64,000 nt of DNA from sequence record SRR31156797_416. One strand, 5' to 3'. The number at the start of each line of letters is the position of its first letter. Within the stretch, counting starts at the first letter, position 1. The notes under the pieces were generated by a model, which saw only the letters and a list, made by a program, of their open reading frames with translations, ran no database searches and was not told where the DNA came from. This document shows positions 1 to 64,000 of this stretch, piece by piece. Both the position numbers and the translations under genes were made by a program.

Positions 1-2
1 GC

Positions 3-1349
3 GACAGGGTTGCACAGGCATTCAAACAAGAGGGTGCTGAAGTTTGGGCCGGAAGTTTATTGACTCTGGGAAGCCCAATGGATTTTACCAATAACAAACT
101 CTTTAAAATGAAAGTTTGGTCGCCCGGTGTTGGAGATACAGTTTTGATGAAGGTTGAAAACCTGGATAATAGTGAAATTTTCCATGAAGTAAAAACAGTA
201 ACAACTGTTGCCAATGAGTGGGAACTGCTGGAATTCAATTTTGCAGGTATCAATACCGACGAAGATTACCAAAAGATAGTTTTGTTCTTCGACTTTGGAA
301 ATGTTGGAACAGGTTCAACTTATTATTTCGATGACATAGTCCTCACCAGCTCAAACGTAAGTGGCGGACTGGTTGGAACATGGAAACTGGCTCAGGAAGC
401 CGGAGCTGTTGGTGTAGGTCCCGGTCAGGGTGACATCTCCTGGTGGTCCATCGACGATCAGGGTGTGATTGACCGTGCCTGTTTCTTCGACGATGAATAC
501 GTCTTCGGTGCTGACGGATCATTTATGAACGTGCTTGGTGCAGAAACCTGGGTAGAAGCCTGGCAGGGCAACGATCCTGAAGGATGCGCTGCTCCTGTAT
601 ATCCACACGATGGAAGTAATCCGGCAACCTATGTATATGATGAAGCTGCCGGCACGATTACACTCAATGCAGTAGGTGCATATCTTGGAATTGCTAAAGC
701 ATATAACATGGGTGAGCTAACAACACCTGATGATGCTCCGGAATCCATTACCTATATTGTTGAATTCTCTGAAGGTGGCACACGAATGACCATCGATATC
801 CAGATTTCTGATGAAGGCTGGTGGAGATACATCTTTGTGAAAGAAGGCGGCGGCGGTGGAGGTGATACGCCATGGAATGGTACCTGGCAGGTAGCTCCCG
901 AAGCCGGATCACTGGGTGTTGGCCCTGGTCAGGGTGACATTTCATGGTGGTCGATTGATGAAGCAGGTGTTGAAGAAAGAGGTTGCTTCTTTGATGATAC
1001 CTATGTATTTGGTACAGATGGATCATTCATGAACGTATTGGGTGCTGATACCTGGGTTGAGGACTGGCAGGGTGGAACCAATTCCTGTGGAGCTCCGGTT
1101 TACCCTCACGACGGTAGTATTGCTGCAACATTTATCTGGGATGAAGCTTCAGGTACACTTACACTTAACGGTATGGGTTCATATCTCGGGATTCCCAAAG
1201 CAGCTAATGGTTTTGAACTGACAAGCCCCGATGAAGCTCCTGATTCCATAACCTACATCGTGGAATTCCAGGAAAACAACACTGTAGCTATTGTAGATAT
1301 CGAAATTGCCGGTGGTGGTTGGTGGAGATATAAACTCGTTAAAAATTAA
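3..1349 (+). CDS. 5'-truncated multimodular glycan-binding protein: jelly-roll CBM-like module plus two tandem 'GVGP...WWS' modules
   Basis: Frame is open from base 3 (DRVAQAFKQEGAEVWAG...). Two ~155-aa repeats are joined by a poly-Gly linker. No catalytic motif or T9SS CTD in the visible part. Confidence 0.7.
   Translation, partial: DRVAQAFKQEGAEVWAGSLLTLGSPMDFTNNKLFKMKVWSPGVGDTVLMKVENLDNSEIFHEVKTVTTVANEWELLEFNFAGINTDEDYQKIVLFFDFGNVGTGSTYYFDDIVLTSSNVSGGLVGTWKLAQEAGAVGVGPGQGDISWWSIDDQGVIDRACFFDDEYVFGADGSFMNVLGAETWVEAWQGNDPEGCAAPVYPHDGSNPATYVYDEAAGTITLNAVGAYLGIAKAYNMGELTTPDDAPESITYIVEFSEGGTRMTIDIQISDEGWWRYIFVKEGGGGGGDTPWNGTWQVAPEAGSLGVGPGQGDISWWSIDEAGVEERGCFFDDTYVFGTDGSFMNVLGADTWVEDWQGGTNSCGAPVYPHDGSIAATFIWDEASGTLTLNGMGSYLGIPKAANGFELTSPDEAPDSITYIVEFQENNTVAIVDIEIAGGGWWRYKLVKN
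369..1346 (+). repeat. Two tandem ~155-aa protein modules (GTWxxAxxAGxxGVGPGQGDISWWSID...RxCFFDD...PVYPHDGS...GWWRY)
   Basis: Direct alignment of the two copies. A third copy lies at ~16502-16970 and a divergent copy is in the 1363-2316 protein. Confidence 0.85.
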
Positions 1350-1362
1350 AAAACAGATAATC

Positions 1363-2316
1363 ATGAAAAAGTATAGCATTCATTTATTAGTCATAATCTT
1401 TGGTATACTGATATTTAGCATCAGCTGCCAGAAAGACCAATATGATCTTGGCGAACTTGTTGCCCCCTCCAATGTCACATTGAGCTACGAAATAGTTGGG
1501 GCTGATGCCGAAAATCCAAATGGAGATGGCAGTGGCATGGTAGAATTTACGGCTACCGCAAACAATGCCATAACTTATAGCTTTGATTTTGGAGATGGTT
1601 CTGATAAGATGACCTCTGCAAGCGGCAAAGTAACCAAGCGGTTTTCGTTAACAGGTGTAAATACCTATAATGTTACCGTTAATGCCATCGGAACAGGTGG
1701 TGTTACCTCCAGCAGAGCAGACCAGGTTGAAGTGCTTAGTTTATTTGAAGATGCTGAAGCACTGGAATTCATTACCGGAGGTTCATCCAAAACCTGGTAC
1801 TGGGCCTATGACCAACCCGGATTTGTCGGGCTCGGTCCGGTTACCGACGACTATGGTAACCTGGATTTTACCTGGCCTAACTGGTGGAGTATTGGCGCCA
1901 ACGATGAAGAAAAGGCATGTATGTATGATGTGGAATTGGTTTTCACAAAAACTGAAAATGGTGGAATGACTTTCCAGCAAATGAACGGGCCGGCCTTTGT
2001 TCCTGGCTTATATGCAGATGTTCTTGGTGTAACGGGTGATGTTTGTTATATGCCCGGTGAAATAGAGCAGCTTACCGAAGATTTGTTGTACAGTGTGAAA
2101 AATGTAACCTTTTCTCCATCATCAACATTGGCTGCTGAGGCAGGTGGCTACCGCGGTACTGCCATGACAATTTCCGGTGGTGGATTCTTATGCTGGTGGG
2201 TTGGTGCAAGCGAATACGACATCATCGAAGTAACGGAAAACACCTTAAGTGTCAGAATTGAACAGGGTGACGCCGGTGCATGGTATCACACTTTCACCAA
2301 TGTTAAACCTGAATAA
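1363..2316 (+). CDS. PKD-domain lipoprotein, probable surface glycan-binding protein
   Basis: MKK...ISC lipobox, PKD-like FDFGDG, C-terminal GLGP...WWS module. ATG at 1363 is preferred over the longer ORF. Confidence 0.75.
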   Translation: MKKYSIHLLVIIFGILIFSISCQKDQYDLGELVAPSNVTLSYEIVGADAENPNGDGSGMVEFTATANNAITYSFDFGDGSDKMTSASGKVTKRFSLTGVNTYNVTVNAIGTGGVTSSRADQVEVLSLFEDAEALEFITGGSSKTWYWAYDQPGFVGLGPVTDDYGNLDFTWPNWWSIGANDEEKACMYDVELVFTKTENGGMTFQQMNGPAFVPGLYADVLGVTGDVCYMPGEIEQLTEDLLYSVKNVTFSPSSTLAAEAGGYRGTAMTISGGGFLCWWVGASEYDIIEVTENTLSVRIEQGDAGAWYHTFTNVKPE

Positions 2317-2385
2317 ATATTAGTGAATAAAATGCATTGTAGTAGTTTTCTCATAATGCGGAGTTTGGTTTGATGAATTGTAAGT

Positions 2386-2422
2386 GTTGCAAACAGGAAC
2401 TGGTTTTGATCCTGTTTGCAAC
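2386..2422 (+). other. Perfect 13-bp intergenic stem-loop without a U-tract (mRNA stabiliser or processing site?)
   Basis: GTTGCAAACAGGA-11 nt-TCCTGTTTGCAAC. Confidence 0.6.
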
Positions 2423-2479
2423 CTCCTTACAAAGGATGAGAGAAACGCAATGCAAAAAAATCATCAAACAAATTATATA

Positions 2480-3802
2480 ATGAAACATAAATCATTTAAA
2501 TACAGCAGAATAAAATTATTCCGGTTTGTTGTTCCGGTTGTAACCCTGCTCCTGATTCTAGGAATAGCAGCTTGTGAAAAAGACGAGAAACCCGATTTTA
2601 ATGCTGCCTTCAGTTATGAAATGGTAGATGAAAACCATGTGAAATTCACCAACAATTCAACAGGCGAGTATTACTGGATTGTTTATGACTACGGAAATGG
2701 TAATTATGATACACTGACTGATAAGAATGCGCAACCCGAGGTTTATTTCCCCGCATCTGGAAATTACGATGTTGTAATGACCCTTACAAATTTTTATGGT
2801 GATCATAAGTCAGTAACAAATTCGGTAAATATTACCAACGATGACCTGGTAGTTAGTTTCACCGCTGAAGTTGATACAGCAAATCCCAATTATGTAATGC
2901 TCACCAACACCTCCATGGGAATTTATGATTCCTTTAAATGGACATACCTGGATAAGGAAGTTGAAAATGTTGAAATGCATACCGCTTATTTCCCGTTTGC
3001 TGGCGATTACGACATCCATTTAATCGTAACTCAGGCGGGAACAGAGTTCACTTCCACAGAAACCGTTGTCATTGCTGAAGATGATCCGGATTACGATCCT
3101 ACCCTTGTATGGGCTGAAGAGTTTAACTACACCGGCATGCCAGATCCAAACAACTGGAACATGGAAACCGGTGGCGGCGGCTGGGGTAATAATGAGCTTC
3201 AGACTTATACTGATTCTGAGGACAATGCCTATGTTGATAATGGAGTATTAACCATTACTGCACGGGAAGAATCCGCAGGCGAATATACTTCTGCACGTAT
3301 GACCACACAAGGGAATTTTGATTTTAAATACGGACGTATAGAATCACGTATAAAATTACCTTATGGTCAGGGAATGTGGCCGGCATTCTGGATGCTGGGT
3401 GCAAATATCAATACCGTAGGATGGCCATCCTGTGGTGAAATAGACATCATGGAATTGGTTGGGGGTGAAAATAGAGACAACACCTGTCATGCAACAATCC
3501 ACTGGGATAATGATGGCGAGCATGCAGACTATGGGTTGCCCTATACCTTGCCCAATGGCATTTTTGCTGATGATTTCCACGTATTCTCTGTTGAATGGGA
3601 TGCACAGGAAATCAGGGCTTATGTTGATGGCAACCAATACTATGTGGCTGATATTACACCTGCAGCCTTAAGTGAGTTCCAGCAAAACTTTTTTATTATC
3701 CTGAACCTTGCCGTTGGTGGCGATTGGCCGGGCCCTCCCGATGCAACTACCGTATTTCCACAAACCATGCAGGTTGACTGGGTAAGGGTTTATTCTGAAT
3801 AA
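2480..3802 (+). CDS. Lipoprotein with two PKD-like domains and a GH16 beta-1,3-glucanase domain
   Basis: AAC lipobox, WAEEF...GWGNNELQ, WPAFWML, catalytic EIDIME. Confidence 0.9.
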   Translation: MKHKSFKYSRIKLFRFVVPVVTLLLILGIAACEKDEKPDFNAAFSYEMVDENHVKFTNNSTGEYYWIVYDYGNGNYDTLTDKNAQPEVYFPASGNYDVVMTLTNFYGDHKSVTNSVNITNDDLVVSFTAEVDTANPNYVMLTNTSMGIYDSFKWTYLDKEVENVEMHTAYFPFAGDYDIHLIVTQAGTEFTSTETVVIAEDDPDYDPTLVWAEEFNYTGMPDPNNWNMETGGGGWGNNELQTYTDSEDNAYVDNGVLTITAREESAGEYTSARMTTQGNFDFKYGRIESRIKLPYGQGMWPAFWMLGANINTVGWPSCGEIDIMELVGGENRDNTCHATIHWDNDGEHADYGLPYTLPNGIFADDFHVFSVEWDAQEIRAYVDGNQYYVADITPAALSEFQQNFFIILNLAVGGDWPGPPDATTVFPQTMQVDWVRVYSE

Positions 3803-3822
3803 CGATTAAATTATATAACATC

Positions 3823-4650
3823 ATGACAAAATACCGGCTTATATTAATTGCTTTTGTATTTGCGATTATTTCATGCAATTCAGTTACTGAAAAAAAACTG
3901 GAGCCTGATACAGGTAAGTATGAGTTGGTTTGGCAGGATGAATTTAATTACACGGGCTTACCGGATTCTACCAAATGGGATTATGATACCGAAGGTAACG
4001 ATGCCGGCTGGGGAAACCGGGAAGCCCAGTTTTACACACAGGCCAACAAGGAAAATGCACGGGTTGAAAATGGGATGCTTAAAATAACAGCACTTAAAAA
4101 AGATTACATGGGGAAAGCCTACACCTCAGCCAGGCTCATATCCAAAGCCGACTGGAAATATGGCCGTGTGGAAGTAAATGCTAAAATACCTGATGGCCGT
4201 GGCACCTGGTCAGCGATATGGATGATGCCGGGAGGTTGGACGTTTAATGACGGAAACTGGCCCTACGTGGGAGAGATTGATATCATGGAGCATGTTGGGC
4301 ACGAAACAGGGGTTATCCATGCCTCGGCACATTCGCAGGACTACCAGTGGCAAAAGGGAACACAGAAAACAGCAACCGTTAATTTCCCAACGGTTTCTGA
4401 GAAATTTCATACCTACGCGCTCGAGTGGAACCAGGATGTGATGCACATGTTTATTGATGACAGTCTTTACTTCGAATATGAAAACGAAGGTCTTGGTGTG
4501 AATAAATGGCCTTACGACAAGCCCTTTTATCTGATCATGAATATTGCCGTAGGCGGTGCCTGGGGCGAAATGAAAGGTATTGATACCACGGCGTTTCCAC
4601 AAACAATGGAAGTTGACTGGGTGAGAATCTATCAAAAGAAGCAGCATTGA
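3823..4650 (+). CDS. GH16 laminarinase-type lipoprotein
   Basis: ISC lipobox, WQDEF, GWGNREAQ, EIDIME. Confidence 0.9.
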   Translation: MTKYRLILIAFVFAIISCNSVTEKKLEPDTGKYELVWQDEFNYTGLPDSTKWDYDTEGNDAGWGNREAQFYTQANKENARVENGMLKITALKKDYMGKAYTSARLISKADWKYGRVEVNAKIPDGRGTWSAIWMMPGGWTFNDGNWPYVGEIDIMEHVGHETGVIHASAHSQDYQWQKGTQKTATVNFPTVSEKFHTYALEWNQDVMHMFIDDSLYFEYENEGLGVNKWPYDKPFYLIMNIAVGGAWGEMKGIDTTAFPQTMEVDWVRIYQKKQH

Positions 4651-4830
4651 TTTTCAATGCTTGCTCAAAATACGAATTGTCAGATTAACTATTCCGGGAG
4701 ATCAGATAATTAATAGCGGGGTCAAACCTGGCAAAACTGTGGTGGAATTGTTCGTCAATAACGAAATAAGGATACCAGGTATTTGGGATACTTGACGGGT
4801 AAAATAAGCTGATTTTATTAATGATGGAAT

Positions 4831-6396
4831 ATGGATAAGCAACAACAATATATCGTTAAGGTTTCACTGATCGTAGCCCTGGGAGGGTTTCTTATGGGCT
4901 TTGATGCCTCTGTAATATCTGGTGTTGTTAAATTCATCGAACCCGAGTTTGATCTTACAAAACTCGAGCTTGGATGGGCAGTAAGTTCACTCACACTTAC
5001 CTCAACCCTGGCCATGATGATGGCTGGCCCGCTTTCAACTGCCTATGGCCGTAAACCAATCCTGAAACTGGCAGCATCATTATACGCCATCTCAGCCATC
5101 GGTTCAGCCGTAGCACCAGATTTTCTTTCGCTGGTTGTTGCCCGCATGATTGGCGGGTTTGGTGTGGGAGCATCACTGATCATCGCACCCATGTATATTG
5201 CCGAAATATCTCCTCCCTCCATGCGTGGAAGGATGGTTTCTTTCAATCAATTGAATATTGTGATCGGGATATCTGCGGCATTTTTCACCAATTATTTAAT
5301 CCTTCAGCTGAGCCAGTCTGATAATTCCTGGGCGCAGGCTCTGGGATTTGATGTTTACCAGTGGCGCTGGATGCTTGGCCTTGAAACAGTGCCCGCGATA
5401 CTTTATTTTGGGTTTCTATTTGCCGTTCCCGAAAGCCCCAGGTGGCTTATTATGAAAAACAGGGAGGTCGAAGCCCTGCCGATTTTGTCCAGGCTTTCTT
5501 CTGAGAAACAGGCCAGGGAAGATATTGAAGCCGTTCAGTGGAGTATATCAAAAGATGCAAAAAAGAAAAAAGTGCCGGTTGTAGAGTTGTTTAAGCCGGC
5601 ATTGAGGATGGTGCTTATCATAGGAATTGTGATCGCAGTGTTGCAGCAGATAACAGGGATCAATTCGGTGTTTTTCTATGCACCAATGATTTTTGAGCAA
5701 GCCGGCCTTGGCCTCGATGCAGCCTTTTCGCAAGCCATTTATGTCGGACTGACAAACCTGGTTTTTACCATCGTTGCCATGACACTTATCGATAAAATCG
5801 GGAGGAAAGCACTTTTGATTTTCGGGGTAACCGGAATTGCTGTTTCTATGTTTGTGCTGGCATACGGGTTTAATGCTGCAACATATTCAATTACTAACGA
5901 AGTGATCACTGAATTTCAGGAAACAATTCCAGCTGAAAAGTTTAACCAGTTGAATGATATCGTATTTGAAGGTGATGTGGCATTTAAGCAGGCACTCGAA
6001 ACATCGCTCGGCCCAGACCTGGCAGCAACCTACCAGTCGCAGATTATGGCTAAGTCCATCAATCTCAATTCTACTTTAATTCTGGTGGCTATACTAGCTT
6101 TCGTAGCTTCATTTGCCGTTTCGATTGGCCCTGTTATGTGGGTGATGTTCTCCGAACTGTTTCCAAACACCGTTAGGGCTGTTGCCATTTCATTTGTTGG
6201 GTTCATCAATTCGACGGTGAGTTTTTTGGTTCAGCTGGTATTTCCATGGGAACTTACCAACTTTGGTACTGCATTAACATTTCTCATTTATGGCCTGTTT
6301 GCCGCTGCCGGCCTGGTATTTATCCTGTTGAAAGTGCCCGAAACAAAGGGCAGATCCCTTGAGGAATTGCAAGCGGTATTATTAATAAAGAAATAA
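4831..6396 (+). CDS. Sugar porter family MFS transporter
   Basis: GGFLMGFD, YGRK, PESPRWL, QQITGIN, DKIGRK and PETKG signatures. Confidence 0.93.
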   Translation: MDKQQQYIVKVSLIVALGGFLMGFDASVISGVVKFIEPEFDLTKLELGWAVSSLTLTSTLAMMMAGPLSTAYGRKPILKLAASLYAISAIGSAVAPDFLSLVVARMIGGFGVGASLIIAPMYIAEISPPSMRGRMVSFNQLNIVIGISAAFFTNYLILQLSQSDNSWAQALGFDVYQWRWMLGLETVPAILYFGFLFAVPESPRWLIMKNREVEALPILSRLSSEKQAREDIEAVQWSISKDAKKKKVPVVELFKPALRMVLIIGIVIAVLQQITGINSVFFYAPMIFEQAGLGLDAAFSQAIYVGLTNLVFTIVAMTLIDKIGRKALLIFGVTGIAVSMFVLAYGFNAATYSITNEVITEFQETIPAEKFNQLNDIVFEGDVAFKQALETSLGPDLAATYQSQIMAKSINLNSTLILVAILAFVASFAVSIGPVMWVMFSELFPNTVRAVAISFVGFINSTVSFLVQLVFPWELTNFGTALTFLIYGLFAAAGLVFILLKVPETKGRSLEELQAVLLIKK

Positions 6397-6424
6397 TTAT
6401 TGACTCATCATATTAAACCGATAA

Positions 6425-9400
6425 ATGAAGAAAAAAATATTTCTTGGCGGACAGCAACTCAATACAGCGCAGGCAGAAGTTACCGGCCGTTTTGTTGAGA
6501 TAGACAGGGAAAAATATTACCAGATTGGTAATTATAATCAAATGCCTGATTTCTTTATCAGCATCGTGAGTGATACGGATCACTGGATGTTTATCTCCAG
6601 CAATGGCTCACTTTCGGCTGGCCGCAAAAACCGGGATAACGCCCTGTTTCCGTATTTAACGGTTGACAAGATTCATGATTATAAAGGCAAAACAGGGAGC
6701 AGGTCTTTTTTCCTCGTTGACCAAAAAGACGGAGCCACGTTGTGGGAGCCTTTCTCAGATGATTCCATGAAATTTTATAATATTTCCCGAAATATTTATA
6801 AAAATATTTTTGGTAATAAGATCGTGTTTGAGGAAGTAAACAACGATCTTGGATTGTGCTTCAGATATGGTTGGTACAACAGTGAAAAATATGGATTCGT
6901 AAAAAAATCCTCACTTATAAACCTTACCGAACAAGCTTTGAAGGTGCGGGTATTGGATGGTATTCAAAATATTTTGCCACATGGTGTGGATTATACCTTT
7001 GAAAACGAATACAGCAACCTCGCCGATGCTTATAAAAAGAATGAAAGGGTAGAAGGTAGCAATTTGGGGATATACATGCTTAGTGCTATACCTGTTGACC
7101 GTGCTGAACCCAGCGAAGCACTTTTTGCTACAACGGTTTGGTCAGCAGGCCTGGAAGATGATTTTGAGATTCTGCTTTCAGAAGAACAGGTCGGGAAATT
7201 CAAACATGGAGAATCCATTTCACCTGAATATCACATTCGTGCCACGCGAGGTGCTTACTTTATCCATGCAAATTTGGAGCTTCATGCCAAATCAGGCCAG
7301 GAATGGTATACCGTTGCCGAAATCAACCAGAGTTCTGTACAGGTAGCTAATCTAAGCCATCACATTACGACTGAGAAAAAGCTTGTCGAAATTTTAAATC
7401 AGGACATTGATAAGGGAACCAATAACCTGAAGCAAATGGTTTCGCAGGCTGACGGATTCCAGGTAACCAACACCGAAATTTGTTATGCCCGTCACTACAC
7501 AAACACACTGTTCAATATCATGCGTGGTGGTGTTTTTGTGGATAATTATCAAATTGATAAAGCAGACTTTAAGCTGTATATCTGGCAAATCAACAGGCTC
7601 ATCACAAAGGAATACCAGGTGTGGCTCGATAAGCTACCCGAAAAATTAGCTTATGCTGAACTTCTCAGGAAGGCAGCCCAAACTGGTGATGCAGACCTGC
7701 AAAGAATTACAAGCGAGTACCTTCCGCTAACCTTCAGCCGTCGCCATGGCGATCCAAGCCGCCCATGGAACAGGTTTTCCATCGAAACAAAAAATGATGA
7801 CGGTTCTGTTAAATTTAACTATGAAGGTAACTGGCGTGATATTTTTCAGAACTGGGAAGCACTTAGCTATGCCTTTCCGGAGTTTACCGAAGGAATCATT
7901 TCAAAGTTTGTAAACTCATCAACAATTGATGGGTACAACCCGTATCGAATTATGCGTACCGGGATCGACTGGGAAGCCCCTGAGCCGGACGATCCATGGG
8001 CTTACATTGGTTACTGGGGCGACCACCAGATTATATACCTTCAGAAATTGCTGGAAGTATCTGACCGGTTTTATCCCGGAAGACTTGATGCCCTCCTGAC
8101 CAGCGAAAATTTCACATATGCCAATGTGCCATACAGGATAAAATCTTTTGATGATATCATCATTAATCCGAAAGATACTGTAGTATTCGATCACGATCTG
8201 AATAACCGTATAAATACAGAAGCCAGCCATCTGGGTGCCGATGCCAAATTACTGAAAAACAAACAGGGCGACCAGATTTACAAAGTAAACCTGACCGAAA
8301 AAATCCTGGTAACCTTACTTTCGAAGCTTAGTAATTTTATCCCGGAAGCCGGTATCTGGATGAACACCCAACGGCCCGAGTGGAACGATGCAAACAATGC
8401 GCTTGTTGGAAACGGTGCCTCAATGGTTACGCTCTATTACCTCCGTCGTTTTCTCAGGTTTTGGGATGATAAACTCAGCAATGTTTCTATCAACAGCATA
8501 AAAGTTTCCGAAGAAGTGGCCATGTTGTTTGAAGGCATTCACCGTTTTTTTGAAGATAATACCGGTTTGCTGAACAACAGATTTTCAGATGAAAACAGGC
8601 TTCAATTTGCCGAGCACCTGGGACAGGCACACTCAAAGTTCAGACATGAAATTTATACCTATTCTTTCTCAGGTGAAAAACGGGCAATTCAGGTGAAAAA
8701 CCTGGTTGCGTTCATCAATGTCAGCCTTAAATATATCGATCATACCATCAGGGCTAACAAACGCAAGGATTCGCTATACCATGCTTATAATCTGATTTCG
8801 ATAAAGCCTGCCGGAATATCTATCCGCAACCTTTACGAAATGCTCGAAGGGCAGGTAGCTGTGCTAAGTGCCGGATTGCTTTCGGTACCTGAAAGCCTGG
8901 AAGTACTCGATGCACTCAAGAAAAGTAAAATGTTCAGGGAGGATCAATACAGCTATATGCTCTATCCTGATCGTATTCTGCCCGATTTCATGGAGAAAAA
9001 CTGGATACCTGAAGAAAAAGTGGAATCTTCATTATTGCTAAGGAAATTTGTTGAGGAAGGCGAGACCTCGATCATTCAAAAAGATGCACTTGGAGAATAT
9101 CATTTTAACGGTACTTTCCGAAATGCGGATGTTTTGAAATCGGCACTTGATAACCTGAGGATTGGCAGCTATAGTCACCTGGTTGAAGAAGAGAAGGAAA
9201 AAATCCTGAATATTTACGAAGAGGTGTTCGACCATCAATCATTCACCGGCCGGTCAGGTACTTTTTATGGGTATGAAGGTTTGGGATCGATATACTGGCA
9301 TATGGTTTCAAAATTGTTACTGGCTACCCAGGAGTGTTTCTTTAAAGCAATTGACGAAGGTTGTGATACAAGAACGCTTGGCCGCCTCAAGGCGCACTAT

Positions 9401-9889
9401 TACGAAATTAAGGCAGGCATTGGTTTGTACAAATCCCCGGCACTTTATGGTGCTTTTCCTACCGATGCATACTCACACACTCCGGCCAACGCAGGCGTAA
9501 AGCAGCCCGGACTTACCGGCCAGGTGAAGGAAGATGTGATATCACGGATGGGTGAATTGGGGTTGATGGTGAAAAATGGCAATATTGAATTTAACGCAGC
9601 CCTGATCAATGAGGAGGAAATTCTTACCAAACCACAGGATTTTGAATTTCAAACCCTGACCGGGAAAACCAGGAAAATTTCGCTTAATAAAGGTCAGGTT
9701 GGCTATACATTTTGTATGGTGCCCATAATCCTTACCATTTCAAATAAGCCTGAAATCACTGTTTTTTATGCCGATGGCAGCACGGAAGAGATTTCAGGAA
9801 ATGTGATCAACCACCGCATCAGCAGCCTGATCTTTAGCCGGAGTGGTGAAATTGACCGTGTTGAGGTTGCTGTAATTGCTAAGAAATAA
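6425..9889 (+). CDS. Probable beta-1,3-glucan phosphorylase (GH149-like), cytoplasmic
   Basis: 1154 aa, no signal peptide. RRHGDPSRPWNRF, YEGNWRDIFQNWE and PEWNDANNAL motifs, plus beta-glucan locus context. Confidence 0.8.
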   Translation: MKKKIFLGGQQLNTAQAEVTGRFVEIDREKYYQIGNYNQMPDFFISIVSDTDHWMFISSNGSLSAGRKNRDNALFPYLTVDKIHDYKGKTGSRSFFLVDQKDGATLWEPFSDDSMKFYNISRNIYKNIFGNKIVFEEVNNDLGLCFRYGWYNSEKYGFVKKSSLINLTEQALKVRVLDGIQNILPHGVDYTFENEYSNLADAYKKNERVEGSNLGIYMLSAIPVDRAEPSEALFATTVWSAGLEDDFEILLSEEQVGKFKHGESISPEYHIRATRGAYFIHANLELHAKSGQEWYTVAEINQSSVQVANLSHHITTEKKLVEILNQDIDKGTNNLKQMVSQADGFQVTNTEICYARHYTNTLFNIMRGGVFVDNYQIDKADFKLYIWQINRLITKEYQVWLDKLPEKLAYAELLRKAAQTGDADLQRITSEYLPLTFSRRHGDPSRPWNRFSIETKNDDGSVKFNYEGNWRDIFQNWEALSYAFPEFTEGIISKFVNSSTIDGYNPYRIMRTGIDWEAPEPDDPWAYIGYWGDHQIIYLQKLLEVSDRFYPGRLDALLTSENFTYANVPYRIKSFDDIIINPKDTVVFDHDLNNRINTEASHLGADAKLLKNKQGDQIYKVNLTEKILVTLLSKLSNFIPEAGIWMNTQRPEWNDANNALVGNGASMVTLYYLRRFLRFWDDKLSNVSINSIKVSEEVAMLFEGIHRFFEDNTGLLNNRFSDENRLQFAEHLGQAHSKFRHEIYTYSFSGEKRAIQVKNLVAFINVSLKYIDHTIRANKRKDSLYHAYNLISIKPAGISIRNLYEMLEGQVAVLSAGLLSVPESLEVLDALKKSKMFREDQYSYMLYPDRILPDFMEKNWIPEEKVESSLLLRKFVEEGETSIIQKDALGEYHFNGTFRNADVLKSALDNLRIGSYSHLVEEEKEKILNIYEEVFDHQSFTGRSGTFYGYEGLGSIYWHMVSKLLLATQECFFKAIDEGCDTRTLGRLKAHYYEIKAGIGLYKSPALYGAFPTDAYSHTPANAGVKQPGLTGQVKEDVISRMGELGLMVKNGNIEFNAALINEEEILTKPQDFEFQTLTGKTRKISLNKGQVGYTFCMVPIILTISNKPEITVFYADGSTEEISGNVINHRISSLIFSRSGEIDRVEVAVIAKK

Positions 9890-9911
9890 CATGAGCATAA
9901 AAACTTAATAA

Positions 9912-10973
9912 ATGAAACACATTTACAGGATTGTAATCATTTTGATGACGCTGGGAATTACCGGATGTAGCAATGCTCCGGAGAAAGCTGCTCAGAGCTC
10001 TGGGGAGGATGATACCACCAGTGAAAGTGCCCTTCAATCCGGGGATATGTTACTCGGAGGTGTTTCGGAGGCCGTATGCTATTCAGGTTTCCGAAGCGGC
10101 CAGCATCCTGACAGGGGAGATGGTGCCGTAAACCCAAGTTCTGATGAAATTTTGGAAGATTTACAAATCCTCGCTGAGCAAACACCTTTCCGCCTGATAC
10201 GTATGTACGATTGTGGTGAAAACACACAAATGGTGCTTGAGGTGATCCGGGAAAATAATCTGGACTTCGAAGTGTTGCTAGGTATCTGGCTCAAAGCCGA
10301 GCTTAGTGCTCACGAAACCTGTGCATGGCTCACAGAACCGATCCCACAAAAAACACTTGATGAAAACAAATTGAAAAATGCTGAGGAGATCGAAAAAGGT
10401 ATTGAACTGGCCGAAAAGTACAGCGATATTGTTATTGCCGTAAATGTTGGAAACGAGGCCCTGGTTGAATGGAATGATCATAAAGTATCAACCGACTCAA
10501 TCATTTCATATGTGAAGCAGGTGCAGGATGCCATTGATCAGCAGGTAACAGTTGCAGATAATTACAAGTGGTGGGCCGATCATGGCCAGGAACTGGCCGG
10601 GGTTGTAGATTTTGTTTCCATCCATGTTTACCCGGTATGGGAAGGGAAAGCAATTGATGAGGGTATGCCATTTACCATCGAAAATGTTGAGGAGGTGATG
10701 GCTGCATTGCCCGGTGCACAGATAGTAATCACCGAAGCCGGATGGGCGTCAACGGCATCAGAGTTCGGTGTAAGGTCCAGCGAAGCCATCCAAAAGCGCT
10801 ATGTAAAGGAATTGATGGACTGGTCCAGACAAAACAACATCACCACGTTCATTTTTGAAGCCTTTGACGAAGACTGGAAAGGAAACCCTGACAATCCGCT
10901 TGGTGCTGAAAAGCACTGGGGGCTTTACAAAGTTGACCGGACTCCTAAAGAAGTAATCCAAATATTTAAATAG
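9912..10973 (+). CDS. GH17-family beta-1,3-glucanase/glucosidase lipoprotein
   Basis: TGC lipobox, CYSGFR, IRMY, VGNE, TEAGW, FEAFDEDWK, EKHWGL. Confidence 0.85.
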   Translation: MKHIYRIVIILMTLGITGCSNAPEKAAQSSGEDDTTSESALQSGDMLLGGVSEAVCYSGFRSGQHPDRGDGAVNPSSDEILEDLQILAEQTPFRLIRMYDCGENTQMVLEVIRENNLDFEVLLGIWLKAELSAHETCAWLTEPIPQKTLDENKLKNAEEIEKGIELAEKYSDIVIAVNVGNEALVEWNDHKVSTDSIISYVKQVQDAIDQQVTVADNYKWWADHGQELAGVVDFVSIHVYPVWEGKAIDEGMPFTIENVEEVMAALPGAQIVITEAGWASTASEFGVRSSEAIQKRYVKELMDWSRQNNITTFIFEAFDEDWKGNPDNPLGAEKHWGLYKVDRTPKEVIQIFK

Positions 10974-11032
10974 TCACATTCAGGGAATTACATAAAGCAA
11001 ACAACTTACAGAACAATAATATACATACATAA

Positions 11033-12487
11033 ATGACAAATAATAACACAGCGAAAAGAAACAAGGTTCCTTTCGGGCAAAAGGTAGCATTTGGAGTTGG
11101 CATGCTGGCAAATCAAATGTTCCCTGCTGTTTTAAGTATTTTTATGGTGGTTCTCGTTCAGGATCTGGGTTTTCCGGGATGGATGTGGGGTGTCTTATTC
11201 TTCCTTCCAAGGGTGTTCGATTCCATTACGGATCCAATTATGGGCTTCATTTCAGATAATACAAAATCACGATGGGGACGACGAAGGCAATATGTATTTC
11301 TGGGCGCTATTGTCCTGGGTATATCATTTATTGCTATGTGGCAATTATACCGCGATAATGGAGTGGATTATAATTTTATTTATTTCCTGATTCTGTCTAT
11401 CGTCTTTTATTTGGGGCTGACCATTTTCAGCGTTCCTTATGTTGCCATGGGTTATGAAATGAGCAATGATTTTCATGAACGAACCAGTATTATGGCAGTT
11501 GCACAGTGGATTGGCCAGTGGGCATGGGTACTTGCACCCTGGTTTTGGGTTATTATGTACGACAAGGGCTGGTTTGAATCGGCTGATGTGGCAACGAGAC
11601 AGCTTGCGATTTGGGTGGGTATTTTTTGTATGTTATTTGCCATGGTACCGGCCATATTCATTAAAAGCAGGTCTACGCTGGGTGAAGATTATGTACCGCT
11701 AACGGTAAAAAACATAGGTGGCGGCCTGAAAGAAATTATAAATGGTTTTAAGGAAGCATTCAAATCAAAACCATTTGTCAAACTCTGTATCTCTACTTTC
11801 TTAATTTTCAATGCATTTAATACCATAGCGGCGTTTTCATTTTTTATTGTTGTGTATTATTTGTTTAATGGTGATACAGGTGCAGCCGGCGTATGGCCAA
11901 CATTGTTTGGCAGCCTTGCCTCACTGGTTACTACTTTCCTTGTTATTCCAATTGTAGCAAGAATGTCAAAAATACTGGGAAAGAAAAAAGCATTTCTAAT
12001 CTCACAATTAATATCCATAATAGGATATATCATGCTGTGGTTTCTGTTCATACCGGGAAAACCCTATATGTTTATATATGCGCTGCCTTTTTTCTCCTTT
12101 GGTATCGGTAGCCTGTTCACATTAATGATGTCGATGACGGCTGATGTGATCGATCTGGACGAATTAAACACCGGTAAACGAAGAGAGGGCATATTTGGTG
12201 CTATTTACTGGTGGATGGTGAAGTTTGGTTTTGCCATTGCCGGTTTGTTGAGTGGTGCCATCATGACGGTGGTGGGATTTGATGCCGACCTTTCGGTCCA
12301 GCCCGAAGGAGCCATTACCGGATTACGGGCTTTTTATTCAGGGTTACCCATTGTGGGAACACTCATTGCCATTTTTGTGATGCGCAATTATGATGTTACC
12401 GAACAACGTGCCAATGAGATACGTGCGGCTTTATCGGCCAGGCGAAAAATAGAAAAAGTACATAAGGAAGTTATTTTAGAATCTTAA
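11033..12487 (+). CDS. MFS glycoside-pentoside-hexuronide (GPH/MFS_2) transporter
   Basis: DSITDPIMGFISDNTKSRWGRRR and GKRREG motifs, multiple hydrophobic segments. Confidence 0.9.
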   Translation: MTNNNTAKRNKVPFGQKVAFGVGMLANQMFPAVLSIFMVVLVQDLGFPGWMWGVLFFLPRVFDSITDPIMGFISDNTKSRWGRRRQYVFLGAIVLGISFIAMWQLYRDNGVDYNFIYFLILSIVFYLGLTIFSVPYVAMGYEMSNDFHERTSIMAVAQWIGQWAWVLAPWFWVIMYDKGWFESADVATRQLAIWVGIFCMLFAMVPAIFIKSRSTLGEDYVPLTVKNIGGGLKEIINGFKEAFKSKPFVKLCISTFLIFNAFNTIAAFSFFIVVYYLFNGDTGAAGVWPTLFGSLASLVTTFLVIPIVARMSKILGKKKAFLISQLISIIGYIMLWFLFIPGKPYMFIYALPFFSFGIGSLFTLMMSMTADVIDLDELNTGKRREGIFGAIYWWMVKFGFAIAGLLSGAIMTVVGFDADLSVQPEGAITGLRAFYSGLPIVGTLIAIFVMRNYDVTEQRANEIRAALSARRKIEKVHKEVILES

Positions 12488-12519
12488 TATTATGAATAGA
12501 ATCTTAATATTATGAATAG
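12477..12519 (+). repeat. Exact 20-bp tandem duplication spanning the transporter stop and the GH30 start
   Basis: TAGAATCTTAATATTATGAA x2 followed by TAG. Confidence 0.9.
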
Positions 12520-14023
12520 CATAAAATTTATAATAAGCCTGCTGTTGCTGATTGCTGTGATGAGCTGTAATGAAAGACAAGATTCTTTGTTGGTGGAGGT
12601 TTTTGAAACTTCTGCTGCGGGCAATCAACTCACTGAAATCAATGATTTTTCGGATGGGGAAGCATCTGCGATTATAAAGATTTTACCGGAGCAGAAATTC
12701 CAGAAAATCACTGGATTTGGCGGTTCTTTCACTGAATCTTCAGCCTATTTACTCAATCAGATTAGTAAAGAAAACCGAAATAAAATACTTCAGGCCTATT
12801 TCGGAAAAGATGGTGCCCGCTACTCATTAACCCGCACGCATATCAATTCCTGCGATTTTTCTTTGAGCAATTATTCGTATGCGCCTGTGGAGGGCGATAA
12901 GGAACTCAAACATTTCTCTATCGACGAAGACCGCGATGATATTATCCCGATGATCAAAGATGCAATGGCTATATCGGAAGATGGATTCAGAATTATTTCA
13001 TCGCCCTGGACAGCGCCACCCTGGATGAAGGATAACAACAGCTATGTGGGTGGTAAACTGCTTCCGGAATATTATGATACATGGGCATTGTTTTTCTCCA
13101 AATATTTAAAAGCCTATAAAAATGAAGGTATTGATATCTGGGGTATTTCCGTAGAAAACGAACCGCTTGGCAATGGTAATAACTGGGAGAGTATGCATTA
13201 TACGCCCCTGGAAATGGCCGAATTTACGAAGCATCATTTGAAACCTCAACTCCTTGGCGACGGTCATGAAACCATCATCCTGACCTACGATCAAAACCGG
13301 GACGAACTTGAAGAATGGGTAGATGTGATTTATGGAAATCCTGAATACGCTGATGTATTTGATGGATTTGCCATCCACTGGTATGCCAGCACCTTTATGT
13401 GGTTTCCTGAAGTTTTGCAATACACCCATAAAATGGCACCAGAAAAATATATGATCCAGACGGAAGCCTGTGTGGATGCAGAAATACCGCACTGGAAAGA
13501 CGATGCATGGTACTGGAGCAAGGAAGCTACCGACTGGGGCTATACATGGGCTGCTGAAGAACACAAATACAGGCACCCGAAATATGTGCCGGTTTATCGT
13601 TATGCCCGCGACATTATTGGTTGCCTAAATAACCATGTGGATGGCTGGATTGACTGGAATATGGTACTCGACCGGCAGGGTGGACCTAACTGGTTCGAAA
13701 ACTGGTGTGTGGCTCCGGTTATTGTTGACCCTGAACAGGATGATGTGTATTTTACGCCACTCTATTATACCTTATCACATTTCAGTAAATATATCAGGCC
13801 GGAGGCACATCGTATTGGTTTTGAAAATACGGATGAATCGCTCATGGTAACTGCAGCCAAAAATCCTGATGGTTCAATTGCGGTTTTGATATTAAACATG
13901 AACGAATCGATGAGGCGCATAAGGCTTACTCTTGAAGATGAGTGGGTAGATATACAAATCGATGCCAAAGCCATTCAAACAATTGTTATTCCGGAAACTA
14001 ATAATAGCAACAAAGATGTCTAA
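12512..14023 (+). CDS. GH30 glycoside hydrolase lipoprotein (probable beta-1,6 debranching enzyme)
   Basis: MSC lipobox, GFGGSFT, SPWTAPPWMK, ENEP, QTEAC, WIDWN. Confidence 0.88.
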   Translation: MNSIKFIISLLLLIAVMSCNERQDSLLVEVFETSAAGNQLTEINDFSDGEASAIIKILPEQKFQKITGFGGSFTESSAYLLNQISKENRNKILQAYFGKDGARYSLTRTHINSCDFSLSNYSYAPVEGDKELKHFSIDEDRDDIIPMIKDAMAISEDGFRIISSPWTAPPWMKDNNSYVGGKLLPEYYDTWALFFSKYLKAYKNEGIDIWGISVENEPLGNGNNWESMHYTPLEMAEFTKHHLKPQLLGDGHETIILTYDQNRDELEEWVDVIYGNPEYADVFDGFAIHWYASTFMWFPEVLQYTHKMAPEKYMIQTEACVDAEIPHWKDDAWYWSKEATDWGYTWAAEEHKYRHPKYVPVYRYARDIIGCLNNHVDGWIDWNMVLDRQGGPNWFENWCVAPVIVDPEQDDVYFTPLYYTLSHFSKYIRPEAHRIGFENTDESLMVTAAKNPDGSIAVLILNMNESMRRIRLTLEDEWVDIQIDAKAIQTIVIPETNNSNKDV

Positions 14024-15026
14024 GATCAAACCCATATTGGCGATAGTTTTAGCTGCGATTGCACTGGCACTTTGCACCAGGCAAATGCATCATGAATCCG
14101 TATCTGTTTCGGGAAGTCAAATCCTGGTGAACGGATCGCCATATCTAATTAAGGGGATTTGCTATAATCCGGTTCCCAAAGGAAGTGATTCAAGAGATTT
14201 TTCAAGTTTACAAGCTGACCTGAATTTAATGCAGGATGCCGGTATAAACACCATACGCATTTATTCGCCAATTGATGATAAAAGTGTGATGGATAAGATG
14301 CATGATGCTGGAATGAAACTGGTTGTTGGCTTTGGATATAACCAAAATGGCTACTTCGATATCGTATCAGGTTCATACATCGATTATGTTGAAAAATATA
14401 AAAACCATCCTGCAATCCTGATGTGGGAACTGGGCAATGAATACAATTACCATCCTGAGTGGTTTGGAGGCGACATCAGGAATTGGTATGCTGCCATGAA
14501 TGATGCAGCTGCCAAAATTCATCAATCTGACCCGTCACACCCCGTAACCACCGCCCATGGCGATTTGCCCGATTCGCTGGCATTGGCCATGAGTCCAAAT
14601 ATTGATGTGTGGGGAATGAATGTTTACCGGTGGGATACACCGGGCGATCTGTTTGAAAAGTGGAGCCATAAGAGTAATAAACCGATGTACCTGGCTGAGG
14701 CCGGTGCCGACAGTTATATGGCTGCAACCATGAATGGATACGAGCAGGGGCCTAATGAAAAAGCCCAGGCCGATGCCACAAGGAATATCCTTACCGAAAT
14801 TTTTGATAATACCGGTGTTTGCTCTGGTGTAACGCTTTTCGCTTTTAATGATGAATGGTGGAAAGCAGGAAACAACAGCACACAGGACCCTGGTGGATGG
14901 GCCCCCGAAAGTGGAGGAGTACCATACGATGGTGCCGCCAATGAAGAGTTTTGGGGAATTGTGGATATCGATAGAAATAAAAAACAGGTGTTTGGAGTGG
15001 TTCAGGAATTTTACCTGAAGTATTAA
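14016..15026 (+). CDS. Clan GH-A TIM-barrel glycoside hydrolase (GH2-TIM-like; exact family uncertain)
   Basis: N-terminal signal, NGSPYLIKGICY, GINTIRIY, WELGNE (acid/base), LAEAGAD (nucleophile). Confidence 0.75.
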   Translation: MSKIKPILAIVLAAIALALCTRQMHHESVSVSGSQILVNGSPYLIKGICYNPVPKGSDSRDFSSLQADLNLMQDAGINTIRIYSPIDDKSVMDKMHDAGMKLVVGFGYNQNGYFDIVSGSYIDYVEKYKNHPAILMWELGNEYNYHPEWFGGDIRNWYAAMNDAAAKIHQSDPSHPVTTAHGDLPDSLALAMSPNIDVWGMNVYRWDTPGDLFEKWSHKSNKPMYLAEAGADSYMAATMNGYEQGPNEKAQADATRNILTEIFDNTGVCSGVTLFAFNDEWWKAGNNSTQDPGGWAPESGGVPYDGAANEEFWGIVDIDRNKKQVFGVVQEFYLKY

Positions 15027-15037
15027 AGACATTAAAG

Positions 15038-16390
15038 ATGAAAACCAACATGAAATTGAATTTCAGAGAAAAGGTTGGCTACGGCCTGGGCGATACAGCC
15101 TCCCATTTTGTGTGGGACATGGTTGGTTTTTGGATATTGATTTTTTATACCGATACTTTTGGCATATCTGCTGCAGCGGCAGGAACCATTATGTTGATTG
15201 CACGTATCTGGGATATGGTAAGTGATCCATTGATGGGTATCCTTGCTGACAGAACCAGTACAAGGTGGGGGAAGTTCCGCCCGTATATCCTCTGGATGGC
15301 TTTGCCGTACAGCATACTTGCGGTTTTAACTTTTACCACTCCTGATCTTGGGTCGACTGGTAAAGTGATTTATGCCGGCGTTACCTATTTTTTACTCATG
15401 ACCGTATTTACAGCTATCAACCTACCTTATTCCTCCCTTGGTGCAGTAATGACAGCAGATTCGTATGAGCGTGCAGGACTGAACAGCTACCGTTTTATTT
15501 TTGCTTTTGCGGGGCAGTTTATCGTAACCGGAACAGCGCTGTATTTGGCCAATTACTTTGGTGGCGGCGATAGCGCGAAAGGCTTTCAATATACACTCAT
15601 ACTATTTGCAGCTGTGAGTTTTATCCTGTTTATGATTACTTTTAAAACTACGCGAGAGCGTGTGCAGCCACCAAAAGAACAAAAGCAGGATTTACTGGCC
15701 GACATCAAAAACCTGACTAAAAACCGGCCATGGGTAATTTTATTCGTTGTGGGCATTGTGTCGTTTGTGATGTTTGCCATGCAAAACCTGTCCATCGCTT
15801 ATTATTTCAAATATTACATTAGTGATGAAGAGGGCGTTCAGGTGTTCAATGTAATAGGTACAGTGGCCCTCATTTTGGGAATCCCGCTTTCTAAGCCATT
15901 ATCGAAACGGTTTGGCAAGCGTAATGTATACATTGCCAGTTCATTGCTATCTGGCGTGTTTTTTATTTTGCTTTACCATCCAGGAAGTAACAATATCTAT
16001 CTTATTTATACACTCAACATTTTGGCCAAGTTTACCTACGCTCCTGCTGTTCCATTACTCTGGACAATGCTGGCTGATACGGCAGATTTTTCGGAATGGA
16101 AAACAGGGAGACGGTCAACAGGACTGGTATTTTCAGCAGCCACTTTTGCCCAAAAGGCAGGGTGGGGTATTGGCGGAGCACTGGCAGGCTGGATGCTTGC
16201 ACTTTATGATTTTGTTCCCAATGTAGAACAAACCGAAACTTCATTAACAGGAATTAAGCTTATGATTTCTGTATTTCCGGGTATGCTTTATATGTCCTGT
16301 GCAATATTCCTTTTCTACTATACCATCGATCATAAAACCTGCCTGGTGATGCAGGAAGAACTTGAAAAACGTAATAGTGAAAGAACTTGA
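15038..16390 (+). CDS. GPH-family cation symporter (MFS_2)
   Basis: GYGLGD, DPLMGILADRTSTRWGKFRPY, MLADTAD. Confidence 0.92.
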   Translation: MKTNMKLNFREKVGYGLGDTASHFVWDMVGFWILIFYTDTFGISAAAAGTIMLIARIWDMVSDPLMGILADRTSTRWGKFRPYILWMALPYSILAVLTFTTPDLGSTGKVIYAGVTYFLLMTVFTAINLPYSSLGAVMTADSYERAGLNSYRFIFAFAGQFIVTGTALYLANYFGGGDSAKGFQYTLILFAAVSFILFMITFKTTRERVQPPKEQKQDLLADIKNLTKNRPWVILFVVGIVSFVMFAMQNLSIAYYFKYYISDEEGVQVFNVIGTVALILGIPLSKPLSKRFGKRNVYIASSLLSGVFFILLYHPGSNNIYLIYTLNILAKFTYAPAVPLLWTMLADTADFSEWKTGRRSTGLVFSAATFAQKAGWGIGGALAGWMLALYDFVPNVEQTETSLTGIKLMISVFPGMLYMSCAIFLFYYTIDHKTCLVMQEELEKRNSERT

Positions 16391-16441
16391 TTTTATTGAA
16401 AAGACGAAATAAATTGATTTACTAATCTAATCTTAGAAATT

Positions 16442-18511
16442 ATGAAAAAGTTATTATTTGTATTCGCGATGATGTTTGCGTTTTCCAGCGCATTCTCACA
16501 AATTGCAGGAACATGGAAGGTTGCTTCTCAGCCTGGCTCCTTAGGTGTCGGGCCTACCCAGGGCGATATCAGCTGGTGGTCAATCGATGCTCAGGGTATC
16601 ATTGACAGAGCCTGCTTTTTTGATGACAAATTTGTTTTTGATGAAAACGGTACTTTTCAGAATGTAATGGATGACTGGACTTGGGTTGAAGCCTGGCAGG
16701 GAGTTCCGGCTGATCAATGCGACGTGCCTGTTTATCCACATGATGGATCAAATGCTGCAACCTGGACTTATGATGAGGGTGCCGGAACAATCACTATTGA
16801 TGGCGTTGGAGCACATCTTGGCCTTCCAAAAGTTGTGAATGGAACTGAACTTACCGACCCATCACAGGCTCCACAATCAATAACTTACATTGTTACCGAA
16901 CTTACAGCTACCTCGATGACCATTGATATTTCAATTGGAAACGGATGGTGGCGTTATATCATGGCAAAAGATGCTGCTCCCGGAGCAGATGCAAGTTTGA
17001 GCGACTTACAGGTTGATGGTTCTACCATCGAAGGATTTTCTCCCGGTATTTTAAATTACACCTATGGTATCCCTGAGGGAACACCTGATGTTCCTCAGAT
17101 TACATCAGCAGTGCCTACTGATCCTGATGTTAGTGGACTGGAAATTACACAGGCAACTGAGGTTCCCGGAGATGCTACCGTTGAGGTTACATCTGCAAAT
17201 GGAAATGTAACCAATGTTTATACGGTTTCTTATTTCTTTACATACGACCTTTATCTGCCCGTAACATTTGAGGAAAACATTGATTATGGATTGGCTGATT
17301 TTGGTGGTAATGTGTCTGAAGTTATTGAAGATCCTACAGATCCATCAAACCATGTAGCAAAATCTATCAAAACTGTGGAGGCAGAAACCTGGGCAGGAAC
17401 AACCATTGGAGGGGATGAGGGATTTGCCGAACCTGTTCCATTTGCTCAGGGCTCAACTACCATGACTGTGAGAGTTTGGTCTCCTGATGCAAACACACCT
17501 ATTCGCCTCAAGGTTGAACAGGCATACGTACCAGAAATAAGTGTTGAAACAGAAGTTAACACAACCGTTGCGTCTGACTGGGAAACATTAACTTTTGATT
17601 TTGCCAATGAGGCACCCGGTACAGAGCCGATTAATTTTTCCAATACGTATAATAAAGCCTCCATCTTCTTTAACTTTGGTACTGATGGTGCCACAGCAGG
17701 CGAAAAAACCTACTATTGGGATGACGTAGAATTTACCGGTGGAGGTACTGAACCAAAGCCGCTGCTTGCGCTGGATGTACAGGACAACTTTGAAGGCGAC
17801 GGATGGGGAACCATTGATTCATGGAAATTCCAGGATCCCGATCTGGTGGATATTACCATCATTGAAGATCCTACAGAGCCCGGTAATCATGTTTTGGATT
17901 ATGTCCGTTCAGGTTCTTTTGAATGGACCAATGCACAATTTATACTTGATCACAGGATGGACCTGACCGATAGACATGTATTTGAATTACGTGCATATTT
18001 TCCTTCTTCAAATGATTACTCAGGTGACCTTACCCCAACACTTGCACTCAAACTGCAGAACAGCCTCATGGGTGGCAATGCCTGGATGACACAAAAAGAA
18101 ATCATAAATACTGTAGATACTTTTGATGAGTGGCTAACTCTGGAATTTGATTTTTATGAAGTTGTCGACAGTGTTAATTACGACCAGGTGGTTGTTCAAT
18201 TTGGTGGCGAAGGTCACTTTGTTACGGGGCAGTTCTATCTGGATGACCTTGAACTGCTTGACGATCCGATTTCGATTGACGAAACTGCGCAACAACAATT
18301 CAATGTTTATCCAAATCCTGCAGTTAGTTATATCACTTTTGATGTTCAGCTTTCATCCTTTGAAATGTTTAACATTACCGGTCAGAGAATCATGCATTTG
18401 AATGATGTTCCTCAGCAAATTCCTGTGAATAATCTTCCACAAGGGGTCTATACGATTATTGCCAACGATATTAACGGACAGCAAGTTACCTCAAAGGTGC
18501 TCATTCAATAA
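16442..18511 (+). CDS. T9SS-secreted non-catalytic multimodular protein (GVGP module, cadherin-like sandwich, two CBM-like modules, CTD)
   Basis: Signal peptide, modules shared with neighbouring genes, C-terminal VYPNPA...GVYTI...KVLIQ. Confidence 0.8.
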   Translation: MKKLLFVFAMMFAFSSAFSQIAGTWKVASQPGSLGVGPTQGDISWWSIDAQGIIDRACFFDDKFVFDENGTFQNVMDDWTWVEAWQGVPADQCDVPVYPHDGSNAATWTYDEGAGTITIDGVGAHLGLPKVVNGTELTDPSQAPQSITYIVTELTATSMTIDISIGNGWWRYIMAKDAAPGADASLSDLQVDGSTIEGFSPGILNYTYGIPEGTPDVPQITSAVPTDPDVSGLEITQATEVPGDATVEVTSANGNVTNVYTVSYFFTYDLYLPVTFEENIDYGLADFGGNVSEVIEDPTDPSNHVAKSIKTVEAETWAGTTIGGDEGFAEPVPFAQGSTTMTVRVWSPDANTPIRLKVEQAYVPEISVETEVNTTVASDWETLTFDFANEAPGTEPINFSNTYNKASIFFNFGTDGATAGEKTYYWDDVEFTGGGTEPKPLLALDVQDNFEGDGWGTIDSWKFQDPDLVDITIIEDPTEPGNHVLDYVRSGSFEWTNAQFILDHRMDLTDRHVFELRAYFPSSNDYSGDLTPTLALKLQNSLMGGNAWMTQKEIINTVDTFDEWLTLEFDFYEVVDSVNYDQVVVQFGGEGHFVTGQFYLDDLELLDDPISIDETAQQQFNVYPNPAVSYITFDVQLSSFEMFNITGQRIMHLNDVPQQIPVNNLPQGVYTIIANDINGQQVTSKVLIQ

Positions 18512-18520
18512 GAAAATTTT

Positions 18521-18558
18521 CCGGCTTAACCAGTTCAATGGTTGAGCCGGTCTTTTTT
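18521..18558 (+). terminator. Intrinsic terminator
   Basis: CCGGCTTAACCA/TGGTTGAGCCGG stem followed by TCTTTTTT. Confidence 0.8.
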
Positions 18559-18606
18559 AAACATTGAAGTTAAAAAGTAAATTATAAATATTAACACTAG
18601 CCAGAT

Positions 18607-21600
18607 ATGAAAAACCTAATACTATTATTCATGTTGTTTTTTGCCATAAGCAGTATAGCGCAGGAAACTCACACAATTGATTTTGAGACTCCGGGTACCG
18701 GTTCCGACTGGGAATGGGTCATGGAACAAAATGGTACCAACCCACCGCTTGAATTTATTGCTAACCCCGTAAGTGGTGGAATTAATACCAGTGCTACCGT
18801 TGCAAAGTTTACCGCCCTGCAAAGTGGTCAGCCGTGGGCGTTAACATATACGGATGATGATGGACAATTTGAATTTGACGCTACAAATTCACTGGTGAAA
18901 ATCATGGTTTATAAAGATGTCATAAGTCCTGTAGCCATTAAGTTTGAAGGTCTTAGCCCTGCAGTTGAAATTCAGGTTTCAAATACCTTAACCGGCCAGT
19001 GGGAGGAGCTCGAGTTCGATTTTTCGGGTTCAATTGGAAATACCTATAGCAGGTTAATTGTAATCCCGGATTTTGTAGCAAGAACCCAGGATAATGTCAT
19101 TTATTTCGATAATATCCAGGTTCCTGATGGTGAAGAAGTTGGGCCATTGCCAGAACCAACCGATGTTCCTCCTGTTCCCGATCACGAACCGGAAGATGTA
19201 TTATCATTTTATACTGAAGTTTACGACAATCTGCCGGGCATCAACTTTAACCCGTTTTGGGGGCAATCAACTGTTGTAACACTTAACTATCCTGCTGCAG
19301 GAAATAATACCCTTAAATATGAGAACCTGAATTACCAGGGAACGGAGTTTCCAAGTCAGGATGTGTCATTATTCGAAAAATTCCATCTTGATTTTTGGAC
19401 CCCTAATTCCACAGTATTGAAGTTTTTCCTCATCAGCCCCGGACCCAATGAATCATTTGTTGAGCTACCCATTAGCCAGGAAGAGTGGGTGAGTGTGGAT
19501 TTGGATTTGGAAGACTTTGTGCCTCCGGTTGACCTTACAGATGTGTTTCAATTCAAGGTTGAAGGAAATGGTACGGTTTATTTTGATAACTGGTATTTCT
19601 GGAAGGAACCCACAGCTCAGGGATCTGATGCTACGTTAAGCGATCTGAAAGTAGACGGCGAAACAATTCCGGGGTTTTCGCCACTGGTTCTGAACTATAC
19701 CTATGAATTGCCAAATGGTACCACAACGGTTCCAACTGTTACTGTCACAACAAATGATCAGAATGCAACTGCAGTAGTATATCCCCCGTTCACCGTTCCC
19801 GGCACAACGCTGGTTGTTGTTACAGCAGAAGATGAAACAACTACACTAAACTATTCTGTTGAGTTTGTTGTTGCCGGCCCGGAACCTACCACAGCACCTG
19901 ATCCGCCGACCCACCCGGAAGTCGATGTATTATCTTTTTACAGCGAGGCATATACCAATGTGGAAGGGATAAATTTTGATCCATTCTGGGGCCAGCAAAC
20001 CGAAGTAACACTGGACTATACAATAGCAGGTAATAATACATTGTTGTATGAGAACCTGGATTTTCAGGGAACTGAATTTCCACCGCAGGATGTTTCAGGA
20101 TATGATTACCTGCATGTTGATTTTTGGACATCAAATTCAAGCGAGCTGCTGTTTTTCCTGATCAGTCCTGGCCCGCAACAAGACGCCTGGCAGCTGGAAA
20201 TCACCCCGGACACCTGGAACAGTGTTGATATTCCTGTCGAACATTATAGCAGTGTGGTGGACCTGACAGAAGTATTCCAGTTTATGGTTACAGGAAACGG
20301 AGACGTATGGTTTGATAACTGGTATTTTTGGAGAGAGCCCATAAATCCGCAAGCTGATGCTACACTAAGCGACCTTATGGTTGACGGAGAGACCGTACCG
20401 GGATTCTCACCTTCAACTTATGATTACAGTGTGGAACTGCCATTTGGAACTACTGAGGTACCTGAGGTAACTGCTATTCCAACATATGCCGGAGCCGAAT
20501 TTGATATTTTTGATGCTACGGAATTGCCAGGAACTACCGAAGTAGTCGTAACCAGCGCAGATGGCACAAACACACTGACCTATTCGGTTGAATTCACCGT
20601 AGGGCCGGAAACACCGGTATCCGATTACTGTTATACGGAAGTATTCCATTTTGGTGGCGACCCGACCTCAGCAATTTACCTGACCATTGCAAACCTCGAC
20701 GCTAACTCAATGATCGTTGAAATCGAATCTGCCGATGATGACCCTGTTGACCTGTTACTGGTAAATGGCGGAAGTGGCGCCATGATTTCCGATGAAGATA
20801 CACTGGTTCCGGGTACAATCAGCAGAACATTATCCTGGGCAGATGATCCACCAGCCGATGTTACCCTTAACGTACTGTGGAGTAAAGACTCATTTGGTGG
20901 AAACTGGCAGTTGAGCGAAGGTGATATCACCGTGCCTTTTGCAGCAGAATGTGAATTTATCGGGCCACCGCCGGTAACCTTCTTCCCGGAGGATGGCGAT
21001 TCACTGGTGTCACTGGGTGTTAACCCAACACTTACATTTTCAACAGGTGTAGAAATGGCAGATGGAAGCGAGCTTACAAATGCTGATATTCCCGGGCTAC
21101 TTACGTTTACTGAAGACGATGAAAACGGGCAGGCCGTTGTATATTCGGCAACGATAAACACCGAAAAAACAATGATAACGATTGTTCCTGATGGTGACCT
21201 GGCCGGTGAACAACTATATTATCTTGCACTTGGAAACGAATTAATCAGGTTGCAGGACAGCGTTTTAATTGCTGAAGAAAGCGTAACTTTTACAACAGAA
21301 GTAGCCCCCAAGCCTTACCTTGAAATCGATGTGCAGGATAATTTTGAGGATGACGGATATGCAACCATCGACGATTGGAAATTCCAGGATAGTGAAAATT
21401 TGGTCGATCTTATTGTAATTGAGGATCCCACAAACCCCGGGAATCATGTGGCTGATTATAACCGTTCAGGTAATTTCTTATACACAAATGCGCAGGTTAT
21501 TCTTGACCACCGCATGGACCTCACCGAGCGCAATGCGTTTGAACTCAGGGTTTATTTCCCTTCATCAAATAATTATGGCGGACCGCTCACGGATACCGCT

Positions 21601-23292
21601 GCAATTAAGCTGCAAAACAGTTTGCTTGGTGCAAATGCATACACTACGCAAACAGAAGTACTCATGCCGGTAACTATATTTGATAATTGGCAAACACTGG
21701 TATTCGATTTTAGTGCAGTTGCTGACAGCATGAACTACGACCAGATTGTGGTACAATTGGGTGGCGAAAATCATCTCGAAGCTGCCCAGTTTTACTTTGA
21801 TGACCTCGTATTGCTGGACGGCGGACCAAGGGTCAATTTCTCCGCAACACCATTGAGTGGAAATGCCCCGCTTACCGTTCAGTTTACTGCTGAAGCTAAT
21901 TTTGCTGCCACACAGTGGCAGTGGGATTTCGACAATGACGGAACGGTGGATGCCACTGTTCAAAATCCGGAATATACTTACACAACGCCGGGCATTTACT
22001 CGGTAAAACTATTTGCAAGAAATCCGTTTATAGGCAATGATGAGGAAATAAAGGAAAACTATATTACGGTTGAGGCAGAGACAATGCTCCAGACTTTGGA
22101 TTTGCCTGCCGGCTGGAGCGGAATCTCCAGTTATGTGGTTCCCGCTGATGTTTCCATCGAAAGCATTTTCGGGCCGTTGGCTGATGATATAGAAATCATC
22201 ATTGGAGAAAATGGTATGTACTTCCCTTCACAGGGTATTAACACCCTGATTGATTGGGATGCCCAGGTCGGTTATATGATCAAAATGCTGAATGATGCTG
22301 AAGTGGAGTTCTCCGGAATAGAAGCTGCTTCACGTACGCTTGCTCTCCCCGCAGGATGGTCAGTTGTTCCTGTAACTGTTGATTGTGAAGTGAATGCTGA
22401 GGATTTGTTTGCAGCTTATCCGGAGGTTTTGGTTGTGAAAGATGTTGCAGGTGGTGGTGTATACTGGCCTGAGAAGACCATCAATACCATTCAAACGTTA
22501 AAACCAGGCCATGCCTACTATATCTTGACCACAGAAGCGGTAGAAATTTCCTATCCTGAATGTGTGGACGGGTATCAGCTTAAATGGTCCGATGACTTCA
22601 ACTGAAATCAGGTAAACCAGGATTTCTGGTCTTACGATGTTGGTGATTGGGGTTGGGGCAATGGCGAATTGCAGAATTACACCAATGGCGATAACGTAGA
22701 GATCGTTGATGGAAAGCTGGTGATAACAGCAGAACTGGTTGATAATAACTATCAACCGGGTTCATATACTTCAGCCAGGCTTAAAACCGAAGGCAAAGTG
22801 GAATATCAGTATGGCAGGATGGTAGCGAGACTCAGGCTGCCTGCAGGTACCGGTGTTTGGCCTGCATTCTGGATGCTGGGGAGTAACTTCGGTTCTGTGG
22901 GATGGCCCATGTGTGGCGAAATGGATATTATGGAATATGTAGGTTTTGAGCCTAATACCACACATTCATATGTACATATGCAGGATGGTTTTGGTGGCGG
23001 TGGAATTGGAAACAGTATAAGCGTTGAAACCTGCGAGGAGGCTTTCCATATTTACGGTCTGGACTGGACCGAAGATGCACTGGTGTTTTGGGTGGATGAA
23101 CCGGATAATGTGGTTCATACTTACGCACCCGAGGTGAAAACTCCTGAAAACTGGCCCTTTGACCAACCGGCTTTTTTTATCGTGAATTTAGCTATTGGTG
23201 GAACGTGGGGTGGAGCACAGGGTATCGATAATTCCATCTTCCCGCAAAGTATGGAAGTAGATTATGTAAAAGTTTATCAAAAAACAGAATAA
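18607..23292 (+). CDS. Large multimodular GH16 beta-glucanase (1561 codons) interrupted by an in-frame TGA at 22603-22605
   Basis: ...YQLKWSDDFN*NQVNQDFWSYDVGDWGWGNGELQNYT continues in frame into the 22669-23292 ORF (WPAFWML, EMDIME). The upstream part has a signal peptide and CBM-like, cadherin-like, Ig-like and PKD modules. Confidence 0.8.
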
Positions 23293-23318
23293 AGTATCAT
23301 TTGGGGAACAGGATAATA

Positions 23319-23376
23319 CGATCAACTGCCGGGCCATGCATAATTGTAACCGCTGGCCTGGTTTTGATCGGTTTTC
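23319..23376 (+). terminator. Long imperfect intergenic hairpin (possible terminator or stabiliser)
   Basis: CGATCAA..CCGGGCCA / TGGCCTGG..TTGATCG followed by GTTTT. Confidence 0.45.
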
Positions 23377-23431
23377 CTAACCTGTAAAACAGCAGTTGTT
23401 TTTCTATTTACTAACCTAATATTTAAAAACT

Positions 23432-26400
23432 ATGAAGAATGTTTTATTTTTTTTATTGATGTTTTGTGTTACGGGCATTTTTGCCCAGCCAACACATACA
23501 ATTGACTTTGAACCCGGTGGAACCGGGTCCGACTGGGAATGGATAGTTACCGAAAACGGTGAAAATCCTCCATTGGAATTTGTGGCCAATCCTGATGACG
23601 GAGGCCCAAATGCCAGCGCCACAGCAGCAATGTTTACTGCAAAAATGGGTGGGCAATCCTATGCCCTGACCTTTACAGATGATAATGGTGAATTTACCTT
23701 TGATGCTGATAATGCCATGGTGTCAATTATGGTGTATAAATCAAGGGTTAGCCCTGTTGCCGTGAAATTTGAAGGATTGAGCCCGGCAAAAGAAATCCAG
23801 GTAAGCAATACCTTAACCGGACAGTGGGAATTGCTGGAATTTGACTTTACTGAGGTTATTGGCAGTACCTACAACCGTTTAGTAATCATTCCTGATTTTG
23901 AGGCACGTGCCGAGGATCAGATTGTGTATTTTGATAATATCATGATACCGGAAGGGGTAATCAATGTTTTGCCCGAACCTACAGATACGCCACCTGTTCC
24001 ACCTCATGCCGAGGAAGATGTTATTTCAATCTATACTGAGGTTTATCCAAATGTTGCCGGAACAGATTTTAACCCAAACTGGGGCCAATCTACCACGGTT
24101 ACTGTGAATTATGAAGCTGCCGGAAACAACACCATCAAATATGAAAACCTGAACTACCAGGGTACACAATATGCCAACTTGGATGTTTCGGATTATAAGT
24201 TTATCCATGTGGATTTTTGGACACCAAACTCTACTGTGCTTAATTTTTATGTGATTAGCCCGGGTAATGAAACGCCTTATGCGCTCCCAATTGAAGCGGA
24301 AACATGGGTAAGTGTTGATATCGAACTGGCAGATTATGTGCCGCCTGTAAACCTTGCAGATGTATTTCAGTTTAAAGTGGATGGCAACGGTACCGTGTAT
24401 TTCGACAACTGGTATTTTTGGAAAGAGCCCTATAATCCTGACAATGATGCTACATTGAGCGACCTGCAGGTTGATGGAGAAACCGTTGACGGTTTTTCAC
24501 CTTCTACACTGATTTATGATGTGGAACTACCGTTGGGAACAGTTGATGTTCCTGTTGTTACAGCTACTCCCACTGTTGAGGGTGTTGAAGCAGTTGTGAA
24601 CCCGGCAGGATCATTGCCCGGAACAACTGAGGTTGTTGTAACTGCACTGGATGGTGAGACACAGCAGACCTATCAGGTAAATTTCACCGTTGCCCAGGAA
24701 ACACCTGAGTCTGAGTATTGTGAAACCATCGTTTACCACTTTGGTATTGAGGCTATCGTAGAATCTGCAGTATATCTTACGATTACCAATCAGGATGCAA
24801 ATACAGTATTTGTTGAAATCGAATCGGCCGGGGATTCACCGGTTGACCTGCTTATCGTAACCGGTGAAAGTGGCGCTGCCATTTCAGGAGAGGATTTTTC
24901 AGTTCCTGGTAAGATCAGCCGGACCATGACCTGGGATACGCCTCCCGAAGATGTTGAACTGAATATTTTGTGGAGTTTCGAAGATTTTGAAGGCAACTGG
25001 CAACTCAGTGAGCAACCTATCTTCGTTCCGTTTGATGCCGCTTGTGCACCTCCCGGACCAACGATGATCACCTTTAGGGTGGATATGTCAGAATATGAAG
25101 GAACATTTACCAATGTTTATGTAAGCGGTTCTTTCAACGGCTGGTCAGGCGATGCCTATCAATTACTTGACCCCGGCATGGATGATGTTTATGAAGGGGA
25201 ATTCGAAATACCCGATGGAAACTATGAATACAAATTCACATTGGATAACTGGGCTGTGCAGGAAGAATTTAACGGGAGTGAACCTTGTGTGATCACAATT
25301 GATGGGTTTAACAACAGGGAACTTATCGTTGATGGCTCTGAAGTATTGCCGGCATACTGCTGGAATAGCTGTTTTGAATGCGGTATGGCGCCGATTGATG
25401 TTACTTTTAGTGTGGATATGAGCAACTACCAGGGCAATTTCGAAAATGTTTATCTGAGTGGGTCATTCAATGGCTGGTGTGGAGATTGCAACATGATGGA
25501 AGATCCGGAGTTTGATGGCATTTACGAAACTACCATCACGGTTTTTCCTGGCAATTACGAGTATAAATTTACCCTCGATAACTGGTCAGCTCAGGAGCAA
25601 TTCGTTGGCGGTGAATCATGTACGATCGAAAGCGGTGGTTTTGTAAACCGTTATATCGAGGTAACCGAAACTACGGTAGTTCCAACTGTTTGCTGGAATC
25701 TTTGCGAACCATGCCCCGAACCTGTTGATGTGACCTTCAGTGTTGATATGTCGCAGTTTGATGGCAATTACACCAATGTTTACATCAGTGGTTCACTCAA
25801 TGGATGGTGTGGCGATTGCAATCAAATGACCGATCCCGATATGGATATGGTTTATGAAATTACACTTTCACTCGTTCCGGGTGCTTATGAATATAAATTC
25901 ACCCTCGACAACTGGAGCGTACAGGAAGAATTTGAAGGCGGTGAGCCATGCACTGTCACAAACGGTGGTTTTACAAACCGTTATGTTGAAGTTGAAGAAT
26001 CAGGAGCTTTACCACTGGTGTGCTGGAACTATTGTGATGTTTGTCCGGATTACCTGGCCGGCTGGAGAGGTATTTCAAGCAACCTGATGCAGGAAAGCAA
26101 GGCTTCTCTGGAAGAAGTTTTTGAACCCATTATTGATGACGTAGTGATTTTGGTTAGCAACGATGGTATTTTCTGGCCTGGCTATAACATCAATACCATT
26201 GGCGATTGGGATACCTATAAAGGCTATAAGATTAAATTTGCTGATGATGTATGGTTCGAATTCGATGGTGTTCCTGTAGAAGATAAAACGGTTGCCCTCG
26301 AAGCAGGATCACATTACATTCCTGTTCTGAGCGATGAACCAGTACTCGTTAACGATGTGCTTGCTCCACATGCTGATGCAATTGTATTTGCATATGATAT

Positions 26401-27178
26401 GACCCAGGGTGCAATTTACTGGCCTGAGGGTGGCATTGTGCCAGGTGTTCCGGGTGCTTTGGAAGTGCTTGAACCAGGTTATGCTTATTATTTGCTTACC
26501 AGCGATGCAGTTGTGCTCGATTTTGGAATGGAAACCAAAAAATCAGTTGAAGAAAATAGCATTCAGTCAGTGGAATATCCTGATGGATGGAATACGGTCT
26601 CCGCAACTGGAAGCCAGCATATTATTTCTGTAAATACAGCTTCATTGGCTGCCGGTGATGTGATCGGTGTATTCAATCAGGATAACGTTTGTACCGGAAT
26701 AGCACAGTATTCAGGTTCTGGTGAAATGATGCCACTGGTTGTCAGGGGTGATGACCAAACCACCGAAGTTGTTGATGGAATGATAAATTCAGAAATGATG
26801 TCATACAGAATTTACAGCAATGGCATCGAAGAATCTGTTCAGGCTGTTTACGATCTGACATTCAGCCATGATGGTGTGTTTGTTGAAAATGGCCTGTCCA
26901 TCATTAACGAATTTAAAGCTGGTGCAACCGGTATTGGAGATTCGGAAACCGCGGCCTTTAATATTTATCCAAATCCGAACAGCGGACAATTCACCATCCG
27001 GGTCGCTGGAAATGCCATCTATGATGTTGTGGTACTGAATGTTCAGGGCCAGCAGGTTTATACCGCCAGCCTTAATGGAAATTCAGGCATTAACCTGGGC
27101 AATCAGCCAAAGGGTGTGTATTTTGTACAGCTTTCCAGTGCCGCTTCAGTAACCATGCAAAAAATCGTTGTTGAATAA
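23432..27178 (+). CDS. T9SS-secreted non-catalytic multimodular protein with three Cys-rich CBM20/48-like repeats
   Basis: Signal peptide, N-terminal half paralogous to the 18607 protein, three VTFSVDMS..GSFNGW..YEYKF repeats, C-terminal IYPNPN...GVYFV...KIVVE. Confidence 0.8.
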   Translation: MKNVLFFLLMFCVTGIFAQPTHTIDFEPGGTGSDWEWIVTENGENPPLEFVANPDDGGPNASATAAMFTAKMGGQSYALTFTDDNGEFTFDADNAMVSIMVYKSRVSPVAVKFEGLSPAKEIQVSNTLTGQWELLEFDFTEVIGSTYNRLVIIPDFEARAEDQIVYFDNIMIPEGVINVLPEPTDTPPVPPHAEEDVISIYTEVYPNVAGTDFNPNWGQSTTVTVNYEAAGNNTIKYENLNYQGTQYANLDVSDYKFIHVDFWTPNSTVLNFYVISPGNETPYALPIEAETWVSVDIELADYVPPVNLADVFQFKVDGNGTVYFDNWYFWKEPYNPDNDATLSDLQVDGETVDGFSPSTLIYDVELPLGTVDVPVVTATPTVEGVEAVVNPAGSLPGTTEVVVTALDGETQQTYQVNFTVAQETPESEYCETIVYHFGIEAIVESAVYLTITNQDANTVFVEIESAGDSPVDLLIVTGESGAAISGEDFSVPGKISRTMTWDTPPEDVELNILWSFEDFEGNWQLSEQPIFVPFDAACAPPGPTMITFRVDMSEYEGTFTNVYVSGSFNGWSGDAYQLLDPGMDDVYEGEFEIPDGNYEYKFTLDNWAVQEEFNGSEPCVITIDGFNNRELIVDGSEVLPAYCWNSCFECGMAPIDVTFSVDMSNYQGNFENVYLSGSFNGWCGDCNMMEDPEFDGIYETTITVFPGNYEYKFTLDNWSAQEQFVGGESCTIESGGFVNRYIEVTETTVVPTVCWNLCEPCPEPVDVTFSVDMSQFDGNYTNVYISGSLNGWCGDCNQMTDPDMDMVYEITLSLVPGAYEYKFTLDNWSVQEEFEGGEPCTVTNGGFTNRYVEVEESGALPLVCWNYCDVCPDYLAGWRGISSNLMQESKASLEEVFEPIIDDVVILVSNDGIFWPGYNINTIGDWDTYKGYKIKFADDVWFEFDGVPVEDKTVALEAGSHYIPVLSDEPVLVNDVLAPHADAIVFAYDMTQGAIYWPEGGIVPGVPGALEVLEPGYAYYLLTSDAVVLDFGMETKKSVEENSIQSVEYPDGWNTVSATGSQHIISVNTASLAAGDVIGVFNQDNVCTGIAQYSGSGEMMPLVVRGDDQTTEVVDGMINSEMMSYRIYSNGIEESVQAVYDLTFSHDGVFVENGLSIINEFKAGATGIGDSETAAFNIYPNPNSGQFTIRVAGNAIYDVVVLNVQGQQVYTASLNGNSGINLGNQPKGVYFVQLSSAASVTMQKIVVE
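25064..26047 (+). repeat. Three tandem ~110-aa modules
   Basis: TF(R/S)VDMS-x-VYxSGSxNGW-x-YEYKFTLDNW-x-QE-x-C-x-GFxNR-x-CWNxCxxC in each copy. Confidence 0.9.
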
Positions 27179-27228
27179 TTGTGTAGAATAATGATTACCA
27201 GTATATAGTTCTCATGTATTTGAATTTT

Positions 27229-27269
27229 AAGGGGTATGCCATTGCGATTGCATGCGCATACCCCTTTTT
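27229..27269 (+). terminator. Intrinsic terminator
   Basis: AAGGGGTATGC/GCATACCCCTT stem followed by a T run. Confidence 0.75.
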
Positions 27270-27497
27270 CAATTTGATCATAAAATATCACTAATCGGTA
27301 AGATTTTTAACTTAGCCCATCTCCATTAGACCAATGCATCCGGACAGGCTATCCTTTGCAGGGGAGGGGGGAGTGGCCGCAATGCCGATTTGTTGTTTAA
27401 ACCTGTGGGAAGATATTTTCCCACCTCAATTAAGCTTGCTGGGCTTTAAAATCAGTAAGCAGCCAACTATCTTAACTTTTACTGACATTAATCTTAT

Positions 27498-30400
27498 ATG
27501 AAAAACCTTCAAAAAGTACCACGCAGATCACTTGGTATAATAGTGCTCATGCTTTTATTTTTCCAGCAGGTCCACCCGCAAATAGTTCCTGTTGGAAACG
27601 GGAGTTATACCACGGTATTTCCGGGTGTTGATCCCGCCGGCCGAAATTCCTATCCTTCCGGCACACCCTATACTTCGGGTACGGCGGCTACAAAGCCGGT
27701 GCCGACAAATGACTGGTGGTCGGCGAAGGTTAAAGAACCGCATGTTAATAATATTTTTAACTACCCAATGGCATTGCGTACAATCAATGGTGGGCTGGTG
27801 GTGAGTTATATCGAAGCTCCATCAGGTCCTAACGGATCTTCCCAGCCTATGGATGACCAGTTACCCATTGTGGTCGGGGTAGAAGGCCTGAATGCCTCCA
27901 GTGCAACAGTCTCTGATTTTTCAGATTGGATGTTCACCATGAATTGGGCCAATGCATCCCACAACTTCAGTGCGTCAGCAGGGCTTGGTATGCCGTTTAT
28001 TTATTTTACAAAGAATTCCGGTGATGATGCCACGATAACCGTTAACGAAGGTTCACCAACGGTTTATGATGAAATGATCATTGTTGAAAATGCACATTAT
28101 GGTGCTGATTTCGCCATTTACGGGCCTGTGGGTTCAACCTGGAATCAAGCCGGAAACACTTATTCATCTTCATTAAGCAACAAAAACTACTGGTCAATAG
28201 CCTATCTTCCTCCATCGGGTGGAAGCCTGATTGACATGGCAAACCAGTATAAAAACCATGCTTATGTTTTTCCGGTAAATACATTAACCAACTGGGCTTA
28301 TGATGAAAGCACTTCTGTAGTTCGAACCGAATTTACCGTCGAAACCCAAATTATGGAAGGTTCAGGAACAACAGTTTTGTTAGGACTTTTACCACACCAG
28401 TGGAGCCATCTGGCACCTGATTCACCAACACCGGAGGGCTATACCTATCCTTCCATCAGAGGAACCATTAAAGTTTTGGAGAGTAACGAATTTTTTGTTG
28501 AAGATACGTTTTATGGCATATTACCCACACTTCCAAACCTGGTACATTACAGTCCCGGATTCAATCCAACCGCTTTACAGGAAAAAATTCAGCTCATTGA
28601 GAACGACGGGCTTGATCCATGGACCGACTCTTATAACGAAGGCCAGGTGATGAATCGCCTTATTCAAACCGCTCGTATTGTTGATTTAACAGGTAATACG
28701 GCGGGTAGGGATAAAATAATTGCCACCATCAAGGAACGCCTCGAAGACTGGCTCACAGCAGAAGAAGACGAAGTTGCTTTTATTTATTACTACAACTCCG
28801 ATTGGACTGCACTCATTGGTTATCCCGCAGGCCACGGACAGGATTACAACCTCAATGACCACCATTTCCACTGGGGATATTTTATCCATGCGGCAGCGTT
28901 TCTGGAACAGTTTCAGCCTGGCTGGGCAGAGGGCTGGGGCGAAATGATAGATCACCTGATCCGTGATGCCGCCTCAACAGACAGGGATGATCCTATGTTT
29001 CCTTTTCTACGGAACTTCAGTCCCTACGCCGGACATAGCTGGGCAAACGGGTTTGCTACTTTTCCTTTTGGAAACGACCAGGAATCTTCATCTGAAAGTA
29101 TGCAATTTGCTTCGTCATTGATCCATTGGGGAACGCTCACAGGTAATAATGAAATCCGTGAACTGGGTATTTATCTCTACACAACCGAACACACGGCAAT
29201 CGAAGAATACTGGTTCGATGAAAACGACCGGACCTTCAAACCGGAGTATGAATACAGGCTGGTTTCGAGAATTTGGGGAAATGGCTACGATAATCAAACG
29301 TTCTGGACTCCCGACATTGCTGCAGCCTATGGTATCGAACTCTATCCAATTCATGGCGGATCGCTGTATCTCGGCCAAAATCATGATTACATGCAGGAAC
29401 TTTGGACAGAAATGACCGAAAATACCGGGATATTGGAAAATCAACCTAACGATAATTTGTGGCATGATATCTATTGGCAGTATCTGGCTTTTATGGATCC
29501 GGAATGGGCCATCGAGCTTTACGATTCATACCCTGATCGCAATTTGAAATTTGGCGTTTCTGATGCCCAGACTTACTATTGGCTACATGCCATGAATGCC
29601 ACTGGCATGGTTGATCCGGAAGTTACGGCCAATTATCCTGTTGCTGCATCTTTTATAAATGAAGGCGAAAAGGTTTATGCTGCCCACAATTATCACACTG
29701 AACCCATCACCGTAGAATTCTCAGATGGCTATGAACTTGATGTTCCGGCAAGATCAATGGCCACGAGCAGGGATATTTCCATAACGGGCACCCTCAGTTC
29801 AAGTTTTTCGCAGGCTTTCGCCAATGGAAGTGTGGATTTGTTTGCAAGTATTGAGGGAGGTACGGCTTCAAAAGTTGTATTTTTTGATGGTGAGGATTTA
29901 CTGGCTGAAGTATTGGAGGCGCCCTACAACTATACGGCCACAAACCTGGTGGCAGGCAAGCATAACTTTTATACCAAAATTTATGATGGTCCAGATTATG
30001 CTATTTCGAATATTGTGACAGTAATAGCCGGACAGCAATTGCCTTACACCGGATCAATGTTTCAGATTCCCGGATCTGTTGAGCCAGGCCTGTATGATAA
30101 ATTTGAAGGTGGTGTTGCACAGGATGTCGCATACATCGATGTTTCGGTAGTTAACGAGGGAGGCTTTCGTCCTTTTGAATATGTGGATGCCCTGCTGGAT
30201 ATTAATGAAGGAGCAACCATTGGCTGGATATCTGCCGGGGAATGGCTCGAATATTCTCTACTTGTTGATCAACCCGGGTATTATTCATTTGATTTTAGGC
30301 ATGCTTCTGACAATCAGAATGGGGGAGGCCCTTTCCATCTCGAATTGGATGGCAATGTTATTTTGGATGAGATTACCACAAGTTATACCGGTGGTTGGGA

Positions 30401-31658
30401 TACATGGCAAACCCAATCTGCAGGACAGGTTGCACTATCGCAGGGTGAACATATCCTGCGGCTTGTGTTTGGCGGTGGTGAATTTAACCTGGGCGAAATG
30501 AACTTTACCTGGGATTCGCCACTGGACTATAACCAGCCCGTGGCCAATGCCGGCGAAAATGTTTCCGTGATATTGCCCTCTTCAAGGACCACACTCGATG
30601 GGACCGGCAGTTTTGATCCCGGCTCAGAACCATTAACCTACCAATGGACCCAAATTTATGGTCCTTCTGTGGTAGAATTCTCAAATGATGAAATCCCTGA
30701 TCCGGAAATCACCATGCTGGAAGAAGGTATTTACCTGTTTCAGCTATTCGTGGAAAACGAGAGCGAGTTCAGTGATACCGACCAGGTATTCGTGATTGTT
30801 TCTGAAGGTGGAGGTATGGCACCGGTTGTAAGTATCAGTTACCCAGAGAATAATGCTGAATTTACATTGAATGAAGATTTTACCATTGTTGCTGAAGCCA
30901 CAGACCTGGATGGTTTTGTAACGCAGGTTGAGTTTTTTGAAGATAATGTACTCATTGGTTCACTGGATGCTGAGCCATGGCATTTGGATTGGTCTTTCGG
31001 TAGTCTGGGTAGTTACACCCTTTCAGCAAAAGCAACGGATAATGATGGAAACGAGAGCTTTTCTCAGCTTATAAATGTAACAGCAGTTCAGGCGCCTCCG
31101 TGCTATGGCACCGCCTACAATGGAGAATATGACTGGGAGTTTTCACCTGATCCGGAAAACCCAACCCTGACATTTATCCCTTCAATTCCTGGTGTTGGAA
31201 GCCCAACATGCCTGTTGTATTACAGCACAAACCCAAGTCCACCATTCCCAGGCTATGGAGTAACACCCAATGAACCCTACCAGATCACCGCGCCCGAAGG
31301 AAGTATCGTGTATTTTTACTACACCTATTCATACCCGGGCCAGGGCGAACATACTACATTAGATAACCCAGATCAGTTTGAGGTGGGTAACTGCGATCCC
31401 ACGGTTTCCGTACAGCATATCATCGCTGACCAGCCGGTTCAGTTGTGGCCTAATCCTGTTAAAAGTTCAATAAAGCTTCAGTTTCAGGATGTTCCAGGCA
31501 AAGTTACTTTATTTGATATTCGTGGACATGTAGTAGAAACATTCATTCCGGATAGCCGTGTAGTTGAACGCGATATGAGTAACCTGGATGCCGGAATTTA
31601 TTTGATCAGGGTCGTAAATGATCATAGGATAAGTCATTTAAAGTTCATTAAACAATGA
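27498..31658 (+). CDS. GH81 endo-beta-1,3-glucanase with Ig-like, CBM6-like and PKD-like modules and a T9SS CTD
   Basis: PTNDWWS, LNDHHFHWGY, HSWANG, DQESSSES; CBM6-like GEWLEY...TGGWDTW; C-terminal LWPNPV...GIYLI...KFIKQ. Confidence 0.9.
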   Translation: MKNLQKVPRRSLGIIVLMLLFFQQVHPQIVPVGNGSYTTVFPGVDPAGRNSYPSGTPYTSGTAATKPVPTNDWWSAKVKEPHVNNIFNYPMALRTINGGLVVSYIEAPSGPNGSSQPMDDQLPIVVGVEGLNASSATVSDFSDWMFTMNWANASHNFSASAGLGMPFIYFTKNSGDDATITVNEGSPTVYDEMIIVENAHYGADFAIYGPVGSTWNQAGNTYSSSLSNKNYWSIAYLPPSGGSLIDMANQYKNHAYVFPVNTLTNWAYDESTSVVRTEFTVETQIMEGSGTTVLLGLLPHQWSHLAPDSPTPEGYTYPSIRGTIKVLESNEFFVEDTFYGILPTLPNLVHYSPGFNPTALQEKIQLIENDGLDPWTDSYNEGQVMNRLIQTARIVDLTGNTAGRDKIIATIKERLEDWLTAEEDEVAFIYYYNSDWTALIGYPAGHGQDYNLNDHHFHWGYFIHAAAFLEQFQPGWAEGWGEMIDHLIRDAASTDRDDPMFPFLRNFSPYAGHSWANGFATFPFGNDQESSSESMQFASSLIHWGTLTGNNEIRELGIYLYTTEHTAIEEYWFDENDRTFKPEYEYRLVSRIWGNGYDNQTFWTPDIAAAYGIELYPIHGGSLYLGQNHDYMQELWTEMTENTGILENQPNDNLWHDIYWQYLAFMDPEWAIELYDSYPDRNLKFGVSDAQTYYWLHAMNATGMVDPEVTANYPVAASFINEGEKVYAAHNYHTEPITVEFSDGYELDVPARSMATSRDISITGTLSSSFSQAFANGSVDLFASIEGGTASKVVFFDGEDLLAEVLEAPYNYTATNLVAGKHNFYTKIYDGPDYAISNIVTVIAGQQLPYTGSMFQIPGSVEPGLYDKFEGGVAQDVAYIDVSVVNEGGFRPFEYVDALLDINEGATIGWISAGEWLEYSLLVDQPGYYSFDFRHASDNQNGGGPFHLELDGNVILDEITTSYTGGWDTWQTQSAGQVALSQGEHILRLVFGGGEFNLGEMNFTWDSPLDYNQPVANAGENVSVILPSSRTTLDGTGSFDPGSEPLTYQWTQIYGPSVVEFSNDEIPDPEITMLEEGIYLFQLFVENESEFSDTDQVFVIVSEGGGMAPVVSISYPENNAEFTLNEDFTIVAEATDLDGFVTQVEFFEDNVLIGSLDAEPWHLDWSFGSLGSYTLSAKATDNDGNESFSQLINVTAVQAPPCYGTAYNGEYDWEFSPDPENPTLTFIPSIPGVGSPTCLLYYSTNPSPPFPGYGVTPNEPYQITAPEGSIVYFYYTYSYPGQGEHTTLDNPDQFEVGNCDPTVSVQHIIADQPVQLWPNPVKSSIKLQFQDVPGKVTLFDIRGHVVETFIPDSRVVERDMSNLDAGIYLIRVVNDHRISHLKFIKQ

Positions 31659-31784
31659 TAATTGTAATTAGTGTTTTTAGCATTGGCCATTGAAGGAATG
31701 TGATGTTACAATATCGTTACCGAGGTGGAAGCAATTTTACTGTTGTTTTTATCATAATTTTAGTTTTTAGGTAAGTAGCTTTTT

Positions 31785-31821
31785 GGGCATGTTGAAGGGA
31801 AACCGGATACATGCCTTTTTT
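31785..31821 (+). terminator. Intrinsic terminator at the end of the glucan locus
   Basis: GGCATGT/ACATGCC stem followed by TTTTTT. Confidence 0.65.
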
Positions 31822-31886
31822 ATGGATAAAAAAAATCGGGTTTTAAAGTCTGTATATCATTCAGTTAATTTTAGGATGAATCTTTA

Positions 31887-31931
31887 AACTAAAAAAATAG
31901 TTCATCAACTAAAATATTAGTTATAGATTTG
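31887..31931 (+). promoter_or_regulatory. Two AACTA-N6-TAGTT palindromes (candidate BlaI operators) abutting a TAGATTTG -7 promoter element
   Basis: Palindromes at 31887-31902 and 31907-31922; TAnnTTTG at 31924-31931. Confidence 0.7.
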
Positions 31932-31959
31932 CGTTTTCAAATTGTTAACGCAAAATAAT

Positions 31960-32343
31960 ATGAAAGAACTCACCAAAGCAGAAGAACAGGTAATGCAGAT
32001 CATGTGGAAGATCGGAAAGGGTTTTGTGAAGGATATCCTCGGAGAGCTGGATCCCCCAAAGCCGGCTTACAACACTGTATCCACCATAGTTAGGATTTTG
32101 GAGAAAAAGGGATTTATCGGACACGAAGCTTTTGGGAAAAGTCATCAGTATTATCCCCTTATCTCCAAAAAGGAATATACCAGCAAATTTTTAAAAGGAT
32201 TTGTTTCCGGTTATTTCAGCAATTCTTACAAACAGCTTGTTTCATTCTTTTCAAAGGAAAATAATCTCAGCCTGAACGAAATGGAGGAAATAAAGCTGAT
32301 GATCGAGCAACAGATTGAAGAGCAAAAGGAAAACCAATCATGA
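31960..32343 (+). CDS. BlaI/MecI/CopY family transcriptional repressor
   Basis: LTKAEEQVMQIMW, PAYNTVSTIVRILEKKGF, YYPLISK. Confidence 0.93.
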   Translation: MKELTKAEEQVMQIMWKIGKGFVKDILGELDPPKPAYNTVSTIVRILEKKGFIGHEAFGKSHQYYPLISKKEYTSKFLKGFVSGYFSNSYKQLVSFFSKENNLSLNEMEEIKLMIEQQIEEQKENQS

Positions 32344-33179
32344 TTAAACGGCCACAATTTGATCCATTAAGCAAAAACCAGAAATTGCTGGTTGGCCTGT
32401 TTTCCGTGGCAGGACTCATCATCATCCTTGCGCTTTCGCCGAAGCCTGCAACCGTTGAAGATTTATTTTACCAGGCTACGGATGCTTTTAATGAGGGTGA
32501 ATATCAAAAAGCACTCGAGTTTTACGACGAAGTGATTGAAGAAAACCCAACCATTGCCAGCGCTTTTCAAAACAGGGGCAGCGCCAAATATAAGCTTGGG
32601 AATTTTTACGCCGCCATCGATGATTTTGAAGCCGCAGCGCGCCTGAATCCGGCAAGCGCCGAATCCTGGAACAGCAGTGCACTGGCTTACAATAAAACCA
32701 ACCAGGATTTTTACGCCCTGAAAAATGTGCGTAAAGCACTGGAGTTGAAGCCTGACTTTCCCAACGCACACAATACCCTGGGCCTGATAAAATACCGGAT
32801 GGGCTATTTGTATGATGCAATGAGCCACTTCGACTCGGCAATCATGCACAACCCAGAATATGCCGAAGCCTGGCAAAACCGGGCGATGGCAAAAACCAAA
32901 ATGGGCATTGTTTATACTGCCCTCGATGATTTTGAAAAAGCCCTTGAATTGCGCCCTGATTTTTCTGAGGCATACAATAACCGGGGAATGCTCTATTATA
33001 AGGTAGATTATTTATACCAGGCAAAAATGGATTTTACCAAGGCCATCGAACTGAATCCGAATAATCATAAAGCATATTTCAATCGGGGGGTTGTTCTGAT
33101 CAAACTGGGGCAGCGAGATTCAGGAAAGGCTGACCTGGCCAAATCAAAAGAAATTCGTGAAACGCTAAAAACATATTGA
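32340..33179 (+). CDS. Membrane-anchored TPR protein
   Basis: N-terminal hydrophobic helix, repeated AxxNRG...A..DF.KA.EL.P TPR units, ATGA overlap with the repressor gene. Confidence 0.88.
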   Translation: MIKRPQFDPLSKNQKLLVGLFSVAGLIIILALSPKPATVEDLFYQATDAFNEGEYQKALEFYDEVIEENPTIASAFQNRGSAKYKLGNFYAAIDDFEAAARLNPASAESWNSSALAYNKTNQDFYALKNVRKALELKPDFPNAHNTLGLIKYRMGYLYDAMSHFDSAIMHNPEYAEAWQNRAMAKTKMGIVYTALDDFEKALELRPDFSEAYNNRGMLYYKVDYLYQAKMDFTKAIELNPNNHKAYFNRGVVLIKLGQRDSGKADLAKSKEIRETLKTY

Positions 33180-33180
33180 T

Positions 33181-34512
33181 ATGAGTGAGCTGATTTTATA
33201 TCTCATCAAATCCGGGGTCAGCCTTATTGTACTCTATGCAGTTTACTGGCTTTTTTTGAGCAGGGATACATTCTTTGGAATGAACCGGGTATACCTGATT
33301 TCGTCCGTTCTGTTTTCCCTGCTATTCCCGCTGTTGCCCATCTATCTGCCATTTTCAGGCTCCGATGAAACTTACATAGTGATGCTGGATACCATTGTAA
33401 TCAATGCTTCAAAAATCAATCCTGCGGTAAGCAGCAACCTCGCAACATTTCAAATCATCGGGATAATTTATTTTACCGGACTGGCTATTTTCTTTGTTCG
33501 GTTTTTATTCCAGATCGGTCAGTTGATCATCCTGATCAGAAGAAACGGGATTACCCGGCAGCAGGGCTTGAACATTGTTTTGATCGATCGTAATTACGCA
33601 CCATTCTCATTCTTTGGCCTGATTTTTATCAACCGCAAAGAACTCGATGAGAAACAAGTACAGGAAATCATCGATCACGAAATGGTGCATGTTAATCAGC
33701 GGCATTCTTTGGATTTGATTTTGATTGAGATCATGACCATCATCCAATGGTTCAATCCATTTGTGTGGTTTTATCGCCATTCCATAAAAACCGTTCATGA
33801 ATACCTCGCCGATGAGGGTGTGCTGCTAAAAGGACACAATGCTGTCGATTATCAAAAATTGTTGCTTGCCCAATCCACGGGAATCCAGGTCAACGATTTA
33901 ACCAATAATTTTAATCATTCATTAATCAAAAAACGCATAGTTATGATGACAAAATCGAAATCTAAATTAGTGGCCCGGCTGAAGCTTTTAACGTCTATGC
34001 CCGTGGCATTTATGCTGGTGGTGGCATTTACAGCATCGCCCATTGTTGAAACCATCGCACAGGTTGATCAGAAAAAACAGCAGCAAAAACAACTTCAACA
34101 GTCAAGTGCTGAAAGTGCAGAAAAACAAGTTTTTACGGTTGTGGAAGTAATGCCACAGTTTCCTGGTGGGGAAGAGGCCAGGATGAAGTACCTGATGAAC
34201 ACCATAAAATATCCGGAAGCTGCCCGTAAACAGGGGATTCAGGGAACTGTTTACGTAACATTCGTAGTTGAAAAAGATGGTTCGATCACCGATACCAGAG
34301 TTTTGCGGGGTATAGGTGGTGGCTGTGATGAGGAAGCTATCCGTGTTATTTCAGGCATGCCAAACTGGACGCCGGGTAAGCAGAGAGGAAAACCTGTGAG
34401 GGTACAATTCAATACTCCGATAAAATTTAACCTGGGGAGTGACGAAAAAGAGGTGAAAGATGCAAATGATAAATCAGCACCGCCACCTCCACCAAAAAAA
34501 GAAAAGCGATAG
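33181..34512 (+). CDS. BlaR1-like M56 metallopeptidase with a C-terminal TonB domain
   Basis: HEMVH, WFNPF, HEYLAD; VEVMPQFPGG, IKYPEAA, GIQGTVYVTFVV. Confidence 0.92.
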   Translation: MSELILYLIKSGVSLIVLYAVYWLFLSRDTFFGMNRVYLISSVLFSLLFPLLPIYLPFSGSDETYIVMLDTIVINASKINPAVSSNLATFQIIGIIYFTGLAIFFVRFLFQIGQLIILIRRNGITRQQGLNIVLIDRNYAPFSFFGLIFINRKELDEKQVQEIIDHEMVHVNQRHSLDLILIEIMTIIQWFNPFVWFYRHSIKTVHEYLADEGVLLKGHNAVDYQKLLLAQSTGIQVNDLTNNFNHSLIKKRIVMMTKSKSKLVARLKLLTSMPVAFMLVVAFTASPIVETIAQVDQKKQQQKQLQQSSAESAEKQVFTVVEVMPQFPGGEEARMKYLMNTIKYPEAARKQGIQGTVYVTFVVEKDGSITDTRVLRGIGGGCDEEAIRVISGMPNWTPGKQRGKPVRVQFNTPIKFNLGSDEKEVKDANDKSAPPPPPKKEKR

Positions 34513-34520
34513 AAGTTATG

Positions 34521-34545
34521 AAGCCGGATTTATTCCGGCTTTTTT
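34521..34545. terminator. Terminator between convergent genes
   Basis: AAGCCGGA/TCCGGCTT stem followed by a T run. Confidence 0.8.
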
Positions 34546-35029
34546 ATTTTTCTTGTATCCACCGTTTCACCCATTTCTCACCCACGGCAACAGCCACAAC
34601 TTCACCAGTGGCACAAAGTTCACCACCACCAAAAAGTTTTACCAAAACAGTCACACGTTTGCCATCAATTGATTTTACCATGGCCTGTAATTTGAGCTTG
34701 CCTTCAAGTGGGGTCGGGCGGAGGTAATCCACATGCAAACTGGCTGTTACACACCTGTATGGCGGTTCAGTATCCATGGGGCGGCTGTCTTTTTTATAGA
34801 GTGCTGCAGCCGCCGTTCCGGTGCTGTGGCAGTCGATCAATGAGGCAATGAGGCCGCCATAAACATACCCCGGAAGGGCAGTGTGGTAAGGTTTGGGTTC
34901 AAATTCGGCCACTGAAACATCTCCATCCCAGTAGCTTTTGAGTTGATGGCCATGCTCATTCAATCCACCACAACCATAACAATGGTTAAAATCGTCAGCG
35001 TAATAATCCTGAAATGCCTTGATCTCCAT
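34544..35029 (-). CDS. PaaI/hotdog-fold thioesterase
   Basis: CYGCG, VYGGLIASLIDCH, TASLHVDYLRPTP. A TAAATTTG promoter element at 35054-35061 supports the start at 35029. Confidence 0.85.
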   Translation of the reverse strand: MEIKAFQDYYADDFNHCYGCGGLNEHGHQLKSYWDGDVSVAEFEPKPYHTALPGYVYGGLIASLIDCHSTGTAAAALYKKDSRPMDTEPPYRCVTASLHVDYLRPTPLEGKLKLQAMVKSIDGKRVTVLVKLFGGGELCATGEVVAVAVGEKWVKRWIQEK

Positions 35030-35175
35030 AAAAATCTGGTTTTTATTGAAGTGCAAATTTAGGTTTTTGATATGAACTGTCGTCAAGAATAAGGCATTGT
35101 TAGTTCTCCATATTACTGCTCAATTATTTATTTGGAATTTCGTTTACTTTTGGTCCCAATTCAAAATGAAGTCAA

Positions 35176-35655
35176 ATGGAAGCATTGATAATAGTTGTAG
35201 GATCAATCCTGCTCATCCTGGGAATAGTTGGTTGCATTGCTCCTGCACTACCCGGACCAATCCTGGGTTATCTTGGTCTTGTTGCCTTACAATTCATGCC
35301 CGAACCGGTTTTTACCAACCGGTTTTTGGTTACCTGGGGAATTTTGGTTGCACTGGTTACTGTCCTGGATTATGTCATCCCGATTTGGGGAACCAAAAAG
35401 TTTGGTGGTGGTAAGGCAGGGGTCAACGGGAGTATTGCAGGTGCCATCATCGGGTTTTTGTTCTTCCCGCCTTTTGGATTGATCATCGGCCCATTTTTGG
35501 GTGCTTATATTGGTGAATTGATTGTTGGCAAAGATGCACGCGTTGCCCTGCGTTCAGCATTTGGTTCGTTTATTGGTTTTCTGGCCGGAACTTTCATCAA
35601 ACTGATCCTTGTGTTCATCATGATATATCATTTTATTGACGGGTTGGTTCGCTAA
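35176..35655 (+). CDS. DUF456 family membrane protein
   Basis: PALPGP, GTKKFGG, GPFLGAYIGE; TACTTTTG at 35145-35152. Confidence 0.85.
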   Translation: MEALIIVVGSILLILGIVGCIAPALPGPILGYLGLVALQFMPEPVFTNRFLVTWGILVALVTVLDYVIPIWGTKKFGGGKAGVNGSIAGAIIGFLFFPPFGLIIGPFLGAYIGELIVGKDARVALRSAFGSFIGFLAGTFIKLILVFIMIYHFIDGLVR

Positions 35656-35708
35656 TTGTGGATTATAACATTTAAAACTACTTTTGCCCTGCTTTCAAAA
35701 ACAAACTG

Positions 35709-37322
35709 ATGATTGAGTTTTTAAAGAAGAATCCACGTTTTATCTACCTGGCAGGCATTATTCTTCTAATTCCTGCATTGTTGGTCAATCTGGGGAGGCT
35801 CAATATTTTTATGGCTGTGGATGAAGCCACCCGTGCCTTGGTGGCCCTGGAAATGATGATCAGTGAAAACTTTGTTACGCCTACCATTAACGGAGCGTTT
35901 TATTACAACAAACCTCCGCTTTTCAATTGGATGCTGATATCGCTCTATTCAGTCTTTGGTATTGATGAAATCGTGCTCAGGTTGCCGACAGCCATTTCCA
36001 TGGTTGGGTTTGGTTTCACCATCTATTACTTCGTGAAGCAGGAATTGGGCAGCAGGGCAGGGGTAATTGCTGCTTTTATGTTTGTGAGTGCCGGAAGGCT
36101 TTTATTCTGGGAATCTCTGCTCGGCTATATCGATACAACATTTTCGTGGGTGGTGTACTCGGGAATGATGTTTATTCATCATTTCCTGAAACAGAAAAAA
36201 TTCCTGAGCCTGTTTGTGGTCTCCTATTTTTTTATGGCCATTGGCTTTATGCTGAAAGGGTTGCCGGCCATCGTTTTCCAGGGGATAACATTGCTGGTTG
36301 CATTTACTGCCGATGGTAATTTCAGGAAGCTTTTTACCTGGAAGCACCTTGTCGGAGGATTGTTTTTCCTCATTCCGGTTGGAAGTTATTATCTGGTTTA
36401 TCATCAGTACAACTCACTGGAAAACGTTTTTAACACACTTTGGCACGAATCCGCCCAACGCACAGTTGTTGACCAGGGTTGGGTGCTTACATTTCAGCAT
36501 TTATACCGGTTCCCGGTTGAGATGTTATACCATTACCTGCCGTGGACTTTGATGCTGATTTTTACCATCAGGAAGGGATTTTGGAGCATGGTGATGGCAA
36601 ATGGCTTCATCCGTTTTAACCTGCTGGCGGTGTTATTCAACATCCTTCCCTACTGGTCTTCGCCGGATGTGTATCCAAAATACATTATGATGCTGGTACC
36701 CATGGTCTACACCGTTTTTGTGTTTTTCTACCTCGAATCATTCAAAAAAAGGGTGCGGCTCATACCTGTTTTTGAGACCGTGCTGATTGTTGCTGCCTCC
36801 TTGCTGACAGTTGGTTATCTGGCAATACCGTTCGTCCCGGATTTTAATGGTGTCGGATTAGTCTGGCTGAAAATCCTGTTGTTATTTGTGTGCTCATCAT
36901 TACTGGTTTATTTCATGATCAGATTGAAAAAACAGCGCATAGTTTTGTTTGCAATGGTTTTAATCATGGGTAGGCTGGCATTTGCCTGGTTTATCTGGCC
37001 ACAACGAGCACAGCAGTACGAAAAATTCGAGGAAGCATCATATCAGGTTGCGAATATTACCGGTGATGAACCACTTAAATATTTCAACGCTCCCATGCTG
37101 CAATATGGCGGATCATACTATATCACCCTGGCCAAATGGCAAATAGTTGACCAGGAATATGAGGAGCCCAAACCCGGGATATTTTACATTACTGACGATG
37201 CGGGGCTTAAGCAAATCAGAAGCATGTATGACAATGTAACAGTCTTTTACGATTACCCGAATGTGGAGGACGGCAGAACCCTGCATTTGTTGAAAACCAT
37301 ACCAAAAGATTCTGTAAAATAG
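35709..37322 (+). CDS. ArnT/PMT-like (GT-C) membrane glycosyltransferase
   Basis: DE...A.EM, NKPPLFNW, RLP and LKG motifs, many TM segments; TACTTTTG at 35679-35686. Confidence 0.85.
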   Translation: MIEFLKKNPRFIYLAGIILLIPALLVNLGRLNIFMAVDEATRALVALEMMISENFVTPTINGAFYYNKPPLFNWMLISLYSVFGIDEIVLRLPTAISMVGFGFTIYYFVKQELGSRAGVIAAFMFVSAGRLLFWESLLGYIDTTFSWVVYSGMMFIHHFLKQKKFLSLFVVSYFFMAIGFMLKGLPAIVFQGITLLVAFTADGNFRKLFTWKHLVGGLFFLIPVGSYYLVYHQYNSLENVFNTLWHESAQRTVVDQGWVLTFQHLYRFPVEMLYHYLPWTLMLIFTIRKGFWSMVMANGFIRFNLLAVLFNILPYWSSPDVYPKYIMMLVPMVYTVFVFFYLESFKKRVRLIPVFETVLIVAASLLTVGYLAIPFVPDFNGVGLVWLKILLLFVCSSLLVYFMIRLKKQRIVLFAMVLIMGRLAFAWFIWPQRAQQYEKFEEASYQVANITGDEPLKYFNAPMLQYGGSYYITLAKWQIVDQEYEEPKPGIFYITDDAGLKQIRSMYDNVTVFYDYPNVEDGRTLHLLKTIPKDSVK

Positions 37323-37394
37323 GTTTCACGAAGGTATTATCTATTAAGTGAAAATTCCTGTACTTTTGGCGCACTGATTTATCCACACTTAACT

Positions 37395-38375
37395 ATGAAG
37401 CTTCAAAACAAAACGATCTTAATTACCGGAGGTGCCGGTTTTATTGGTTCCAATCTCGTTGAGCGATTTCTTCAACAGGAAAACCAAATTATTTGCCTGG
37501 ATAATTTTGCAACCGGGAAAGAAAAAAATATTGCGCCTTTTCTCAACAATCCTGATTTCAGGTTTATTGAAGGTGATATTCGTGATCTGGAATCCTGCCG
37601 GGGAGCAGTCAAGGGACTGGATGTGATTTTGCACCAGGCTGCTTTAGGTTCCGTTCCCCGATCAATCAACGACCCAAAAACCACCAACGATGTAAATATT
37701 GGTGGCTTCATCAATATGCTGGTTGCTGCCAAAGAAAACGGGATCAAAAGGTTTGTTTATGCCGCAAGTTCTTCAACCTACGGCGATCATAAAGCTTTAC
37801 CAAAGGTTGAAGAAAGGATTGGGAAACCGCTTTCACCTTATGCCATCACCAAATATGTTAATGAATTGTATGCCGAAATGTTTTCGGAATTGTATGGCAT
37901 CGAAACCATCGGGTTGCGCTATTTCAATGTATTTGGCAAGCGCCAGGATCCCAACGGAGCCTATGCTGCTGCCATTCCAAAATTCATCAAACTGCTGATG
38001 AATCACGAGTCGCCACTGATTTATGGTGACGGCGAACAATCACGCGACTTTACCTACATCGAGAATGTGATACAGGCCAATGAGCTCGCTGCTACTGTCA
38101 CAAATCCTCAAGCGCTTAACACAGTGTACAATGTGGCCTTTGGCGAGGCAACAACCGTAAATCAGTTAATTGATGACCTCAAAGAGAACCTGGCTCAATT
38201 CGATCCGGAAATTGAAAATGTTGAAGCCACCAAAGGTGATAAAAGAAAAGGCGATGTGCTACATTCGCTGGCATCGGTTGATAAAGGAAAACGCTTGCTG
38301 GGCTACGATCCAAAGTACAGCCTGTCTGATGGCCTGAAAGAAGCGATCGAATGGTACTGGCACGATTTGAAATAA
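37395..38375 (+). CDS. NAD-dependent nucleotide-sugar 4-epimerase (WbpP/TviC-like SDR)
   Basis: TGGAGFIG, HQAALGSVPRS, YAITK, LRYFNVFG; TACTTTTG at 37361-37368. Confidence 0.9.
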   Translation: MKLQNKTILITGGAGFIGSNLVERFLQQENQIICLDNFATGKEKNIAPFLNNPDFRFIEGDIRDLESCRGAVKGLDVILHQAALGSVPRSINDPKTTNDVNIGGFINMLVAAKENGIKRFVYAASSSTYGDHKALPKVEERIGKPLSPYAITKYVNELYAEMFSELYGIETIGLRYFNVFGKRQDPNGAYAAAIPKFIKLLMNHESPLIYGDGEQSRDFTYIENVIQANELAATVTNPQALNTVYNVAFGEATTVNQLIDDLKENLAQFDPEIENVEATKGDKRKGDVLHSLASVDKGKRLLGYDPKYSLSDGLKEAIEWYWHDLK

Positions 38376-38393
38376 TTGCTTCTGAATAAAAAA

Positions 38394-39647
38394 ATGAAAT
38401 ACACACTTTCCTGCCTGATACTGATATTTTTCATTGGAGTGAGCGGATTCACCCAGGAACTGGAAAAAATTGAAGGCCGGATATCTGAGATGCCGGAGAC
38501 TCCTGAGACGTTGTATTACAAGGCACGCGAATTTATTTATACAAACCTCCAAACCAATAATTCCGGCGAGATTTCTGCTGTTATAAAGTTGTTTTCTGAA
38601 AAGTATCATGATACTATCCCCGTGCTATACCCCAACGAACGGATTTTATTTGATTACTGGTCAGGAAATTATGATGAGTTATTAAAAGCCATTTCTGCCT
38701 ATGGCCTGCCGGGATACTATTCCATTTACTACCAGCTGTTTGATGCCAGGAATTATAAAAACTGGTTGCAAAGTAAAATCTTCGACTATTTTTGCGAACA
38801 TCAGATTGACTTGTATAACCGCCTGTCACGAAATGATCTGTCGCCGGAGGATCAGGGTTTTCTGAATTTGTTTTTAACCGTTCAACTGCTGTATTCCGAT
38901 TGTAGCTCAAAAGTGATCGGGGAATTTGATTTGGGACTAGCCGTGAAGCAGTATATGGATGATTTTCCGGAATCGCCTTATAACAGGTTTTTACGCGAAG
39001 GTTTGGCTCCTGAATATGAAGCATCACCCTTTGGAATAGGTTTTCAGTTTTTTAGTGGCTGGGGCGACCATCTGAAAGATTATGATGCCTATTTTTCATA
39101 TGGTGGGATTATTGGCCTGGGACTCGACCTGGAATGGAATCGTCTGAAATCGTTTTACAACTTTTATGGAGGCTGGGGGAAGACAAAGCAGGAGATCGTC
39201 CACAATAATGAGGTGTGGAAGAAGAATCAGAGAATTTTTACTACCAATGGTGAAATTTCGTTGGGCTATGCCGTTGTTGAAAACAGCAGTTTTGCCGTGG
39301 TTCCACACTATGGCATCGACTGGCTTTGGATCGATCAAAACAACCCTGATAACAAAACCGATGAGGATGAACCATCGATAAACCTCAAATCCAATCATCT
39401 GCTGGGATTACTTCTGGATTGGAATATCTCGAAGAAACAGGAAATGAACACCATGAACTACAATTCATTTATGCACAGCGGAACACGTTCATTTACCCGG
39501 GCTTTTGTCAGGTTGCGGATAGGGTATTTGATCCCGCATGGCAATGCAAATATCGAAATCGGAAATCAAACCCTGGATGGGAGAGCCCTTGTGGTAAACC
39601 TCGGAATCGGCATGTCCATTTATCCCAGAAAGAAGGTTAGGTATTAA
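38394..39647 (+). CDS. Hypothetical exported protein, possible C-terminal outer-membrane beta-barrel
   Basis: Signal peptide, helical N-terminal half, alternating beta-strand pattern in the C-terminal half. Confidence 0.55.
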   Translation: MKYTLSCLILIFFIGVSGFTQELEKIEGRISEMPETPETLYYKAREFIYTNLQTNNSGEISAVIKLFSEKYHDTIPVLYPNERILFDYWSGNYDELLKAISAYGLPGYYSIYYQLFDARNYKNWLQSKIFDYFCEHQIDLYNRLSRNDLSPEDQGFLNLFLTVQLLYSDCSSKVIGEFDLGLAVKQYMDDFPESPYNRFLREGLAPEYEASPFGIGFQFFSGWGDHLKDYDAYFSYGGIIGLGLDLEWNRLKSFYNFYGGWGKTKQEIVHNNEVWKKNQRIFTTNGEISLGYAVVENSSFAVVPHYGIDWLWIDQNNPDNKTDEDEPSINLKSNHLLGLLLDWNISKKQEMNTMNYNSFMHSGTRSFTRAFVRLRIGYLIPHGNANIEIGNQTLDGRALVVNLGIGMSIYPRKKVRY

Positions 39648-39727
39648 TTACCCGGAATTGATAAAAACCAGAATAAACTGCCAGACAGCATGTCAGGGTG
39701 ATGTAAATACTTTGTTTCGAACAGCCC

Positions 39728-40186
39728 TTAATAGTCCTTCATCCATTCAAACATCCGGTAGCGCTCACCATCCATGCCAACAGCCTCATAAGTAGATGCA
39801 GCAACAGTGTTTGATGTTACCATGTAGAGTCGGATACCTGAAACATCGGATTGTTTTTCAACCTCACTTTTCACATGTTTATACATTTTCCGAAATATGC
39901 CCTGCTTTCGGAATTCCGGCAAAACATAAACAGATTGAAGCCACCAAACTGTTGAATTTCTCCAGTCGCTCCATTCAAAAGTTGTCATTAAGCTGGCGAT
40001 GATCCTTCCTTTGGTTTCCGCCACGAAATATTGCCCTTTGGAAGAATCATCAAAAATGGCCTTGATACCATTCGATAAAATTTCTTCATCAAGTTTGATG
40101 TCTTCCGTTTCCATTGCCATGGCTTGCTGAAATTCGGCAATGGTTTCAATATCTTCAGGATTTCCTTTTCTGATGTTGATATTCAA
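39728..40186 (-). CDS. GNAT family N-acetyltransferase
   Basis: WWLQSVYVLPEFRKQGIF, IRLY, YEAVGM. Confidence 0.9.
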   Translation of the reverse strand: MNINIRKGNPEDIETIAEFQQAMAMETEDIKLDEEILSNGIKAIFDDSSKGQYFVAETKGRIIASLMTTFEWSDWRNSTVWWLQSVYVLPEFRKQGIFRKMYKHVKSEVEKQSDVSGIRLYMVTSNTVAASTYEAVGMDGERYRMFEWMKDY

Positions 40187-40311
40187 AATGAGAGGCTTTT
40201 TGGTTTAAAATTCAGTGATGTAAATTTTCCGCTAAAATAATACAGGAAGATTTATCGTTTGTAAGGGGTTAACGTAAGTTTAACTTAAAGTAATTTACTA
40301 ACACTACTTGC

Positions 40312-40346
40312 CGGCTCCCTGCTTAATTGCAGGGAGCTGTTTTTTT
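40312..40346 (+). terminator. Terminator-like hairpin with its U-tract on the + strand
   Basis: GCTCCCTGC/GCAGGGAGC stem followed by TGTTTTTTT. Confidence 0.65.
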
Positions 40347-40355
40347 ATCGGCTAA

Positions 40356-43298
40356 TTATTTTAACATTGCCATCCACATAATCTCCACCGGGTGATATGC
40401 CCTGCGGCCTGTTCCATCCTTGATCTGATGACGGCAGGATGTGCCTGGCGCAGCAATCAATGTTTCAACAGGCGTTTTTCTCACTTCCGGGAAAAGCACC
40501 AGTTCACCAACTTTCATCGAAACATCGTAATGTTCCTTTTCGTAACCGAACGATCCGGCCATACCGCAGCATCCTGATTTAATCTCTTCAACTTCAAAAT
40601 TTTCAGGGAATGATAACATGAATTTTGTTGGGGCTATGGATGCCAAAGATTTCTGATGACAGTGGCCATGAAGTTTGATTTTTTTGTTTTCATGTGTAAA
40701 CCTGTTCTTGTCTATCCGGCCCGCTTCAATTTCGCGCTGTATGAATTCATCAAACATCAGGGCGTTTTTACCCAAATCCTTTGCGTCATTCACCAATTCC
40801 TTATCCACAAGTTCCGGATATTCATCCCGGAAAGTCAGGATGCCCGAAGGCTCGATTCCCACAAGGGGCATGTTATGGTGCACCACATTTTTCAGCGCAG
40901 AGACATTATAATTCGCCAAAGTTTTTGCTTTTCGCACCAGCCCCTTGGAAAGGAATGTGCGCCCACTATCTTTGTGGTTGGTCAGGTGAACCTGGTAGCC
41001 AAGCCGGGTAAGCAATTCAACAGCTTTAATTCCGATTTCGGTGTCGTTGTATTCGGTGAACTCATCCACAAAAAAGTAAACTTTTCCAACTGCATTTCCA
41101 TCGGGGTTTATTTCCGGGAGGTTGCGGCTCATCCAGGCCCTGAGAGTGAATTTGTAAAGTGTAGGGATGCTGCGTTTTGGAGCGAATCCCAGCACACTTT
41201 TCAAAATACCCGAAGTGATTTTATTTGTGAAAATGAAATTGGAAATGGTGGGAACAATCATCCCAAGTTTGTTCAGTCGGGAAATGTATGCAATTGCACG
41301 GGTTCTTAAGGGGATGCCGTTTTCATCATAATAATGTTGCAGGAACTCGGCCTTGTACTTGGCAATATCCACGCTTGAAGGACATTCTGATTTACACCCT
41401 TTGCAAGAGAGGCAGAGATCCATCACATCGTAAATCTCCTGGTGGTCAAACGGGTTTTTCTTGGGCGAATTGGTCAGGAATTCACGCAGGGTATTAGCCC
41501 TAGCCCGGGTTGTGGTATTTTCATCACGGGTGGCCATGTAGCTGGGGCACATCGTTCCGCCAATGAGCTCCGATTTTCTGCAATCACCAGAGCCGTTACA
41601 CCTTTCTACAGCGCGCATCATGCCCCTATCAGATGAATAGTCGAAAACCGTTTCAATTTGTTTGGTTTCAGATCCCGGCACATACCTCAGGCTGGTTTTC
41701 ATGGAAGGTGTATCCACAATTTTACCCGGGTTAAAGATATTACCTGGATCCCAGGTTTGTTTCACCTCCTTCATCAGGTGGTAGTTGTGCTCACCCACCA
41801 TAAGCGGAATGAACTCACCACGTAGCCGGCCATCGCCATGTTCGCCACTAAGGGAGCCATTAAATTTTTTAACCAGTTTGGCTGTTTCAAGTGCCACTTT
41901 GTAAAAAAGTTCCACATCCTTCTCTTTTTTCAGGTCCAGTACCGGACGAAGGTGCAATTCACCGGTGGCAATGTGGGCATGGTAAACTGCGGTAAGATTG
42001 TGTTTTTTGAGGATTTTTTTGAATTCATCAATATATTCAGGCAGAACCTCCGGATTTACGGCCGTATCCTCCACCAAAGATACCGGCTTGGCATCGCCGG
42101 GGATATTCGAAAGTAAACCCAGTCCGGCTTTTCGTAACGCCCACACTTTTGGAATATCCAACCCAAAAACACGCGGGAAACGGTAGCCATACCCGGCCAT
42201 ACGCATGTCCTGTTCCAAAGCATTAGCAATGGCAAGGATTTCCTCTTTGCTGTCGCGGGCAAATTCGATGATTAAAATGGCAGCCGGATTACCATCAATG
42301 AAGAAACGGTTTTTGCGCTGTTCCAGGTTATCTTTGGTTTGTTGCAGGATCACGTCATCCATCAGCTCAATGGCTCCGGGTTTGTGTTTGAGCGCAATGA
42401 GGTTGGCATGAAAAGCATCTTCAAGTTTATCGAAGTGAACACAAACCAGCCCCTTTGTTTTTGGTGGCAGCGGAACCAGGTTCAGCTTAATTGCTGTTGT
42501 AAAAGCCAGCGTACCTTCTGATCCTGCAAGCAGTTTGCAAAAATTGAATCCTTCTCCCTTGTCATCAAACGGTTGGCTTTTCGCCAGGAGGTCCAGGGCA
42601 TAACCGGTATTTCTGCGTTCTACGTTCGGATCAGGGAACTCTTTATCAATTTCCAGACGATTTTCAGGTAAACTTAAGATACTTGCAATGTTTTTATAGA
42701 CTTTATTTTCCAGGTTGTTGCCAAATTGTTTTTGTTCAAACTCCTCATTGGTTAATTTTCCAAATGTAGCCTCTGAACCATCGCTCATAATAACGTCCAG
42801 TTCGAGTGTATGCTCGCGGGTGCTGCCATAAATAAGCGAATGGGCACCACAGGAGTTGTTGCCAACCATACCTCCCATAACACAGCGGTTTGCAGTAGAT
42901 GTTTCAGGGCCAAAAAATAAACCGTGTTTTGCGGCTTCGATATTGAGTTCATCGAGTACCACTCCGGGTTCTACCAGTGCCCACTTTTCAGCTTTGTTTA
43001 TTTCAAGGATTTTGTTCATGTGGCGCGAAATATCCACCACAATTCCTTCGCCCACAACCTGTCCGGCAAGGGAAGTGCCTGCCCCTCGCGGAATTAGTGG
43101 GGCCTGATGCTCAGAAGCAAACATTACTAGTTTCCTGATGTCGTTTTTGTTTTTGGGCCTGGCAATGGCTAAGGGCAATTCCCGGTAGGCTGAAGCGTCA
43201 GTGGCATACTGGATACGTGATGCATTATCCATAAAAATATCACCATCAAAATCCGGCTTTAGTTTTTTCAGTGATTCGAGTACTGTTGATCTATCCAT
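40356..43298 (-). CDS. FAD-linked oxidoreductase with Fe-S and CCG domains (YdiJ-like D-2-hydroxyacid dehydrogenase family)
   Basis: YATDAS, PRGAGTSLAGQ, GEHGDG, CxxxxxC and CLSCKGCKSECP clusters, HGHCHQ, CCGMAG; TAATTTTG at 43324-43331. Confidence 0.9.
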   Translation of the reverse strand: MDRSTVLESLKKLKPDFDGDIFMDNASRIQYATDASAYRELPLAIARPKNKNDIRKLVMFASEHQAPLIPRGAGTSLAGQVVGEGIVVDISRHMNKILEINKAEKWALVEPGVVLDELNIEAAKHGLFFGPETSTANRCVMGGMVGNNSCGAHSLIYGSTREHTLELDVIMSDGSEATFGKLTNEEFEQKQFGNNLENKVYKNIASILSLPENRLEIDKEFPDPNVERRNTGYALDLLAKSQPFDDKGEGFNFCKLLAGSEGTLAFTTAIKLNLVPLPPKTKGLVCVHFDKLEDAFHANLIALKHKPGAIELMDDVILQQTKDNLEQRKNRFFIDGNPAAILIIEFARDSKEEILAIANALEQDMRMAGYGYRFPRVFGLDIPKVWALRKAGLGLLSNIPGDAKPVSLVEDTAVNPEVLPEYIDEFKKILKKHNLTAVYHAHIATGELHLRPVLDLKKEKDVELFYKVALETAKLVKKFNGSLSGEHGDGRLRGEFIPLMVGEHNYHLMKEVKQTWDPGNIFNPGKIVDTPSMKTSLRYVPGSETKQIETVFDYSSDRGMMRAVERCNGSGDCRKSELIGGTMCPSYMATRDENTTTRARANTLREFLTNSPKKNPFDHQEIYDVMDLCLSCKGCKSECPSSVDIAKYKAEFLQHYYDENGIPLRTRAIAYISRLNKLGMIVPTISNFIFTNKITSGILKSVLGFAPKRSIPTLYKFTLRAWMSRNLPEINPDGNAVGKVYFFVDEFTEYNDTEIGIKAVELLTRLGYQVHLTNHKDSGRTFLSKGLVRKAKTLANYNVSALKNVVHHNMPLVGIEPSGILTFRDEYPELVDKELVNDAKDLGKNALMFDEFIQREIEAGRIDKNRFTHENKKIKLHGHCHQKSLASIAPTKFMLSFPENFEVEEIKSGCCGMAGSFGYEKEHYDVSMKVGELVLFPEVRKTPVETLIAAPGTSCRHQIKDGTGRRAYHPVEIMWMAMLK

Positions 43299-43488
43299 GC
43301 TTAATTTCCCAAATAGTAGGCATCAAAATTAATGAATTGGGTTGATTTTTGAATTTATCATTAATGCGAATCATTCTAAATATGTAGCGTTGAGTGAAAA
43401 CTTTTAAAAATATTTTAAAAACCACACCGCGTTGTCGTACATTTGTTTTGCTAAGTTCAACAATTTACTCATCAAATCACGCACACCA

Positions 43489-44790
43489 ATGAAAAGAATC
43501 AGTCTTTTTGTTGTAATTCTGGTTATCGCCGGTTTTGCGCTTGGGCAATCCACATCGCAGGATGGCCGGTGTATCATAGAAAAACAACTCAACACCAATC
43601 TCATTCAGGTTGCCGATGAAATCGGCGACTTCACCATCACCGATTCCGATGGTGTAACTCACAACCTGTACGAATCACTCGATGCAGGGAAAACAGTGTT
43701 TATCGACCTGTTTTTTACCACATGACCGAGTTGCCAGACATATGCCCCAGTTATTGAAGCGGTATATGTCAATACAGGATCAGGGGACGGCAACATCCTG
43801 ATGTGGGGCCTCACACCCCAGGACAACAATACTCAAATCAACACCTACAAACAAACTTATGGGATCACAAATCCTTGTGCCGGCACAGAAGGCGGAGGCC
43901 CGGCAGCGATTAATACTGTTAATAGCGGACAACCTTTCATCGGTTATCCTACCTATATTGTAGTATGCCCCGACCATACGGTACATTACGATGTATGTTG
44001 GCCACCATCAGAAACCTGTTTCGATCCGTATTTTGAAGATTGCGGAGCAACAGGCATTACAGCGCTTTTCGAGGCCGATATAGAAGAACTTTGTGAGGGG
44101 GGCGAAGTTAGTTTTACCGATTTGTCCACACCGGGTGTCACAAGCTGGGAGTGGACATTCGAAGGTGGAACTCCTGAGACTTCCAACGAGCAGAACCCGG
44201 TGATTATGTATGAAACTGCGGGAACTTTTGATGTTTCCTTAACAGTTTCAGATGGAGCCAACTCAGCTTCTGTGGAAAATGCTGATATGATCATGGTTCA
44301 TACACTTCCGGAAGTTACAATGGAATCACCCGGTGAAGTCTGCCTGGAATGGGAGCCATTTGAACTGACCGGTGGCATGCCGGAAGGCGGCGAATATTCG
44401 GGGCCGGGGATTATGGATGGGATGTTTGATCCACTCGCCGTTGGCCTTGGAACTTTTACTATAACCTATACATACATGAATGAGTTTAATTGTGAAAGCT
44501 TTGCTGAAGCAGAGGTTATCGTAACTTCTTGTGTCGGGATGGAAGATTTTGATGGATCATCACTCACGGTTTATCCAAACCCATCCAATGGAACTTATAA
44601 TGTGGTTTCTGGTTCTGAAAATAACGTAGAGCTGGAGGTATTCAATTCGAGCGGCCAAAAGGTCATGAATGCGCTTATCAATGGATCAGGTACAATCGAC
44701 CTCTCGGGCAAGCCGGATGGTATCTATTTCCTGAGATTAAATGATAAAGCTAAGTACAAAATTATCCGCCTCGTTTTAATGCATGAATAG
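43489..44790 (+). CDS. Candidate selenoprotein (433 aa): signal peptide, redoxin/thioredoxin-fold domain with U79-P-S-C82, PKD domain, Ig-like segment, T9SS CTD
   Basis: DFTITDSDG...GKTVFIDLFFTT-TGA-PSCQ reads in frame into the 43801 ORF. cis-Pro-like GYPT, PKD WEWTFEGG, C-terminal VYPNPS...GIYFL. TACATTTG promoter element at 43438-43445. Confidence 0.8.
43737..43770 (+). promoter_or_regulatory. Candidate bacterial SECIS hairpin
   Basis: GACATATGCC/GGTATATGTC 10-bp stem (one G-U pair) starting 11 nt after the TGA at 43723-43725. Confidence 0.55.
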
Positions 44791-44812
44791 CGATTCGATT
44801 CATATTTTCAAC

Positions 44813-44853
44813 ATAAAAAAATAGCCCCGGTTTTGAGGGACTATTATTTTTAT
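44813..44853. terminator. Probable bidirectional terminator
   Basis: A-tract-AATAGCCC...GGGACTATT-T-tract between convergent genes; the stem is imperfect. Confidence 0.5.
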
Positions 44854-44865
44854 TCCTTTTCTGTG

Positions 44866-47097
44866 CTATTGTATAAGGAGTTTTCGGTAATCTGTTTTAT
44901 CGCCTGATCGTATAACAAACTGGTAGAAGCCCTTTGGTAATTTCGAAACGTCAATTGTTGATTTTCTGGTACCTTCCGGAACAGGTTGGGTTTTAACAAG
45001 CATTCCTGCAATATTAAATATTTCAATTGATGAATTATTGTTATGATTGGAAAGCAAAACTTCAACAACCGAATTGGCCGGATTTGGATACAGGTTTTCG
45101 ATCAAACCGGATTCATTAGGTAGATTTTTATCCAAACCAACAGTTAATTCTGGCATCATCCTGAAATTTACCGGAACATTTACAGACGGATTCAGTACGT
45201 CGTTGCTGTTGATCACAATTTGTGCTTCCATCAGTGTATCTTCCATGATGGCCATCAGCCTCACATACATGGTATCAGAATCCAATGGCTCTGTCACACC
45301 AAATGTTGGCTCAATCAGCTTAATCCATCCGGGAGGAGGAGTAGTAGCCAGATCGTAAACCACAATCTTATCGGCATTTGTTGTGGTGTCATTCCAACTG
45401 TCATGCAGGGCGATCATCGTGAGCTTGTTTTCCTGCCAGTTAGGAGTTATAAAAATATCTTCTGGCTCATCTGATTGTGCCGGATCGAGGCTCATGTTGA
45501 CACCATCAAACTCAACACCTGTAGGTGCTGCAGTGTTTGGATTTAATCGTAATGCTTTAATTTCGCCATTTTCAATGTAGTATGCCCAGAGGTATGGGCC
45601 TCCCGGGGACCAGTTATCCCACGATAACCCCTCAATATCATAATCTGTCACGAAGAAATTTATCTCATCACCATCCTTATTGATAACCTTGATAGCTCCA
45701 ACACCATTGCCAAGGTAAAATAGCTCTTGCTGTGGGTCATATGCCAGACCATCTGCAAAGAAGCTTCCTTTAAAATAGGATTCCAGTGTACCACCGGTTT
45801 CCGGATTTATTTTATTGATGGTGTATTGGGTGGTTGCATAAAGGAATTCATCATCAGCAGTTATTGCCGACCATCCATAACTAAATGCGTAATTAATAGA
45901 AGTACTGACGATTTCGGAGCCATCTTTTTTGATCTTGTAAACTCGAAACTGATCATCAAAATTGGTTGAAGTATTTATATAAAAGTGATCGTTTATAAAT
46001 GCAATCCCACGCATTCTGTTGTCAGGTACCGGGCCTGTTAGTGCAGTTACATCAAATTTTAGTAGTGTATCGCCAAGTATGCCGTTGGGATCCCACATGC
46101 CGGGATATTCCAGGTTGGCAAACCAGTTGAGGTTCGATGAATTATCCAGGTTAGAAATATACACCGGAACATCCAGAGTGTCTCCGGGCATCACTTGATT
46201 CTGTATGGATTCAGGAGTTACGCTGATTTCCGGCCCGGGAACACCAGTTCCTTCAGGATCCAGATCATAGGCAACAACCCAATCGAGCTGATCATTGTAA
46301 GATGCATATGATGAACCATGTACACCGATCAAGGTCAGTCTACCGTCGATAAGCTGGTCGGTGATGGTTGCCCCTGCTGCTCCATCAGCTGCATAAGGGC
46401 CGAGTGGGTTCATGATAACACCTTCAAAAGTAACTTCAGTAAGCGTCCCGGTTTGGACGTTTAACTGAAAGGCTTTTGGCCTTACGTCGCTGGGGGTATA
46501 TTTCATGGCCCATATCCAAAGGTAGGGTCCGCCTTCTGAAACATTATCCCATGCCAGTCCCGACATACCCTGGTCAGGAATGAATCCAACTGAATTGTAA
46601 ATATTTCCCTGTTTGTCAACTTCATAAATGATTGAGTTTTCTCCGGCAATCCAAAAATGATCGGTTTCCGGATCATAGGTGATGCCCTTGTTATAATACA
46701 GAGGTGCATCAAAAGTATAACCTGTTTTCTGTCCTGTTCCTATGTCAATCTGCCATACACTGTCCATCCCTGCGGCCCACAGGTGTTTGCCATCGTAGGC
46801 CAATCCGGCCCAGCCAACAGCTTCAATCCCGTATTCGTAAGTTTCAACCAGAGTCTGGCCATCAGCAGTAAACTTGTAAAGTTTATGCTGCCACAAATCG
46901 TCCGGGTCAGCGCCGGTCATCCAAAGGTAACCATCAACATACTCCACACCAAAAATGGCACGGTCCGGAGTTGGGGTAAGCACCCCTGCATTGAATGAAA
47001 ACAGGGTATCGCCAAGCGAGGTTTCCTGAGCATTTGCAGCTTGATTAAACAATAAGATTGTGAGGCCAATAAAAAGGAAGTGTCTGATATTTTTCAT
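44866..47097 (-). CDS. T9SS-secreted protein with two duplicated beta-propeller-like domains
   Basis: Signal peptide. Two LGDTL...GLAYD/GITYDP...GLxWDNxSxGGPYLW units. C-terminal LYPNPA...GFYQF...KLLIQ. Confidence 0.75.
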   Translation of the reverse strand: MKNIRHFLFIGLTILLFNQAANAQETSLGDTLFSFNAGVLTPTPDRAIFGVEYVDGYLWMTGADPDDLWQHKLYKFTADGQTLVETYEYGIEAVGWAGLAYDGKHLWAAGMDSVWQIDIGTGQKTGYTFDAPLYYNKGITYDPETDHFWIAGENSIIYEVDKQGNIYNSVGFIPDQGMSGLAWDNVSEGGPYLWIWAMKYTPSDVRPKAFQLNVQTGTLTEVTFEGVIMNPLGPYAADGAAGATITDQLIDGRLTLIGVHGSSYASYNDQLDWVVAYDLDPEGTGVPGPEISVTPESIQNQVMPGDTLDVPVYISNLDNSSNLNWFANLEYPGMWDPNGILGDTLLKFDVTALTGPVPDNRMRGIAFINDHFYINTSTNFDDQFRVYKIKKDGSEIVSTSINYAFSYGWSAITADDEFLYATTQYTINKINPETGGTLESYFKGSFFADGLAYDPQQELFYLGNGVGAIKVINKDGDEINFFVTDYDIEGLSWDNWSPGGPYLWAYYIENGEIKALRLNPNTAAPTGVEFDGVNMSLDPAQSDEPEDIFITPNWQENKLTMIALHDSWNDTTTNADKIVVYDLATTPPPGWIKLIEPTFGVTEPLDSDTMYVRLMAIMEDTLMEAQIVINSNDVLNPSVNVPVNFRMMPELTVGLDKNLPNESGLIENLYPNPANSVVEVLLSNHNNNSSIEIFNIAGMLVKTQPVPEGTRKSTIDVSKLPKGFYQFVIRSGDKTDYRKLLIQ

Positions 47098-47190
47098 TTG
47101 TTCATGTAGTGTTTGATTAAAACTCTTTGCCATTGCAAGTTACAACTAAGACCGGAAAAAGTTTGTAAGGTGCCTGAAAAAAATGTTAAA

Positions 47191-47224
47191 TAAAAACCCC
47201 TGACCTGATGGAAAGGGGTTTTTA
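47191..47224 (-). terminator. Terminator after the nqr operon
   Basis: TAAAAACCCCT/AGGGGTTTTTA inverted repeat. Confidence 0.75.
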
Positions 47225-47252
47225 AATTTTATTATGATGTGTTTAACCTGAA

Positions 47253-48509
47253 TTAGCCACCAAAATCGTCAAAGGCGATATTTTCAGGAGGAACACCGTA
47301 ATCGTCGAGCATTTTAAGCACAGCATCATTCATCATTGGCGGGCCACAAATGTAATATTCGATTTCTTCAGGTTCAGGATGATTTTTTAAATAATTATCC
47401 ATGATAACCTGATGGATGAAACCGGTATAGCCGGTCCAGTTATCTTCTTCCTTGGGCTCAGAAAGTGCAACATGAAATTTAAAATTGTCGTTTTCTTCCT
47501 GGATTTTTTCAAAATGATCCATGTAGAACAACTCGCGCATTGAGCGGCCACCATACCAGAATGTGGCTTTGCGGTCGGTTTTTTTGGTTTGGAAAAGATC
47601 GAAAATATGTGAGCGCATTGGAGCCATGCCGGCACCACCACCGATAAACATCATTTCCTTGTCGGTAGGTTTGATGAAAAATTCGCCATAGGGGCCTGAA
47701 ATAGTAACCTTGTCGCCGGGTTTTCTTGAGAAGATGAATGATGAACAAATTCCGGGGTTCACTTTCATGAAGCCATTGGCTTTGCGGTCCCACGGGGGAG
47801 TTGCAATACGGATATTGAGCATCACAATATTTCCTTCTGCAGGGTGGTTGGCCATGGAGTAAGCCCGGAATATGGGTTCCGGGTTCTTCATCTTCAGGTC
47901 CCACATATTGAATTTATCCCACTCATCGCGGTATTCCTCTTCTACATCCATGTCTTTAAAGTCGACCACGATTGGCGGCACATCAATCTGAATATAACCA
48001 CCGGATTTGAAGTCGAGGTTTTCGCCTTCGGGAAGTTTAACAACGAACTCCTTGATAAAGGTAGCCACATTGTGGTTTGAAACAACTTCACATTCCCATT
48101 TCTTAATACCAAAAATCTCAGGTGGGACATTTATCTTCATATCCTCACGGATCTTTACCTGGCACCCCAGGCGCCAGTTGTTCATCTGTTCCTTACGGGT
48201 AAAATAGCCTACCTCGGTAGGAAGGATGGAGCCACCTCCTTCCATCACCTGGCATTTACACATGGCACAGGTACCGCCACCACCACAAGCTGAAGGCAGA
48301 TAAATGCCCTGGTTTGAAAGTGTGGTAAGCAATGTGCTTCCCGGATCCACTTCCATCTCCTTTTCTTCGTTGATGGTGAGATTAACTTTTCCCTGGGGAG
48401 TTAATTTTAAACGGGCAAAAAGTAAAAGTGCCACCAGTGAAATGATGATAATAAGAAAGATGGCAATACTTACGCCGATAACTCCTCCGATTCCAGTTGC
48501 TAAAATCAT
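47253..48509 (-). CDS. nqrF: Na(+)-translocating NADH:quinone reductase subunit F
   Basis: [12 protein letters not shown] 2Fe-2S motif, [27 protein letters not shown]. Confidence 0.97.
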
Positions 48510-48547
48510 CTTATTGAATATTTTAGAGTTGTACTATTTTTTATTAA

Positions 48548-49165
48548 CTACAGTTTGATGCCCATGAAGCTCATGAAGGCAATGCCCATTAATCCGGTAA
48601 TGATAAATGTTATACCAAGTCCACGCAAAGGAGCCGGTACATTTGAATACCTGATTTTTTCACGAATGGCAGCGATACCAACAATCGCCAGGAACCAACC
48701 TACTCCCGAACCAAGTCCAAACGAAGTGGCCTCGGCAATGCTGGCATATTCTCTCTCCTGCATAAAAAGTGAACCACCAAGTATGGCACAGTTTACAGCG
48801 ATTAGAGGGAGAAAAATACCCAGTGACGAATAAAGTGCAGGCGAGAATTTCTCAATTACCATTTCAACAAGCTGCACCATAGATGCGATTACAGCAATGA
48901 ACATAATAAAACTGAGGAAACTCAGGTCTACGTCAGCCAGTGAGGGGTTGAGCCATGTCAATGCACCCGGCTGAAGCAGGTAATTGTTAATCAGGTAGTC
49001 GACCGGTACCGTTATACCGAGCACGAAGACTACAGCGATGCCCAGACCGACTGAAGTTTTCACGGTTTTCGAAACTGCCAGGTAAGAACACATACCCAGG
49101 AAGTAGGCAAAAACCATATTGTCAACGAAAATGGACTTTACGAATATGTTAATTAAGTTCTCCAT
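48548..49165 (-). CDS. nqrE: Na(+)-NQR subunit E
   Basis: [23 protein letters not shown]. Confidence 0.96.
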
Positions 49166-49227
49166 TTTAATCTTGTTTTTTCTTTGTTAATCAAATTCTT
49201 AAATCTGACATCGGATATCTTATATCC

Positions 49228-49872
49228 TTAATTCTCTTCAATCAGTTCTTTATCTCTGCTGCGCTGCACCCAGATGATTACACCAACCGTAATCAGTGCC
49301 ATTGGTGGAAGGATCATGAGGCCGTTGTCTTTGTAACCAAATTCATAAAAAGATTCAGGAACTACCTGGTACCCCCAAACAGTTCCAGAACCAAGCAGTT
49401 CACGGAAAAAGGCCACAACGATAAGAATCCAACCATAACCTGCAGCGTTTCCAACTCCGTCGAGGAATGATGGCCATGTTTTGTTGCTCATGGCAAAGGC
49501 CTCGAAGCGACCCATGATGATACAGTTGGTGATGATCAACCCAACAAACACTGAAAGTTGTTTGGAAACATCATACAAAAATGCTTTTAGTACCTGGTCA
49601 ACAAGAATTACCAGTGAGGCGATTACAACCAACTGAACGATGATACGGATACGTGGAGCAATGGTTTTACGCAGTAACGAAATTACCACATTACCAATAG
49701 CCATAACGGCGACCACAGAAAGGGTCATTACGAAAGCCGGTTCAAGTTTAACGGTAACCGCCAGTGCTGAACAAATCCCCAAAACCTGAATGGTGATTGG
49801 GTTTTCCTTACTGAGCGGTGTTGTAAGCAGTTTCCTGTTTTTTGCTGAAAATAAGGGTTCTTTAATGCTCAT
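49228..49872 (-). CDS. nqrD: Na(+)-NQR subunit D
   Basis: QVLGICSALAVT, LIITNCIIMGR. Confidence 0.96.
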   Translation of the reverse strand: MSIKEPLFSAKNRKLLTTPLSKENPITIQVLGICSALAVTVKLEPAFVMTLSVVAVMAIGNVVISLLRKTIAPRIRIIVQLVVIASLVILVDQVLKAFLYDVSKQLSVFVGLIITNCIIMGRFEAFAMSNKTWPSFLDGVGNAAGYGWILIVVAFFRELLGSGTVWGYQVVPESFYEFGYKDNGLMILPPMALITVGVIIWVQRSRDKELIEEN

Positions 49873-49874
49873 AA

Positions 49875-50630
49875 TTACTTGTTTTTCTTGATGTAAGGAA
49901 CATAATTTTCAAGGCAGTCTTCAAGCATAACTGAAACGCCATCACTTGTAATCGTGCCGCCTGAGATGGCATCAACACCATGGTCAACGGGGATGTTACT
50001 ATTAGCAACTCCACCCTTTACAACTTTTACCGAAACAAAGTTGCCTTTATCATCAAAAATGGTTTTGCCTTTAAATTCATCTTCAAACCAGTCGGTGTTT
50101 ATTTCTGCACCAAGTCCGGGGGTTTCCCCTTTATGGTCGAAAGTTGCTCCTGAGATGGTATTAAAATCAGATTCAAAAGCAATGTTGCCCCATACCGGAC
50201 CCCAAAGCCCCATACCACGAACCGGCACAACATAACTTCTTTTGCCATTATTTTCCATGACAAAAATGGGCCACATGGGATTCTTGGTTCCTTTTCCGGA
50301 TTCAAGGTTTTTTTTAAGGTCTAATTGTTCCTTGAGTTTAATTTCAAAAGGCCTTGTATCACCCTTTTTTAGTTCACCATCCTTATAATGGCTGACTACA
50401 TTACCGTCAGAATCGATGGCAAATTCCTCGATGATCTTCTGGTTGTATATTTCTTCGGCGCCATCCCTTTCGGATGCAATATTTGCAGAAGCCAGGATGC
50501 CCTGAATTTTTTCAGCTTTGACATTGGCAAGCTGAAATGGCTTTAGTACCATTGCTGCCGATGATAAAATGGCAGCAACAACGATCACCATGATCGACGC
50601 ATATGTAAAAATATATCTGTTTGTAAACAT
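49875..50630 (-). CDS. nqrC: Na(+)-NQR subunit C
   Basis: Start MFTNRY, GLWG, HKGETPGLGAEI, FMN site ISGGTITS. Confidence 0.95.
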   Translation of the reverse strand: MFTNRYIFTYASIMVIVVAAILSSAAMVLKPFQLANVKAEKIQGILASANIASERDGAEEIYNQKIIEEFAIDSDGNVVSHYKDGELKKGDTRPFEIKLKEQLDLKKNLESGKGTKNPMWPIFVMENNGKRSYVVPVRGMGLWGPVWGNIAFESDFNTISGATFDHKGETPGLGAEINTDWFEDEFKGKTIFDDKGNFVSVKVVKGGVANSNIPVDHGVDAISGGTITSDGVSVMLEDCLENYVPYIKKNK

Positions 50631-50641
50631 AACTGATAGTT

Positions 50642-51832
50642 TTAAGCGGTTGCTACTTGTGCGGCCTGAGCGCGTTTCATACGTTTCTTGATATTGCCTT
50701 CCACCACATAATGATCGATTAGCGGAGCAAATACATTCATCAGGAGGATGGCAAGCATCATCCCTTCCGGATAAGCTGGGTTGAAAACCCTGATTACAAC
50801 AGCAAGTACACCTATTAAAATTCCATAAATCCACTTGCCTTTATTGGTTTGCGAAGCACTTACAGGATCAGTGGCCATATAAACGGCACCGAATGCAAAA
50901 CCACCCATTATGAGGTGATAGTAAGCAGGCAGGGCCATGTAGGCATTGTCGATTGAAAATGTACTTGAAAGTAAATTAAGTAATAATCCAGCACCAAGTC
51001 CACCTATAATAACTGAAAGAATAATTCTCCAGCTTCCGATGCCTGTTGCGATCAGAAAAATAGCTCCTATTAAAATCAGGAATGTTGAGGTTTCACCAAT
51101 CGAACCCGGGATAAACCCAAAAAACATATCTGAGACACTTGGAAGTGAAGCCATCAGCTCATCACCGCTATTAGCGGTATTTGTGAGTAATTGGCCCAAT
51201 GGGGTTGCGCCTGAATAAGCATCAGCTTTTTCAGCTATCCACACTTTATCACCGGATAAATCCTGCGGGTAAGCAAAAAATAGAAATGCACGTGCAGTGA
51301 GTGCTGGGTTTAGGATATTCATTCCGGTTCCACCAAACACTTCTTTGCCAATGATCACTGCAAAAATGGTTGCAAGGGCAACCATCCAAAGTGGTGTGTC
51401 AGGAGGGATGATAAGTGGAATAAGTATTCCCGAAACCAGGAATCCTTCATTAACTTCATGTCCGCGAAGCTGAGCGAAAATAAATTCAACTCCAAGCCCA
51501 ACCACATAAGATACCACAACGATAGGCAGAATTTTGCCAAGCCCGAAAAGGAAATTTTCCCAGATCGTAGCTACTTCGCCATGTGATAGATGATGCTGGT
51601 AACCAGCATTCCACATGCCAAAGAGCAGGGTAGGGATAACAGCAATTACCACCACACTCATGGTACGTTTCATATCAATGTAGTCCCTGATATGGCTTCC
51701 AAGCTTCGTAGTTTTGTTAGGCACAAACAAAAAGGTTTCGAAAGCATCAAACGTACTTTGCAGGTACGAAAACTTTCCTCCCTTCTCAAATTGTGGTTTG
51801 ATTTTGTCAACAAAATTTCGAATTGCGTTCAT
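50642..51832 (-). CDS. nqrB: Na(+)-NQR subunit B
   Basis: KEVFGGTG, FMN site SGATPL, PGSIGETS, MATDPVS, YPEG. Confidence 0.96.
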   Translation of the reverse strand: MNAIRNFVDKIKPQFEKGGKFSYLQSTFDAFETFLFVPNKTTKLGSHIRDYIDMKRTMSVVVIAVIPTLLFGMWNAGYQHHLSHGEVATIWENFLFGLGKILPIVVVSYVVGLGVEFIFAQLRGHEVNEGFLVSGILIPLIIPPDTPLWMVALATIFAVIIGKEVFGGTGMNILNPALTARAFLFFAYPQDLSGDKVWIAEKADAYSGATPLGQLLTNTANSGDELMASLPSVSDMFFGFIPGSIGETSTFLILIGAIFLIATGIGSWRIILSVIIGGLGAGLLLNLLSSTFSIDNAYMALPAYYHLIMGGFAFGAVYMATDPVSASQTNKGKWIYGILIGVLAVVIRVFNPAYPEGMMLAILLMNVFAPLIDHYVVEGNIKKRMKRAQAAQVATA

Positions 51833-51855
51833 TATCTAATCATTTATTTATTTCG

Positions 51856-53208
51856 TTAACTCATTTCTTTTCTCATCATGTCAATACCTTTGCGCACAAT
51901 GTGCTGAATCTCGGTCTTCGAGGTATCAATGTATTCTACCAGCGCAAAGTCTTCCTCATCAATCTCGTAGATGCCGAGTTTTTCCATGGCGTCGATGTCT
52001 TCTACCATAATCGATTTGATAAGTTGCATGGGATAAATATCGAATGGAAAAACTTTTTCCATTTCTCCGGTCATTACAAATGCACGTTCGCCACCGTGAT
52101 AATTGGTGTCGAGCCTGTATTTTTTATTTTTACTGTTGAGGAAGGTTGGAAATGATTTGGAAAAGCTGAATTTCCCAATTCCGGGCAACGCCCATCCAAA
52201 CATTTCATAGTAGTCACCTTCGGGTAAAATGGTTACCTGTGAATCGTAGAAGCCTACAAATCCATTTTTATCAATTTGTCTGCCGGTAAGTGCATTTCCG
52301 GATATGTACCTTACTTTACCTGCTTTAACATTGTCCTTGATCAATTCAGAAATGGCAGCGCCATATTTAGTCTTAAAATATTTGGGGCTTTCAACTTCTG
52401 AGCCTGTTAGTGCAATGATGCGTTCAGGGTTAAATCGTCCTTCAAGGAAAAAGCGGCCAATGGTCAGTACTTCCTGTGGGCGGAGATGCCAAACAACTTC
52501 ACCTTTATTCAAAGGATCGATTTTGTTGATTTGAACACCAACATTTCCTGCCGGGTGTGGTCCTTTAAAATAGTTTAACTGAACATTTTTTGAGTTGGTG
52601 AAAACCTTGGATTTGGCTTCACGCGCAGGCAGGTTCAGATGAACAGTTCCGTCGGTAAGTTTTTTAATGGCATCAATTCCTGCCTGAAAAGCTTCGCCAT
52701 GGCCATGAACGATCAGATCGTAATCCGGAGCAAGTGGTGCAGAATCGAATCCGGAAATAAATATGGACTTGGGAGTATCTTCAGGATCGGCAATTGTTGT
52801 GTAAGGACGCTGCCTTATCATAGGCCAAATGCCGCTTTGGAGCAGTTTTTCGATAATTTGCTCACGGCCTAATGCATTTGGATCGGCCTTGCCAAAATCA
52901 ACATATACCTGCTCGGCATCAGCTTTAATGGTAACTTCAAGAAGTACCCTTTTGGCTCCACGCCTTATTTCTTTCACAGTTCCACTCACCGGCGAACTGA
53001 ATTTAATGTTGTCGCGGTACTTATCATAAAAGATTTGTGTACCGGCTTTTACCACGTCACCTTCCTGAACCAGAAGCTTTGGAAAAATACCATGGAAGTC
53101 GATGGGCTTAATGGCGTAAAAGCCAGCCTCAACTTCTGTAATGGTCTTTTCGGCCTCTCCCAGAAGGTTGATGTTTAAACCTTGTTTAATAGTGATCGTT
53201 TTCGACAT
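51856..53208 (-). CDS. nqrA: Na(+)-NQR subunit A
   Basis: GLNINLLG, SPVSGTV, GPHPAG, EEDFAL; operon position. Confidence 0.96.
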   Translation of the reverse strand: MSKTITIKQGLNINLLGEAEKTITEVEAGFYAIKPIDFHGIFPKLLVQEGDVVKAGTQIFYDKYRDNIKFSSPVSGTVKEIRRGAKRVLLEVTIKADAEQVYVDFGKADPNALGREQIIEKLLQSGIWPMIRQRPYTTIADPEDTPKSIFISGFDSAPLAPDYDLIVHGHGEAFQAGIDAIKKLTDGTVHLNLPAREAKSKVFTNSKNVQLNYFKGPHPAGNVGVQINKIDPLNKGEVVWHLRPQEVLTIGRFFLEGRFNPERIIALTGSEVESPKYFKTKYGAAISELIKDNVKAGKVRYISGNALTGRQIDKNGFVGFYDSQVTILPEGDYYEMFGWALPGIGKFSFSKSFPTFLNSKNKKYRLDTNYHGGERAFVMTGEMEKVFPFDIYPMQLIKSIMVEDIDAMEKLGIYEIDEEDFALVEYIDTSKTEIQHIVRKGIDMMRKEMS

Positions 53209-53442
53209 ATTGTTGTTTCAAAATGGTACCTGATTCATTGAATTTTTGTGTCCTTTTCCGCGAAAAGCGTTGCAATAATATGAATTAAAATTGTTGTACA
53301 TCCATAGGTTTTGTCAATTTTAATTCACTGAATGTTAATATTCAGGCATTGTTGATATATCTGTTCAAAAAGGTTGATCTAGGTCAGCTTTTTGCATGCC
53401 AATTAACAGAAAAATCAAAACAAAAATTTCAAATAGCGGCTG

Positions 53443-53450
53443 CAAAAATA
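53443..53450 (-). promoter_or_regulatory. Candidate -7 promoter element for nqr
   Basis: TATTTTTG on the minus strand matches the Bacteroidota TAnnTTTG consensus. Confidence 0.45.
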
Positions 53451-53740
53451 TGTAAATATTTAGATGTATTGTTAATTTGTTAACAAAAAAAATATTCAAG
53501 GGTTTAAATGCTTAAATGATATTTCCGGGTTCGGTAAAAATGTTTTTTTTTCCTGGCACTAGTCTTAAAGGTTCACCTGATTATTAATAATGTTTCAAAA
53601 TGGTCGAATTGATTTCATTTTTTAGGGATTCAAAATTTTTGGCTAACCTTTTGATGATTTGCCTGGTTTTTGATAAGCATCATGCAGAATTAGGTTATTT
53701 TTGAAGCAATTTATCATCCATACATCAAACCCAAAATCAC

Positions 53741-55048
53741 ATGAAGAATTTAATTTTTGTACTGTTTTTAGCGGGATTTACAGCTTTGTGGGCCTATGGC
53801 CAGCAAGATGGCAGTTATGATTATTACCAGGAAAACTTTATCAGGAATTCGGATTACATCTATAGGGACAATATTAAAACAGTGCTTGTTTACAAGGACG
53901 GGGAGCAGATGGTTGAACCGGTTCTGCTTCTAAACTCCGACGACCGGTTAATTTTCAGGTTTGATGATTTGGATGCGGACTATAAAAAATACGAATACAC
54001 CATTATCCACTGTGATTCCGACTGGAATGAGTCTGATTTGATGCCCAATGAATACCTGGAGAGTTTTCAGGATGATTTTATTGATAACTTTCAATATTCG
54101 GTAAACACCATGGAAAGTTATACCCACTATTGGAAAACCCTGCCCAATGATATCATTAGCTGGCGATTGTCGGGAAATTACCTGTTAAAAGTATACCTGG
54201 ATGGTGACCCTGAAAATGTAGTTTTTACCCGCCGGTTTTTCGTGGTTGACCCAAAGGTGAGTATTTTGGCAAGGGTAAGTAAACCTGCCAAAATCTCTGA
54301 AAGAGATACCCGTCAGGAAGTCAGATTCAGTATCCAAACTGCAGGGTTGCAATTGAGCGATCCTTATCGTGAAATTGATGTAACCATCAGGCAGAACGGC
54401 CGATGGGATAATGCCATAACCGACCTTCAGCCAAGGCTGATCACCGGAACGGAACTTTTGTATGACCACGACGAGATAAATGTTTTTGATGGAGGAAATG
54501 CATTTCGTTATTTCGACCTAAAGAGTTTGCGTTACAACTCTTTCAGGGTGGGGGCCATCGAATATACCCCGCAGGATGGTTACCAGGTGTTTTTGCATGA
54601 CGATGAAGTGAAGAAAAAAAATGTTTTTGAAAGTGTTCAGGAGAGCATGAATGGCCGGTTTTTGATCAAAACCGAGGACATGTACAATACCAACTTTGAG
54701 GCTGATTACGCCAATGTTCATTTTTTTATCCCTTATAAAACCCCGCTCATTCAGGGAGAACTTTACATCATGGGTGGCCTCACTTACTGGCAGTATCTTC
54801 CCGGAGCCAAGCTATCCTACAACTACGATCGTGGGGGTTTTGAAGGTTCGTTGTTGCTCAAGCAGGGGTATTACAATTACCATTTCCTGATGTTACCCAA
54901 TGATTCAAAGATCGGGGAATACGAAATGATGGAGGGGAACTTCTTTGATATGAATAACGAATACAATTTTTATATATATTACAAGCCGCTGGGTGGTAGG
55001 TACGACAGGCTTGTAAACGTAACCCGGATTTTGGCCTTCCCCAATTAA
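53741..55048 (+). CDS. DUF5103 protein (T9SS plug protein family)
   Basis: Signal peptide, FDDL, YTIIHC, SGNYLL, QNGRWDN, LLKQGYYNY; TATTTTTG at 53696-53703. Confidence 0.8.
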   Translation: MKNLIFVLFLAGFTALWAYGQQDGSYDYYQENFIRNSDYIYRDNIKTVLVYKDGEQMVEPVLLLNSDDRLIFRFDDLDADYKKYEYTIIHCDSDWNESDLMPNEYLESFQDDFIDNFQYSVNTMESYTHYWKTLPNDIISWRLSGNYLLKVYLDGDPENVVFTRRFFVVDPKVSILARVSKPAKISERDTRQEVRFSIQTAGLQLSDPYREIDVTIRQNGRWDNAITDLQPRLITGTELLYDHDEINVFDGGNAFRYFDLKSLRYNSFRVGAIEYTPQDGYQVFLHDDEVKKKNVFESVQESMNGRFLIKTEDMYNTNFEADYANVHFFIPYKTPLIQGELYIMGGLTYWQYLPGAKLSYNYDRGGFEGSLLLKQGYYNYHFLMLPNDSKIGEYEMMEGNFFDMNNEYNFYIYYKPLGGRYDRLVNVTRILAFPN

Positions 55049-55056
55049 ATAATTAA

Positions 55057-56307
55057 CTAAGCAAGGTGTCTGAGATTTCGTTTGAATATCATCGTTGAGA
55101 TTGTAGTCATTACTCCGCCGATTAAAATAAGTACCCCAATTTTGGTGAGCAGGCCCGATACATCGGAACCGCGGCCCAACACATCATAAAATCCCTGTAT
55201 TGCCCAGTAGTTGACTGATATTACAGCCATTTTCTGCATGATCTCAGGCATAAAGAACAAAGGTATCATGCTACCACCAATGGCCGACATAATAAGGATA
55301 ATGATGGTTGAAAGGCTTTCGGCCTGTTTGCGGCTGGTTGAAATGGCAGCAATAAAAAGCCCGAAACCTGAACATGCAAAGGCTGTTGCCAGGATCAATA
55401 TCATCAGCATCAAAGGATTATCGCCAATATCCAGGCCCAGGACCAACCACGAGTAAATCAACATCACAACCAACTGTATTGTGCTGAGCACAACTGCGTT
55501 GATCATTTTTCCATACATGATAAATTGTGGATTAACCGGTGCATATAAAAGCCTTTTCAGTGTGCCGTCTTCCCTTTCACCTAAGATGGTGCTGCCCATC
55601 CCGGCAACGCTAAAGAGTAGCATCATAACGGCAGTTCCGGCAAATGACTGGATAAGCGCCCAGTTGACTGATTTTTTTCGTGACAGGGATGTGATTTCAA
55701 AGCTGCCCATTTCGTCCATCACGCTGCCTTTTTCAGCAACCCCATTTTCATCGTCTGAAGATTCAAACTGAAGGGCAATTTCTTCTTCTATCGTTCCCAT
55801 GATTGAGGGATCGATGTCCGGGTACCGATCGGTTATGGAGCGCACTATTTTCTTTTTCAGGGTTTCTGATCCCAGTATTTCCATCAGGTTGCTGATAAGG
55901 GCATACTGCACAAGTCCGGCCTCCATTTCGCGGGCTTCATCGTAAAAGAGCTCTATAGGTTCTTTTGCTCCGGATTCAATTGAATCGGCAAAACCTTTAT
56001 AAAATACCAGCATGGCGAGTTTGTTGCCATTCATGATCTCGTTTTTGCCCGATTCAAAATCGATGGGTGAAAGGTTGATCTCTTCGAGTTCTCCTAATTT
56101 TTGGATGATTTGCTGCGACTTTGTCGTGCTGTCAAGGTCGGCCATGAAAATATTGACCGGGCTCTGTTCCGTATCATCGCCGCCAAGTCCGCCAAATGCC
56201 AGTCCAAATAAACTGATCAGTGCAATCGGGAGCAGAAAAGTGAGCAACACGGCTTTGATGTCACGTAAAAATATTTTGAAATCTTTTATGGCAATTCTTA
56301 GCATCAT
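55057..56307 (-). CDS. ABC-2 type exporter permease
   Basis: N-terminal TM, large loop, EREDGTLKRL, IGGSMIP. Confidence 0.88.
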   Translation of the reverse strand: MMLRIAIKDFKIFLRDIKAVLLTFLLPIALISLFGLAFGGLGGDDTEQSPVNIFMADLDSTTKSQQIIQKLGELEEINLSPIDFESGKNEIMNGNKLAMLVFYKGFADSIESGAKEPIELFYDEAREMEAGLVQYALISNLMEILGSETLKKKIVRSITDRYPDIDPSIMGTIEEEIALQFESSDDENGVAEKGSVMDEMGSFEITSLSRKKSVNWALIQSFAGTAVMMLLFSVAGMGSTILGEREDGTLKRLLYAPVNPQFIMYGKMINAVVLSTIQLVVMLIYSWLVLGLDIGDNPLMLMILILATAFACSGFGLFIAAISTSRKQAESLSTIIILIMSAIGGSMIPLFFMPEIMQKMAVISVNYWAIQGFYDVLGRGSDVSGLLTKIGVLILIGGVMTTISTMIFKRNLRHLA

Positions 56308-56325
56308 AATTTCTGTTTGAAAGGG

Positions 56326-57261
56326 TTAGTTGTCACGCAGTTTTCTGCCGGTAAGGATCAGGAAAACCTGCTCCAGGCTTGATTGTTCAATTTCGATGTG
56401 CGTTAACGATTTGCAGTTTTCCATACATTTTTTAATCAGTACCGGCAATTCCTTTGAAACATTTTTTGCAGCAAATACGATTTTATCTTTTTCAATGCTT
56501 ATGCTTTCTCCAAATTCCTGTTTTAGGTTTTGTAAACCTTCGTCATCGTTTTTCTCAAAATGGATCATGATATTTTGATCAGAACCCGTCAGTTTCCTCA
56601 ATTCATCCATGGTTCCGCGGGCAATAATTTCTCCGTGGTCGATGATCCCGATCCGGTTACAAAGCTTTTCCACCTCATCCATATAGTGGGTGGTATAAAT
56701 GATGGTGATTCCCTGGCTGGAGAATTGTGCCAGTACATCATAAATTTTATTCCGGCTTTGTGGATCCACGCCAACTGTCGGCTCGTCCATCAGCAAGATA
56801 TCGGGCTCGTGTAGCATTGCGGCAGCGATGTTTATGCGACGTTTCATGCCCCCTGAAAACGTTTTGATCAGGGAATTTTGCCGATCCTTCAACTCAAATA
56901 AGTCCAGCAGTTCATTAGCCCGTTCCTTTGCGTTACTTTTGGATAATCCATACATGCCTCCCCAGAATATCAGGTTTTCAAGTGCTGTAAGTTCGTCGTA
57001 CAGTGCCAGTTCCTGCGGAACGATGCCAATGGATTGCTTACACTTTGCAGGTTCTTTCCTGAGGTCATAACCATTTATTGTTACTTCCCCGGCATCTGGT
57101 TTCATCACGGTGCTGAGTATGTTTATGGTAGTAGTTTTACCTGCACCATTTGGCCCGAGCAATCCTAAGAATTCTCCCTGCTCTATTTCAAGGTCAATAT
57201 TTTTTACGGCTTCAATTTTGCCAAATGACTTGAGGAGGTTTTTTATTTTGATGATTTTCAT
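56326..57261 (-). CDS. ABC exporter ATP-binding protein
   Basis: GPNGAGKTT, FSGGMKRR, MDEPT, TTHYM; TACCTTTG at 57381-57388. Confidence 0.93.
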   Translation of the reverse strand: MKIIKIKNLLKSFGKIEAVKNIDLEIEQGEFLGLLGPNGAGKTTTINILSTVMKPDAGEVTINGYDLRKEPAKCKQSIGIVPQELALYDELTALENLIFWGGMYGLSKSNAKERANELLDLFELKDRQNSLIKTFSGGMKRRINIAAAMLHEPDILLMDEPTVGVDPQSRNKIYDVLAQFSSQGITIIYTTHYMDEVEKLCNRIGIIDHGEIIARGTMDELRKLTGSDQNIMIHFEKNDDEGLQNLKQEFGESISIEKDKIVFAAKNVSKELPVLIKKCMENCKSLTHIEIEQSSLEQVFLILTGRKLRDN

Positions 57262-57445
57262 GCGATACTTTTTATGCCGACAGCGTTGTGATAATTGGAA
57301 GAGTCGGTTTATGAATGAAGACTTTTGCCGGGTTAACCGGAGCAGACCCCCAACCGGCGTAGTCAATTTTCACAATGTTACAAAGGTAGAAAAATAGCAG
57401 GTAGCGGTGTAACTTACCAGGTTTGTTCAAAATTTGACGCCCCAA

Positions 57446-58603
57446 TTATTGAAGCAGGATTTTTTTTGTGTTGATTATTTGACCCTCTTGGGTCTTAAAC
57501 TGAACGAAGTAGATCGTCCTTTGCATATCCTTCACAGAAATCAATATTTCGCATAAACCGTCAACCGGAAATGCCATGATCGCTTTGCCCAATTGATTAA
57601 TTATATGAATGGATTTTATAGCCTGATCATCCCAGCTTATTTTCAATTCAGAATTAGCGGGATTGGGAAATATTAAGATGTTGAGTGGGTTGGGCTTTGG
57701 TGCTTGCAGATTTGTGGGAATAATCGAGCCATTGATATCAAACTTCCTGAAAAAATGCCAGATTTCTACAGATGCATTAATGTCCTGGTTTGTATTTCCT
57801 GAACCGCTTGAAAAGTTACTGCCTGGCCAGGTGTGGCCACCGTTGACAATTTTATAATGCTCAACTGAAGCACCATTTAGTCCATTGCCAAAGTACTGAT
57901 ACTCGGCTGTACATCCGTCGTTAGGATCCACATCAGGCATTTGTGTAATTTCCGGAGTGATGTTGCACTGATTTTGATTGATCCAAAATTCAAGTACATC
58001 GGGGATGGCCTCCATAAAAGCATTTCCTGTATAGGGGACAACAAAATCGGCAGTGCCGTGGATTTCCATAACCGGCACCGGTGGATTTGGATAACAGGTA
58101 TTTTGTGTGTTCGCAACCATGGTTCCTGTCACAGACGCAATGGCTGCAATCCGGTAACTCAACTCGCAGGCCAGGGTATAGCTCATGAAACCTCCGTTGG
58201 ACATTCCTGTACTGAAAACCCTGTCCTGATCAATGGTGTATGCCGATGATAAAGTATCTATCAGTGCTTCGGTAAAACCAACATCATCTGCATCGCCACC
58301 CCAGTTTGCGTTCCAGTATGTGTTTCCTGAATTATCGAGGGTACCCATGGGGTGTACCAAAAGAAAACCTGCTGTATCACTTAATGGCCGGAAGTCTCCA
58401 TATATCATCTGCTCAAAAGCTGAGCTTGTATAGCCGTGAAAATTGATAACCAGTGGGGTTTCATATTCCGGGTCATACGAATCCGGAATGTAAAGTATAA
58501 AAGACCGTTGCAGGTTGTCATGGGTAATGGTGTCGTATATGGTTTGCTGGCAGTGTGCAGCTACGGATAATGTCAACATCGAAATGATCAGTAAATACTT
58601 CAT
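57446..58603 (-). CDS. LpqC/PHB-depolymerase-like alpha/beta-hydrolase esterase with a T9SS CTD
   Basis: Signal peptide, FHGY, GMSNGG, HGTAD, GGHTWPG, IFPNPA...KKILLQ. Confidence 0.85.
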   Translation of the reverse strand: MKYLLIISMLTLSVAAHCQQTIYDTITHDNLQRSFILYIPDSYDPEYETPLVINFHGYTSSAFEQMIYGDFRPLSDTAGFLLVHPMGTLDNSGNTYWNANWGGDADDVGFTEALIDTLSSAYTIDQDRVFSTGMSNGGFMSYTLACELSYRIAAIASVTGTMVANTQNTCYPNPPVPVMEIHGTADFVVPYTGNAFMEAIPDVLEFWINQNQCNITPEITQMPDVDPNDGCTAEYQYFGNGLNGASVEHYKIVNGGHTWPGSNFSSGSGNTNQDINASVEIWHFFRKFDINGSIIPTNLQAPKPNPLNILIFPNPANSELKISWDDQAIKSIHIINQLGKAIMAFPVDGLCEILISVKDMQRTIYFVQFKTQEGQIINTKKILLQ

Positions 58604-58846
58604 GGTTTGCAATGGCTATTTATTGGACTTCAAAAATAGCCAAACTATATTACTTACGTACATAATGTGCAAAATGGCCGGAAAACGCTTGATTTGAAAG
58701 GTAACTGAATTTTGTTTTATATATCAATGATCCTTTTCATACATCCTTTAGAATCAATTTTTGATGCAAATTCCTATGGAAAAGATGGGTACATATTAAA
58801 TTCTATTGTTATTTTGCGTTTGAATAACAAATTAAACTGGAAACAG

Positions 58847-59665
58847 ATGAAATCCAAAGCACGCACAATAATATTCACTTTGCTTTTAATGGTATCCGGG
58901 TGGATTATACCATCCTGCTCAACAGTGCCCCTTACCGGCCGTCAGCAGCTTAGCCTGTTGCCCGAATCAGAATTAATATCCATGAGTATTACCAGTTACG
59001 ACCAGTTTTTAAACGAAAATAAACTTTCAGGCAACCAACGCCAGGTGGAAATGGTGAACAGGGTTGGGAATAAAATTGCAAAGGCTGTTGTCGGGTATAT
59101 GGATGAAAATGGGTTGGGCGACCGGGTTAAAAATTATAACTGGGAGTTTAACCTGGTGGATGAGGATGTCCCCAACGCATGGTGCATGCCCGGAGGAAAG
59201 GTGGTGGTTTATTCAGGGATCTTGCCTGTTACCCAAACCGAAGGTGGACTGGCTGTGGTTATGGGGCACGAAATCGCCCATGCAATTGCCAGGCATGGCA
59301 ATGAGCGCATGAGTCAGGCCATGCTGATCCAAACAGGCGGGCTGGCACTGGCAGCAGCCATTGATGAAAAACCCGAAGAAACAAAAGGTTTGTTTATGAT
59401 GGCTTATGGTGTTGGTACAAGTGTTGGCGTAAGCCTCCCATACTCACGTGCTCACGAAACCGAAGCTGATAAACTGGGATTAATCTTTATGGCAATGGCT
59501 GGTTACGATCCCGGCCAGGCTGTCGATTTCTGGGAAAGGATGTCACAGGCTGGCGGACAGAAACCTCCTGAATTTCTCAGTACTCACCCTTCAGATCAAA
59601 CCCGAATATCTGATTTGAAAGCTTTTTTACCAGAAGCCATGCAATATTATAAAGGCGGCAGGTAA
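58847..59665 (+). CDS. M48 family metallopeptidase lipoprotein
   Basis: PSC lipobox, NAWCMPGGK, HEIAH, YSRAHETEAD, STHPS. Confidence 0.92.
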   Translation: MKSKARTIIFTLLLMVSGWIIPSCSTVPLTGRQQLSLLPESELISMSITSYDQFLNENKLSGNQRQVEMVNRVGNKIAKAVVGYMDENGLGDRVKNYNWEFNLVDEDVPNAWCMPGGKVVVYSGILPVTQTEGGLAVVMGHEIAHAIARHGNERMSQAMLIQTGGLALAAAIDEKPEETKGLFMMAYGVGTSVGVSLPYSRAHETEADKLGLIFMAMAGYDPGQAVDFWERMSQAGGQKPPEFLSTHPSDQTRISDLKAFLPEAMQYYKGGR

Positions 59666-59780
59666 TACGGTCAACAGGTAAAAAACAAATTTTTTAGCCT
59701 GAAAATCTGATTTTTAATTATCTTGTCTAAGATTCAAAAAAGTAGTCTGGTTGTTTGTTTTATGGTGTAAAATTTTTAAA

Positions 59781-60419
59781 ATGATGATTTCTGAACAACT
59801 CTATGCTAAATACTTACAGGGGCTTCTTGCCGGAAAGCGACGAATTTGTCATGATATCGTTTCCGATTTGCTTGACAATGAGGTTGACATAAAAGATCTT
59901 TATGTTCACCTTTTTCAGCGTGCACTTTATCAGGTAGGTGAACTTTGGGAAAACAACAAAATTTCAGTAGCCACAGAACACATCGCAACTGCAATTACAG
60001 AAGGCTTGCTATCACTGGTTTATCCGAAAATTTTCGAAGCTGACCATAGTGGCAAAAAAGCGGTTATTGCATGTGTGCCAAATGAGTTTCATCAAATTGG
60101 GGCAAAAATGGTGGCTGATACATTTGAGTTGAATGGATGGGATGGCCATTTTGTTGGTGCAAATACCCCAGCCTCAGAGCTGATGAAATTAATTCAGGAT
60201 AATGATCCGGACGTGATCGCGCTTTCACTTAGTATCTATTTCAACCTTTCAGGGTTTGAAAAAATGGTTTCTGATATCAGGCGTGAATTTCCTGATACAC
60301 CCATATGGGCAGGAGGTCAGGCTTTTCGTTGGGGTGGTAAAGATATTCTTGATAAATATCAAAATACCCACTTCGTAGATTCTCTTCACGTGCTTGAGAA
60401 AAAACTTCACACCAATTAG
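59781..60419 (+). CDS. Stand-alone cobalamin-binding protein with CarH-type motifs
   Basis: W-x9-EH (WENNKISVATEH), ExHxxG (EFHQIG), GGQ; no DNA-binding domain. Confidence 0.85.
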   Translation: MMISEQLYAKYLQGLLAGKRRICHDIVSDLLDNEVDIKDLYVHLFQRALYQVGELWENNKISVATEHIATAITEGLLSLVYPKIFEADHSGKKAVIACVPNEFHQIGAKMVADTFELNGWDGHFVGANTPASELMKLIQDNDPDVIALSLSIYFNLSGFEKMVSDIRREFPDTPIWAGGQAFRWGGKDILDKYQNTHFVDSLHVLEKKLHTN

Positions 60420-60425
60420 CATATT

Positions 60426-61532
60426 ATGGAGATTTATGAAACTTTTCTTTTTGATAAAGCAGCCATCATCTACCTGGAAACTACCGCGGATTGGGAAATC
60501 ATCCGTGCCAATGAATTTGTTTCGAAGCTTTATGGTAAACCACTGATTGGATTAAGTTTCAAGGATTTTATTCTTGATTTTTCGGGTTCAATGGATTTAC
60601 AGAGATTTATTGAAAATGGGAAAAATAAGCATATGCTTAACGTCACAACCTCATCAGGGTTGCCACAAACATTTTATTTTACATTTTACCAGGATAAGGA
60701 AAAGGCTATAATAAGGGTGTTTGGTGAGTCTAACTCATTTGAAATTAGTGAATTGAAGAAGACAATGATTTCATTGAATAACGAACTGAATAACCTGACC
60801 CGTGAACTGCAAAAAAAGAATGTGCAACTCAATAAACTGAATGATCAGAAAAATGAGTTCATTGGGATGGCGGCACATGACCTGAGAAACCCGATAAGTA
60901 TCATCATTGGCTACAGCGAATTTGTTCTTGAAGAAGCCGAAGGTAAGTTACCCGAATCTCATTTAAAGTTCCTGAAGATTATTCTCAACTCTAGTGAATT
61001 TATGCTGAAGATGCTGAACGAACTGTTGGATATTGCCAAAATAGAGTCAGGTAAATTACAGCTCAATCGTCAAAAGGTTAACCCGGAAAAGCTTATCAAC
61101 GGCAATGTTACACTGAACCGGGTTATTGCAGCGAAGAAAGATATGAATATCAATGTGGAGATTTACGAACAGTTACCTGAGCTGTATGCCGATCCGGATA
61201 AAATAGAACAGGTGTTGAATAACCTGATTTCTAATGCGATAAAGTTTTCAAACCCGATGACCACAATTACTGTAAGTGCGTTTCGGTCAAAAAATGAAGT
61301 TACGATCCTGGTAAAAGACCAGGGACTTGGCATAAATGAGTCGGACAAAGAGAAACTCTTTAAGCCTTTTTCGAAATTTTCAACAAAGTCTACTGGTGGC
61401 GAAAGGAGTACAGGTCTGGGCCTTACCATAACCAAAAAAATCATCATAGGTCATGGCGGCAAAATTTGGCTTGAAAGTGAAGTGGGTGAAGGGACCACAT
61501 TCTATTTTAGCCTCCCGGTTAGTAAGAAATAG
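60426..61532 (+). CDS. Soluble sensor histidine kinase
   Basis: PAS-like N-terminus, coiled coil, AHDLRNP H-box, NNLISNAIKF, DQGLG, GLGL; no TM segment. Confidence 0.92.
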   Translation: MEIYETFLFDKAAIIYLETTADWEIIRANEFVSKLYGKPLIGLSFKDFILDFSGSMDLQRFIENGKNKHMLNVTTSSGLPQTFYFTFYQDKEKAIIRVFGESNSFEISELKKTMISLNNELNNLTRELQKKNVQLNKLNDQKNEFIGMAAHDLRNPISIIIGYSEFVLEEAEGKLPESHLKFLKIILNSSEFMLKMLNELLDIAKIESGKLQLNRQKVNPEKLINGNVTLNRVIAAKKDMNINVEIYEQLPELYADPDKIEQVLNNLISNAIKFSNPMTTITVSAFRSKNEVTILVKDQGLGINESDKEKLFKPFSKFSTKSTGGERSTGLGLTITKKIIIGHGGKIWLESEVGEGTTFYFSLPVSKK

Positions 61533-61671
61533 CAGTTCAACATTTGCTTTAAGACAGGCCAAGCAGAAAAGCAAGGATATTATTTTAGAAGTTGATATTT
61601 CGGTGCGCCCTGCCGGACGAGGCCTTGATTCAGCAGAAAAAATTTCCAAAGGATGATTAAATTCCGGACCT

Positions 61672-62898
61672 TCAGAAGGTGGTTGCTTTAAATTTCTGAT
61701 TGTTGGGCCGGGTAAAAACCATTTGCACCACATTTATATTCCGGGTGTTGAAGGCAGCCTCACAGTAGCACAGGTAATACTCCCATTTTCGGATAAAGGT
61801 TTCATCAAATCCCAGCGCTTTAATTTTGTCGAGATTATTGAAGAGGTTGTCGTACCAGTGATTCAGTGTTTTTCCATAACTCAGTCCAAATTCACGCAAC
61901 TGCTGCAGGTAAAGATCAGAGACTTTGTTGATTGTTTTATTGATCACGCCAATGGATGGCAGCAATCCGCCCGGGAAAATATGTTTTTGTATCCAATCCA
62001 CACTTTTGCGGTATTCATCATAACGGGAGTCAGGGATAATGATGGCCTGCAGGCCAAGTACGCCATCTGCTTTAAGCAGGTTGTTGATTTTTGAAAAATA
62101 CACCGGAAAATATTTGTGGCCAACGGCTTCTATCATTTCAATAGAAACAACCTTGTCGAATTTCCCTTTTATATTGCGGTAATCTTCCAGCAGGATGTTC
62201 ACGCTGTCCTGTAATTTTTCTTTCATGATCCGTGCACGTGCAAATTCGAACTGCTCTTTCGAAATGGTTACGCCGGTGACCTTGCAGCCATGAGTTCTGG
62301 CAGCATATTCAGCAAATCCACCCCATCCGCAACCAATTTCCAGCACATGGTCACCCTGTGCTATGCCTGTGCTCTGGCAAAGTTGTTTATATTTTTCAGT
62401 TTGTGCCTGTTCCAGCGATTGATCAGGATTTTCAAAAAATGCACTTGAATAGGTCATGCTATTATCCAGAAAATTCCTGAAAAATTCGTTGCTCAGGTCG
62501 TAGTGTTTCGAAATGTTTGATCGGGATCCCCTGATAGAGTTGGGTTTCAGGATGTGAAAAATCCTGTTCGATATTTTGAGTAAGTTCAATGGCGAAAATA
62601 TTCTTTCGGCACCTGACATGGTAGGCATTTGTTCAAGGTTACGGATGAACCAGGAAATGAGGTTGGTCAGGTTGCTGGTATCCCAGCGTTTTTCCATATA
62701 AGCCTCACCAAGACCAACATCGCCATAAAGTACAACCTGCCTGAAAAATGCCGAATCATTTATCGTCATATCAGCTTGGGGGCCACTTCCATGGTCAATA
62801 TTCAGGGTTGATGAATCCGGTAAAGTCAGCCTCAACATACCTGATTGCATTTTATAGAGCATTCGTAAAACCAGCTTTTGATAAACTCCTCCAGACAT
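61672..62898 (-). CDS. Cyclopropane-fatty-acyl-phospholipid synthase family methyltransferase (Cfa/UfaM-like)
   Basis: HYDLSN, MTYSSA, LEIGCGWG, SIEMIEAVG, IFPGG, WEYYL. Confidence 0.9.
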   Translation of the reverse strand: MSGGVYQKLVLRMLYKMQSGMLRLTLPDSSTLNIDHGSGPQADMTINDSAFFRQVVLYGDVGLGEAYMEKRWDTSNLTNLISWFIRNLEQMPTMSGAERIFSPLNLLKISNRIFHILKPNSIRGSRSNISKHYDLSNEFFRNFLDNSMTYSSAFFENPDQSLEQAQTEKYKQLCQSTGIAQGDHVLEIGCGWGGFAEYAARTHGCKVTGVTISKEQFEFARARIMKEKLQDSVNILLEDYRNIKGKFDKVVSIEMIEAVGHKYFPVYFSKINNLLKADGVLGLQAIIIPDSRYDEYRKSVDWIQKHIFPGGLLPSIGVINKTINKVSDLYLQQLREFGLSYGKTLNHWYDNLFNNLDKIKALGFDETFIRKWEYYLCYCEAAFNTRNINVVQMVFTRPNNQKFKATTF

Positions 62899-62936
62899 GA
62901 TTGGTGTTGGTTGTTTAGTGGTTGCTAAAATAATGG

Positions 62937-63725
62937 TTATTCACCATTGGCAAAATACATGTCGCGTTGCATGTCCTTGTTTTCACCTTTTTTATAAAAT
63001 TTTACGCCTTTTAACCAGAGTTTGAGGGCCTGCCAGTGTATCAGTGCAATGATTTGAAATGTGATAAGGGGAAACCTGAGGAAATACCAGGCAAGGTTGA
63101 CGTTCGAAAATTTCTTTTGTTCTCCTTTAAGCACTGCCCTTACAGGCTTCTCACCACCTTTGATATCGTCAACCATAATGCTGAAATCTTTGCCGGGCAG
63201 CCCCACTTTTAATTCGAGTTTGTCATCAGGCCGGGTGAAAGGGGATATGTAGAAATATTTATTATGAAATTCATGGAAAAAGCCATTCTTGAAATTCTTC
63301 AAAAGGTAAAACTTCATATCTCCAAACGTGTTCGAAACTTCTGCAATGGCATATTTAACCGAATTATTTTCATCATAGAGGTAATAAAATGATACAGGGT
63401 TAAATACATATCCAAGGATACGCAAGTTAGTAAGCAACTCAATGCGGGCGGGCGTAAAATCTATATTTTGTGATTCGAGATAATCTTTCAGTTTTTGCTG
63501 GATAGATTGTTTGTTTGATTTGTCCTTTTTCCTGAAATGATCACGATCGTAAATGCCAAACAAATTAAACCTGTTATGACCGATCATGGAGAACTTTTGC
63601 GTTAGCTTATCAATTTCATCCAGATCAATCACAAACATAAATATGCGATAGGCAAAACCGTTGGATTTGGGTTTTTCCCTTTTGTGCGTGACCATGCATT
63701 TGTATAACCTGCTCTTTAGTTCCAT
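62937..63725 (-). CDS. DUF1365 protein (UfaO-like)
   Basis: H.R...F.Y, GYVFNPVSFYY, EVSNTF, FYISPF, IHWQALKLWLKG. Confidence 0.88.
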   Translation of the reverse strand: MELKSRLYKCMVTHKREKPKSNGFAYRIFMFVIDLDEIDKLTQKFSMIGHNRFNLFGIYDRDHFRKKDKSNKQSIQQKLKDYLESQNIDFTPARIELLTNLRILGYVFNPVSFYYLYDENNSVKYAIAEVSNTFGDMKFYLLKNFKNGFFHEFHNKYFYISPFTRPDDKLELKVGLPGKDFSIMVDDIKGGEKPVRAVLKGEQKKFSNVNLAWYFLRFPLITFQIIALIHWQALKLWLKGVKFYKKGENKDMQRDMYFANGE

Positions 63726-64000
63726 AGCCTTTTTCCTGCTAATTTCTCTGCTGCTGCAATCCCTGATTTCAATGCATCCTCATGGAATCCATACCCGAAA
63801 TAGCTTCCGCAAAAATAAATCTGCCCACCATCGTTAAGGGACGGTAGTTCTTTTTGAGCTTTAATGGCTTCCAGGTCAAACACCGGGTGCTCGTACCAGG
63901 TTTCCATAATCACTTTTGTTGGATCAATATTTCCCGGGTCATTCACGGAAAGCATGTAATCTGTTTTTGTTGGCAATCCCTGAAGCATGTTCATATTATA
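63716..64000 (-). CDS. C-terminus of an FAD-dependent oxidoreductase (UfaD-like); 5' part lies outside the window
   Basis: YNMNMLQ, YEHP, FCGSYFGYGFHEDA; overlaps the DUF1365 start. Confidence 0.8.
   Translation of the reverse strand, partial: YNMNMLQGLPTKTDYMLSVNDPGNIDPTKVIMETWYEHPVFDLEAIKAQKELPSLNDGGQIYFCGSYFGYGFHEDALKSGIAAAEKLAGKRLWN

Follow-up and report, generated by a model that had tools for sequence, protein, structure and literature searches.

A reading frame interrupted by a single TGA codon

The window, which is the whole stretch of DNA that was analysed (64,000 nucleotides), was translated and found to contain on its plus strand, at 43489-44790, a single frame of 433 codons followed by a TAG stop. 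The sole interruption of this frame is a TGA at 43723-43725, that is, codon 79, in the context VFIDLFFTT-U-PSCQ. The list of open reading frames made with translation table 11 cuts the gene into 43432..43725 and 43801..44790. The first-pass annotation of this DNA had claimed that the two ORFs are one frame interrupted by the TGA alone, and both the frame and its context proved to be exactly as it described. The features discussed in this report are as follows.

43489..44790, plus strand: whole candidate selenoprotein gene, with signal peptide, redoxin domain, PKD domain, second Ig-like domain and type IX secretion system (T9SS) C-terminal sorting domain (CTD); based on the frame, Pfam/NCBIfam matches and an AlphaFold2 (AF2) model, with one tblastn alignment crossing the TGA in every relative
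43489..43545, plus strand: probable signal peptide for the Sec pathway (MKR, then hydrophobic residues and ...ALG before Q20), recognised by eye from the sequence
43621..44058, plus strand: ResA/TlpA-like thioredoxin-fold (redoxin) domain, approximately residues 45-190 (AF2 pLDDT 81-96; Foldseek match to ResA; PDB profile match)
43723..43725, plus strand: UGA codon 79, predicted to be read as selenocysteine (Sec); full-length homologues have the first Cys of CxxC at this column, which is TGA in 24/38 loci
43723..43734, plus strand: U-P-S-C redox motif at the N-terminus of helix 80-95 (sequence, alignment, AF2)
43737..43770, plus strand: SECIS-like hairpin with a 12-position stem, 43737-43748 with 43759-43770 (11 pair in the window copy), and a 10-nt loop at 43749-43758 (covariation, RNAalifold)
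43942..43953, plus strand: G-Y-P-T loop, probable cis-Pro loop of the thioredoxin fold; none of G152, P154 and T155 varies among 35 aligned sequences, and strand 155-159 follows directly (AF2)
44098..44292, plus strand: PKD domain, residues 204-268 (Pfam PF18911, PKD_4, E 5.6e-10; PF00801, PKD, E 3.8e-9)
44302..44532, plus strand: second all-beta Ig-like domain, approximately residues 272-348 (AF2 strands 282-346, pLDDT 91-97; no family match)
44569..44787, plus strand: T9SS C-terminal sorting domain of type A (49.5 bits with TIGR04183, cut-off 23; PF18962, E 7.6e-12)
44820..44845, no strand assigned: terminator-like hairpin between the selenoprotein gene and the convergent gene 44866-47133; a weak consensus match (1 found against 1.7 expected from shuffles)

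Scans of the window for sigma-70 promoters and terminators gave matches no more frequently than in shuffled sequences, with promoter models that exclude Bacteroidota promoters.

The correctness of the TGA itself was addressed with reads, a check that had been proposed for position 43725. In a separate assembly of DNA run X1, the only run listed as containing the stretch and possibly its source sample, 0 differences were found over the stretch, with the same TGA present and a word depth of ~344. No RNA run was among those listed for the stretch.

Domains and predicted fold

The AF2 model of the full product had a mean pLDDT of 86.3. The best Foldseek match of its redoxin domain was ResA (1su9_B), with a TM-score of 0.84 on the target and an rmsd of 2.7 A over 146 columns; further matches were 4nmu, 3or5, 3ios and 1lu4, the whole set spanning TM-scores of 0.75-0.84 and rmsd values of 2.6-3.5 A. 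A profile search against the PDB also identified ResA (4nmu, E 3.6e-5). The thioredoxin fold assigned on first reading was thus borne out by the model and by structural comparison. Family-level sequence matches were weaker: no Pfam redoxin-type match (PF00578, PF08534) was obtained for the window protein at E <= 0.1, and the ResA model NF002854 gave 27.7 bits, below its family cut-off of 170. Among the 35 aligned family members, 20 matched the ResA model weakly, and four relatives weakly passed the cut-off of PF00578.

In the model, U79 is placed between strand 69-74 and helix 80-95. The cis-Pro-like GYPT motif noticed earlier was recovered as a loop with three invariant residues, in which the proline would probably adopt the cis conformation. 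The family alignment also contains an invariant NPC-AG-x-x-G-x-G stretch and more conserved cysteines. The PKD and T9SS domains that had been recognised in the fused product were likewise recovered, both with significant family matches; Pfam places the Por_Secre_tail at residues 361-425 (E 7.6e-12), and a beta-sandwich was modelled at residues 360-430, the region of the sorting domain.

TGA and cysteine at the same alignment column

The comparison set consisted of 38 related loci from 37 species-representative genomes, 23 with TGA and 14 with Cys forms. The suggested tblastn search for homologues with either Cys or a conserved TGA found both: at the column of codon 79, TGA is present in 24/38 loci and TGT or TGC in the other 14. 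With the second TGA copy found at four loci, there are 28 TGA copies in 23 genomes besides the window's own; these copies share 45-85% identity with the query over the redoxin domain, and together with the window copy they form the set of 29 TGA copies used below. The closest relative shares 88% identity over the redoxin domain. Full-length protein homologues carry CxxC at this column in the alignment of 35 sequences, in agreement with the earlier assignment of the TGA to the N-terminal cysteine of a CxxC motif. That 28 further gene copies have TGA at this very column takes the feature far beyond chance.

Median dN/dS was 0.084 upstream of the TGA (77 usable of 171 pairs) and 0.153 downstream of it (98 usable of 171 pairs). 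Purifying selection, as read from these ratios, acts on both halves of the gene. On the family tree, all Sec forms are gathered on the same side of one branch with moderate support (76/89), so that one change suffices to explain their distribution, and 0/500 label shuffles gave a number of changes as low.

These observations bear on whether the gene is simply a former Cys gene that is now broken, through a nonsense mutation, pseudogene formation or a sequencing or assembly error. Cys occupies the column in 14/38 related loci, TGA is one base away from TGT and TGC, and the read check is not independent if run X1 is the source sample. Against this, the separate assembly of that run is free of differences, the TGA is kept in 28 other copies and 23 other genomes at 45-85% identity, selection is purifying on both sides of it, and the covarying hairpin described below is confined to TGA forms. 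The divergence of the 24 TGA loci also excludes one recent clone as their origin. Because the TGA is conserved, an error or pseudogene is effectively refuted.

In a scan of five genomes with PF00578, four TGA-containing matches were found; these were L024a and three more distant paralogues, and hence they do not constitute an independent family.

A covarying hairpin downstream of the UGA

The hairpin begins 11 nt after the UGA, with a UGA-to-loop spacing of 23 nt. Across the 29 TGA copies, 87.9% of cells were paired between alignment columns 15-26 and 37-48, compared with 80.4% in shuffled alignments, and 0/500 shuffles reached 87.9%. A compensatory signal was also present in these copies, with both sides changed in 8/12 pairs (0/500 shuffles). 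Slid registers of the stem paired only 20-54% of cells, and RNAalifold recovered the same helix unaided. In the 14 Cys homologues, the corresponding positions were paired in 43.5% of cells compared with 43.7% after shuffling, i.e., these forms have no hairpin. In this register the hairpin is missing from two TGA copies of the 29 (L024a and L024b), and the single-sequence fold of the window's 68 nt was not better than shuffles (z -0.53).

The published model of bacterial SECIS elements has an upper stem of 4-16 bp, an apical loop of 3-9 nt whose first two positions contain a G, a distance of 16-37 nt between UGA and loop, and an MFE <= -7.5 kcal/mol; according to the same review, some SECIS elements fail it (PMC13188914). 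The stem length, spacing and energy of the hairpin (MFE of -9.4 to -25.6 across copies) fall within these limits. Its loop departs from them, being 10 nt long and carrying a G among its first two nucleotides, at loop position 2, in some copies only; a G at loop position 8 is near-invariant.

A positive control for SECIS was sought in formate dehydrogenase, homologues of which were found at E <= 1e-50 in 23/23 genomes. No in-frame TGA was present among the matches listed for these 23 genomes, and NF045500-like TGA genes were used instead.

Selenocysteine machinery in the genomes of relatives

Both selA and selB scored over their cut-offs in the same 24/37 genomes, namely 22/23 TGA genomes and 2/14 Cys genomes. 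The one TGA genome lacking matches to both, G003, is a MAG and may be incomplete. A 93-nt tRNA-Sec (57-65 bits), mostly located beside selA, was identified in 20 TGA genomes and as one cut copy in G031 (21/23 in total). selD was present in 33/37 genomes, and the four without it are all Cys genomes. Within the window itself, no selA, selB, selD or tRNA genes were found and an Rfam scan was also empty, a result of little informative value for a 64-kb piece; the association with Sec machinery therefore rests on the genomes of relatives, not on the window's own genome.

The reading of codon 79 as selenocysteine, the central proposal of the first-pass annotation, is strongly supported by these computations: the TGA is conserved, a covarying hairpin accompanies the TGA forms, and selA and selB track those forms across the genomes of relatives.

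Two other readings of the codon were weighed against this evidence. If the TGA were a true stop, two products would result, a secreted peptide of 78 residues and, initiated separately at M105 (43801), a PKD-CTD protein of 329 residues. Database records seem to favour such a division, in that 34/65 matches cover <=56% of the 200-residue query region, all 15 aligned short entries (15/15) begin 9-26 columns past the TGA column, and some of them are named 'PKD domain-containing protein'. However, these short entries begin at differing, non-homologous start codons. The downstream product would begin partway through the thioredoxin fold, past helix 80-95 of the model, and would lack the signal peptide that T9SS cargo needs. 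The TGA also falls exactly on the catalytic Cys column, and a true stop gives neither the hairpin nor the association with Sec machinery a role. We regard this reading as very improbable.

Alternatively, code reassignment or near-cognate suppression could cause the UGA to be read through as Trp, Cys or Gly. The database entry of one relative, P0002 (69% identical), shows W at the codon-79 column, presumably from a gene call made with a table in which TGA encodes Trp. The stop codons of the window speak against reassignment: TGA terminates 7/43 long ORFs (TAA 27/43, TAG 9/43), as expected from the earlier remark that it is an ordinary stop for other genes here, and none of the other long ORFs among the 43 has an in-frame TGA. 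The code is thus not reassigned in the window. In addition, a CxxC redoxin with Trp as its catalytic residue would be inactive, and the distribution of selA and selB (22/23 TGA genomes against 2/14 Cys genomes) and of tRNA-Sec (21/23 TGA genomes) points to Sec. Insertion of a residue other than Sec is accordingly given little credence, on a par with a true stop.

Predicted T9SS export and gene surroundings

An N-terminus of the same kind as that of the window protein, followed by Q, was seen by eye in 29/29 TGA copies. The type A CTD was recognised in 22/28 other TGA copies (23/29 with the window copy) and in 33/35 aligned family members; of the six TGA copies without a recognised CTD, one is cut by a contig end. 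The window also encodes a T9SS plug protein at 53741-55048 (392 bits against a cut-off of 100) and three further CTD proteins. PorU scored over its cut-off in 23/23 TGA genomes and in 0/14 control genomes. In the immediate surroundings of 39 loci, no conserved neighbour was found except for a 755-aa CTD protein at five loci; there was no conserved CcdA/DsbD-type neighbour, nor any that would suggest an electron donor. Instead of a membrane anchor, the protein carries what looks like a cleavable signal peptide, together with a T9SS tail.

A genuine selenoprotein could nevertheless perform its redox work in the periplasm, like ResA, TlpA and CcmG, with the CTD serving later disposal or display, or could have a non-catalytic role such as metal or chalcogen binding. 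The structural neighbours, of the ResA type, are extracytoplasmic reductases that act immediately beyond the cytoplasmic membrane, which in Gram-negative bacteria means the periplasm, and are supplied by CcdA/DsbD. All of the structurally closest proteins belong to this group, the periplasm is the transit route of T9SS cargo, we know of no extracellular electron donor, and the precomputed Pfam entries of one relative, P0060, include SCO1/SenC. On the other hand, retention of the type A CTD in 23/29 TGA copies and 33/35 aligned members argues that export matters, a PKD/Ig stalk is typical of surface-displayed proteins, and neither a membrane anchor nor a conserved CcdA/DsbD-like neighbour is present. 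A periplasmic or non-catalytic role is consequently considered unlikely, with somewhat more in its favour than the alternative readings of the codon.

Proposed mechanism

Altogether, the locus very probably represents a single functional selenoprotein gene encoding a T9SS-exported, ResA/TlpA-like enzyme with Sec79. Computation established the signs of recoding, the fold, the sorting tail and, for relatives, joint occurrence with the Sec and T9SS machinery; actual selenium insertion, surface location and substrate are what we infer for the window protein.

Under this explanation, SelB and Sec-tRNA(Sec) would decode UGA79 as selenocysteine, directed by the hairpin that lies inside the coding sequence and starts 11 nt downstream of the UGA. 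The product would be made with its signal peptide and cross the inner membrane by the Sec pathway, fold in the periplasm, and be passed by its type A sorting domain to the type IX secretion system for release or for attachment to the cell surface. The carrier would be a Bacteroidales bacterium exporting a thioredoxin-like selenoenzyme, presumably to its surface. The thioredoxin-fold domain would be the working part, in which Sec79 attacks with Cys82 as its partner (U-P-S-C), and the PKD and Ig-like domains may form a stalk or binding module. The most likely activity would be thiol-disulfide exchange outside the cell, with a Se-S bond formed upon oxidation.

Selenocysteine may be favoured in such a setting since a selenenylsulfide could be re-reduced by weak environmental reductants where a dedicated reductase is absent. 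To our knowledge, no extracellular reductant has been described, and, given also the lack of a conserved electron-donor neighbour, a catalytic cycle outside the cell is speculative.

A broader proposal, which we offer tentatively and hold to be rather doubtful, is that anaerobic Bacteroidales (Lentimicrobiaceae and relatives) might keep Sec machinery largely for the cell surface. Paralogous families of T9SS-exported U-x-x-C redoxins, with up to ~10 genes per genome, would then form an extracellular 'selenoproteome', in which Sec would have been selected as there is no reductase outside; its selenenylsulfide could be recycled with sulfide or thiols of the surroundings, and Sec would resist irreversible over-oxidation. 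If true, such proteins would be disulfide reductases or peroxidases that work outside the cell self-sufficiently; no bacterial selenoprotein is known to have this role.

Comparison with known systems and implications

With the ResA/TlpA/CcmG/DsbE-DsbF family (TlpA-like, cd02966), the window protein shares the thioredoxin fold with the family's extra elements, a dithiol motif at the N-terminus of the first helix, the G-x-P-T loop and export from the cytoplasm. It differs from this family in having Sec for the first Cys, in its cleavable-looking signal peptide and T9SS tail instead of a membrane anchor, and in the addition of PKD and Ig-like domains, the invariant NPC-AG-x-x-G-x-G stretch and more conserved cysteines. 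Furthermore, its locus has no conserved CcdA/DsbD-type neighbour, and its sequence scores are far under the family cut-offs.

UxxC redoxin/TlpA-like selenoproteins are listed in reviews and are thus an already known kind. The novelty suggested on first reading was therefore overstated. Common to these proteins and the window protein are Sec in UxxC, a TlpA/redoxin-like fold, Cys homologues and a hairpin within the ORF after the UGA, whereas their definitions do not include the T9SS tail and PKD architecture. In the main text of two selenoprotein reviews, the terms 'secret', 'signal peptide' and 'Bacteroid' had 0 occurrences. Among the papers listed by literature searches on selenoproteins in combination with T9SS, type IX secretion or Bacteroidota sorting domains, none was on a selenoprotein cargo, as judged by titles and abstracts, a result compatible with an earlier listing in surveys or supplements.

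The 'Omp28-related selenoprotein' GOS_C/NF045500 has likewise been predicted to be a thioredoxin-like selenoprotein with a UxxC motif (Zhang & Gladyshev 2008, PMC2398784). Weak NF045500-like genes in the same genomes combine a signal peptide with a single in-frame TGA, and those in L053 and L054 also have a CTD-like tail. Nevertheless, 0/35 aligned family members matched NF045500 at E <= 0.01, and the model was not among the matches of the window protein at E <= 0.1. The motif context is GTW-U-x-Y-C in NF045500 as opposed to FFTT-U-x-S-C in the window family, and the hairpin loop differs as well. The lack of a match, the other motif context and the other loop together indicate that the two families are distinct.

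The family also has consequences for annotation. Gene callers routinely split such genes in two, and the expectation that annotation pipelines would miss the gene was realised in the databases, where about half of the relatives (34/65) are recorded as short entries, i.e., as truncated 'PKD domain' or hypothetical proteins without the catalytic domain. With such truncated records, surveys of secreted proteins or of selenoproteomes in anaerobic digesters, sediments and guts overlook these proteins. Moreover, the division of one family into Sec and Cys forms, which closely follows the presence of selA and selB, offers a clean natural system for the study of Sec-to-Cys exchange.

The sorting mechanism of T9SS cargo is known from Porphyromonas gingivalis. 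With type A cargo of this system the window protein shares a sorting domain scoring over its cut-off and, as judged by eye, probably an N-terminal signal peptide, with other CTD proteins and a plug gene encoded in the same window. If confirmed, the export of this protein would mean that selenium biochemistry reaches the outer surface of Bacteroidota via the type IX secretion system, and it raises the question of how a redox enzyme is recycled outside the cell and whether Sec is the solution.

Reading frame and domains of the window gene

The candidate redoxin gene runs as a single frame of 433 codons to a TAG stop, broken only by TGA at codon 79, the sole one in frame, in the context VFIDLFFTT-U-PSCQ (U, selenocysteine, Sec). 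The ORF list under table 11 splits it into 43432..43725 and 43801..44790. Its features are as follows.

43489-44790, + strand: whole gene
43723-43725, + strand: in-frame TGA, codon 79
Residues 204-268, + strand: PKD domain (Pfam)
Residues 361-425, + strand: T9SS sorting tail (Pfam; NCBIfam TIGR04183, 49.5 bits against a cut-off of 23)

NCBIfam also gave the window protein a weak ResA match (residues 3-131, E 2.2e-6), far under the cut-off. TGA terminates 7 of the 43 long ORFs of the window and interrupts none of the other long ORFs in frame, so there is no reassignment of the code. The first-pass annotation had described one frame broken by TGA, its splitting in two, the PKD domain, the T9SS type A C-terminal sorting domain (CTD) and TGA as an ordinary stop for other genes, and it was accurate in all checkable particulars. 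It had also proposed a check of the reads at the TGA; a contig assembled independently from one DNA run, which may be the source sample, was identical over 43400-44800 at a word depth of about 344.

Conservation of the TGA codon among homologues

Residues 1-200, used as a protein query, matched 65 proteins, amongst which the full-length relatives were either 432-433 aa with a PKD domain or about 280-287 aa without one. All full-length relatives aligned carried C-x-x-C at the codon-79 column, with the sole exception of P0002 (433 aa, 69% identical), a protein from a 1.8-kb contig recorded with W at that column (FFST-W-SSC), presumably a gene call under a TGA=W table. Another 34 of the 65 matches spanned no more than 56% of the query, some under names like 'PKD domain-containing protein'. 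All 15 truncated matches that were aligned start 9-26 columns past the TGA column, at differing start codons, the exact pattern that gene callers leave at a read-through stop.

The codon aligned to residue 79 was then read in the DNA of 38 loci from species-representative genomes. Both states that the first-pass annotation had proposed to look for were found, 24 loci having TGA and the remaining 14 TGT or TGC. Four of the 24 TGA loci carry a second TGA copy in tandem, giving 28 copies that are 45-85% identical to the query over the redoxin domain, each of them open throughout in one frame and beginning with an N-terminus that resembles a signal peptide. The motif reads U-[S/P/G]-[S/A/T/F]-C in Sec forms, whereas most Cys forms have C-[S/G/Y/T]-[Y/W]-C.

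For 19 long-type copies (171 pairs per side), median dN/dS was 0.084 over the 33 codons before the TGA (77 of 171 pairs usable, the unusable ones being saturated) and 0.153 over the 59 codons after it (98 of 171 usable). Together with the single open frames, these low values indicate that both halves are translated in this frame under purifying selection, which excludes a pseudogene, a sequence error or two unrelated ORFs.

A covarying hairpin downstream of the TGA

The TGA is followed by a hairpin resembling a SECIS, the element that directs Sec insertion.

43737-43770, + strand: hairpin with a 10-nt loop, alignment columns 15-26 paired with 37-48 (U of UGA is column 1)

Of the 29 TGA copies, the window copy included, 27 have it, and the tandem copies L024a and L024b lack it in this register; the loop has the form A-N-U-U-A-U-N-G-A-A. 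In the ungapped alignment, standard pairs fill 87.9% of cells compared with 80.4% in shuffled alignments (0/500 shuffles reach 87.9%), and 8 of the 12 pairs show changes on both sides (0/500 shuffles). Sliding the partner strand by 1-3 columns drops pairing to 20-54%, and RNAalifold recovered the same helix unprompted. The window copy folded alone was no better than its shuffles (z -0.53).

The decisive control comes from the 14 homologues with Cys, whose encoded peptide differs little from that of the TGA forms. At the homologous positions the hairpin is absent from them (43.5% paired versus 43.7% shuffled, with 308/500 shuffles as high), and their 63-nt folds are weaker (mean -12.3 versus -16.8 kcal/mol in TGA forms; Mann-Whitney p 6e-4).

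Selenocysteine machinery in related genomes

Sec machinery was scored in the 37 genomes behind the loci, all relatives of the window organism (23 with the TGA form, 14 with the Cys form). Matches to selD exceeded the cut-off in 33, and all four genomes without it carry the Cys form. Matches to selA and selB did so in the same 24 genomes, comprising 22 of the 23 TGA genomes and two of the 14 Cys genomes (G010 and G014); the metagenome-assembled genome (MAG) G003 was the sole TGA genome without a selA/selB match. A 93-nt tRNA-Sec (57-65 bits), usually just upstream of selA, was found in 22 genomes (20 TGA genomes, G010 and G014), and that of G031 is truncated at a contig start beside selA. Weaker RF01852 matches elsewhere (47-50 bits) are probably other long-arm tRNAs; the RF01852 cut-off was exceeded in 5 of 14 control genomes too. 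This tight association, computed for relatives, is what selenocysteine decoding predicts, and since the genomes are related it does not amount to a set of independent trials.

Most of genomes G001-G034 hold two selD genes, one of about 345-390 aa that sometimes adjoins selA and selB, and another inside an open frame of 737-786 aa, a length that suggests fusion to another domain. The selA match of G009 (G009:C9:557779-558981) holds one TGA and one TAA, which could reflect a frameshift, a misassembly or a disrupted gene; G009 nonetheless keeps a TGA redoxin copy (L009).

Fold and active site

An AlphaFold2 model built on 35 sequences had a mean pLDDT of 86.3 (81-96 in the redoxin domain). Foldseek matched it to B. 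subtilis ResA (TM 0.84 on the target, rmsd 2.7 A), which a profile search of PDB sequences also found (E 3.6e-5), and further to a Bacillus thiol-disulfide oxidoreductase (4nmu), a Chlorobium TlpA-like protein (3or5), M. tuberculosis DsbF/DsbE (3ios, 1lu4) and Bacteroides thioredoxin-family proteins. The thioredoxin-fold domain that had been read from the sequence is thus recovered in the model. U79 is placed between strand 69-74 and helix 80-95, the position that the attacking cysteine occupies in thioredoxin folds. The C-x-x-C of full-length homologues other than P0002 likewise agrees with the earlier assignment of the TGA to the N-terminal nucleophilic Cys. Invariant positions include G152, P154 and T155 of the GYPT motif already recognised in the first reading, C130, C160 and an NPC-AG-x-x-G-x-G stretch.

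Export signals and architecture

The sorting tail is a family feature, present in 33 of 35 aligned database members and 22 of the other 28 TGA copies. Of the six copies without it, L003 is cut by a contig end and five end in BACON, GEVED or other C-terminal modules. Of the two main architectures, the short one (266-279 aa) consists of redoxin and CTD, the long one (425-442 aa) of redoxin, PKD, an Ig-like domain and CTD. PorU exceeded the cut-off in 23/23 TGA genomes and 0/14 control genomes. The window encodes three further CTD proteins and a T9SS plug gene adjoining the Nqr operon.

53741-55048, + strand: T9SS plug gene (NF052315, 392 bits against a cut-off of 100)

Two loci, L015 and L031, come from MAGs titled 'Chlorobiota' and 'Clostridia'. 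Their gene copies are Bacteroidales-like and nested among Bacteroidales on the tree, and PorU exceeded the cut-off in both MAGs; the labels or binning are probably wrong.

Evolution and further putative Sec-redoxin genes

On a redoxin-domain tree built by maximum likelihood (43 rows), the Sec forms are accounted for by one state change (0/500 label shuffles as low). The branch uniting them has support of 76/89 and was seen in 78% of bootstrap trees. Inside the Sec side, the short paralogues group together with strong support (100/99). The TGA has therefore survived both duplication and long divergence.

Three more distant paralogues (433, 294 and 281 aa) lie in genomes G024 and G008, and all three combine a signal peptide and a YPNP-type tail with a UPSC or UGTC motif. 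At least four genes of the window family are present in G024.

L049, TGA 1658-1660, - strand: paralogue, hairpin weak
L050, TGA 1656-1658, - strand: paralogue, hairpin in the same register
L051, TGA 1667-1669, - strand: paralogue, hairpin in the same register

The Omp28-related selenoprotein family GOS_C/NF045500 was rejected as the identity of the window family, as 0/35 members match NF045500 at E <= 0.01. Weak NF045500-like genes that carry a signal peptide and a single in-frame TGA are nevertheless numerous in the same genomes (one TGA in 14 of 30 matches, among the matches listed, in 5 genomes). A CTD-like tail was present in two of three examined (L053 and L054).

L053:1537, + strand: NF045500-like TGA gene, motif GTW-U-x-Y-C
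L054, TGA at 1534, reversed: same motif
L055:1540, + strand: same motif

Their hairpin lies at a similar distance (about 20 nt UGA-to-loop) but has G-rich 7-nt loops, and they are a second family, unrelated to that of the window. Taken with the distant paralogues, these genes suggest that some genomes encode many exported Sec-redoxins.

Neighbouring genes

40356-43298, - strand: divergent neighbour, 980-aa FAD-linked oxidase fused to a 4Fe-4S/GlpC-like domain
44866-47133, - strand: convergent neighbour, 755 aa, T9SS tail, no other recognised domain
47253-53208, - strand: Nqr-type Na+-translocating NADH:quinone oxidoreductase operon (NqrA to NqrF-like)
2384-31658, + strand: beta-glucan utilisation cluster (three GH16, GH17-like, GH30, GH2-like and GH81; three MFS sugar transporters)

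The best match of the 980-aa protein was a YdiJ-type D-2-hydroxyglutarate dehydrogenase (651 bits, under the cut-off of 1350). Homologues of the 755-aa protein adjoin the redoxin gene at five loci (the window, L004, L012, L018 and L025), and it could be a functional partner or merely co-located cargo. The beta-glucan cluster includes very large multidomain proteins, one of them, at 23432-27178, combining CBM48-like modules with a T9SS tail.

Proposed function

The proposal of a selenocysteine oxidoreductase exported by the T9SS is supported by the conserved TGA and covarying hairpin, which form a computed recoding signature, by the machinery association in relatives, by the fold and active-site position, and by the CTD amongst the export signals. 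The locus is very probably a real, mis-annotated gene for a predicted selenoprotein, a UxxC ResA/TlpA-like redoxin with export signals. Sec79 would attack a substrate disulfide or an oxidant, and Cys82 would resolve the intermediate into a Se-S bond, with the enzyme acting once the T9SS has exported it, whether on the surface or away from it. Faster exchange and ready re-reduction by ambient thiols or sulfide would be the appeal of Sec here.

No electron-donor candidate was found among the conserved neighbours of the redoxin gene, and we therefore tentatively favour generic extracellular thiol-disulfide exchange, e.g., loosening disulfide-rich substrates or handling other cargo. A surface peroxidase role ranks next and seems rather unlikely, chalcogen or metal chemistry is a more doubtful third, and a mainly periplasmic role, ranked last, is the least probable.

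Comparison with known selenoproteins

In the bacterial SECIS model (PMC13188914), the stem has 4-16 bp, UGA-to-loop spacing is 16-37 nt, MFE is <= -7.5 and the loop has 3-9 nt with a G within its first two positions; a subset of elements lies outside the model. The 12-bp stem, 23-nt spacing and energy of the family hairpin all fit, whereas its loop does not, having 10 nt and an early G (positions 1-2) in some copies only.

NCBIfam release 20.0 holds no model specific to the family. Among the papers listed by full-text searches, none deals with selenoprotein cargo of T9SS/type IX secretion, judging by title and abstract; an earlier listing is possible. The main texts of reviews of prokaryotic selenoproteomes do not mention secretion, signal peptides or Bacteroid- taxa, the deep-Sep paper lacks the terms of the topic, and the Sargasso Sea and GOS papers use 'secreted' solely within COG names of proteases. 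The first-pass annotation, which knew of no characterised example, thus stands as regards the T9SS export setting, not found in print, and does not as regards the kind of enzyme. Several families with UxxC in a thioredoxin fold are named in those reviews (Prx-like PF00578, thiol-disulfide isomerase-like and TlpA cd02966, and Redoxin PF08534), so that the kind is already known and the catalytic module is a familiar one.
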